A DNA stretch of 64,000 nt. Origin: Patellaria atrata CBS 101060. Lineage: Eukaryota. The stretch's first letter is position 1; each line of letters begins with the position of its first letter. This document shows, in pieces, positions 1 through 64,000 of the stretch. The notes under the pieces are model-generated. The model had not been told where the DNA came from. It did not search any database and saw only the letters and a list, made by a program, of their open reading frames with translations. Position numbers and translations under genes: made by a program. The stretch spans positions 1-64,000 of the forward strand of contig MU006123.1 in the NCBI GenBank assembly GCA_010093705.1, in the 5' to 3' direction.

Positions 1-1281
1 TTTTTAAATTTAATAATATAAATATTTATAAATATATTTTTATATATTATTAATTTAACTTTTTTTTATAAATTATATAAATTTAAATTAAATTATAATA
101 AATAATTTAATAATAAAATTTTATATAAATTTTAATTATAATTATAGTTTAAATATATTATTTAAAGTCTTTAATTATTATAATATTTATAATAATAAGA
201 ATTTTAATAAAATATATAAATATATTTTAAAATAATTTAATATTATTTATATATTAATAAAGATAAAATCTAATATTTTAAAAACTTTATAATAATTCTC
301 TTTTATAAATATATTAAAAAATATATTTTTAAAAATTAATAAAAAGTTTTTTTTTATTAATATAAAAGATATATTAATATATTAAATTTTAAATATATTA
401 AAAATATTTATATTTTAATAGTAAAAAGTAAATTATATTAAATAATTAAAGTATATATAATAAATAAAAAGATATATAAAATATTAAAATTTTATTCTTT
501 AAATAATAATTCTTAAAATTTTAATTAAAATAACTTTTATAATTATTAAAAATAATTAATTAATATACTTTTATTATATATATTTATATATATATTTATA
601 TATATATTAAAATACTTTAATTATTTAAGATTAAATATATTATTTATTTAATTATTTTTAAAGATTAAAATTTTCTAATTATATAATATATTTATCTTCT
701 TATATTATATAAAAATATAAATATCATCTTTATAAATAATAAAAAATAAAATTATATACTTTATAATATAAATATTTTAGATAATTATAATTTATTTTTA
801 ATTATTTAATTAAATAAAATTAAGTTTTATATATTTTTTTATATTTATAATAACTTTTATTAACTTAATTATATTTATTTAAAAGCTAATTTTATCGAAA
901 TTATAAATATTATTATTATAAATATTATATTTAATTTTTATTTCTTTAATAAACTTAAATTATATATTAATTATTTTAAAATCTTTTTAAAGTATTTTTT
1001 AATAATTTTTTATTTAATTAAAGATTATTTTTAATTTATTTAAATATATTATAAATTTTTTAAATTAATTTTTATTTATTTACTTTTTATCTTATATATT
1101 TAATAATTTATCTATTATATTTATTATTTTATATAATTAGAATATAAATTCTCGCGAATTAAAATTAAAAATATATTAGATAATTATTTATTATTTAATT
1201 ATAATAAATTTTTAATAATTAATTTAAATAAAAATTTAATTATATTTTTATTAAAATTTTTATAATTATATATTATATATA

Positions 1282-1895
1282 TATTATAGTTATAGAATAA
1301 AAAGATAATATTATTAGTAAAATAATAATATAAAATATTAGAATGGAATAATTAATATAAAAATTATATAATATAATTAATAGTTAACGGCGCTTAAAAG
1401 ATATTAAGTATAAAGTAAATTTAAGTAAATATAATCGATATTTAATAGTATTTAAGGAGTATTAAGTATAAAATAAACTTAAATAAATATAATCGATATT
1501 TAATAATATTTAAAGAGTATTAAATATAGAATAGATTAAATACTATTAAATTAAATTAAAAGAATTTAAATATTTAAAGATAATTTTTCTTTTATATATT
1601 TAAATTCTTTATAATTATTTTTATTATTAATTTTATCTATAAATTTAAATATTATAGTTTTAAATTTAACTTTATTTATTATATTATTTTTATATAATAT
1701 ATCTTATTTTATTATAAGTATTATTTAAAGTTAAGAAATTAATAAATTATATTAATAACTTAAAATATCTTTATTATATATATCTTATTATTTTATTAAA
1801 TTTATCTTTATAATTAATTATATTAAATAAGAAATTAAATATAGTTTTAAATTTATTTAGTTTTATCTTAATAAATATAGACTTTTATTATAATA
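1282..1895 (+). repeat. 5' LTR of Gypsy A (U3 variant A)
   Basis: Direct repeat of 13849-14462, same length; termini tattata...tataata (RIP form of TGT...ACA). Confidence 0.92.
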
Positions 1896-1941
1896 TTATA
1901 ATTATTATATAATAAGAAAGTGTATAATAAATCTAAATATA

Positions 1942-3982
1942 ATATCGTTAATTATAATTAATATAAAGATAGATAAAAAATATATCTAAATATTATATAA
2001 ATATATTAATAAACTTAAAAATAAAGAAATAATTTAAGAACTTAAAAATTAGTTTAAATAATTTATTATATAATTATTATTACTATAAAAGCGAATTATA
2101 AAAGTTAAAGAATCTACTTTATATAATAATAAATAAGATAAATTAAGAGAATTCTTAATCTAAATTAAAATTTATTAAAAAAAAATAAGATTAATAGATA
2201 ATAATAAATATATACTTAATATATTAATAGACTTTAAAGAAAACGCTTTAGAATAGTTTAAATCTATTATATAAAATTATTTTAAGAATAGTGAAAAATA
2301 TTAAAAAGATAAAATAATTAAAATTTTTAAATTATTTTTAAAATTTAAAGAAACGTTTAAAAATATCTTTAAAAAAGTCGATAAATAATAAATAATTAAA
2401 AGAAAGCTTTAAAAACTTAAATAAAAAGAATTAACTTCGAAATATATAATTATATTTTAATAAATAGTATTAATATTAAATTAACTTAATAAATTACTAA
2501 TAATCGTTTTCTATTAAAGTTTAAAGAAAAAAGTAAAAAACGAGTAAATTTATTATAAAAGACTAATAATTATATAGAATATAATAATCTTAATAATTAA
2601 AATAAATAATAGGTTATATAAATATAAATAAAAAAAGAAAGAATAGAAGAATATTATAATTAAATATAAAAAAAAGATAATAAAAGTTATAAATAAATAA
2701 AATTAAAAAGATTTAATAGACTTTAATTAATTATAATAAATAAAATAAAAGAAGTTAAAGAAATAATAATAATTTATTTAAAAAGAAAAAGAATATTTTA
2801 TAAATAAAGTATATTTATAATATAAAAAAGTGGAATATTTTAAGAAAGACTATTTATAGAAAATATAATTATTCTTATAATATAATTAATATATATAATT
2901 TAGAGTTATATATTTAATATTATTATTACTAGTTTTATCGTTAAAAGAGAAAGAGATTAAAGAAATATTATTACTTTATTAAATAAAAGTAAGTAGACTA
3001 TTAATATTATTTTTAATAGTAGAAAACTAATTAAAAAAGAAGATACTCTAATAATATTTAGATAATTAATAATATTAAATATATAGAAATATATATATAT
3101 ATATAGTATTAGAATATCTAGTATAGAATTAAGATTAAAGAATTAAAGTATAAATATTTAATAAATTAAACTTTATATACTAGATTATAAAATAATAATA
3201 ATAATTTAAATAAAAGTTTTAAGATTAGAAACTAATTAAACTTAAATCTAATATTAATATAATTGTTAAAAAATAATAATTAAACTTTATATTAAAAATA
3301 GAAGATTATTTAGCCTTTTAATAAATATAATATAAAAAGAATAACTATTTATATTATAAATAATAGAAAGTTATAATAAAGTTTAAAGACTAAAACTTTA
3401 TATATATATATTTATCTAAAGGTGAATACTAGATAAAAGGATATAAAACCTACGAAGATAAAATAAAAATACTTAAAAAAAACTAAAGACTTAAACTATT
3501 AATAAATAATTATAGAAAATATAATAGTTTTAATTATATAGATAAACTTAAATATAAACGATATTATTAAACACTAATTTATATAGAATATATAGTAATA
3601 ACGTGAGAAGATTATAAATATAGCACGGATTATTAATATTATAAAGATTTAGAAGAGAAGTTCTATAAAAAAAAAAAATTTTTATAGAAGATAAAAATAC
3701 TTTAAAATAATAAAGAAATACTTAAATATATTATTAAATATAATATATAAGACTTTAGATAATATAATAAGAGATATATAATATAACTATTATATAATAT
3801 AGAGATAGAGAGTAGGAATTAAGAATAACCTTAACTATAATATAATTATTAAGATAAAGTATTAAGAGCTCGAATATAAAGAATATTATAAAAGCCTATA
3901 TTATAATAAACACGATAAACTATACTAGACTAAATATATAGAATCTAGCTACCTAGTATATAGTTATATAAAAAACTATTAA
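1942..3982 (+). pseudogene. gag of Gypsy A (RIP-degraded, unusually long, about 2 kb)
   Basis: KVKESTLYNNK*DKLREFLI near 2101 (gag-like); degenerate CCHC knuckle near 2811-2852; ends at A AAA AAC TAT TAA 3970-3982. Start codon inferred from ATA; span is one base off a multiple of 3, so an indel is likely. Confidence 0.65.
3970..3976 (+). promoter_or_regulatory. -1 ribosomal frameshift slippery heptamer A AAA AAC at the gag/pol junction
   Basis: Heptamer in gag frame just before a stop; protease lies in the -1 frame (checked in copy C); same heptamer in C (29793-29799, minus) and RIP-altered aaaaaat in B near 33542. Confidence 0.7.
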
Positions 3983-4368
3983 GTTACTTAAGATAGAAAT
4001 AATTAAGAAGTATAACTTCTAAGTTTCTTAAAATCCTATAAAGTAATAATAGAACGTTTTAAGTAGACGTTACTATATATAATAAAAGAATAATAGCGCT
4101 AGTTAATAATAGTATTATCGATTTATTTATCTTATTCTAATAAATAAAAAAAGAAGAGTATATTTTATATAAAATTTAAGAATCTAATCCCGCTACGACT
4201 AGAAAATAATGAAGAAATAGAATATAAACGAGATTTAATTAACTTTAAAACTATATTAATAGAAGTTAATATATAAGGGAAGATAATTATTTAATATATC
4301 TTTATAACTAATCTAGGAGATATAAATATAATTCTAGAAATAGACTAATTATAAATAGTGAACCTAGA

Positions 4369-7300
4369 TATAAAATAGTAATAGTATATAAAATAAAGAA
4401 AAATATAGATTAAAGTATCTAATCTAGAGAAGATTAAAGAAGAATAGTATATATACTTAACTAAGTATTTAGTTAAATATAATATATTTCTTTTAATTTT
4501 AAGGAATCTTAAAGCTAATTATTATATATAGAATAAGATAGTTAACTACCCTCTAAACTATTATTTATTCTAATATTATATACAATTTATTATATACTTA
4601 GCCTTATTAAAACCTTAAAAACTTTATAGAAGAAAAATAAGATAAAAAAGTACTAATATAAATTTAAAACTATATTTTCAAAGTAGAGTATAATAATATA
4701 GATTAGCTATAAGATAAAGATATTTTAGTTAAATTTACTATTCTTCTTTTTAAAAGTATAGAGTATTAAGTATAAGGTATAAATAAATATAAGATATAAA
4801 GTATAAAATATCTCTTAATTATATAATATATAGGTCTAAGTGCTTTTTTATTATATATTAAGAAATAGTTATAATTTTAAGGTTTAAATAGCTAATTTAA
4901 GTAACTTAAATCTATATAAAGATTTTATTACTCTTTAAAAATCGAGTCTCTTTAAAGATTAAGAAATCTCTTTAAAGCTTAAATATATCGTTTATAGATA
5001 TCTTTATTAGTTATCTAATATTAGCTTACTTTAGACTCTTAAAATATATACTTATTAATAAAGAGAGAACTTAATAAAAATTATAATTTATAGAGAAGAC
5101 TTATAACTTTATATTTTTTACACGTGATTTTATAAAGGGAACTTAATAACTTTATATCTTTTAAATTAAATATCTATATCTTATTAAGACTTATAGTTTT
5201 TAAGATATTATTTATAAATTTTAAATAAAAAACTCTCTAAAATTAAGAAGGTTAATCTAAATAATAAAGCGTTATTTAAATAGTATTTTAATTAGACTAT
5301 TAATAGGTTAAATCTTTATAGCAATATATATTATATTAATATTCTTTTCTTATACTTCTTAACGTAGCTAGTAATAGTGCACGTCTATATAATAAAGAGT
5401 TATTTTAAGCTTAAATACTTTAATAATAAATAATCTAATTATTTACTAATTATTATAAAATAAGAGCTATTTATTATCTAAATAAAAGTTTAAAGATTTA
5501 AAGACTTTTTATTATTAAATAAGTTTTATATCTATAATAGATATAGCTATAAGTTTAGCCTTAATAGTTAATTTTATAATATAGTATTAAAGTGTTATCT
5601 TTTAATTAATTAGATCTTTAAAGAGAAAGAAGATATAATCTTATAAACTTTTTCGAGTCACTTAATAATCTATATAAAAGATATTAATTATATTAAAGAA
5701 ATTAAGTTCTTTATAATTCTAAATAAAGGCTATATCTATTATAATTAAGGTATTATAAACGAGTGATTTTAATTTTATATAGTAGAGATAGGCTAGAGTT
5801 TAGTATATAACGTTAATATAAGTTATTATAGGATTAGTTAAGAACTTAGTAAGTTTAGAGTATACTTTTAAGATATTTAATCTTATTACTTTAGCTATAT
5901 AGTTAATTAATCCGACTAATTAAACGTAATATAGATAGTTATTTTCGTTTTTAATTTTATTAAATGGAAGGAGCTCCTTTATCTATAATAACGTTTAAAG
6001 TGATTTTATAAATACTTTTAGAGATAGATATTTATAGTAAATCTTATCGATATAATCTCTTTAATTTAGCTAGATAGAGCTATTATCTCTATTTCTATAT
6101 ATAGTTATATTATAAAAGGTCTTAAGATCTCCTAATAAGTAGATTTTATAGCGTTAAAAAGACTTCCTCTTAAATAAGTTAAGATAAGTAGAGTGGCCTA
6201 GTTTTACTAAAACTACGATATTATCTATATAGAAGAAGATAATAAGTTTATTATCTATCTAAAAGTAAGAAGTATTAAGGACTAGTTTAAAACTAAATTT
6301 ATTTAAGATCTATATAAGATTTTTATACTAAAGAATTAGTGAAATCTTAAGACTATAGAATATATAATATAGTTTCTAAAGATATTACTTATTATTAAAT
6401 TCTTTAAATAGATAATAATAGATAGCTATATTAAGATCTATATTTATAAATATATTAACTATATTATACTACCTAATATCGAGATTAAAGTAGACGGTAA
6501 TAGCTATAAAAAAGCGGAATATCTTAATTACTAGAATAATAGTATAAGTATCTTTAGTAATAGTTTAAAGATCTTCTTATATATAAATTTAAGCTTTATA
6601 CTTAAGAAGATAATCTTTATTATTAAATTTATACTTAAATATCTATAATAGTAGTAAAATCTTATATTTAATAGAGTTAAAATCTTTTTATAAAATTTCT
6701 TTATAAATATCTTTTCTTTTAATAGTTTAAAGTTCTCGAAGAGTGACTATAATAAATCTTTACTTATATAGTTTTATTATTACTTAAATATCTAACTAGT
6801 ATTAAGGTTTAGATAGAAGTTAAGAATAATAGAAGCGATACTTATTATTATTAGTTAAAGATACTATAAAGATAGATTAATAATAGTTAATTACGTAAGA
6901 TTATTTTTAAGATTTAATTCTAGCTCTCTTTAATCCTTTAAAAAGAATATTTAATATACGAAATTAAGTATTAATAATATCTTTATTAATAATAATATTA
7001 GAGCGTTTTCTTTTACTAGATAATTAAGAAGATTAAATAGGTTATTTTAATAAAGTATCTTTTATAATCGTTTAAAAACTAGTTATACTACTTATATTTA
7101 AGATACTAAATAATAGCGGTTAAGACGAATTATCTAATCTAGAAGTAGAATAGTTATTATAATAGATAAAAGTTATTATAAAATCTTACTATTTCTTATA
7201 TTTTAGAGATAAAGTAAAATTAGTAATATCTTTATTCTTAAAAGAGCTTTTAACTTTAAATTCTAGTATTTTAATATTACGAATTATCTTCTTAAATAAT

Positions 7301-10099
7301 TAATTTTAAAGTAAATTATTAGGCTAATCTTTATAAAAAGAATTTTCTTTAAAGAATATATTATAAAAGCGAATTACTTTCCCTTAATAATTCTTATTTA
7401 AGGCTTTAGAGATTTAAATATAGAAAATATTTATTAAATTATATCTAACTAGATAGTTAATATAAATTTAAAATAAAAGCTTATTAAATCTTAATATTAT
7501 ATTCCTTAGAGAAAATACTTTATATCTAAATATATAAAGATATACTAGTAAGGGTTTCTTATTATATACTTTCTTAAATAAAGTATCTTATTATAATAAT
7601 TTATTTAGAGTTCGATTAAGTAAATAACTAGCTATAATATAAATCTTTAAAGTAAAATAGATAGGTAATTTTATAGTAACTATTATTAATTTTAAGCGTT
7701 TAATAAGAGTTTTACTAAATCTTTTTATAGAATTATTTTATTCTAGTATATATAACGCGTAGACTTAAATCTAAATTCCTTCTTTATAGTAATAAGCGAT
7801 TATTAAATCCTTTATTATAAAGCTATACTCTCTCTCTTTATCTATAAGGAGAAAAGTGTATATAATATTAAATTCTCGCTTAAATCTATAGTTTAAAACT
7901 TTAAGTATCTTTAGAAAAATTTCCTTTTCTCGATTAAGAATTAAAAAGATAAAGTTAAACTTAATAATAAGATAATAACTATAAAAGATATATTTATATC
8001 TATTATATTCTATTATATCTAACTTAATAATATTAATAGTAATTAATTTAAATAATTTTATAACACTATATTCTCTTTTAAGTTATTTTAAAATAATATA
8101 ATAAACTTTATTAACTAGATATTATTTATAATAGAATTTTATTAATATTTCTTTAATAATCTTAGCGATACTAATAATTTTAGAACTAAGATAGTTAATT
8201 ACTTCTTTATTAGGATACTTTATAAGAAGATAAGCTTTAGTGATAATAAACTAATATAATTTACGGAAGTTTATAGAGAAACGGTGTTAATTAGAGAAAG
8301 TAAATATTTAGAATAGTCTATAAAATTTTATAAAAGGCGGAGATATTTTAGTTCTATATAAAATAAGCTAATAACCTTTAATTTAAATTAATAAAGTAAT
8401 AATCTCTTTAATTAGGCCTTTTTTATAGAGAGTATTATTTCTAGAGTTAAAATAGATCTTAATAAAGTTAAGCTAATATAGCGAGACTAATAAAATAAAG
8501 AATAGTAGTATTAAGGCGATATATTTAAAAGTAGCCTTTTTAATTCTATTAGAAATTAAGAATAGAATAATTATTTCTTCTTATATTTATATCTATATTT
8601 TTTACCCTTTAGCTAATATTATATTATTATTAGCTACTAATACTTTCTAGTGGAATTTTATAGAGTTATTATAGATATAGATATTTAAAGTAAAGTTAAA
8701 AGTTTAAGAATAAAATAATAGATATTATTAAATAGAGTTTTAATTAAAATTCGACGAATAAATAGTAAAAAATCTATTATATAAGAAAGAATAAAAGCTT
8801 AAATTAACTTTTAATAGATCTAAATTATATACTTTATATTAGATAATTCTAGATTTTTTACTATATTCTCTATTTTTAGTTTATATTTTATTAAAGATTC
8901 CTTTCTTATCTTTAACTTTAAATTTAGTAATTTTCTTAGCTTTTTTAAGATTTTTAATAAATCCTCTTTCTCTAATACTTAAGTTAATATAAGGATATTT
9001 ACTTTAAATATTATTATAACTATCTTTATCTTTAACTAGATAGAGCTTAATTAATTTCTTTTCCCTAAACTTTCTTTTTTTATTATATAGAGAATCCTCT
9101 TTATTAAAAGTTATAAAGATACTTTTATAAATATTAGCTTTCTTTATATATATAGCTCGATAATATTAGAGAAACTTATTAATAAAATAATTAATTATAT
9201 ATTTAAAATTAATTTAAGTAGTAATATTTTAATAATAAGTTTTAATAAAGGTTTCTTAAACTTTAAAGATTCTAATTTCTATAAAAGTAATAAATAATAG
9301 GTTTAAGATACTTAAAAACTCTTATAAAATCTTTTTAAGTATAATATTTAGAGATATCTAGTAAATTTAAGCTTTTTACCTTAATATATATATTTACGAA
9401 GTAATAGCACTAATCTTTAATATTATAATAATATAGATTAAAGAGTTTCTCTTTATTATATTATTATATAATAAGGTCCTTTTAATTTACTTAAATAAAA
9501 GTAAATCGATTATAGAAGTATTTAAGAAGTTTATAAACTAATATAATAATTTTAAAGATAAATAAAAAGGCCTTATCCACTATTTTAATAATATATACTT
9601 TAATAAGACTAAATTTCTTTTATTTATATTTAAATTATTTAAGAGAATATTTATACTAATTAAATATATTTAAGAATAATTCTTTTTTAATAGTAAGTAT
9701 TCTATTCTTAGTATATTTAATAAGTATAATTAGTTTCTATAATAGTTTATAAGTCTTTTTTAGGTTAATAAGATTTTAAAGATTATAAGACTTAATTATA
9801 CTTTTAATTATAAAGATTTAAGGAAGTTAGTTATTTATATTATAAAAAGTAACTTCTTCTAAGATTATCTTAGAATAGGTAAATATAATAGAAATAGAAG
9901 ATAATAGATAAATTAAAGATAATTAATAAATAATTAAATAAGAAATAATTTTAATAAAATATAAATTATATTAGGCTTATAATTATAAGATAGTAATAAT
10001 ATATAAAATAAATAAAAATATAAATTAAAATATTTAATTTAGAGGAAATTAAAGAAAGATAGTATATATACTTAATTAAATACTTAATTAGATATAATA
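4369..10099 (-). mobile_element. Ty1/Copia LTR retrotransposon (RIP-inactivated) nested in pol of Gypsy A
   Basis: 116-bp LTRs 4369-4484 and 9984-10099; TSD ctaga/ttaga; minus-strand motifs SYLLNRTL (integrase YLLNRTP, about 7605-7630), YKA*IYI*EDL (YKARICVRGDL, about 6570-6600) and FFYIDNIVV (YVDD, about 6212-6238), in Copia order INT then RT; host sequence rejoins exactly when it is removed (compare 33925-33960). Confidence 0.92.
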
Positions 10100-13000
10100 T
10101 TAGATATTAATTAAAAGATAAAAAGTATTTAAATTAATTAAAATACTTTATAAAAGGATAAAGTTAAGTGAATAAGATATATTAAGTAAATAGATATTAA
10201 TATATTTATAGAATATATTTTATACTATAAGATAATAAAGATTTATAGAAATAAATTTAAAAGTATAGAAATAGTATAATTTAGAAAAGTAAACGTTAAG
10301 AAGATTTCCGAAGAATTTAAAATACTCGAAAAGTATAATAAGTTTAAAGATTTATTTAAGAAAGATATAACGACTATACTTCTAGATTATTAGATATAAA
10401 ATTATAAAATAATATTAAAAGAAAGTACGAAGCTATAATCTAGCCTAATTTACCTATTAATAAGAAAATAATATAAAGTATTTAAAGAATATATCTATAT
10501 TAACTTAGAAAAGAAATATATATAATCTAACGAAAGTTTAATAGCTTCACCGATTCTATTTATACTAAAAAAGAATAGTAAGCTAAAATTATATATTAAT
10601 TATAAATAATTAAACGACATTATAGTTAAGAATAGATATTTATTACTCTTAATTTTAGAAATTTAAGATAAATTATAAAGAGTAAAATAATTTACGAAAT
10701 TTAATATCTAAGAAAGTTACTATCGAATTAGAATAAAAGAAAACGAAGAATAGAAAATAACTATAAAAATAAGATTTAAACTATATAAATATATAATAAT
10801 ATTATTTAGTTTAATTAACGTTTTAGTAATATTCTAAATAATAATTAATTATATATTAAGAGAATATTTAGACATATTTATAACTATTTATCTAGATAAT
10901 ATACTAGTATATATAAATAGAATATTTAAAGAGTATAGAAAGTATATAAAGAAAGTATTAATAAAACTATAAGAGAAAAGACTTTTAATATATCTAAATA
11001 AATATAAATTCTATATTAAAGAAATAGAATTCTTAGACTTTATTATTACTATTAAAGATATATAAATAGACTTAAAGAAAATAGCCGTAATTAAAGACTA
11101 GCCCACTTTAAAGAGTATAAAAGATATATAATCGTTTTTAAACTTTATAAACTATTATAAAAAGTTTATCTAGAGGTATTTAAAAGTAATAATACCGCTA
11201 TTAGAATTAATAAAGAAGGAAAATATCTTTAATTAAATAAAGAAGATATAGAAAGTATTTAATAAATTTAAGAAAAAATTTATTATAATACTTATCTTAG
11301 TTATATTTAATCTAGAGAAATTAATAGTACTAAAAACTAATATATCTAATTATATATTAAGTATATATATAAGTTAGCTAAACGAGAAAAGACGATTATA
11401 TTCGATAGCCTTTTATTTATAAAAGTTTACGGCTATAAAGCTAAACTATAATATATACGATAAAGAGCTATTAACGATTATCGATATATTCGAATAATAG
11501 AGATTATATCTTAAAGGACCTAAGTATATTATAAAAGTTTAATTAAATTATTAAAACCTAATAAACTTTCTTATAATAAAGAAGTTAAATTAAAGATAAA
11601 TAAAGTAAATAGAAACACTCGTATCTTTTAATTTTAAAATATTCTATAAACTAGAAGTTAAAAATAAATTAACTAATATTATAAATAGAAGATCCAATTA
11701 TCTAGAAAGAATAAAACCGATATATAATATAATATTAAAGAAAGAAAATAACGCGATCACCTATAACTAATTAAAATTAGCCGTAATACTTATAATCGAA
11801 TCTACGAGAGAGTAATAAATTCGCGACGCCTATTAAAAAGATAGTATAATAGAAGAGTTTCGAAAGGGTAATAATTTTAGAGTAATAAAAATAGCTTAAA
11901 AAATATAGCTATATAATAGACTTATATATATATTAACGATACTATAAAAGACTTTTACTAGAGAAATCTATAAAGTACTAGTATATAGTCACTAAAGTAT
12001 TAATAAAATTTTAGAAAAGATTCTAAGAAATTACTATTTTCTAGAGATAAGAAATATAGTAAAATAAATTATCTTAAAATATAATAATTACGCACGAAAT
12101 AAGAGTATAAAATATATATCTTACGAATAAATATAATATATTAAGCTATTAAAGCGAGTATAGAACTTAATAATAATAAACTTTATTATAGATTTACTAG
12201 AATCTAAAGATCTAGCGATAAAAGTAAAGTATAATATAATATTAATTATTATAGAACGATTAATAAAATTCACTTACTTTATACTAATAAAGATAATAAT
12301 AATAATATTATAAGTAATAATATTAGTGATAAAAATAATACTAATAAATCACTAAATATCGAAAGAGATTATCTTAGATAGAGATAAGCTATTTAAATTA
12401 ACGTTTTAATAAACTTTAATATAAAGTTTAAGGGTAAATTATAAGTTATTAATAAGCTTTTATCTATAAATAAATAGCTAAATTAAGAGAATAAATTAAT
12501 CTCTAAAATAATATTTACGTAATTATATAAATTACTAGTAAAATAATTAGATAGAGCTACTACTAATAATATAATTCGTATATAATAACGCGAAATTCGA
12601 TATTATAAAGATTTCACTCTTTTATATAAACTATAGTTTCGAATTAGGAGTATATCGTGAGTCGAGAGTAGTTTAAAGTATTTTATAAGAAGTAATATTA
12701 AAAGTTAAGTAAATTAAGGAATTATATATATAGCTATCGCGAGATATAACTTTCTAGATAATAAAGGTTATAAAGTATAGTAATTAATATAAGTCGTTAA
12801 AATCGATCTTTAAAAAGGGAAATAAAGTTTACTTATTATAGAAAAATCTTAAGATAAAATAACTTAATAAGAAACTAGATTATAAAAAAATTAAACTCTT
12901 TAGAATTAAATAAGTTAAAGGGAAAATTAATTATAAGTTAGAATTACTTAAAAGAATAAGAATATATCTAGTTTTTTATATATTACTACTAAAACTAATA

Positions 13001-13166
13001 TATATTAATACTAAACTTTAAATATAATCTATAGAATTAAAAGAAGAAAATATATATAAAGTAGAATATATTTTAAATCTATAATAAATAAATAGTTAAT
13101 AGAAGTATTTAGTAAAATAGAAAGACTATAAATATATAAATAATATATAGAAACTATTTAAGTATT

Positions 13167-13727
13167 TTATAAACTATTATTAAGGTCTTAAATAGTTTTA
13201 TCGCTAAAATTAAGGATTTTTAAATCCTCGAAAGTAGAGAAATCTAATCTAAACTAGTTAGAAAGAGATACCGCGGAAGAAGAAATAAAGATATCCGAAG
13301 AAGCTAGTTATCTTTTAACTTTTCACTTTAAAGTCTTTAATTTATTATAAGATATAATCTTATAAAAAGCTATATTCCACTTTTTATATTTAAATAGCTA
13401 AAGCTATTTCGTTAAACACTTTTTACGAGTAAAAGTAGCGTAAACGCGAGTATAAATCTTATTATAAGCCTAATAAATTTTAGATAGACGAAGGCGAAAT
13501 ATAGCTTTTTATAATTTAAGACGATTCTACTTAACCTTAATTATTATAAGATTACACTTACGACCCGTAAATAAATATTCACTATAATAACTAGTTTTTA
13601 AATTAATATAATAGACGAAATCGCGAGAACGATAATTAGAGTAAAAGGTTAGTATTAAAGAACTAAAGAAAAGGACTCGCGCGGAATAATAATAACGATA
13701 AACTATTAAACTTTTAGCTTTTAGCAT
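13167..13727 (-). pseudogene. Antisense accessory ORF of Gypsy A: Zn2Cys6-like cluster plus coiled coil (187 codons, RIP stops)
   Basis: Intact ATG; YSNY-RSRDFV-Y-YINLKTSY-YSEY-LFTGRK-C gives C-x2-C-x6-C-x8-C-x2-C-x6-C if TAY derives from TGY; all internal stops explicable by C>T/G>A; no frameshift. Confidence 0.8.
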
Positions 13728-13848
13728 TTTTAGGAAAAAAAGGGTCGAAAAAAGCTTATAATATAATAAAAGTAATAGGACTAAACTTTATAATAAAAAA
13801 GTAACGATATAATATTTTCGAGACGAAAGCTATAAGAGAGGGAGATAC

Positions 13849-14462
13849 TATTATAACTATAAAATAGAAAGATAATATTACTAGTAGAACGATAGTATAA
13901 GATACTAGAATAGAATAACTAATATAAAGATTATATAATATAATTAATAGTTAACGGCGCTTAAAAAGTATCGAGTATAGAGTAAATTTAAATAAATATA
14001 ATCGATATTTAATAACGCTCGAGGAGTATCGAGTATAAAGTAGACTTAAGTAAACGTGATTAATATTTAATAATACTTAAAAGGTATTAAGTATAGAATA
14101 GATTAAATACTACTAAATTAAACTAAAAAGATTTAAATATTTAAAAATAGTCTTTCCTTTATATATTTAGACTCTTTATAGTTATTTTTACTATTAATTT
14201 TATCTATAGATTTAAATATTATAATTTCGAATTTAACTTTATTTATTATATTATTTCTATATAATATATCTTATTTTATTATAAATATTACCCGAAGTTA
14301 AGAAGTTAATAAGTTATATCGATAATTTAAAATATCTTTATTATATATATCTTATCACTTTATTAAATCTACCTTTATAGTTAATTATATTAAGTGAGAA
14401 GCTAAACGCGTCTCTAAATTTATCTAACTTCGTCTTAATAAATATAAACTCCCGTTATAATA
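13849..14462 (+). repeat. 3' LTR of Gypsy A
   Basis: Repeat of 1282-1895, preceded by a polypurine tract. Confidence 0.92.
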
Positions 14463-15865
14463 TATAGTTAGTTAAAGTCTATTAAATCTTTCTAATTTTA
14501 TCTATTTATAGCTTTTATTATCTTCTTTTTATATTTAATTATAATATTCTTCTATTCTTCCTTTTTCTATTTACGTTTATATAATTTATTATCTATTCTA
14601 ACTATTAAGATTATTATATTTTATATAATTATTAGTCTTTTATAATAAATTTACTTATTCTTTATTTTTTCCTTTAAATCTTAATAGAAAGCGATTATTA
14701 ATAATTTATTAAATTATTCTAATATTAATACTATTTACTAAAATATAATTATATATTTCGAAGTTAATTCTTTTTATCTAAATTCTTAAAACTTTCTTTT
14801 AACTATTTATTATTTATCGACTTTCTTAAAGACGTTCTTAAGCGTTTCTTTAAACTTTAAAAATAATTTAAAAATCTTTATTATTTTATTTTTTTAGTGT
14901 TCTTCACTATTTTTAAAATAGTCTTATATAATAGATTCGAACTATTTTAGAGCGTCTCCTTTAAAGTATATTAATATATTAGGTATATATTTATTATTAT
15001 CTATTAACCTTATTCTCTTATAATAAATCTTTATTTAGATTAAAAATCCTCTTAACTTATCTTATTTTCTATTATATAATACGGGTTTTTTAACTTTCAC
15101 GGTTCACTTTTATAGTAATAATAATTATATAGTAAGTTATTTAAGCTAATTTCTAAGTTTTTAAATTATCTTTTTATTTTTAAGTTTATTAATATATTTA
15201 TATAATGTTTAGATATATTTTTTATCTATTTTTATATTAATTATAGTTAATAATATCGTGTTTAAGTTCTATTATATATTTCTTTATTATATAATAGTTA
15301 TAATATTATAATAAGAGTCTATACTTATTAAGATAAAATTAGATAAATTTAGAAACACGCTTAACTTTTTATTTAATATAATTAACTATAAAGATAAATT
15401 TAGTAAAATAATAAAATATATATAATAATAATATTTTAAATTAGCGATATAATTTATTAACTCCTTAACTTTAGATAACGCTTATAATAAGATAAGACAT
15501 ATTATATAAAAATAATATAATAAGTAAAGTTAAGTTTAAAACTATAATATCTAAATTTATAGATAAGATTAATAGTAAAAATAATTATATAGAATTTAAA
15601 TATATAAAAAAAAGATTATTCTTAAATATTTCTATTTTTTATAGTTAATTTAATATTATTTATATTATTTAATACTTAATATCTTTAAATACTTTAATTA
15701 TTAATTTTATTATATAATCTTTTATTTATATTATTTAGTATTTAATACTTTTAAGTATTTTAATTACTAATCTTATTATATAATCTCTATATTAATTATT
15801 CCGTCCTAATATTTTATATTATTATTTTACTAGTAATACTATCTCTTTATCTTATAATTATAATA
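14463..15865 (-). mobile_element. Truncated sibling Gypsy: 5' LTR (15304-15865, fourth U3 variant) plus start of gag
   Basis: Reverse complement matches gag of A (about 1900-2735) and the shared R-U5; cut off at the end of A's 3' LTR. Confidence 0.85.
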
Positions 15866-16963
15866 ATAATAAAGTTTAAAATTAAAAATTATAATATAAT
15901 TAAAGAATATTTAATTTATTATATTATATTATTTTATAATTTTATAGTTTTTTTATTTTTTTCTAATTATATAATTTATTATATTTTATATAATTATAAA
16001 TATAAAAGAAAAATTATAAAAGAAAAAATATAATTAATTATATTTTTAATTATTAATTTAGTTTTTAATTATTATTTTTTATAAAATAATAATATTTTAA
16101 TATAGTTTATAAATAAGTAGTATATATAAACGAGCGATATATATAAACGAGCGATATACTTTTCCATTTTATTATAACCTTTAAATTTAATTATATAGTT
16201 ATAACTTAAAAAAATTAATTATATTTAATTAAATTCTTTTCTTTAAATATTTCTTTATCCTTTTAATAAATTTATATATTATATTTAATCTTTCTATATC
16301 TTTTATAATGTTATAAATATAATAATTCTTTCTTTATTAAACTCTTTTCCTTTAACTTTCTATTTAATTATCGTTTAATAATTTCTTTTTAAATAATTAA
16401 TTCTTATTTATTTTATATATTAAATATTTCTTCTATTTATATATATATTTTTTTAGCCTATTATCGCTTTATAAATATCTTATTAGCTTTTTAAAACGTT
16501 TAAATATTATTATATATAAGTGTTATTTTATAAATAATAAACTTTATACCCTTTATTAATTATTTAATAATTAAGAAAATAGTATTTAAAGAACTTTCTT
16601 AATATTAAACTATTTAATTCTTAATATATTTAGATTATAAAATAGTTTTTTTAAAATTATTTAATATTTAAAAGATTTATAAATTAGTAATAAAGAAAAA
16701 AGATTTAATTAATATTAATATTTATAGCTTTATATTAAGCTTTAAAATAATAGTTTAAAGATTATAAAAGATTAGATTAATATTAAAGAAATTTATTTAA
16801 ATATTTCTAATTATTATAATATTAATATAAAGGTTTTTAAATATAATAAAAAACTTAGTTTTAATAATATAATTAATATAAACTTTAATAAAGACTTTAA
16901 ATTCTCGATTATATATTTATTTTAATATATTAAAATATCTAATATTTAAAGATTAGATAAAAT

Positions 16964-17588
16964 TATTACGGCTATAAGTTATAAAAATATATAGATAATA
17001 AATAAGAGGAAAGAAGGAATACTATTTAGGAAAATTATAGATAAAATAAGTAATAACGAATTATATAATTTAGATATTTAGATATTTAGACGTTTAGATT
17101 ATAAAGAACGACTAAATAACTAAACGATTAGAACGACTAGGAAGAATTATATAATTTAAATATTTAGATATTTAGATATTTTAGTTATAGAGAATAATTA
17201 AACGATTAAATAACTAAAATAACTAGAATATAGATAATTAAATTAGTTATAAAGGATAAAAATATTTAAAAATAATCTTTTCTTTATATATTTAGATTCT
17301 TTATAATTATTTTTACTATTAATTTTATCTATAAATTTAGATATTATAGTTTTAAACTTAACTTTATTTATTATACTATTTCTATATAATACGTCTTATC
17401 TTATTATAAGTATTACCCGAAGTTAAGGAGTTAACGAGTTATATTATTAACTTAAAATATCTTTTATTATATATATTCTATCACTTTACTAAATCTATTC
17501 TTATAGTTAATTACGTTAAATGAAAAGCTAGATACGTTTTTAGACTTATCTAGCTTTATCTCGATAAGTATAAACTCCCGTTATAATA
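16964..17588 (+). repeat. 5' LTR of Gypsy B (U3 variant B, 625 bp)
   Basis: Repeat of 37711 onward; the 3' part is shared with LTRs A and C, the 5' part is different. Confidence 0.9.
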
Positions 17589-19276
17589 TTATAATTATCA
17601 CGTAGTAGGAAAGCGTATAATAGATTTAAATACGATATTATTAGCTATAGCTAATATAAAAACGGATAAAAAATATATTTAAGTGTTATATAAATATATT
17701 AATAAATTTAAAAGTAAAAAGATAGTTTAAAAATTTAGGAATTAACTTAAATAATTTATTATATAGTTACTTTTACTATAAAGATAAATCGCGAAAATTA
17801 AAAAACCTATACCGTATAATAGTAAATGAGATAAGTTAAAAGGATTCTTAACTTAAATAAGAATTTATTATAAGAAAATAAGATTAATAGATAATAATAA
17901 ATATATATTTAATATATTAATATATCTTAAAGAAGATATTTTAGAATAATTTAAATCTATTATATAAGACTATCTTAAAAATAATAAAGAATATTAGAAA
18001 GACGAGATAATTAAGATCTTTAAGTTATTTTTAAAATTTAAAGAAACACTTAAAAACGTCTTTAAAGAAATCGACGAATAATAAATAATTAAAAGAAAAC
18101 TTTAAAGACTTAAATAGAAAAAGTTAATCTTAAAATATATAACTATATTTTAATAAGTAGTATTAATATTAAATTAGCCTAATAAATTATTAATAATCGC
18201 TTTCTATTAAGATTTAAAGGAAGAAGTAAAGAACGAGTAAATTTATTATAAAAGATTAATAACTATATAAAACGTAATAACCTTAATAGTTAAAATAGAT
18301 AATAGATTATATAAGTGTAAATAGGAAAAGAGAGGATAGAAGAATATTATAATTAAATATAAAAAGAAAATAATAAAGGTTATAAATAAATAAGATTAAA
18401 AAGATCTAATAGACCTTAATTAACTATAATAGATAAAATAAAAGAAGTTAAAGAAATAATAATAATTTATTTAAGAAAAAAAAGAGCGTTTTATAAATAA
18501 AATATATTTATAATATAAAGAAATAGAATATTTTAAGAAAAACTATTTATAGAAGATATAATTATCCTCGCGATATAATATTATAACGGGAGTCTATACT
18601 TATCGAGACGGAACTAGATAAGTCTAGAAACGCGTCTAGCTTTTTACTTAACGTGGTTAACTATAGAGATAGGTTTAGTAAAATAATAAGATTTATATAA
18701 TAAAGATACTTTAAGTTATTAATATAACTTACTAACTTCTTAACTTTAAGTAATACTCACGATAAGATAAGACGTATTATATAGAAATAACGTAATAAGT
18801 GAAGTTAAGTTTAAAACTATAATATCTAAATCTATAGGTAAGATTAATAGTAAGAGTAACTATAAAGAATTTAAATATATAAGGAAAAGATTATTCTTAA
18901 ATATTCTTATTCTTCTATAGCTAATTTAATATTAATCGCTCTACTCGCTCTACTCGCTCCTATATATATCGAGTATATTAATTACCTTAATTACGTTAAT
19001 CGTTCTACTCGCTCTACTCGCTCCTATATACGTCGAGCACGTCGAGTACCCCGATTACGTCACGTGACTTACCGTCCCGCGATAGTTATTCCGCTCTATC
19101 GTTTTATACTAACGTTCTATTAGTAATACTATATCTTCATTTTATAACTATAATACTATCCTCTCTTTTTATAGCTTTTATCTTAAAAGTATTATATTAT
19201 TACTTCCTAGCTATAAAGTATAGTCCTACTACTTTTATTATATCGTAAGCTTCTTTTAACTCTCTCTTTATCGAAG

Positions 19277-19828
19277 ATACCGAAAGCTAAAAACTCGATA
19301 GCCCGCCGTTATCGTTAAATATTAAAGATAAACTTCTTTAGTTCTATAATATCTTCCTTTTATTTTATTTATCGTTCCTATAATTTTATTTATTACGTTA
19401 ATCTAAAGATTAGTCGCTATAGTGAATATCTTCGCACTATTTATAAATATAATTTAGTTTTATCTAAAGAGGAGTTCGTTTATATAGATAATCTTATATC
19501 TTCCCTTTATTCTTAACTCGATTTTATTAAGGAGAAATAAGAGCTTCTTTAAATATAATAGTCGTTTATTTTCTCTAATATTTATCGCCTTTATAAGTAG
19601 CTCCGCTTAGTTAAATCTTATTACGGTAAGCTACTTACTCGCGAATTTATATCTATTAAGAAGTTAAAGATTTTAAAACGAGAAGTTAAAAGATAATAAA
19701 CTTTCTTAAGCGTCTTTATTTTCTTTCTCGCTATATCTTCTTCTAGTTAGTTTAAGTTAGATTTCACGGGTCTAAAAATCCCTAGTTTTAACGATAAAAC
19801 TATTTAAAACCTTAATAGTAATTTATAA
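19277..19828 (+). pseudogene. Antisense accessory ORF of Gypsy C: Zn2Cys6-like cluster plus coiled coil (184 codons)
   Basis: (ATA)PKAKNSIARR...YFIY-RSYNFI-Y-YVNLKISR-YSEY-LRTIYK-Y-NLV; candidate Cys at codons 29/32/39/48/51/58 as in A; later RLYK*LRL...REFISIKKLKILKRE. Confidence 0.78.
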
Positions 19829-20262
19829 AGTATTTAAATAGTTTCTATATATTATTTATATATTTATAGTCTTTCTATTTTATTAAATACTTCTATTAAC
19901 CGTCTATTTCCTATAGATTTAAGATATATTCTACTTTATAGATATCTTCTTCCTCTAGTTTTATAGATTATATTTAGAGTTTAATATTAGTGTATACTAG
20001 TTTTAGAAGCGATATATAGAAAACTAGATATATCTTTATTTTTTTAGATAATTCTAATTTATAATTAACTTTCCCTTTAATCTATTTAACTTTAAATAGT
20101 CCGATTTTCTTATAGTTTAGTTTCTTATTAGGTCGCCTTATCTTAAGATTTTTTTATAATAAGTAAACTTTATCTCTCTTTTTAAAGGTTAATTTTAACG
20201 ATTTATACTAGTTACTATACTTTATAGCTTTTATTATCTAAAAAGCTATATCTTATAATAGT

Positions 20263-23200
20263 TATAATAACTATTATCTATCGATCTTTCTACTTTCTTA
20301 TATTTAGCGGGTTTATTTATATTTAGTTTAATTATATTATTAGGAAATTTTATTAACTAATAAAGCTACTTAAGTTTATAATTATTATTTATAATTCTCT
20401 CTTTTTCTTAACTTAATCTCTTTACTTAATAATAGTTATATATAGTTAATATTAATAGATTAGCTCTTAACACTATAAATATTATATTAAATTAAGTTTA
20501 ATATAATTATAGCCTCTAGAAAGGCGATATAATATTTTAATTAAAACGTGATATTAGTCTAGTTAATAACTAATTACGGATAATTAAAATATCGATAAGT
20601 AGCTAGCTTTATTAATATAAAGAGAGAATAAATACTAAGATTTACTAAAAAGTAAAGACTTATTATAATCACTTACGAAAAGTATTCGTAGAGTGGGAAA
20701 GAGTAGAAATTAAAGATAGCTAAACTTAATAATATTAGAGAGTTAGAGAGTGAAACGATCCACGATAACCCCTTAATAACGATACTAAAATAGTAATAAA
20801 ACGATAAAAGGAAGTAGAGAAGCTTTAAATATTTAAAATAAAGCTTAATAATACTATTAATAAGAATTATTATCGAAGAACTTATAATAGATAATTTCTA
20901 AAAAATACGGAATAATCTTAAAAATAATTTTAAAAGTAAAGTATAATATATAGAGACGATTACTAGCCTAAAAAAAATCCTTTATAATATAGAAGACGTA
21001 ATAAAATAGATAGAGAAGGAACTATTCACGATTATAATAGAGTATATTAAGATAATATTATCTATAATAGCACGATATCTTTAGGTTAAGAAGATTATCG
21101 ACTTATATAATAAGATATAAAAGGATTTATAGTTAAAAATAGATATTCTTAAGAAGAATAAGATAATTATTATAGACTTTTAAAATAAAGTTAAAACACT
21201 ATAAGAATAGTTATAATAGGCTAAAAAATAATATTTTATCTACTTTATATAATTCGAATCTAAAACTTCTAGGGCTAGCCGTAAAAGATTAAAGAAATTC
21301 CCTAATCTATCTATCTTAACTAATAATAAAGATCTTACTTATAAAGTCTAGAAGAGTTAGATAAAAGATAAATTCGAGATTAATATTAATTAATATAAAA
21401 TAGAACGGGCTAAGATAGCTTATATAAAGATATAAGTTAGAGATTATATATCCCTCTATCTATACTCTCTTATAGAAGTTAAAGCCGAAGATAATAAATT
21501 ATTTATAATAAAAGAGTTATATAAATTCTTAGATTAAGTTTTAAAAGATTCTTATAAACGTTTAACGGCTAAAGATAATCTAAAAAAAATTAAAATAGGG
21601 CTATTTAATAAACTTTACTAACTTTTAAGCTAAATTTATACGCTTAGCTATTAAAGTTAAGGTTCTACGAGACTAATAGAAGAAAGAGATTCACGATAAA
21701 CTATATAGCTTTTTACGTTAGTTAATATCTCTTTAAAGTGTTAACGATAGTATTATCTTTAAAGTCTACTATAAATAGGCTATATTATAAGCTCGAGGTC
21801 TCGAGAAGTTAAGCGAGGAGAGTAAGGAACGAAATAAGAATAAAAATAAGAAATCTCTTAATATAATACTAAGTTTTACCTTAATTATAATAAAGACGAT
21901 AATATTTTAAGCCGTTTTAGCTATATCTTTAATAATAAATATATCTATTCTTAAGACGATAATATTCTTAGGCTCGTGTTATAATTATAATAAACTAGGC
22001 TATCGAGCTATAGACTATAAATAATTAAAGATTAGTAAGATAGCTAAAATTAAAGTAATAATTAAAGAGGAGTTTAACTAGAATTTAGATTTAGAAAATA
22101 AATAATTTTAAGTAAAAACTCCGCTTTAGAGTTAATAGTTAAAGTATTATAAACTTTAATTAACGAGTTAATCACGGAAAAACTATTCGTTATACTCTAT
22201 AAAATCTTAAAGAATAGTATCGCTATATAATTTAGAGCGTTAATTAATATTAGAGCTTAAAGCTATATACTACTATATAAGAAATAGTTACCGGTACTAA
22301 AACGATAATTAGAAATCACCGTTATAAAGATAAAGTAAAAGATTATTATTAGGTCTTTTAATAGTATAAAAGCGATACTAATTATCTAGCTATTTAAAGT
22401 AAATATTATACTAGATAATTATAGATAAATAGTACCTATCTTAGTAATAAATATAGGTTATCGCGATATACTTATTAGTATAGAATAGTTTATAAAGATA
22501 GATAGATTACCTAATTATTAAAACTAGTATATCTTCTAACCCCCTTAAGTAGTAGTAAAAGAAGATTAATAAAGAGATATTATTATTCTAAAATTTAAGC
22601 TATAGATATTATCTAACCTAGAATATTAAATAGATCTAAAACGATAAGACTAGAAGTTTAATAAGAGAGAATAATATTAACTACGCTATTAATAGGGGTA
22701 GAAGAAGAAGTCGAAGCTATTTAAATAGAAGATATTTATCTCTTAATTTAAAGAGATAAAGTTAGGTATTTAGAAGATAAATACGGAGTTATAAGATAAA
22801 TTAGAGGTTAAAGTAGAGCTTAAAGATAATCTAAAGTCTAGACTACTCTAATAAGTTAATATATTAAGCGTAAAGCTTAATATTTATCTAGTTAATATCG
22901 ATAATTACCTATAAAATATAAAGCGGTAAGATATAGTTATTAGAGCTATAAGTTTATACGAGATTAACTCTCTAATATAAGATAAGTTAGATAAAAATCC
23001 ACTTCTAAATAATAAAGAGAATCTTAAAGAGCTAATACTTTAAAAATTACTATCTAAATATTACTATCTAGCCCACGTGTTCTTTAAACGTGTATTAGAT
23101 ATATTAGTACTTTATAAAGACGAGATTAACTATAATATCGTACTCGATAATAATAATAATTTAGCGTTAAGTCCTCTTTATAATATACTTATCGAGTATC

Positions 23201-26200
23201 TATAACTAATAAAGAACTATCTAAAAGAATACCTTTAAAAGAGTTTTATTATACTAAGTGACGTATTATATATTTTACTAATATTATTCGCGAAGAAACT
23301 TAAAGAAGGATAGAGATTCTATATTAACTATTATAAGTTAAATCTTATTATAAAGAAAGATAAGTATCTATTATCCTTAATTAAAGAGACGTTAACTAGA
23401 TTAAGAACGGTTAAGATCTTTATAAAATTAGATATTAGATAAACCTTCTATTAAATATAGATAAAAGAGTTAATAGAAGATTTTACTATATTTTAAATAT
23501 AGTATAATTCTTTTAAATATAAAATATTACCCTTTAGCTTATATAATAGGCTAATATTATTCTAATAGTTTATTAATAAGGTTCTTTAGAAATATTTAGA
23601 TAACTTTTATATAGCCTATATTAATAATATTCTAATCTACTCTATCTATCCACTAGAATATCGAGTTTATATTATAAAAGTACTAGAAGCGTTAAACGAG
23701 GCCGGGCTATAAGTCGATATTAAGAAAAGCGAGTTCTATATCACTAAGATAAAATTTTTAGGCTTTATAATTAGTATAGATAGAATCACGATAAATCTTA
23801 ATAAGATAGAAGTGATACGAAACTAGGCCTTATCGATAAATATTAAAGATATATAATTATTTAATAGCTTTTATAACTTTTATCGGAAATTTCTAGAGAA
23901 GTTTAGAAGAGTGATTAAACTATTAATATTATAAACTTATAAGGGCTTTAAAGGTTACTTAAAGATCTAAAATATAAGGCTTTTAAAAAAGTAAAAGTAT
24001 TAGTCTTATCTAATTAAGTTTTAGCCCACTATAACCCCTAGTTAGAAACGCGGGCTAAAATAGATTATAGTAATAAAGTAGTTACCGGCGTTCTATTATA
24101 GAAATATAAAGATATATAAAGACTAATAATCTTCTAATCTAAGTCTTTAAGCGAGATAGAGATAAAATACCTAATTCACGATAAAGAGATACTCGCTATC
24201 GTCTAAGTCCTTAAGGAATAGAGAAGTATACTAATCGAATTATAGTAAATACTCTTTATAGTGATTATAAATTATAAAGTATTAGAATACTTCTCTATAA
24301 AGCGTCTACTAAACGTTTATTAAACTTAATAAAGTGAAAAGCTAGCTAACTATAACTTTAAGATAATTTACCGGCCTAGAGTATAGAATATAGTAGTAAA
24401 TACTCTCTTTTAGAAGTAAGAAGACCTAAAAACGGCTAAAGAGAAAGATATTATAATAAGGACTTAAATAATAATAATATTAAAGATAATTATATCGCTA
24501 GTAAAGTTATTAGAAATACTATAAAGAAGTTTATAAAAAGTATTAACTAAACTAACTAAGATAGTCTTAATTAAAATCCCTTAAAAGAACGGTATCCTTA
24601 AACTATTAATACTTACTACTAAAGAAGAAAAAGATAATAGGTTTAGAGTAGAAAGAAGAGATCTAAATATACCCCTTTAAGATAAAGGATATATTTAAGA
24701 AATTCCGCGGTAACTTTAGAGTAACGAAACTTAGGATTAAATATAAATTAAAGAAATCTTTAAACCACCTAAATAAGCTAATAAAACGGCCAGGGTTAAA
24801 GAACCGATAAAAGAGCTTAGGATCTATAATAAGATAGCCGGGCTAGCGGAACCTAGATAGATAAAAGAGAATAAAGTAATATTAATTAAGTTAATTAATT
24901 AAATAATAGCCGTAAATAGAAGTTATAAGTTATTAAAGACCTTCTAAAAATAAGTTAAAGTATCCGAGAATAAATAGAAACTACGAAACGGCCTATTAAT
25001 TTATTATAATAGATTAATAGTACTAGATATAAATAACTACTAGACCTACTTAATTAAAGAAACTTATAACGCCTATATTATAGGCTATCTAGGTATAAAA
25101 AAGACGAAAGAATTATTATAATATTAATATTACTAGTTAGAACTATTTAATAACGTGGATAGATATATCTAGAATTACTATATATATCGAAAAACATATA
25201 TATCTCGAGATAAGACTCTAGAATTACTAAAACCACTATCTATTAAAGATAAATATTAATAATATATTTTATTCGATTTTAAGTCGTTTCTAAAAGATAA
25301 GTATAACTTTAAAGTCGCTTTTATAGTTATAAATAAGCTTAGAAAGAGAGTTATCTCTATATTATATACGAAAAAGGTCACCGTAACTCTAATAGTAAAA
25401 CTATACTTTAAATATATTTTCCGGATCTACGGTATACTAGAGATAGTAACGTCGGATAAAGACCCTTAATTTATCTTAACCTTTATAGACGAGCTCTATA
25501 AATTAATAGGCGTTAAGTAGAAGCTATTAATAGTATACTATTTATAGATAAATAGGGGTATAAAGATTATTAATTAATATATTAATCTACGATTAAGGCT
25601 AGCGGTAAATTATTACTAAGATAATTAGTTAGAACTACTACTAGCTATAAATTTCGTATAAGCTACGCTTTTATACGAATTTATAGGAATATCGCCGTTC
25701 GAATTAGAATTCGGATACTAGCCGTAGATACACTTTAATTAGCACGAATATATAGATTTAAACACCTATAAAACCGTTAAAAAACGTATAAGTCGAGAAG
25801 AAGCCTAATAATTTATAAAACGTACTTATAATACTATTAAATAGACTAGAAAGAATCTTTCTCGTACTTAGATTACTTAGGCTAAAGCGGCTAATAAGCA
25901 TTAAAAAGAGCTAGACTTTAGACCGGGCGATTATATCTTCGTAATAAGAAAAGGTTAAATAATAGATAAACTAAGTGTAAAGCTAAATTACTAGAACGCC
26001 GGGCCGTATAAAATTATTAGTATAAAAGACTATTTTTATATTATAGACCTACCTTCTAATATAAAAATAGATAAAGTATTCTATATAGATCGACTATAGA
26101 AAGCTTCTATAGACCCCCTACCGGGGTAATAGCTAGAACCACCACTATTAATAAAGATAAATAGAGAGTCGGAGTACGAAGTTAAAGAGATATTAGTAAG

Positions 26201-26768
26201 CCGAATCTTTTATAAAAAACTCGAGTATAAAGTTAACTAGATCGGCTATAATCTAGACAATACCTAGTATCCGGTATATAACTTTATCGGATACTTATAT
26301 AAGATACGGAGCTTCTATAAATAACGACTAGACGAAGCCGGGCCGTTAAAACGACTAGATAAATAACTCCGAGTGTATTAAATAGATAACTCTAAACTAG
26401 AGCTATATATTAATAATAATATTACTAAAAAGAACGGGCCTATATAAGCTTAAAGGCGTCGAAAACGTCTAAAATAAAATAACTTTATAAAAGATAATAT
26501 TATATTAAAATTAAGGCCGATTTCTATTTTAAGAAAGGGGATAATATAATAATTATTATCTATCGATCTTTCTACTTTCCTATATTTAGCGGGTTTACTT
26601 ATATTTAGCTTAATTATATTATTAGGAAATTCTATTAGTCGATAAGGCTACTTAAGCTTATAATTATTATCTATAACTCTCTCTTTTTCTTAACTTAATC
26701 TCTTTACTTAGTAGTAGTTATATATAGCTAATATTAATAGATTAGCTCTTAATACTATAGATATTATA
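20263..26768 (+). mobile_element. Ty3/Gypsy chromodomain LTR retrotransposon D (different family, 6.5 kb), nested in the integrase region of C
   Basis: 224-bp LTRs 20263-20486 and 26545-26768; TSD atagt/atagc; polypurine tract aagaaagggg; zinc knuckle CYNYNKLGYRAIDY near 21977; RT *RFYINYYKLN near 23311 and AYINNILIY near 23614; chromodomain EYEVKEILVSR...LEYKVN*IGYNLDNT*YP at about 26172-26273. Confidence 0.93.
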
Positions 26769-29700
26769 ATAGCTATATATATAATTTCTTAATTTATTTA
26801 GCTTTTAACGTTACTTTTTATAAAATACTTTAAATTATTCTTAGCTTATAATATACTTCTAGTTTAAAACTATAGTTTATATAGAAGGGTGAAATCTTTA
26901 TAGTATTAGATTTCGCGTTATTATATATAAATTATACTATTAGTAATAGCTCTATCTAGTTATTCTACTAATAATTTATATAATTATATAAGTATTATTC
27001 TAGAGATTAATTTATTCTCTTCGTTTAGCTATCTATTTATAGATAGAAGCTTATTAATAGCTTATAATTTACCCTTAAACTTTATATTAGAGTTTATTAA
27101 AACGTTAATTTAAATAGTTTATCTTTATTTAAGATAATCTCTTTTAATATTTAATAATTTACTAGCACTATTTTTATTACTAATACTATTATTTATAGTG
27201 CTATTATCGTCGTCTTTACTAATATAAAGTAAGTGAACTTTATTAATCGTTCTACGATAACTAATATCGCGTTATACTCTACTCCTATCGTTAGATTTTT
27301 AGATCTTAATAGATCTATAATAAAGTTTATCGTTATTAAGTTCTATACTCGCTTTAGTAGCTTAATATATTATATCTATTTATAAGATATATGCTTTACA
27401 CTCTTATTTTATATATAGTTATTATATTTTAAGATAACTTACTTCACTATACTCTTTATTCTTAGGAAATAGTAATTCCTTAAAATCCTTTTTAAGATTT
27501 TATTAATACCTTAGTAACTATATACTAGTGCTTCGTAGATCTCTTTAGTAAGAGTCTTTTATAGAATTATTAGTATATATATAAGTTTATCGTATAACTA
27601 TATTTTTTAAGTTATTTATATTACTCTAAAATTATTACTCTTTTAGAACTTCTCTATTATACTATCTTTCTAATAGGTATTATAAATTTATTATTCTCTC
27701 GTGAATTTAATTATTAGTATTATAGCTAATTTTAGCTAATTATAGATAATCGCGTTATTTTCTTTCTTTAATATTATATTATATACTAATTTCGTTTCTT
27801 CTAGATAGTTAAATCTTCTATTTATAGTATTAGCTAGTCTATTTTCGACTTCTAGTTTATAGAATATTTTAAAGTTAAAGAATATAAGTATTTCTATCTA
27901 TTTTACTTATCTTCGATTTAACTTCTTTATTATAAGGAAGTTTATTAAGTTTTAATAATCTAATTAAACTTTTATAGTATACTTAAGTCTTTTAAAGTAT
28001 AATCTCTATTATTCGAATACGTCGATAATCGCTAATAGCTCTTTATCGTGTATATCGTAGTTTAGCTCTATAGCCGTAAACTTTCGTAAGTAAAAGATTA
28101 CCGGATATAATTATTCTTTCTCGTCTAGCTAATTTATATATACACCTAGTATATAATTAAATATATTAGTTTTTATTACTATTAATTTCTCTAAGTTAAA
28201 TATAATTAAGATAGATACTATAATAAACTTTTTCTTAAATTTATTAAATACGTCTCGTATCTTCTCTATCTAAATAAAGGTATTTTCCTTCTTTATTAAT
28301 TCTAATAGCGGTGTTATTATCTTTAAGTACCCCTAAATAAACTTTCTATAATAGTTTATAAAACTTAAGAACGATTATATATCTTTTACGCTCTTTAGCG
28401 TTAGCTAATCTTAAATTATAGCTATTTTTTTTTAGGTCTACTCGTATATCTTTAATAGTAACGATAAAGTCTAGAAATTCTATTTCTTTAATATAGAATT
28501 TATATTTATCTAGATATACTAGAAGTCTCTTTTCTTATAATTTTATTAATACTTTCTTTATATATTCTTTATACTCTTCGAGTGTTTTATTCGTATATAC
28601 TAGTATATTATCTAGGTAAGTAGTTATAAATATATCTAAATACTCTTTTAATATATAATTAATCACTACTTAAAACGTTACTAAAGCGTTAATTAAATTA
28701 AATAATATTATTATATATTTATATAGTTTAAATTTTATTCTTATAGCTATCTTCTATTCTTCGCCTTCTTTTATTCTAATTCGATAGTAACTATCTCGGA
28801 TATCGAATTTCGTAAACTATTTTATTCCTTATAATCTATCTTAGATTTCTAAGATTAAGGGTAACGGATACTTATTCTTAATTATAGTATTATTTAACTA
28901 TTTATAGTTAATATATAATCTTAGCTTATTATTCTTCTTTAGTATAAATAGAATTAGTAAAGTTATTAGACTTTCACTAAATTATATATATCTCTTTTCT
29001 AAGTTAGTATAGATATATTCTTTAAATACTTTATATTATTCTCTTATTAACGGGTAAATCGGTCTAAATTATAATTTCGTACTCTCTTTTAGCATTATTT
29101 CGTGATCCTATGTCTAATAATTTAGAAATATAGTCGCTATATCTTTTTTAAATAAGTCTTTAAACTCGCTATACTTTTTAAGTATCTTAGATTCTTTAAA
29201 AACCTTTTTAACGTTTACTTTTCTAAGCTATACTACTTTTATACTTTAAAGTTTATTTCTATAGATTTTTATTATCTTATAATACGAAATATATTCTACG
29301 GGTATATTAGCGTCTATCTACTTAATACGTCTCGTTCACTTAACTTTATTCCTTTATAAAATATTTTAATTAATTTAAATATTTTTATCTTCTAATTAAT
29401 ATTTAGGTTTATTATTTATAATTAGTCTATTCCTAAAATTATATCTATATCTCCTAGATTAGTTATAGGAATACGCTAAGTAATTACTTTCTCTTATATA
29501 TTAACTTCTACTAATATAGTCCTAAAGTTAATTAAATCTTATTTATAATCTATTTCTTCGTTATTTCCTAGTTATAACGGGACTAAATTCTTAAATTTTA
29601 TATAAGATATATTTTTCTTCTCTATCTATCGAGATAAGATAAACGAATTAATAGCGTCGCTATTAATTAGCGTTATCGTTCTCTTACTATATATAGTAAT

Positions 29701-32700
29701 ATCTATTTAAAGCGTTTTATTATTACTTTATAAGGTTCTTAGGAACTTAAGAGCTATATTTCTCGATTATTCCTATTTTAAGTGGCTTAGTAGTTTTTTA
29801 TATAGCTATATATTAGGTAACTAGATTCTATATATATAATCTAGTATAGTTTATTATATTAGTTATAGTATAAATCTTTATAATATTCTTTATACTTTAA
29901 CTCTCGATATTCTTATTTAATAATTATATTATAACTTAGGTTATTTTTAATTCCTACTTTTTATCTCTACGCGGTATAGTAATCGTATTATATTCCTTTA
30001 ATAATGTATTATCTAAAATCTATTATATTATATTTAGTAACTTAATAGTTTCTCCGTTATTTTTAAGTATTTTTATTTCCTATAAAAATACTTTTTCTTT
30101 ATAAAACTTTTCTTTTAATTCTTTATAGTATTAATAATCCGTGCTATATTTATAATCTACCTATATTACCGCTATATATTCTATATAGATTAATATCTAA
30201 TAATATTATCTATATTTAAGTTTATCTATATAATTAAAACTATTATATTTTTTATAATCGTTTATTAGTAGTTTAAGTCCTCGATTTTTCTCGAGTATTT
30301 TTATTTTATCTTTATAGATTTTATACCCTTTTACCTAGCACTCGCTTTTAAATAAATATATATATATAGAGTCTTAATTCCTAAACTTTACTATAATCTT
30401 CTATTATTTATAATATAAGTAGTTATCCTTTTTATATTATATTTATCGAAAGGCTAAATAGTCTTCTACTTTTAATATAAGATTTAATTATTATTCTTTA
30501 ATAATTATATCGATATTAGATTTAGATTTAATTAATTTCTTATTCTAGAATTTTTATTTAAGCTAATATTATTATTTTATAATCCGATATATAAAGCTTA
30601 ATCTATTAAATATTTATACTTTAATTCTTTAATTTTAATTCTATATTAGGTATTCTAATACTATATATATATTTATATTTTTATATATCTAATATTATTA
30701 ATAGTTTAAATATTATCGAAATATCTCCTTTTCTAGCTAGTTTTCTACTATTAAAAATAATATTAATAGCTTACTTACCTTTATTTAATAAAGTAATAGT
30801 ATTTCTTTAATCTCTTCTTCTTCTAGTAATAAAACTAGTAATAATAGTATTAAGTATATAACTTTAAATTATATACGTTAGTTATATCGCGATAGTGGTT
30901 ATATCTTCTATAAATAATCTCTTTTAAAATATCCTATTTCTTTATATTATAAATATACTTTATTCGTAAAATATTTCTTTTCTTTTTAGATAAATTATCG
31001 TTATTTTTTCGACTTTTTTTATTTTATCTATTATAGTTAGTTAAAATCTATTAAGTCTTTCTAATCTTATCTATTTATAGCTTTTATTATCTTCTTTTTA
31101 TATCTAATTATAATATTCTTTTATTCTCTCTTTTTCTATCTATATTTATATAACCTATTATTTATTCTAACTATTAAGGTCACTATATCTTATATTATTA
31201 TTAGTCTTTTATAATAAACTTACTCGTTCTTCACTTCTTCTATTAAATTTTAATAGAAGATTATTATTAATAATTTATTAGGTTAATCTAATATTAATAT
31301 TATCTATTAAAATATAATTATATACTTTAAAGTTAATTCTTTTTATTTAAGTCTTTAGAGCTTCCTTTTAATTATTTATTATTTATCGATTTCTTTAAAG
31401 ATATTTTTAAGTATTTTCTTAAACTTTTAAAATAATATAAAGATTTTACTTATTTTATCTTCTTAATCTTTCTTATTATTCTTAAGATAATCTTATATAA
31501 TAGATTTAAACTATTTTAAAACGTCTTCTTTAAAGTATATTAATATATTAAGTATATATTTATTATTATCCGTTAATCTTATTCTCTTATAATAGATTTT
31601 TATCTAGGTTAAGAATCTCTTTAGCTTATCTTATTTACTATTATATAATATAGGTTCTTTAACTTTCGTAGTTCGCTTTTATAGTAAAATTAACTATATA
31701 ATAAGTTATTTAAGCTAATCTTTAAGTTTTTAGATTATTCTTTCACTTTTAAGTTTATTAATATATTTATATAACGTTTAGATATATTCTTTATCTATCT
31801 TTATATTAACTATAGCTAATAATATTATATTTAAGTCTATTATACGCTTTTCTATTATATAGTAATTATAATATTATAATAGGAGTTTATACTTATTAAA
31901 ATAAAATTAGATAAGTTTAGAAATACGCCTAACTTCTTATTTAATATAATTAACTATAAAGGTAAATTTAGTAAAGTGATAGAATTTATATAATAAAGAT
32001 ATTTTAAATTATTAATATAATTTACTAACTCTTTAACTTTAAGTAATACTTACGATAAGATAAGATATACTATATAGAAATAGCGTAATAAATAAAGTTA
32101 AGTTTAAAACTATAATATCTAAATTTATAAGTAAGATTAATAGTAAAAGTAACTATAAAGAATCTAAATATATAAAAGAAAAATTATCCTTAAATATTTC
32201 TATTCTTCTATAACTAATTTAATATTAATTACTCTATTCACTCTACTTACTTCTATATATATCGAGTATATCGATTATTCTAATCACGTTAATCGCTTTA
32301 CTCGCTCTACTCGCTTCTATATACGTTAAGCACGTCGAGTACCTCGATTATATTATATAATCTACCGTCCCACGATGATTATTCCGCTCCGTCACTTTAT
32401 ATTAACGTTCTATTAATAATACCGTACCTTTATTTTATAATTATAATATATAACTAATATATATAATTTAAAGTTATATATCTAATATTATTATTACTAG
32501 TCTTATCGCTAGAAGAGAAAGAGATTAAAAAAACGCCGCTATCTTATTAAATAAAGATAAGTAGATTATTAATATTATTTTTAATAGTAGAAAATTAGCT
32601 AGAAAAGGAAATATTTTAATAATATTTAAATTACTAATAATATTAGATATACGGAAATATATATATATATATATAATATTAAAATATCTAATATAGAATT

Positions 32701-35700
32701 AAAGTTAAAGAATTAAAATATAAATATTTAATAGACTAAATCTTATATATTAAATTATAGAATAATAATATTAGTTTAAATAAGAATTTTAGAATTAAGA
32801 GTTAATTAAACTCGAATTTAATAATAATATAATTATTAAAGAATAATAATTAAACTTTATATTAAAAATAAAAAACTATTTAACCTTTTAATAAATATAA
32901 TATAAAGAAGACGACTATTTATACTATAAATAATAGAAGATTATAACGAAATTTAGGAATTAAGATCTTATTTATATACATTTATTTAAAGGTGAATACT
33001 AGATAAGAGGATATAAAATCTATAAAAATAAAATAAAAGTATTTAAAAAGAATTAAGAATTTAAGCTATTAATAAATAATTATAAGAAATAAAATAGTTT
33101 TAATTATATAGATAGATTTAAATATAAATAATATTATTAAATATTAATTTATACGAAATATATAGTAATAATATAAGAAGATTACGAATATAATATAGAT
33201 TACTAGTATTATAGAGAATTAGAGAAAAAGTTTTATAAAATAAAAGTGTTTCTATAGAAAATGAAAGTGCTTAAAAATAGTGAAGAAACTATTAAATAAG
33301 CTATTAAATATAATATAATAGACTTTAAATAGTATATAATTAGAGGAATATAATATAATTATTATACTATATAAAGATAAAGAGTAAAAATTAAAAGTAA
33401 CCTAAATTATAATATAATTATTAAATAAGAATATTAAGAGATAAAATATAAAAAATATTATAAAGATTCCTATTATAACTAATATAATAAATTATATTAG
33501 ACTATATATATAAAATCTAATTATCTAGTTTATAGTTATATAAAAAATTATTAAATTACTTAAAATAGAAATAATTAAGAAATATAGCTTCTAAATTTCT
33601 TAAAACTCTATAAAATAATAATAAAACGCTTTAAATAAATATTACTATATATAATAAAAGAATAATAACGTTAATTAATAATAACGCTATTAATTTATTT
33701 ATCTTATCTCGATAAATAGAAAAGAAAAGTATATTTTATATAAAATTTAAGAATTTAATCCCGCTACGACTAGAAAATAATAAAGAAATAGAATATAGAT
33801 AAGATCTAATTAACTTTAAAACTATATTAATAAAAGTTAATATATAAGAAAAGATAATTATTTAGTATATCTCTATAATTAATCTAGAAAATATAAATAT
33901 AATTTTAAAGATAGATTAGTTATAAATAATAAATTTAAATATTAATTAGAAAATAAAAAATATCTAAATTAATTAAAATATTTTATAAAAGAATAGAGTT
34001 AAGTGAATAAGATATATTAAATAGATAAATATTAATATATTTATAAAATATATTTCGTATTATAAAATAATAAAGATCTATAAAAATAAATTTAAAAGTA
34101 TAGAAGTAATATAATTTAGAAAAGTAAATATTAAAAAGATTTTTAAAAAATTTAAAATATTAAAAAAGTATAATAAGTTTAAAGATTTATTTAAAAAAGA
34201 TATAACGACTATACTTTTAAATTACTAGATATAGAATTATAAAATAATATTAAAAGAAGGCGTGAAACTATAATCTAGTCTAATTTACCCGTTAATAAGA
34301 GAATAATATAAAGTATTTAAGAAATATATCTATATTAACTTAAAAAAAAGATATATATAATTTAATAAAAGCTTAATAGCTTTATCGATTCTATTTATAC
34401 TAAAGAAGAATAGTAAACTAAAATTATATATCGATTATAGATAATTAAATAATATTATAATTAAGAATAAATACTTATTATTTTTAATTTTAGAAATTTA
34501 AAATAGATTATAAAAAGTAAAATAGTTTATAAAATTCGATATTCGAGATAATTACTATTAAATTAGAATAAAAGAAGGTGAAGAATAAAAGATAATTATA
34601 AAAATAAGATTTAAACTATATAAATATATAATAATACTATTTAGCTTAATTAACACTTTAATAATATTTTAAGTAGTGATTAATTATATATTAAAAGAAT
34701 ATTTAGATATATTTATAATTATTTACCTAGATAATATACTAATATATATAAATAAAACGCTTAAAGAGTATAGAAAGTATATAAAGAAAGTATTAATAAA
34801 GTTATAAGAAAAAAAACTTCTAGTATACTTAAATAAGTGTAAATTCTATATTAAAAAAATAAAATTTCTAGACTTTATCGTTATTATTAAAGGTATATAA
34901 GTAGACTTAAAAAAGATAGCCGTAATTTAAGATTAACTAACGCTAAAGAACGTAAAAGATATATAATTATTCTTAAATTTCGTGAATTATTATAGAAAGT
35001 TTATCTAGAAGTACTTAAAAGTAATAACACCGTTATTAAAATTAATAAAGAAGGAAAATATCTTTATTTAAATAAAAGAAATATAAAAAGTATTTAATAA
35101 ATTTAAAAAGAAATTCACTATAATATTTATTTTAATTATATTTAATTTAGAGAAATTAATAATATTAAAAATTAATATATCTAATTATATATTAGATATA
35201 TATATAAGTTAATTAGATAAGAAAGAATAATTATATTTAATAATCTTTTATTTATAAAAGTTTATAGTTATAAAGCTAAATTATAATATATATAATAAAG
35301 AATTATTAGCGATTATCGATATATTTAAATAGTAAAGATTATATTTTAAAGGACCTAAATATATTATAAAAGTTTAGTTAAATTATTAAAATCTAATAAA
35401 CTTCCTTATAATAAAGAAATTAAATCGAAAATAAGTAAAATAAATAGAAATACTTATATTCTTTAACTTTAAAATATTTTATAGACTAAAAGTTAAAAAT
35501 AAACTAATTAATATTATAAATAAAAGATTTAACTACTTAAAAGAAATAAAACTAATATATAATATAGTATTTAAGAAAGAAAATAACGCGATTATCTATA
35601 ATTAACTAAGATTAGCTATAATATTAAAGATTAAATTTATAAGAGAATAATAAATTTATAACGCCTATTAAAAGAATAGTATAATAGAGAAGTTCTAAAA

Positions 35701-36992
35701 AGGTAATAATTTTAGAGGAATATAAATAGTTAAAAAAATATAGTTATATAATAAACTTATATATATATTAATAATACTATAAAAGACCTTTACTAAGGAA
35801 ATTCACGAAACACTAGTATATAATTATTAAGGTATTAATAAAATTTTAAAAAAGATCTTAAAGAATTATTATTTTCTAAAGATATAAGATATAATAAAGT
35901 AAATTATCTTAAAGTATAATAATTATATATAGAATAAAAATATAAAATATATACTTTATAGATAAATATAATATATTAAACTATTAAAGCGAGTATGGAA
36001 CTTAATAATAATAGACTTTATTATAAATTTACTAGAATCTAAAAATCTAATAATAGAAATAAAGTATAATATAATATTAGTTATTATAAAATAATTAATA
36101 AAGTTTATCTACTTTATACTAATAAAGATAATAATAATAGCACTATAAATAGTAGTATTAATAATAAAAATAATATTAATAAATTATTAGATATTAAAAG
36201 AGATTATCTTAAATAAAGATAAACTATTTAAATTAATATTTTAATAGACTTTAATATAAAGTTTAAAGATAAACTATAAACTATTAATAAGCTTTTATTT
36301 ATAAATAAATAGTTAAATTAAAAGAATAAATTAATCTCTAAAATAATACTTATATAATTATATAAATTATTAGTAGAATAATTAGATAAAACTATTATTA
36401 ATAGTATAATTCGTATATAATAATACGAAATCTAATATTATAAAGGTTTTACCCTTTTATATAAATTATAGTTTTAAACTAGAAGTATATTATAAACTAA
36501 GAATAATTTAGAGTATTTTATAAGAAATAATATTAAAAGTCGAGTAAATTAAAGAATTATATAAATAATTATTATAAGATATAATCTTTTAGATAATAAA
36601 AGTTATAAAGTATAGTAATTAATATAAATCGCTAGAATTAATCTTTAAAAAAGGGAATAAAGTTTACTTATTATAAAAAAATCTTAAGACGAAGCGACCT
36701 AATAAAAAACTAGATTATAAGAAAATTAGTCCTTTTAAAATTAAATAGATAAAAGGAAAAATTAATTATAAATTAAAATTACTATAAAAAATAAAGATAT
36801 ATCTACTTTTCTATATATTACTTTTAAAATAAATATATATTAACGCTAAACTTTAAATATAACTTATAGATTTTAAAAAAGAAGATATTTACGAAATAGA
36901 ATAAATCTTAAACTTATAATAAATAAATAGTTAATATAAGTATTTAGTAAAATAGAAAGGCTATAAATATATAAATAATATATAGAAATTAC

Positions 36993-37595
36993 TTAAATAT
37001 TTAATAAACTATAATTAGAAACTTAAATAGTTTTATCGCTAAAACTAGAGAATTTTAGACTCTTAAAAGTAGAGAAATCTAAACTAGATTAACTAGAAGA
37101 AAATATAATAATAAAGAAAGAAGAAATAATTAAAAAAGTTTATTATTCTTTAATTATTTACTTTAAAGTCTTAAGTTTCTTAATAGAATTAAACTTATAA
37201 CGAGATATTTTAAACTCTTTCTCTTTAAAAGAATATAGTTATTTATAAAGATAATAAACGTAAATATAAATAACTTTTATTTAAGTATTTATTTAAATAT
37301 AGATTTACTTCTTATAATTAAGAGTAAGTTTCTTATTATTTTTAGTAATAGTTAATTTAAAATAAATTTAAATTTTTAAAGTATTAAGCTTATTTTAATT
37401 CCTTTATATTACTATAAGATTATATTTTAAACTATAAACGAAACACTTAAAATAGAAACTAGAAAGGATATTAATAATATAAAAATAAGAAGAATAATAA
37501 TAAATAGAATAAAGAATTAATATAAAATAATTATATAAAGTAATATAAATAATATAATATTAATAATAAACTAGATAAGATTTAACTTTTAATAT
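36993..37595 (-). pseudogene. Antisense accessory ORF of Gypsy B: Zn2Cys6-like cluster plus coiled coil (about 201 codons)
   Basis: (ATA)LKVKS...YSIY-YYSSYF-Y-IINILSSF-YFKC-FVYSLK-Y-NLIVI; same six codon positions, fifth Cys still TGT; later LYK*LYSFKEKEFKISRYKFNSIKKLKTLK. Confidence 0.72.
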
Positions 37596-38315
37596 CTCGA
37601 AAGAAAGAGAAAAAAGATATATATAACTTAATAAATAAGCGATATATTTATTATATATCTAAGTAAAAGAAATAAACTCTTAAAATAAAAGTTAAAAAAA
37701 GAGAAAATAATATTATAACTATAAATTATAGGAATATATAGATAATAAATAAGGGAAAGAAAAGAATATTATTTAAAAGAATTATAAATAAAATAAGTAA
37801 TAATAAATTATATAATTTATATATTTAAACGTTTAAACGTTTAAGTTATAAAGAATAATTAAATAATTAAATAACTAAGATAATTAGGAAGAATTATATA
37901 ACTTAAATATTTAAATATTTAAATATTTTAGTCGTAAAAAATAATTAAATAATTAAATAACTAGAATAACTAGAATATAGATAATTAAATTAGTTATAAA
38001 AAATAAAAATATTTAAGAATAATTTTTTCTTTATATATTTAAATTCTTTATAATTATTCTTACTATTAATTTTATTTATAAATTTAGATATTATAATTTT
38101 AAACTTAATTTTACTTATTATATTATTTCTATATAGTATATCTTATCTTATTATAAGTATTATTTAAAGTTAAGAAGTTAATAAGTTATATCGTTAATTT
38201 AAAGTATTTTTTATTATATATATTCTATTATTTTACTAAATCTACTCTTATAATTAACTATATTAAGTGAAAAATTAGACGTGTTTTTAAACTTATCTAA
38301 CTTTATCTTAATAAG

Positions 38316-38892
38316 TGTTACGGCTATAGAACGAAGATATAGTATTATTAATAGAACGATAATATAAAGCGACGGAACGGAATAACTATCGCGGGACGGT
38401 AGGTTATATAATATAATTAGGATACTCGACGTGCTCAATATATATAGGAGCGAGCGGAGCGAGTAAAGCGATTAGCGTGATCGAGGTAATCGATATACTC
38501 GATATATACTAGAGCGAGTAGAGCGAGTAGAGCGATTAATATTAAATTAACTATAAAAGGATAAGAATATTTAAAGATAGTCTTTCCCTTATATATTTAG
38601 ATTCTTCGTAGTTATTTTTACTATTAATTTTACCTATAGATTTAGATATTATAGTTTTAAACTTAACTTTACTTATTATATTATTTCTATATAGTACGTC
38701 TTATCTTATTATAAGTATTACTCGAAGTTAAGAAATTAATAAGTTATATTATTAATTTAAAGTATCTTTATTATATATATTCTATCACTTTACTAAATCT
38801 ACCTTTATAGTTAACTATATTAAGTGAGAAGCTAGACGTGTTTCTAAACTTATCTAATTCTATCTTAATAAGTATAAACTCCTATTATAATA
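38316..38892 (+). mobile_element. Solo LTR of C type inserted in the 3' LTR of B
   Basis: 577 bp like the C LTRs; begins with unmutated TGTTACGG; perfect TSD ataag (38311-38315 and 38893-38897). Confidence 0.92.
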
Positions 38893-40417
38893 ATAAGTAT
38901 AGACTCCTATTATAATAAAAATATAAAAAATATATAAATAAGTAAATAATAATAATATTTTTTTCTTTATAAAATTCTTTAAACTAAGTTAATAAATAGT
39001 TTATATAATTATTAAAAATAATTATTTAATAAATATCTTTCTACTAAATATTTATATATTAATAGAAATATTAAATCTAGTTTATAGTTATCTTTTTATC
39101 TATTTAACTATTTAGCGAGGTTTTAATAATCTAGAAAAATAGGAGACTATATTTAATATATTAAAATATAAGATAATTAATACTTTATATAATTAAGAAA
39201 GAAGATAATATAAATTATTATTATTTATATATTTAATTATTATAATTTATTCGCGATTATTAGGTTAAAATTATTTACTTTTACTATATTTATTAATATA
39301 TATAATAATTATATTATTATAGATAATACTTATTATAAAGTCTATTTTATTAAAATTATAAAAATCGATATTTTAGATTATATATTTTATATATATATTA
39401 GCTATTAAATAGAATTATATATTTATTATATTTAAATCTTTATAAAAAACTTTTTAAAAGTTATAAATATAAGAAAAATATATTTTTAACTTTAATTATT
39501 ATTTAATAAAATTCTCTATCTAATATTTCTTAATATATTCTATAATATATTTTATAAGAAGTAAATTAACTATTTTTTTTATATTAATTAATTAGAATAA
39601 AAAGTCTTATATATTTAAATTTAAAATATATTAAATAATTATCTTTTCTTTAATTTCTATTAACTTTTAAAAATTAAGGCGATAATTATATTTAAAAGTT
39701 TAGCTATTTATTTTCGCGTAAAAAGTAATTTTAAAGATATTATAAATTATTATAGTTTTTTAATAATTAAGTTTTTTATTATATTAAAGAATTTAAATAA
39801 TAAAGATAATTTAACTTTTATTTAATTATATAAATATTATTAATTATAAAGAAATATATTATTATAAAAGAAAAAATTATAATATATAAAAAAGTATATT
39901 ATTTATTTATATATATTATTTATTTATAAATTATATTAATAATATTTTAATTAATATTATATAATTATAATTATTTTCTTTTATAATTTATATTATATTA
40001 AAGATATTTTAAAGCTTTAATTCTTAAATATAGCTTTAAATAAAGTTATATTAATAGTGATAAAGTAGAAAGTAATTATTATTTTTTAGATACATGTATT
40101 TTAATAATTCAATATTAGTGGACGACCGTGCACGCTCTAAAACCGTGCACGGCCTGAACAAGAGCCTTAATAATTATACTATACTCCGTTCTTCCAATGA
40201 GAGGTTAGCATGGAATGGGTATAATCAAAAGATCTTGTGATTGGGCGTCATCGCGCGTACTAGCCGCGTTATGTCATTAGTGTCTTTTTGTCATTATTAA
40301 GTTATTCCTGGGTAAGGGAGTTCTAGTTCCCCTTGTTCCTTATAATTGAACCCATTATCTGCAATTATGGGAATTAGGCTTTTGTAGTTCGGACATAGAC
40401 CCTATGACCCCGAATAG

Positions 40418-40774
40418 ATGTCCATCATTGTCGCGTACGCACAGAAACATAAATTCGCTATCAAGGGCGTGCATGGCATTCAGCAAAGGATCAAAGACGA
40501 CGCATACGATGGTATGTCTTTGGAAGACTTCAAACGGAAGGGAGTAGACAGATGGAGTTTCAAGACTATAGTACGTCTTCGTTAGCTAGACTCGCCCCTA
40601 TGTGATTTAATTGACGTGTACTAACTTTCGACCCAGAGTGGAGAAGATTTATGGCTCACTACGACGTTCGACATCAGGAAGCGACCAAAACACATGCGAA
40701 TAGAAGACTCTTTAGATGGTAAGGATCCGTTGGAAGAAATGGGATCGCCTCCTGATGCGCCATATCCATTATAG
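40418..40774 (+). CDS. Candidate small two-exon orphan protein (about 96 aa; may have a further upstream exon)
   Basis: Exons 40418-40570 and 40637-40774 joined in frame by a canonical 66-nt intron (gtacgt...ctaac...cag); no recognisable homology. Confidence 0.4.
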
Positions 40775-41203
40775 GTTTGGTTCTTTCGGACTGAAGAATC
40801 ACTCACCGAGACGTGTTACGCTAGCGTCAGTCCTATTTCATGGGAACCTTTATTGGGCTCCTCCTTTTATAGTATGAACATATCAATACGGTGTTGGCTG
40901 AGCAAGGTAATATTAGATAAGCTTGTCGAAAACTAGATATTCAAAAGTTCGATTACGTCGTCGTTAAATCTCATATATTCTTCTACAACCCGAGATCATA
41001 TCCTAGAGCATATCATTGAAGTGGTAATTGTTCATTACCCTGGCTGAACCTACTTACAATTGAGCTTTATCTTACAGCCAATATATGCTGAAGTGAAGAT
41101 TCATCCCATAAACCAAGGTGGATAACAAACAGGATTAAAAGTGATGCACTATTAAAAAAGCAGGATGCACTTTCCCGCGATATAAACAATTACCAGACGC
41201 TGC

Positions 41204-41700
41204 TTAGGAACCCTTGCCACCGCGCTCGTCTTGCATACCGATTGCTGGCGCTGGAGCTTCCGGATTTTCCCTTTTCGCACGCTCTACCGAGTTTTGGTTA
41301 TCCTTTTGCTCAGTTGCCGTCCCGCCCGTCGATGCCGATTTAGCACTGGAGAGTTTAGAATTAGCCATGGGTCCCCAAATTGCATTTCCTATCGAGGGAC
41401 TGAAAAGGTGATGTTGCGGGAGCCGTATGAAATGGTGCTCCCGAGACGGCACTCTGGGAGGGCCTATACTTACTCTTGTCCTTTGCCGGCATTCTCGGCT
41501 TCAGGATCCAGTCTGTCCTTCTTATTCATTACATGGTCTTGCTCCAGCGTTTTCGAGTGCGTCGATGAGAAAGGTCTTGCGGCAAGATAAATTCTTGAGA
41601 GTAATGGCGATGATGAAAAGGTGGACCGCCTTAAAACCCGCGATGAAGTAGTGACAGTGCGGTAGAAAATAAGGAACTCGGAGGGAGAAGCGGAAGCCAT
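41204..41700 (-). CDS. Small fungal hypothetical protein (about 140 aa), probable mitochondrial presequence
   Basis: Exons 41700-41474 and 41399-41204 join in frame across gtaagt...ttcag; Ser/Arg-rich N-terminus; C-terminal PEAPAPAIGMQDERGGKG resembles a motif I recall from ascomycete hypothetical proteins. Confidence 0.75.
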
Positions 41701-42267
41701 GTTTGCTAGTATTGGTAATCCCTTGATGAAAGGGTTTCGAGGAGAAATGGTTCTTTCGAGAGATCGGTATTAAGGGTAAGGAGTGATTGAGGTTGGAGAT
41801 GTTGAGGTTAAGGTAATCAAAAGTAGAATAAAACGGCGGAGACGGGTCCTTATTATATGGGAGAGTACGAGTAAGGTAGTCAGGAAGTTGACGGGCCGAC
41901 GACAAACGTTGAAAGCGTAAATATGAGCTATAACCAATGACGACATAGGTAAGGTATGACTTAATAATATGTTCAAAACGTACTAGTACAACATTTATTG
42001 CCTTACCTTAAGGTACTCCGTATAATACCGTGAAACCGAAGTGAGGTAAGGTACCGATGATGGGAGGTGAAGTAGCACTGACTCCACATAAATACAACTT
42101 TGAGATAGAATACCTAGGCGCTGTGAGCCCCAAGAATTGCGGGGTTCTTGGCGCTCACGACTTAGGTAAGTCCCCAGAATTTCACTCAGATGCGACTTTG
42201 AATGATCACTTCAGAGATTGCGGCGATTGTCCCAGAGCCGTAACAAACATTGAGTGTATGCTGAGGT

Positions 42268-42719
42268 ATGGAGTCTCAAGAGAACGGAGGTGATGAATTT
42301 CCATGTAGGATGTACTTGGTTCCGATCGCTTCATTATCCCTACCCAGAAACTGATCCTGATCAGAACTCTCAACATCCCCTTCCCATCCGCCCGCCTCGC
42401 GACCGCCGCTCTACGCGCTCTGCGGGTAGATGCTGAGCTCTCACCTCTTGTATCCCGCGGTCTGTCTTCATCCAGTCCCGGTTCTTCGACCCTCCTCGTC
42501 CAGTATGCTGCCACTACTAACCGTATGCTGCGTGTTGCCGTGAATGGCTTTTTCGAATCCTTGAGAGTCATTATAGGTGTAATGGAGGAGCTGGACTTGG
42601 ATGTCGTGGATAAAGTGGTTAGCGAAGGGGTCGTAAAAGAGGGATTTGAATGGGCTGAGTGGGAAGAAGGGCTGAGAGGCGTTCAAGGGGTCGTCTCTAT
42701 GAAAAAGGGGAACAGTTAA
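42268..42719 (+). CDS. PCC1: EKC/KEOPS complex subunit Pcc1
   Basis: Exons 42268-42311 and 42365-42719; TLNIPFPSARLATAALRALRVDAELS...TNRMLRVAVNGFFESL is typical of Pcc1. Confidence 0.85.
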
Positions 42720-43046
42720 AAGGATGGAGTATGTGTTCAATCACAAAACAGCAACGAAACAAAAAGAAAAAGAGCTAAAAACTAGTATTGACAATTCTAC
42801 TGGAGGAGGCGATCGCAGTGCGGTGTAGTGGACCGAAGATCCTCCGATCCCAGCGAAGCAATCTGGCTACGACCGAGGGTTGCGCATTGTGATTCTTCTT
42901 TCCCGTTTGGGAATCTTCTCATCCCAGAAGGTATAATCTTTCACCTACTGTAACCCATCAAACTCGCTCAATTAGATGGCTGTCAAGGCATTCCTACTAG
43001 TGTGTCATCGGTAGAGGCATACTTTTCGTTTTATGCTCGTCTAATA

Positions 43047-44914
43047 CTAGTGATCCATGCTAAACCTAGCAAAAGGCACATCAACTTTTGTTTGCGTAGT
43101 TTTACTCTCTTCGTTCTCCGGATATCCTCTGGAAATGTGCAATCCCAGTCCACGCTCCGAGAATGCACCAAACCGCCCTGGTAGGAACACCACGTTCTTC
43201 TGCTCAATGTGATTGAGTTCAGTTGGGGAAATTCTGAAGGGTGAATCAATGCTACTAGGCACAACGCCAAAGTCCACTTTCATAGAACCAGAGTCCGTTC
43301 GCCTAGATTCGGAATCTGTTATATTGGTTTCCACGTCGGTCGTAGTCCCATGATCTGCTAGTGTAGTAAAGAACTGGATAATATCCCCAGTCGTTGTGAC
43401 GTTTTTAAGAGCTTGTATCTCATCCTCATACCAGCTCTCATCAGCAAAGGCCATGCCCGAAGATTCATTGAGGCTTTCTATGGCGTAGGATGATGAAGGA
43501 TCTAAAGACAAAAGACCTGCCTTTTTACCCCAGCCACCACCACCACCAAGTACTCGGTGTAGCCTAGCCCCCTGCCTTAGTAAATACCAGCAATAAGCAT
43601 CCGGATCTTCTTCTGTAGGCCCGGGACTGATTTTACCATTGACGTTCTGGGGTCCTCTTAAAGAAACCTGGGATTGGATAACTGACGGAACTATGAGAGC
43701 CCAGACGCTCAACTGTTGAGGCTGTAACCGCCTATCCCTGAAAAACCGCGCAACAGCCTCCTCAAGTTCTTTTGAGGCGGGCATAGGTTGAGCGTGACTA
43801 TCATTTTCAGCAAGCGTTCGGACAATATTTCCCATTCCTGTTCGGATGACCCTTGGGGCAGTCAAAGGAACTAAAGATGCCGCAAATGTGGGATTCCGGG
43901 ATAGCAAAAAAGGATATTGCACCGTTACGCTGGTGAGATCCCTTTCATGGGAACGGCGAATACCGGTTGATGGGTCTTTCGTCCATGTGGTTAGAAACAT
44001 AGCTGCTTCCTTTCCCGTTTGAAAAATTGTATTTGCAAGAGGGACTTGCACCTCATATAATATCGTGTTTGATCCATCGCTACGGTCTTTATCTCCTGGT
44101 TCAGACCTAGGATAAGTGCCTGCTTGTACCAAGAATCGGAAACTCACAGAGCTACATTGAGTCTGCGAAGATAGCCCCTTTTCTTTTTCGTCCTTTGAGC
44201 TAGATATCAACGAGTCTAACGGAAGAATAGAATATGCAACGCCCATGTAGCCTTGACTAACCGAAGAATGTAGTCTACATGTGGGCTCAGAATCTGAATG
44301 TGAGTCATTGAGTTTATCCGATGAAGGGCTAGCTGCTCCCGGTAAGCTATCAACTACTGCTGCAAGAACATGGAACGTTTGCTTGAGATGCACATCATCT
44401 ATAGCTGTAAGAGTCTTTTCAAACACCTCTTCTACGGCACTCTTGATAAAAGCATCGCGATCTAACAACAAAGTAGAAAATGTCGGAGTAAGTAGTAGGA
44501 TCAATAAAGGGTCCTGATATCCTTGATCCAAGGGAGAGTCAAGGCTTCGCAAATGAGATAGGATATCATTGGCGCCCTGGCGGAGTTAGGAAATACAATT
44601 CACCAATTGCCAAACTCGTACTCCATTATTTCATGACTAACCGTACTCTGTGGTGAACATGACAAAATCAATCCACTCAGGCATTCGAAGGTTCCTGCAC
44701 CGCTCGGAACTAAGGAACGGGTATGATACCAGTTAGATGTCGGAAACCGCGTTCCTCTGTGTACATTATTCCAAATGCGAGAGATATATCTCGGTTGTCG
44801 GATAGTAGAATAGGAAACGAGATTGTAAGGAAAACATCGTGGTCGAGATGATTGATGGATCCAGCGAAACAGGGGATGGGTGAGACTGCAATGTGTCAGA
44901 AGATGAAGCGGCAT
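43047..44914 (-). CDS. Conserved fungal hypothetical protein (about 600 aa)
   Basis: 501-aa ORF with HRVLGGGGGWGKKAGLLSLDP and PLANTIFQTG motifs; upstream exon 44914-44642 via intron 44641-44577 (gttagt...ctaac...cag). Start is tentative. Confidence 0.8.
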
Positions 44915-45540
44915 GGGAAAGCTATACACGTAGGACCATGAACCTGGTCGAGTTTGTACAAATATTAAAGAAAGTAGATTAACATAAGAGAAAGCAGTTG
45001 GTGTAGCAAATATTACAACCAAACCGGAATGAAGTGAGGTTCAAGTTACGGTGGTGTACGATACATCTTGTACGGTATTTATGCATATCTCGATACGGAA
45101 TAGCGTTCCCGCAAAGCAATCAAGCCTTCAACCTATCTAATCCCTTTTTGTTCGATGAACATCTGGCCAAATAATACGAGACCAAATTACTGTACAAACT
45201 ACCACCGTACGTCGAAGGTCCACTCCATTCTCTATCTTCGCTGTCAATTGTCCCTCGAACCTCGAATATACCACTTCGGCCGATAGAGCGTACCAGACCA
45301 TTCACTCGGTATGGTCATTCTTACAGTATCTCTTCATGCCCTTTTTGCTTCCCCTTAGCTATATCAAGATTTATCCAACGCTTCAACGCATTTTCTGAAC
45401 CCCGGATTGTCTCGGTGAAATCCTACTGTTTGCTCCTGGTTACCGACTCAAGTTGTCTTGAAGTTTGTCTACCTTACTTACCCCGTCCACGATAGTCTCG
45501 AATCTCTCGAGCGAGCAAAGACTCCATCGTTCATCTCATC

Positions 45541-46701
45541 ATGCCTCACCCACGTACATTGCGGAGGACTAATCCCATAACCATCGCGCTTGTTGCGATT
45601 CTTACTGTTGGCTTCCTCATATTCGTATTTTCCTCCGATGAAGATTCCTCACCAGCTCGGCTTCGTGACGCAGCTTCCAACGTCCTCTCCCCCCCTTCTC
45701 TACCATTCAAAAAGTCGAAATCGGAAAGCAAACAATCGCCGCCGCCAGTGGTGCACTACCACATGAATAAACTTACAACGTCGAGTGATCCTGTCGGAAA
45801 CCGCGAGACGGTCCTAATCCTTACACCTCTCGCTCGCTTTTATCAGGAGTACTGGGACAACCTTCTCAAGCTTACATATCCCCATGAGCTTATATCTCTC
45901 GGTTTCATAGTACCTAAAGGACGCGAAGGAAATGCTGCAACCGCGGCGTTACAAGCCCAGGTTTCAAAGACTCAATCGGGCCCTGAGAAGAAGCGGTTCG
46001 CTAGCGTTACCATATTGCGGCAAGATACAGAGTCACCCCTAGAGAATCAGTCTGAATCTGAGCGCCACAAGCTTGAGAACCAAAAAGTGAGACGTGCGGC
46101 GATGTCCAAGGCGCGAAATTCCTTACTTTTCACAACTATGGGCCCCACTACCTCCTGGGTCTTATGGCTCGATTCCGATATTATAGAGACGCCGCCAACA
46201 TTGATCCAAGATCTCGCGTCGCATGATAAGCCGATCATAGTCCCTAATTGTTTTCAAAGATATTACGATGAAGAAACGAAGAAAATGGATGTGCGACCTT
46301 ACGATTTCAATTCATGGATTGACAGTCAGGCAGCCCAGCAGTTAGCGTCGCAAATGGGTAACGATGATATTCTACTTGAAGGCTATCATGATATGCCAAC
46401 CTATCGGAGCCTCATGGCATATATGGTGGATAAAGGCTCGGATAACCCACACGCAGAGGTCCAACTCGACGGTGTCGGTGGAACGGCTCTCTTGGTGAAA
46501 GCCGAGGTGCATAGGGACGGTGCTATGTTTCCTCCATTTGCATTTTATCATTTAATCGAGACCGAAGGTTTCGCCAAGATGGCGAGTAGACTAGGTTGGA
46601 AGAGTTGGGGCCTACCGAACTATTTTGTAAGTTGCCATATTCAGCGATGATCCTCTCAAGTCATAGCTGACGAAACTTAGGTGTATCATTATAATGAATA
46701 G
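45541..46701 (+). CDS. MNN9: Golgi mannan polymerase subunit Mnn9 (Anp1 family glycosyltransferase)
   Basis: N-terminal TM helix; VLILTPLARF, WVLWLDSDI, LDGVGGTALLVKA, ETEGFAKMA; intron 46627-46680 then VYHYNE*. Confidence 0.93.
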
Positions 46702-47072
46702 ATTATTTCATCCTATGTAATGCCAACTAGATTTGGATAAGTGAATCCCATACATTGGCCGGCGTTTAACATCGTATTCGTTCAAAATACCACCGGGATA
46801 TGCCAGAATCAACAAGATCAGAAGTGGACGCATGGCGAGTCTTGTCTAGACAGCGCAGGAAGCCATTTTGGAAGATCCGTTAGCGATATGCAATTGAAGA
46901 GTACGTGTGCAAGATTGGCCCAAGCAAAGTGTCAACATTAATCCCCAAACTGCCGTACTTTCTATCATGGTTCTTGGACCGTCTAATCTATATATACTTA
47001 AGGTGGAAGCCACGCCACACAGTATACCATGCAATATACACTTTTTGAGACCCTTGTTCTTAGCTATTTCGC

Positions 47073-48268
<1,196 letters not shown>

Positions 48269-49066
48269 TGCGTTTTGGGATATGGACTTGGACTTGATTG
48301 GAAGCAGAAAAGATTTCTTAATCAGTAGCTGGGACTGACGACGGAGAAGACAGAGGTTCCAATCCTTCTGCTTCTGCACTTTTTAAGATACCTTTTAACC
48401 TTGCTAACTTTATCGATAGCCGTCTATTTTCAGTTCCAGTTTCTGCATTTACAAAAACATCCCACCAAAGAGTTACCCGCAATTCGACCGTCTTGGCGGA
48501 CTATCCCACATTAGGTTATTGTTGCTCTCCATAAACCTCATCATTCCTGTCGTTTCTATACAAGTCCGTTTGAGTTTTTATGAAAAATGCTGCATCTAGG
48601 AAGTTGATATATTAAAAAGATAAGAGCAACGCCTTCCTTTCCTTTAGACTGAGTCTCTATCCACGATTCCTCTAGAACCTCAATGCTTCCATTTTTGCTA
48701 CTTTTGTATCTTCCAAGTTGCAGTTCAATAACCAAGGTCTCCCCATATTTCTTTTTTCAACGGTGATTTGCTTCGAACTGGAGCTTAATCCTCTTTTGTA
48801 CTTGAAAGTAAAGGGAGAGGATGACCGTACTCTGGAAGAGGATTCGAGGCAGACACATTGACGTATCCTCATCTACGTATTATGGTTCATCCGCCTGGCT
48901 AGCAATTGCATCATCCGCATATAGAAAAGTCAGCAGCTCACTTAATACACAAGTAGGTATGATGTTGGGGAATTGATACGGTAAAGCCTAGGTGGCCACA
49001 TGATGTCTGATGTGTACCGGTACCTCTGTAGAACTATCGAGATCTGATGGCATGAAAAGCCCGCCG

Positions 49067-49074
49067 TGACGTCA
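49067..49074. promoter_or_regulatory. CRE-like palindrome TGACGTCA upstream of the CsbD-like gene
   Basis: gTGACGTCAc about 90 bp before TATAAAA (49157-49163) and about 200 bp before the ATG. Confidence 0.5.
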
Positions 49075-49268
49075 CATGCCAAGACAACCTTTCATACGAA
49101 ATTGCTTCCCATTCATGTGAACGAGGACCCGACCACCTTAAGACGCGGTATAGAACTATAAAATCCTCTCTCCCCCTACCAGCCACGTACACAGAACTTA
49201 CTACTACACCTCATCATTACCTTTCAAAAGGCAACTTCATCAAGATCTTTATCCACATAAGTCTGACA

Positions 49269-49847
49269 ATGTCTGACAAAAGCACCTCAACACTCCAAAG
49301 CGTCATTGACCAGGCCTCTGGTCTTGCACAACAAGCTCTTGGAGCCGTAACCGGCAGTGGTGCCGATAAGGTGTGTACAAACCCCTCAAAGATTATTCAC
49401 TCTCCTCTGATACGCGTGTAGAGACAAGGTGAAGACAAACGCGCTGAAGGAGAAGCCGAGGATGACCTCTCCCATGCAACTGCTAAAGCCGGACCCTTTA
49501 CTGCTACCACATCAGGAGTTACAAAGGACCACCCTGATCGCACCGAAGGTTCATGGAATCAAAGCGTCGGCTCCGGAAAGGAGGCAGTCGGTAACCTCTT
49601 AGGTGCTGAGGATCTCAAGCAGCAAGGTATTCGTCAGAATCAGGAGGGTAAAGAACAAGAAGCTGCTGGACAATTGGAAGACTTCGGTAGCGGTATCAAA
49701 GATCGTGCTGCCGGCACTGTAGGTGCCGGTGTTGCATCGATCACGGGTAATACTGAAGCCAGGGCCCAGTACGAGAAGCAGCACGATATTGGGAAGACAC
49801 AACAGAGAAGTGCGGAGGCGGATATCCAGAAACAAGAGTCTTATTAA
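49269..49847 (+). CDS. CsbD-like hydrophilic stress/conidial protein (about 175 aa)
   Basis: Absent from the ORF track; exons 49269-49370 and 49422-49847; DRTEGSWNQSVGSGKEAVGNLLGAEDLKQQGIRQNQEGKEQEAAGQL. Confidence 0.85.
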
Positions 49848-50397
49848 ATTCCTTGATAGGTTAGCTTCGAGATGAAAAATCTCACCATGGGCGGATGGCG
49901 GTCTGTTGGCGATTCCTCTCTGTAGCTGAGCAGCATTAGAAATGCTTAGCTTTATACCCAATAAATGATAAATTCATAATCCTATGATAACTCTCCGTCG
50001 TCCCTTTTTCACAAGTGTATATGTGTCGGGTGGCGAGAAATACCTGGTCAATTAGAGATACGAAGTTATGTACTCCGTACTGGTAGAGAACAGGTAGTAA
50101 TGACTACTATGTCGGAGAATGGTCGGAGGCTGTGTGTAGATTACCGTCTGAAATCCTATAAGAAATATCCTATAAGAAAGAGGTAATTCTAGCGACTCAT
50201 ATCGAAGCCCTGGTCACCCAACGTCGCTCACCTCAATCACCTCGTCGGTGCATCGAAATTTTTGGCGCTTTACAGTATTTATTGTTCACACACAAGCGAG
50301 GCCAAGACCGCAGTTCGACACCACTCCGCACCACCCACTTCGAAAATCTTGAAAATCCAACAGTTGCGAGCAGCACGATCAGGAAGTTGTCGCAGCA

Positions 50398-51564
50398 ATG
50401 GCTTTTGTAAGTAAACCCATCCTCAACCTACGCTGTATTGCAAACCCCCCTCAAAGCCTATTCTGGCTATTAGCGGGAATCTTTGAGGGTTTGGCATCAG
50501 CCTCGCCCTGTGATGAAGATTGGCTTTCAAGTCGATGCAATACACTCCTAGGGAATGGAGTTTGCTGACTTTTATTATCTGTGCAGACCAAGACGGTCAA
50601 GTCCAATGCCTACTTTTCGTAAGTGTTCTGCATTTGAGTATTCACTACTATCTACCTTCCTGTATTTTGCGACCGATGACTGAATTGGCTAACAATTGAA
50701 TACAGGCGATATCAAGTCAAGTACAAGCGCCGCAGGTCTGGTAAGACCGACTATTATGCCCGCAAGCGATTGATCACCCAGGCCAAGAATAAATACAATG
50801 CGCCCAAGTATCGCCTCGTCGTTCGCTTCACGAACCGCGATATCATTTGCCAAATCATCTCCTCCGAAATTTCGGGTGACAAGGTCTTCGTCGCGGCGTA
50901 CGCACACGAGCTCAAGCGCTATGGTATCGAACATGGCCTGACCAACTGGGCTGCTGCTTATGCGACCGGACTTCTCATCGCCCGCCGTGCCCTCAAGAAG
51001 CTTGATCTGGATGAGGACTTCGTCGGCGTCGAGGAGCCTGATGGCGAGTTCTCCTTGACGGAAGCCACCGAAGGTGATGAACCCCGCCGCCCTTTCAAGT
51101 GTTTCTTGGACGTCGGTCTCACCCGAACCTCAACTGGCGCTCGTGTCTTCGGTGCGCTGAAGGGCGCATCTGACGGTGGTCTCTATATTCCTCACTCTGA
51201 GAACCGTTATCCCGGCTTTGACATTGAAACGAAGGAACTTGACGCCGAGACTCTCCGAAAGTATATCTTTGGTGGTCACGTAGCTGAATACATGGAGACT
51301 CTCGCCGACGACGATGAGGAGCGCTACAAGTCTCAATTCCAAGGCTACATTGATGACGAGATCGAGGCCGATGGTCTGGAGGAACTCTATGCCGAAGCCC
51401 ACAAAGCAATCCGTGAGGATCCGTTCAAGAAGGATGACGACGAGGGTGAGAAGAAGTCAAAGGATGAGTGGAAGAAGGAGTCGCTCAAGTACAGGACCCC
51501 CAAACTTACCAAAGACGAGAAGGTTGAGAGGGTTAAGGCCAAGATTGCTGAGATCAAGGGTTAG
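50398..51564 (+). CDS. RPL5: 60S ribosomal protein L5 (uL18)
   Basis: Exons 50398-50406, 50587-50618, 50706-51564; [48 protein letters not shown]. Confidence 0.98.
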
Positions 51565-52666
51565 ACGAATGTGGACTATGGTTCTCGATAATGATGATAC
51601 GGGCGTTAACAAGGATCGATCGGTCGGGTAGCTGCAACAAAAGCAATTGATGGTAGCTACATCTGTGGTCAACAACATAAGCTTAAATGATATGTACTTC
51701 CCATATGCAAGTGAAATACCTGTTGTTTATGAGATCTTTGAGAGAGATATCGTCAGATTCTTAGTGCACTACGACAGCTTATATGCCTGGCGGGATCTAC
51801 CATGTGCCAAGTGAATAGGAGACAGCTGCATAGACGGCTCGGAAAGCCCTTAGAACTATAGCAAGCATCATAGAGCATTGCACTGTACATCAGAAAAGGT
51901 AAACGCTATGTAGCCTCCGCTATCAAATAGGTTCTAATTGGGGATACGTGCTTCTCGTAAGCTGACTATGTCTCTGAGATTTATACACCTTTAACCCTAC
52001 CTTAATTTTGCCAACTCTCTGTATTAAACAAGTGTATAATAAGAGTTAGGGGTATCTTATCGAGTTATAGTAGTGGAATGCTCGGAGAGTTTTAAGGTAT
52101 GATCTGTCTGTAACAAATGCACCTGTGCAGGGTCCAAGATCTAAGGGGTCCATGAGATGGTTGGAAATTTACGGGTAAGTCTAACCATTCCGGCCGAAGA
52201 GGGAGGGGGAAGTTATGACATACCTAGCCGTCACTTCGAATGATGATTAATAAGATACTTTACCACTACACTTCCCATCCTAAGGTTAGGTACAGGTGAG
52301 GTAAGTGTAAGGTAATCCTAGACTACCTACTAGAGAATGGATACCGTAGAATAGAAACAGGTCGAACTTGAACTATCGGATTAACAAATCCATCGCGCTA
52401 CATCTATAAAGGTATCATAAACTCCCGTAGTTCTCTCACATTGTTGTACTTGTACTTTACGTGTATATTATCAATCACTTCACCGGTCGCTTTGCCCCTC
52501 CGTCACCGGTTTAACCATCCTCACATCTACGGACGATTTATAAGTGGACGTCGCCCAATCTACTATCCACTATTCACTATCCGCTGTTTTCCAAATCCTC
52601 GAATGGCGCCTCTCGCATTTACAGTTATACACTAAGGCAATCCTTTCGAATCAAATTGTTTTGGAT

Positions 52667-55600
52667 ATGGAGGAAGTACACGGCATCGACGTATCATGGT
52701 TGCATCACTCGAATAAAGGTACGCTACATCTTATGACAGCCGTCCAAACGTATAATTCTGCGGATAAAGAACGAAAATGATTAAATAATGGGCCACTCGT
52801 CCGATCTGTTATTCTTGAATGCGAGAGTATCTTCATCTAACATATCAAATCTATGCTAGACCATCATCATCGATCTCATGCGCCGTCTTCACCAGGTCTC
52901 ACTCGCGATGTGCCTCCATCAACCTCCTCCCATGGCGGTATCCCGAACTATTTCACCTCGAATGATCATCTCAAGGATGCCGTTCGCGTATCGACCATCA
53001 CGAGTAATGGGGAAGGTAAAATAACTCAACCACCGAAATTGCGACGACCTGGACTGATGAGCCGGACAAGCTCAGACAAGATCAATGCTTCAAGTCCCGA
53101 AAACAAGAGAAGGACTTCTTGGATGTCAAGTATAAGTTCAAAATTCTCTTCGCAGGCTCAAGTTGTTTCACCCCCCAACGCGAATGCACCTTCTTCCAAG
53201 AACCCAACGAGCGATCTATCTAATGGGCCCAATAACACACATGACACTGGACATGAGAACGGAGCGATGAAGGATAATATAGACCCACCCTCAAGTCTGG
53301 GTAGAGCTAATGGCTTCTTCTCAAACGCATTGCGTAGATTGTCCTCGGGAACTTCTGTTCCCGGAGCTGGTAAAGCAGTCGTTAACGGCGGCATCTGCCC
53401 TCGGCGTGTTTTGAATATCGACCATGATCGCACGCGGTGTCTTCTTCCGGAGTTGGATCAGAACAAGCTGCGCAAAGTCGCATTTTGCGTTGATGTGGAA
53501 ATTGCGGGAGGCCCCAAGTATAAGGACGATCCAGACCCATTAGACCGGAAGAAAAAGTCCAAGGACAAGAAGATTAAAGAAAAGGAAGAAAGAGAAGCTT
53601 TGAAAAACCCAGATGCTATCGTCGAAGACGAAGAGCGAAATAACGTGGTTCAGACTGGAGGAGAGGACACTAGTTCAGAAAGCGTCCCTACTGTGGACGA
53701 AATGGTTGTGGACGACAAGAAGGAGATAAGTAGAAAGAAGGAAAAGAAGAAGAGATCGGAGGAGGAAAGAAAAGAGAGAAAGGAGAAGAAAAGACGGAAA
53801 GCTGAAGAGAATGGTACCATTCCCGTCGAACTGACAAGAGATGAAGCCAATGCGAGCACTTGTTGTCCAACTCGACTATCGAGTAACTTCTCACAGCGAA
53901 CCCAGGATAGGCCAACTACAGACCCCGTCAGAATTTACAGGAGATGTTGCCAATTAAGAGAAACCCCTATTCTAAAACGAATCAGTGACCAGCTGACAGC
54001 GCCGACAACCTGTGCTGTAACTGAACCTGGAATCGTAACTCATCTGGATCTGACAGGCTCGAGGATGACATTAGCGGACATTGTGACCTTTTCTGACTGG
54101 TTAGCGGTTGTTCCAGTCAAGAAATTGACTTTCGAGGACTCCGATCTCACGGATGAAGGAGTGAGGGTAATATTGGCAGGGCTACTTGCTGCAAAGGCAC
54201 ATAGCATCACGCCTCATACTTCTAACGCCACGACATCGGATAGTCATCGTGAAGAGAAACTTGGCGTGATTGAGAAATTAAGTTTAAAAAATAATCCAAG
54301 GATTACCAGTCATGGCTGGAGACATATCAGTCTGTTTCTCTACATGTGCAGGTCTATCAAAGCAATTGATGTTTCAATGATTCCATTTCAAGTCCCAAAA
54401 ACAACCTCCGACTCTGAGGGCAAAGGTGTAGAACTCGCAGAGATATTTTCCAAGGCCGTTGCAGAGCGACTTGCTGGTAACCGACTTGAGGAACTGATAA
54501 TGGGCGAATGCGCCTTGACGGCGCAAGACATCCGCAAGATAATCGATGGTGTTACAGTAAGCGGGCTTCAGCGCTTAGGACTCGCTGGCAATAATCTCGG
54601 TGTGGATGGACTTCAACATGTCATCAACTACGTCCGTTCTGGAGTATGTAAAGGACTCGACCTTGGTAGCAATGATCTTCGTAACGGTCTTTCACTCCTC
54701 GCGGAAGGACTTCACGCCTCATGCCCACTATGGGCTCTCAGCCTAGCAAACTGTAATTTGTCGCCAGACTCCCTAAAACCGTTGATGCCCGCACTAGCTC
54801 GTCTTCCTGACCTACGATTTATCGACCTTAGCCATAACAAAGAACTTTTTGATGTACAACCGAGTGCTTGTGGATTGTTGAGGAAGTTTATTCCGCAATT
54901 GAAAATGCTGAAAAGACTACACCTTGCGGACGTATCGATGTCGCCAGCGCAAGCCATTGCAATCGCCGAGGTTCTTCCTGAAACGCCTCATCTCGCTCAT
55001 CTTAGCATAATCGAGAATCCGCAATTGTCCGCGCTGGCTAATGTCTCTGACGAAGCTACTCAGGAAGAAGCATGTGCACTTTACGCTTCCCTAATGGCGG
55101 CAGTGCGGGTTTCTGAGTCTATTATCTGCATTGATGTCGATGTGCCTAGCCAGGAGAGCAGTGAAATAGTCAAAGCCCTGGCCAAGCAGGTGGTTGCATA
55201 CTGTCTCCGCAACCTTGAGCGCGTAACTACTGGCTCGGATGTCATGGACGAGAGTTTTACGGCTGCCGCGCGGGATGAATTACAAGCTGCGGAGCGCAAT
55301 GTTGGCGTGCAGGTGCCTGTAGCATTATTACATCTCGTGGGACATGTTGAAGGCTTCTCGGAAAGTCTTGACGACGATGAGCCTGCGCCTGGCAATGATT
55401 ACATTGTTGGTGGTACAGGCGTCGTCAAAGCTTTGAGCTATTGTCTGCTTGAGAAGGCGAAGGATAAGAGGCGCAATTACTCCACGTCCGGCACTTCAAC
55501 ACCCAAAAGTCCGATCTCAAGCGACGAGACAGAAGCAAAGGCGAAAAACATGAGCAAGAATCTCCTTGGAAGTGCTAGAAAGATAAGGCAAAGGCTCCAA

Positions 55601-56347
55601 CCAGCACTCGTCCGGGAAGCGAAGGGGGGTGATGATATGGCTTATCGTACGTATTCTCTGGACTACTCTCAATCTTCCATACACCTCGAGAAAGTGATAC
55701 TAACACAACTAGGCCGCCTTATATTCCTAGATCAAACGCTTCGTGGAATGATTCAACGTTTCGAAGACGAGTACCCCGAATGTCGTCTACCTCCCGAGGA
55801 ACGTGCTCAAGATAATACTGAACCGGACCATAGCGTATCTTCTTCTCCGCCGACATCGATCTCAGAGCTTCGTATTTCGGCCTCGCCACCTACCTCAGCC
55901 CCGATCACGGCACCAGAGAGCGACGAGGACGACGAATTCCGAGCGCACCCACGCTCCCGCCAAGCTTCCGAAGTCTCCCTTGCCTCTCGCCTTCAGACTC
56001 GGGAGGAAGGCAAGATCCACCGCATCGGGCAGACAATTCGTCGTGACCTGCTGCGTTCCACGCCGACGGGGGATGACGAATCCCTTTTCTTCGAAGATCC
56101 ACCCGAGCCCGCGGAGGATGAGGCGCGGATCGAAAGCCTGAGGCGCAAGTTTGAGGCACTCAGCGCCGAGGAGCTCAAGGGGATGACGAGTGGCGACTTT
56201 GAGCACGCGATGCGCGAGCTGGGTGCCAACGCTAAAGAGCTGGAAAGTGTGACGAGGCTGGGAGGAGAGGATTTGGAGAAGTTTAGGCAGGCACACCGTG
56301 CGGCGTACCTGAATGGGCAGGGGAGGGAGGAGGAAGGTGATTCCTAG
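52667..56347 (+). CDS. MHP1: Mhp1/Gip3-like protein with RNI-like leucine-rich repeats
   Basis: First exon MEEVHGIDVSWLHHS (52667-52718), intron to 52859, second intron about 55648-55712; LRKVAFCVDVEIA (RVxF-like), YRRCCQLRETPIL, LRR block. Confidence 0.8.
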
Positions 56348-57563
56348 GGGGTTTACATTGCAATGGCTGGTACCACCGTAGAAGGTCTGTCCAGCGGCTC
56401 AGACAATGTTAGCTAGGGAGAGGTAGGGTCAATCTGAATTTCAGTTATTTTATGTAGATATGACGAGAGGGATCTCTCATAGGAACGTGGAGGGCATTTC
56501 GGATATCGGGTATGGGAGGTTTTGTGTGGACAGTCCTGCATGGTGTGAAGGCGCTGTGTGGTTTAGTTTTCCTTGCTTTCGAGATATCCGGCTTGCACAT
56601 GCGCGCGCCTGGCATGTCGTTACGGATCGATATTGCGTTTGTTTGATATTCGTCGGTCTGATTCTGATAAAATGGTCGTAACTGTGATATCTCGTCCTTG
56701 TTATAGTTACACTGATCCTCGCGTTAGGATACTTGTAGTAGTGTAGTACTAAGTTTCAGGTACAACTGATCAAATGGTTCATTCTACATGATTAGTATAC
56801 TCCACTGTTATTCAAATAAGCTGGGAAGGGGAATTTTTGCTTTATTTATTATTGATATTTGGAATGTATTTATCTCCCATCGCGAGTTGCAGAGACTGGC
56901 TGTATAGCATTCCTGTCTTGTAATATGTCGGCAAGAATATCGGTCCAACATTTCTTGTTATCCTAGCATGGGTACCAGTAACTACATTTGCAGAATACTG
57001 TCATCGACCAATGTTATTGCTCGTCCGGAAAGTTATGCTCCCTGGAGTGATTTACTCTGGCTCCGTATGTAAGTTCGAGCCGACGGACAAAGAGGTAGAT
57101 TATACATATGCGCGGGTAAAGGGGCATAGAATAGACAAGTTTTGGTGGATATCCAGTATTAAGCCGCGTCCTGGGAGTATCGTGTCCAAATAAAGCCAAT
57201 CTCGATGAAAGGACTAGTTGTTACAAAGTCACACAGGTTAGACGCACACTTGCAGTGCTGGATAATGTTAGCACGTGCTGGAGAGCGTGGGCAAAGCAGC
57301 AGATCACGTCACGCAGGGGATGCTACTTATTACTACGGGACCATTCCTGCACAGTCAGAATCCCTAAGCGGGACGTCTGAGGTGAAATTGCATCCAAGTA
57401 ATGAGTCAGTTCCCGAGACAAGCTCAATACGGGCGCTAGGGGTGTTACCACGAAGTGGTGAATGTTTCTACGGGTAGGCAGCAACTGCTCACCACAAACG
57501 GGATCGGAGGTACAACCTGATCAACGAACTTTACACCGTTCGCTTCTTTTAACAATCCATCAT

Positions 57564-58608
57564 CTAAGTTTCCACGTCTTCCCAGTGAAGCTCATATCCA
57601 TATACAGTCCTTCGTAATAGCTCATCACCGAGATCTTCTTCAAACATGACAGCATCCATAACTTTTTCAAAGATCTTTTCCACCCGGAAACCACTTTTAG
57701 CTGCGAGTTCGAAGAAAGCCAGGTCTTTCTCTAGAAGCCACGGTCTGTACGGAGTAAAGAAAACAAGTGCACGAGCGTCAGTTGCGCGTTTGAGTGTCTG
57801 CTGAACCGTCCTTACGAGCTTCAAATGCTCAGAATGGTTGAAGAGGAGGTCAGCAAGAATGAGAACGTCGAAGCCTTTGGGCCGGTCTGTCAATGGAAGG
57901 TGGGACATCAAGTTTGTGGCGGGAGCACCCCAAAGATAACCTTCCGCGATGATCCGTGTATCTTTTGGAAAGAGATTGCAGTGAGCTATATTGAAGTGTA
58001 GATTTTCGACAAGGTCCTCATCTGGATAATCGGTTACGACGACAATTGACGCTCCACTAATCGCAGCGATAAGACTTGGAAGGCCGCCTCCAGCGCCCAA
58101 CTCCAGAATGGTCTTACCGGCGACCAGGTTCGCGGCATGCTTTTCAAGATGATGGGACACGGTGCGCCCTGCATTCCAGAGGAGATGTCCCTACACGCGT
58201 ATAAGAATAAGCTTATGAAGTGAATTGTGCAAACCAATGCAAACGAGAAGTAACACCGTATGCCATAACAAAATGGCCAGCAGCTAACTTGAGGCAGAAC
58301 ACCTATCTCGCTTAAATGATGATGAGAGGTGTACTTCTGCGGTACGTAGTCTCTAATATGTCGAACGCATGCTTAACGAAGCAAATATGAAAGACTCTCC
58401 TGTCCTAAATCTGGGCTCGACGACACGGTATGGCTATACATGGACTTACCCAGAGAGGACTATGGCCTATCAGACGAATGCTTACTTCATCTCCCGACAG
58501 CAACTGATGTGCCGCAAACGTCGCGGGCTTCTCGGGTTCATAATAGTCGGATGGCTCTTGAAACAGATCTATGTTGTCTTCTTCATCCAACATATCGGTC
58601 TGTATCAT
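57564..58608 (-). CDS. NNT1: Protein methyltransferase Efm7/Nnt1 (methyltransferase-16 family)
   Basis: IRLIGHSPLW|GHLLWNAG across intron 58449-58191; ILELGAGGGLPSL, VVTDYPD, LILADLLFNHSEH, VFFTPYRP. Start may be 58593. Confidence 0.9.
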
Positions 58609-60218
58609 AGGTAGCTTGGATAGATATAAGTCACAAAGTGTAGTAAACGATGCACCGAGACAGTTGATTCGAGCGACGCCCTCTGAGATAACAGATGTTC
58701 CGATAAATAGAAATATCACATCCACCTCCTCGTCAGCTCCAATAATATGGTGACCCAGCCGCTTCTGATTTATTCGGTCGCGGGACGGTCTGATACCGTG
58801 GTTCTAACAAATCGTGAAATTGCAATCCTTCTCCGTAGATGTGAACGTCGTCTCTTGTCAATGAGGGCTTTGACGTTTTGACATTGCAAAGGACGTATCT
58901 TGACAGGATCATCAACCGACTGGATGTACTGTACGGTAAGGAAACCACCCTGACAAGTTCGGATTAATAATGAATAAGGTATCCAATTGTTGCCAGCTGT
59001 GCGAGGATCAAACATATAAATCCTCGGCGCTAATAGAGATGGTCCTAAATCTTTTCGTAACGTCAAACCTGCAGAGGTCCGGACTTCTCTTTCACAGCAT
59101 CGCTGTCGTCCTTTGTCCAAGTTTTACTACTATTTCCTTGATCAGTGTGAGCGTTTGGTTGCTTTCTTGCAGTCTTCCTGCACACACACTCTCTCTCTGT
59201 CTCTCCTCTCCACTGGTCGATTCCCTAGATTCCTCATATCAACTACGAGACACTTAGGATATCGTTCAAGGCTAACCTAGAAAGTAATAAAGGTTACAGT
59301 TACATGACGACTTACTAAGTAGATTCTAACGTGTTGGTGGTGCTCGTACCCGACTCCCCACACCTCAGTGCCCTGGAGGGCCAGAACTAAGCGACCACGA
59401 GGCAGGTCGAGGCCGAGGCGCACAAAACGAACAGGGCCACTGCATCGGTAGCAATCCAAGGGATCGGATACGGGTAGTTTCTTGTGGGACATACAATACA
59501 TACGTACTTGTATGCCGTCCTTAAAGAGTAGTCATATAGGTTTAACATCAGTTGACATATCCATAACCTAATAAAGCATACCCGACCGGACTTAAAGGTG
59601 GACCTCCCGTCGAAATGGGTTGAAAAAATTAAAGATAACCGGCGGCAGCTTACGTTACCCCTTTTACTGGGCGGGCCGGGACTACCTTTTTGTAACTTTT
59701 CTACCTTTTAGGGCAGGAAGGAAAAAAAAAAGAAGAGCTCCAAGGGTTTTGCCGAGAAGGGAAAGTGGCAGGGCAACAGATCTTTCCCCACATAATCTGC
59801 TCACTTCTCACTTCTCACGGAGTTTCTCAGTAACCAAAGCAGGAAAGGACGATCGCCGCTGACCACAACAAAGCTCAGAGAAGGTAGTTTCTACCTTACC
59901 TACCTACAAGTTCTACCTTTACCTTGTAGTTCTACCTTATAGAGGCACGACGGGAGACGGGAGTCAAGTTTAAGATCAGGTCAGCGTCATAGGAGCCTTG
60001 AGGCTTAAGGCGAGTGTAGCGCGAAAAGGGTAGCGGTACCTTATGTCGTTTTAGCAGCACGATCAAGCGAACAAGCCATAACCTACCGTAACCGTAAGGT
60101 CATCTCCATATCCCCACCTATCGCAACAACAAGCAACAGGACGCCTTCAATCGCAATTGGACAAGCTTAAACCTGAACCCACCTTCATACCTTACCATAC
60201 CATTTGAACTCTTCAGGT

Positions 60219-60257
60219 TACCTTACCCACCTTACCTACCTTACCTACCTTACCTTA
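60219..60257. repeat. Short tandem repeat (CCTTACCTA)n-like
   Basis: ccttacctaccttacctaccttacctta. Confidence 0.6.
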
Positions 60258-61036
60258 ATCCTCCTTACCTTTAGCTTCTCCTTCCCTTCACCACTCTTCT
60301 ACAACTTTAACCCCGGACCGCCCGCCGCGGGCGAGCTCATCTCAAGGCTAAGGTAGAACTGGACTAGGTAGCATTCGTTCAAACCTAACACACTCTTTAC
60401 CTTCCTCCATCTCATCGACCTTCTTTACTGTCAGTTCAGTTGGAACTATTCGAAAGGAAAGTCAGCAAAAAGTTCAAGAATATTATAGCAGTCAACAGGT
60501 CAAAAGCGGTTGCCGTTGGAAGCGCACCAATCAGGCCGGGCATCAAGGAAAAGTCACAGGTTTCGACATTTTCATATCCCACTTACTTGCTGGAAAACTT
60601 GCTCATATCTTGCTCATTGATCTCAATCTTCAACCATCGACACCTCTCGGATACCGAAGGCACTACAACAACACAAGCGAGCGTATCAACCTCGCTCCCC
60701 TGCTTTCACCTTCCATTTCGTACCTTACCCTTAACATCGAATCACTCGCGTCCTTGGTTGGGTAAGTTCCCCACTGGAAACATCTGCAATAAGGTATGTC
60801 ACCGTGCTCATCATCATTCTCCTTCCTCCTCTTCCTCCTCTTCTTCCCTCCACCTCAAATCCTATATTTCCCTCCTACCCCTCTTTCCACCGCCCGGCCT
60901 GATAAAGGATCTGGACGCTCTGCTCATTACCGCTGCATCACTCGCGAACTTCCAAGGACTGACATTATGGCAGGGGTTAGGAGGATACCGCTGAGACTTA
61001 AAAGCGGTATCTCATTCTCGCCGCTCTCGGGGAATC

Positions 61037-63148
61037 ATGCCCTGGATTGCTGTTGACGGTGAAAGGAAGAAGGTCGCATGGTAAGTACCTTAGCTTTTCC
61101 CTCATTCTCTTGAACCACTTAATACTGTTCCTCAATCCTTTCCTACTTCTCCTCCTTCACGCTCAAGAGCATATCACTGTTCATATCTTTTGCACCGGCG
61201 CTATTGCTCAGAAATTTCAACGAACCCCACCAACTGACATTCCTCCTTCCTAGCGGTCCTTGCATTCGGGGACATCGATCTTCAAAATGCGACCACCGCG
61301 ATCGCATTTTACTCGAGGTTCGTAAGCCCGGTAGGCCATTAAGTGGCTGCCCTCATCCAGCCGGATCTTGTAGTTGCGAGAGAATCGTGATTAACTATAC
61401 TATCCCGAAGAGTCAGTCACGATGTGTCCCCTTCATTCGCTCTTGTACTAACAATGGCAGAAGGCTCCGGTGGCGCTGGAACCTGCGCTGAGAATAACCG
61501 AGTCCAGAAACCGAGGCAGAAGAAAACCAACGCTAATAAAGCTAAGACTCTTATTGCCGTCGAGTCTCCGAATAATCCAGCGGCGCCAGAAGAGGAAGCA
61601 CTCTCTGCAGCCACGTCTACAGTTCCCAATTCGGAGGATGCTTCTACAAATCCCAGCTCCCCTCCCTCAAGTGAGAGCGCTCTAGTCGAGGTGGAGGCCA
61701 ATCAACAATTTGTTGTCGAGGTGGATACGAACCAGCAACCTGCTGTCGAGGGTGTCGAGAATGTCAAGGTTGAAGGGGATACTCTGCATCCTCTACAGCT
61801 GGGAATGATGGGCGCCGGTGGCTACGGAACCTCTCAAGATGATGTTGGATGGACCGGTAACTGGCCGGATGACACTCCTTTTCCCGGCCACTGCACGCCG
61901 CGTCCCGACGGACCAATTGAACCAAAGAATTGTTGTGGAACCAGCAAGAAGCTTGCTCAGGAGCGTATTCTTGAACAGCCAGAACGTAAGAGCTGCTGCA
62001 AGCCAGCCACGGAGACATACCTTCCAGCGGTCGCTGCTACTGTCGCTGACGGAGTCAACGGTCTTAAGAGTGCCGATCAGCACCGGCATTTCGCCACTAA
62101 CAATACTTACGTTACCCCCGATGGTAACTTTGAATATCGCGAGCCAATTCAGGAATACACGCCGCATCGACAACCGAGCAATGGTTACCGTATGAATGAG
62201 AACGTTCCTATGGGTAATACAATGGGAGCACCCCTTGCGACAAATTTTCACCCATTTACCGTGCCGAATAATACCTGGGCTCTGCCACCAGCTCCTGAAG
62301 ATGTCATGTCGCATGGTCCTGGCAACTGCGACTGCGGCGATGAATGCGCCTGCCTCGGATGTGCTACACATCCCAAGAATATTACTACGACGTCATATGT
62401 TCGCGACATGGGTGTTTACATGATGCAAAATCCCGGCCTGTTGTCTCGCAGGGCAAGCTTTCAGCAACAGTACGCACAAAATGGCGTTTACAACATTGGA
62501 AATCCTCAGCAAGTGGGACCCACGTTTGGTCCACCGTTCACCCAGCAGCATTATAACGGCAATTCAACCCAATATCTTAACGAATATGCGGCTACTTATG
62601 CGGAAAACATGCCCTACCCACATCAGCAACAGATGATGTATCAGCCAATTCCGCACCCGACATTCGACCTCAACCATCTTCAGCTGCAGAGCCCGTCGAC
62701 TGATCAAGATCAAGACCCGAGAAAGATGTTTCTGAAACCATACGTTGATAAAGATAACTCTTCCATGCGAGCAGACTTTGCTTCGCAATTAGAACGCGTC
62801 CCACAAATCGATACGGTCGGATATATGGACTTCGAACATCTCATCAATTCACCAGAGGAAGATACTAATCTCTCCCCGACCTCGTACCTTTTTCAGGCCG
62901 TTGAGCTCCCGGCTTGCAATGATGCTAATGGGATCTGTCAATGTGGAGAAGAGTGCAACTGCGCAGACTGCCGTGTTCACGGTGGACCTACTCTTCCTGC
63001 GAACAACGATTTCAACTTCGACTTCATGGTGAACGCCAACGTCAATGTCAACGGAAACACGGTTGTCGATCATGAGTCTCGCATGCCTACTAACGGCCTT
63101 TCAAACAACGCCTTTGAGATGTCGTTCAATGCCTCCGTTCCTGGTTGA
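61037..63148 (+). CDS. MAC1: Copper-fist transcription factor, GRISEA/Mac1 type
   Basis: Exons 61037-61080, 61254-61411, 61461-63148; KKVACGPCIRGHRSSKCDH...VRKPGRPLSGC; C-terminal CDCGDECACLGCATH and CQCGEECNCADCRVH motifs. Family is firm; orthology is from memory. Confidence 0.85.
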
Positions 63149-64000
63149 GAGGGCGCAATGTACCTCTCTCTACCGTCCACTCAGTATATTATGTACTCAT
63201 CATCACAGTGTGATGGTCGACATTTCATGAGCCAAGAGGCCGAATTGCAGGCGATCTAGTCGTTTGCTGCGATATTCGTTTCACTCCTCTCGTCTAGTTT
63301 ACGTCTTGTACCCTGTCTCTGGTACGTGTAGGACGCGAACCTGCATATCACGCCATTCTCCTGTTCATGTATGAGAGAAAAATGCGTTCTATGCTGGTTA
63401 CGAATGATGGGAAACACGAATGCGAAAATGATGCTTTTTCAAGAGATGCTTTAAGTAGATTTTGTACAACACGTTGCGAAAAACTTATGTTGAGAGGATC
63501 ATGCATCGTAGATGTAGCATGGCATACCGTCTTTTGAATTCATTTAGCACCACCGGTCGGCGGTGATTTGGTAATTGGGAGGATAATTGGAAATGGGGCA
63601 GGGAGGAATTGGTCATGGAGCGAGGAGGATAGGTATTGCCGCCCTAGTAATAGGGGTTTTGATCTGTTTCAGCAGGTCGCAAAAGGAGCATGTATGTAGC
63701 TTGAAAAAAATAAAATAAAAGACGATCTGTTCGTCAAATCTCAGTATCTCGTCTGTGATATGGTGCGGACGCGAGTAGCGTGATGTCGACACTCCACAGT
63801 TTTCGTCGGCTCTGCCTGACAAGGGAATTCAATTCAAGGGCGGGAGTAACAATACTCCTGTCCTTTCCAAGCTCAAATGTTATCTGCTGGAATGGGCAGA
63901 AAGATTGCCTCAAATATTCATACATTATACATTTCCTTAGTAAGGTACATGAACTAGCCACCCCGATGAGAAAAGTCTTCCCCATCACCCACCCAAAGTT

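Follow-up and report, generated by a model that had tools for sequence, protein, structure and literature searches.

The main finding of this analysis is that, in a family of fungal Ty3/gypsy chromoviruses, a gene lying antisense between the chromodomain and the 3' LTR is paired with an array of short sites in the U3 region, the class of the zinc cluster that the gene would encode agreeing with the array motif in every copy in which both could be classified. This match suggests that the element carries its own switch, a protein that would bind the array. The likeliest explanation, which we rate at about an even chance, is that an element-encoded dimer of Zn2Cys6 type would bind the array in its own U3 and tune transcription from the LTR, matched modules of gene and array having been recombined.

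Nested elements of the window and the extent of their divergence

Two parts can be distinguished in the window (the whole stretch of 64,000 nucleotides that was analysed): an AT-rich part (positions 1-40000, GC 4-27%), which a purine/pyrimidine self-comparison and dinucleotide ratios identified as nested, RIP-damaged LTR elements, and a remainder of gene-rich fungal DNA. The RIP indices were 1.31 (TpA/ApT) and 0.08 ((CpA+TpG)/(ApC+GpT)) in 1282-38900 versus 0.81 and 1.12 in 41000-64000. Comparison in purine/pyrimidine code, which ignores the transitions introduced by RIP, separated elements A, B and C, a solo LTR and a fourth copy, D. Elements A, B and C all belong, as copies damaged by RIP, to a single fungal Ty3/gypsy chromovirus family; the features are as follows.

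1282..14463, + strand: element A, from the purine/pyrimidine self-comparison
1282..1896, + strand: 5' LTR of A, its U3 variant identical in kind to that of the 3' LTR of A
10100..13230, + strand: shared pol region of A, ending in the chromodomain and aligning with 33935-37060 of B and with C
13158..13727, - strand: antisense ORF of A, broken (11 stops in 190 codons), cluster at 13554-13643, class D3
13849..14463, + strand: 3' LTR of A, containing the array of A
13941-14109: array in the 3' LTR of A, three 58-nt units with 3+3 sites, gaps of 7 and 10 on both sides, offset 31
15303..15865, - strand: LTR of the fourth, truncated copy D, with an A-like U3 start; gag stub to 14463
16964..about 38915, + strand: element B, from the purine/pyrimidine self-comparison
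16964..17588, + strand: 5' LTR of B, with U3 at about 16964-17240 and shared R-U5 to 17588
17061..17068, + strand: RIP-damaged position of the TCACGTGA box in the 5' LTR of B, the box that precedes the array in undamaged LTRs
17071..17139, + strand: array unit 1 of B, left sites at 17071, 17079, 17087 and 17096, offset 38
17109, 17117, 17125 and 17134, + strand: reverse-complement right sites of array unit 1 of B
17157..17225, + strand: array unit 2 of B, 86 nt after unit 1 and with the same geometry
36993..37595, - strand: antisense ORF of B, broken (14 stops in 201 codons, the terminal one included), cluster at 37422-37511, class D2, helix of 80 residues
37711..38915, + strand: 3' LTR of B, interrupted by a solo C-type LTR at 38316-38892
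32448..18578, - strand: element C, nested in B
31871..32448, - strand: 5' LTR of C, with the same U3 variant as the 3' LTR of C
19277..19837, + strand: antisense ORF of C, broken (13 stops in 187 codons), cluster at 19361-19450, class D3
18578..19155, - strand: 3' LTR of C, first array unit at 18997-19057, offset 37

The placing of array unit 1 of B is supported by an undamaged LTR on contig C8, from which B differs by a single purine/pyrimidine mismatch in 200 nt. Assignment to Ty3/gypsy rests on TG...CA LTRs, a polypurine tract and 5-bp target duplications, which match for B, C and the solo C-type LTR but not in the flanks of A. Moreover, undamaged copies from the same genome contain Retrotrans_gag, Ty3_capsid, RT_RNaseH, Integrase_H2C2, SH3_Tf2-1 and Chromo above cut-off in gypsy order, with rve below cut-off, in a Pfam scan run without the RT core; the domain names for the pol region of A are those of one such copy, P0160. 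Other insertions are present: a second, unrelated gypsy-type element with a 224-nt duplication at its flanks is nested in C at 20490-26545, and its stop-ridden frame at 24000-26501 matches RT_RNaseH and SH3_Tf2-1. An insert in A (4485-10014) has a minus-strand translation that resembles, by eye, a RIP-damaged copia-type pol, with no Pfam match at E<=0.001. The gene-rich part contains ordinary host genes (Anp1 family, 45496-46650; ribosomal protein L5, 50680-51564; methyltransferase, 57564-58190) and a 1168-codon frame without clear family at 52841-56347.

A previous reading of the window from its sequence alone had proposed that the three elements share gag-pol and the end of the LTR and differ from just after the chromodomain through U3, and sliding-window transversion counts confirmed this. 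Between A and B there were 0-5 transversions per 150 nt over 10100-12949, 6-8 over 12950-13249, 20-35 over 13250-14149 and 0-1 after 14150, so that divergence among the three begins near the end of the chromodomain and ends at about 14130 in A. In the antisense ORF it reaches about 25 transversions per 100 nt; U3 regions of different elements differ by 27-46 transversions in 210-254 aligned nt, and the last 330 nt of the LTR by 0-3. The two LTRs of one element do carry one U3 variant, as had been claimed (0, 1 and 0 transversions for A, B and C), but because reverse transcription is expected to produce this it adds no evidence.

The same reading had treated B as the outlier and the divergent block as a single cassette. 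Here the picture is more complex. A and C indeed have near-identical clusters (5 transversions in 90 nt, versus 25 for A-B and 24 for B-C) and similar U3 starts (4 in the first 80 nt, or 3 against the solo C-type LTR, versus 10-13 for A-B and 14-15 for B-C). However, the likeness does not extend to the wider block: over the 60 nt before the cluster there were 9 transversions for A-B and 11 for A-C, over the 60 nt after it 14 and 21, and A-C divergence peaks at 25-26 per 100 nt over 13329-13528. Since B is the outlier only in cluster, leader and U3 start, and not in arm or helix, the block is a mosaic in which arm, cluster, helix and array are separate modules. A pair of metagenome loci (L136 and L137) is, judged by its sequence, an independent repeat of the split between a shared backbone and a divergent ORF and U3: the two are 97-100% identical over 201-5200, their ORFs have 52% amino-acid identity with pS 0.66-0.71, versus 0.058 in pol, and U3 is different where R-U5 is the same.

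The antisense gene and its predicted product

In the window the ORFs of A, B and C contain 11-14 stops and have Tyr at five or six of the six cysteine positions. A search with 12 damaged copies recovered two intact proteins, one of which in turn matched 33 places in the same genome, and at eight of these the matching stretch was free of stops. None of the 33 matches was an undamaged D3 gene, so that class D3 is judged from damaged copies alone. In the protein a basic arm precedes the six-cysteine cluster; a long helix follows, closing with a conserved acidic motif, and then a tail, acidic and in part unstructured, which overlaps the end of pol. Cluster spacing in undamaged copies is C-x2-C-x6-C-x8-C-x2-C-x6-C, which falls within the Zn2Cys6 (PF00172) pattern C-x2-C-x6-C-x5-12-C-x2-C-x6-8-C. 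All six cysteines are at least 90% conserved in 120 sequences; the second loop has six residues in 100 of 113 clusters, and the Cys2-Cys3 loop varies. The Pfam Zn_clus gathering cut-off was passed by two of eight proteins, with a Zn_clus match at E<=0.05 in 38 of the 120 sequences. For the cluster model (pLDDT 87.5) the ten best fold matches were all Zn2Cys6 DNA-binding domains, the best being Put3, Leu3 and Gal4 at E 0.07-0.3 and none at or below 0.001, and a PDB sequence search gave coiled-coil and weak Put3/Lac9 matches alone, none below E 0.01. This Pfam and fold evidence fits a Zn2Cys6 domain but is weak.

A comparison can be made with Gal4, Put3, Leu3 and Ppr1, in which a six-cysteine cluster is likewise followed by a dimerisation helix. 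Gal4 forms a parallel dimer, and Gal4-type proteins combine a basic recognition loop with CGG half-sites. That combination was not found here: the recognition loop is variable and the candidate sites are not based on CGG (0-4 incidental CGG per array). The protein also differs in having about 190 residues and a predicted antiparallel dimer. The non-CGG sites and the variable Cys2-Cys3 loop, both unlike Gal4, count against our main explanation.

Members of the protein family number 401 representatives at E<=0.001, those with names being ascomycete hypothetical proteins, and an atlas search returned three ascomycete clusters at 0.92-0.95 without a family name. The helices of intact relatives are most often 62-63, 69-70 or 73-76 residues long. 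Among 78 metagenome loci collected through their integrase the gene was present in 23, in all 23 antisense and just past the chromodomain. It occurred in 22 of 24 loci with at least 49% integrase identity versus one of 54 below that value (17 of 19 versus one of 33 when at least 700 nt of downstream sequence was available), and is thus nearly confined to the closer clade; viral contigs yielded no relative of the integrase. A midpoint-rooted tree, with weak deep nodes, was built from 33 of 79 proteins (34 chosen loci minus L160 and L182, which contain stops, plus one copy from the genome under study). In this tree L144 and L145 nest among gene-bearing elements yet have no antisense gene, and they retain after the chromodomain a GGTTCC/GGAACC array of 3+3 sites at offset 29; they are possible dependants on a gene supplied in trans. 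In L138 (1937-2494) and its relatives L139-L142 and L152, an in-frame stretch after the cluster resembles a fungal intron by the look of its sequence and, if real, would imply a spliced antisense transcript, which is a hint only. In L134, L137, L138 and L148 the 3' LTR joins primer site and gag directly, as in collapsed, tandem or one-LTR circular forms.

That the ORF is a real zinc-cluster/coiled-coil gene under purifying selection is supported by pN/pS values of 0.00-0.07 over the first 60 codons in all ten D2 pairs and by a chromodomain-to-LTR length that is a multiple of three in 35 of 41 copies. Between D1 and D2, pS is 0.47-0.63 and pN 0.20, and pN/pS is 0.3-0.5 between cluster classes versus at most 0.07 within them; positive selection in place was not seen. 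The pol values take no account of five comparisons involving the D1 copy, which were not in frame. The suggestion that the variants had diversified rapidly where they stand is therefore not sustained. Near-saturated synonymous sites on a shared backbone mean instead that the variants are old and were moved or kept by recombination; on this sequence evidence the backbone is homogenised and the gene/U3 alleles are old, and the proposal that variants were swapped on a shared backbone is borne out by mosaicism and synonymous divergence alike. Old alleles on a homogenised backbone resemble balancing selection and, together with the relatives that lost the gene and kept the array, would be in keeping with a protein that acts in trans against all subfamilies, either as a repressor or as a dominant-negative factor controlling copy number, the variants being escape alleles. 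We consider this very unlikely, given that no excess of amino-acid change accompanies the class differences; it overlaps with our main explanation, which allows either sign of regulation.

What the protein would act upon is a separate matter. No match to a Fungal_trans domain was found in the protein, nor a clear activation domain, only the acidic tail noted above. This would suit a protein acting elsewhere, at LTR ends of the cDNA or on chromatin, in nuclear import, target choice or the damping of silencing, with the array match incidental or secondary, and such roles have been proposed for plant antisense ORFs in the part of the literature covered by PMC7264820. However, the fold neighbours are all DNA-binding domains of transcription factors and the arrays lie directly upstream of a TATA-like motif, and an action away from the promoter seems to us unlikely.

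U3 arrays and their pairing with gene classes

A catalogue of 73 LTR starts, a lower bound, was drawn from 311,589 fetched bases. Undamaged U3 regions follow one order: a 12-base common start, one of two proximal segments, the TCACGTGA box, a variable array and a constant TATA-like block. Each array unit consists of three or four six-base sites followed, at a fixed offset, by an equal number of reverse complements. The motifs are TGGACG, TGGTCG (with or without TGGACG) and TGCTCG, and the offsets of the types examined are 38, 29, 38, 40, 31, 37, 29 and 37; in its U3, B has two units of the mixed type. On G000 contigs C1, C3, C25, C26 and C29 there are solo LTRs (L131, L126, L123, L130 and L124) that are undamaged, carry TGCTCG arrays and lie between intact target duplications. 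All seven array types of this genome scored above all 387 shuffles. In external families, whose gene-bearing members have arrays of similar design with other motifs, this held for nine of 13 with the gene versus three of 33 without it (Fisher p 1e-4), a comparison of one clade with the rest, made over a span of 520 nt that may be too short for some long U3s. Under a stricter rule the two groups were not told apart (1/10 gene-bearing versus 2/33 other families), and a first score (9/14 versus 7/43), for which families were unmerged and the span missed the L144 array, was superseded.

Forty 3' ends from this genome were classified, C33 being left out for its aberrant length. D1 clusters occurred with GGACG/CGTCC arrays (5/5), D2 clusters with CGACC-bearing arrays (25/25 readable) and D3 clusters with GCTCG/CGAGC arrays (3/4); seven ends were unreadable or unclassified (five D2 unreadable, one D1-like and one D3 with unclassified arrays). 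Cluster class thus matches array motif in 33 of 33 classifiable copies, with no cross combination. Reassortment, which would have told against the proposal of a co-evolving regulator and promoter module, was looked for and not seen; of that proposal, the real, selected gene and the link between class and motif stand, while the single cassette and diversification in place do not. These 33 matches represent three cluster lineages at about 250-450 nt from the array, so that physical linkage alone could yield the concordance.

Indeed, a somewhat improbable but serious reading is that only linkage is at work, the 3' block having been moved by template switching and the arrays being RNA fold-backs or host-factor sites with no cognate protein. 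The block is contiguous, and the U3 of both LTRs derives from the 3' end. Some arrays do fold as hairpins (z -5.1, -5.3 and -2.7 against shuffles, with spacers paired in the mixed array), and in L144 and L145 an array persists without the gene. Crapaud of Podospora, moreover, has U3-only subfamilies on a shared backbone, and 'antisense', 'zinc' and 'palindrom' have no match in the main text that describes it (PMC10787394). On the other hand, the uneven gaps (7,9; 8,8,9; 7,10) recur in the same order left and right, repeated rather than mirrored; mixed GGACG/CGACC arrays mismatch their site pairs and are yet present in 12 of 25 D2 copies; and shuffled sequences fold as well as the array of A (z -1.6). 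Cluster and motif are common to A and C though the arm between cluster and U3 differs at 11 of 60 positions, and one genome holds three motif classes in one geometry.

Leader and U3 start each differ by about one transversion between D1 and D2, so that crossovers could occur at those places. Of the 24 pol-side sites within 700 nt, 18 were common to both helix classes in 35 copies; part of this sharing may be homoplasy among damaged sequences, and recombination may be less frequent in a short island flanked by dissimilar blocks. D2 left sites include both GGTCG and GGACG, the latter being also the motif of D1. Across about 450 nt of nearly constant sequence, D2 helix length fits array subtype in 24 of 25 copies, counts that come from few lineages: helices of 62 residues go with offset 29 (12/12) and those of 80-91 residues with offsets 38-40 (12/13). 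Exceptions are a C2 copy (80 residues, offset 29) and possibly a C4 copy (62 residues, mixed-type sites at the start of the 5' LTR). Locus L070 (G000:C2:2302363-2309700) has an A-type 5' LTR, A-like pol, a D2 gene, a GGTCG-type 3' LTR and N gaps inside; it is either an ectopic recombinant or an assembly chimera, and was rejected as a replicated recombinant since its target duplication has no match.

The homodimer model scored 0.58 (best control 0.01; pLDDT 86), with runs agreeing in at least 96% of contacts. Among solved structures, 21 of 30 pairs and none of 23 single chains attained the score mark; in eukaryotes 17 of 29 pairs did so, but only one of seven that had no older solved relative, and the pass may reflect resemblance to known coiled coils. 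In the model the register is antiparallel (residue 57 with 81, 46 with 92) and each cluster contacts residues 97-109 of its partner. With a rise of 1.5 Å per helix residue and 3.4 Å per base pair, helices of 62-91 residues would span 27-40 bp, which is the range of the offsets. As a ruler across families the helix was rejected (rho 0.11, p 0.73, n 12, the offsets of five external or evenly spaced arrays being hand-read or ambiguous); it fits only within D2 and for A. We put forward only tentatively, as a doubtful refinement, that the element's own sequence-specific regulator is an antiparallel dimer placed over half-sites about 27-40 bp apart, in which the cluster would set the motif, the helix the spacing, and recombination would deal matched modules. 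If true, such modules would be private regulatory channels among the subfamilies of one element.

Proposed mechanism and relation to known systems

Our working hypothesis is that a clade of fungal chromoviruses carries a third gene, antisense between chromodomain and 3' LTR, whose product, a small Zn2Cys6-type protein with a long helix predicted to dimerise, would bind the paired six-base sites in its own U3, between the CACGTG box and the TATA-like motif. Binding would tune transcription from the LTR, with either sign of regulation. As gene and U3 are adjacent at the 3' end of the genomic RNA, a single template switch would move both, and a switch at the end of pol followed by normal strand transfer at R could place old gene/U3 versions on a common gag-pol and R-U5. 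Selection for a matched protein and array would then hold cluster and motif together while other modules shuffle. Template switching itself is established retroelement biology and is treated in section 8 of PMC10787394.

Among retroviruses, element-encoded regulators that act on the LTR from a gene near its 3' copy are a probable working analogue, although the proteins are unrelated and the function of the fungal one is deduced. Tat, Tax, HBZ and foamy Tas are retroviral transactivators or antisense genes with shown function. Tat and the HTLV antisense promoter are discussed in the part of PMC7264820 bearing on such genes. In position and orientation the gene resembles brtn, known from the Boty-like (BcGypsy1) elements of Botrytis cinerea and Sclerotinia (Zhao et al., 2011, as cited in PMC7264820, PMC8365987 and PMC4227169), fungal gypsy elements with a chromodomain in which brtn runs antisense after pol and before the 3' LTR; a zinc cluster, a function and a link to U3 variants are not given in the citing passages. 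Plant antisense 3' ORFs (Grande gene23, RIRE2, Retand and PvRetro13) likewise share position and orientation, have their own antisense transcript and unknown function, and have been compared with retroviral accessory proteins; they belong to other protein families, and a matching LTR array is not described in that account (PMC7264820). In crapaud, subfamilies are set apart by U3 and have R, U5 and the greater part of the internal region in common, the two LTRs of some copies differ, and template-switch recombination and promoter selection have been proposed; the element is drawn with two ORFs, and its internal region is reportedly independent of LTR subfamilies (PMC10787394). As far as these sources go, an antisense gene at this position (brtn) and U3 subfamilies on a shared backbone (crapaud) were known; no report of a zinc-cluster antisense gene paired with U3 arrays was found in the main texts of a mainly open literature.

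The function of antisense genes in LTR retrotransposons and the cause of U3 diversification on a shared backbone are given as open questions in PMC7264820 and PMC10787394, respectively. The chromovirus family described here joins the two and makes both testable, and intact proteins of two classes, defined arrays and external families with other motifs provide a ready matched/mismatched design. If binding proves not to be cognate, the gene would still be a widespread, unnamed accessory gene with its 401 representatives at E<=0.001. If it is cognate, the family would supply a fungal transposon's example of a transactivator-LTR pair, together with a natural series of small zinc-cluster proteins whose specificities are not for CGG.
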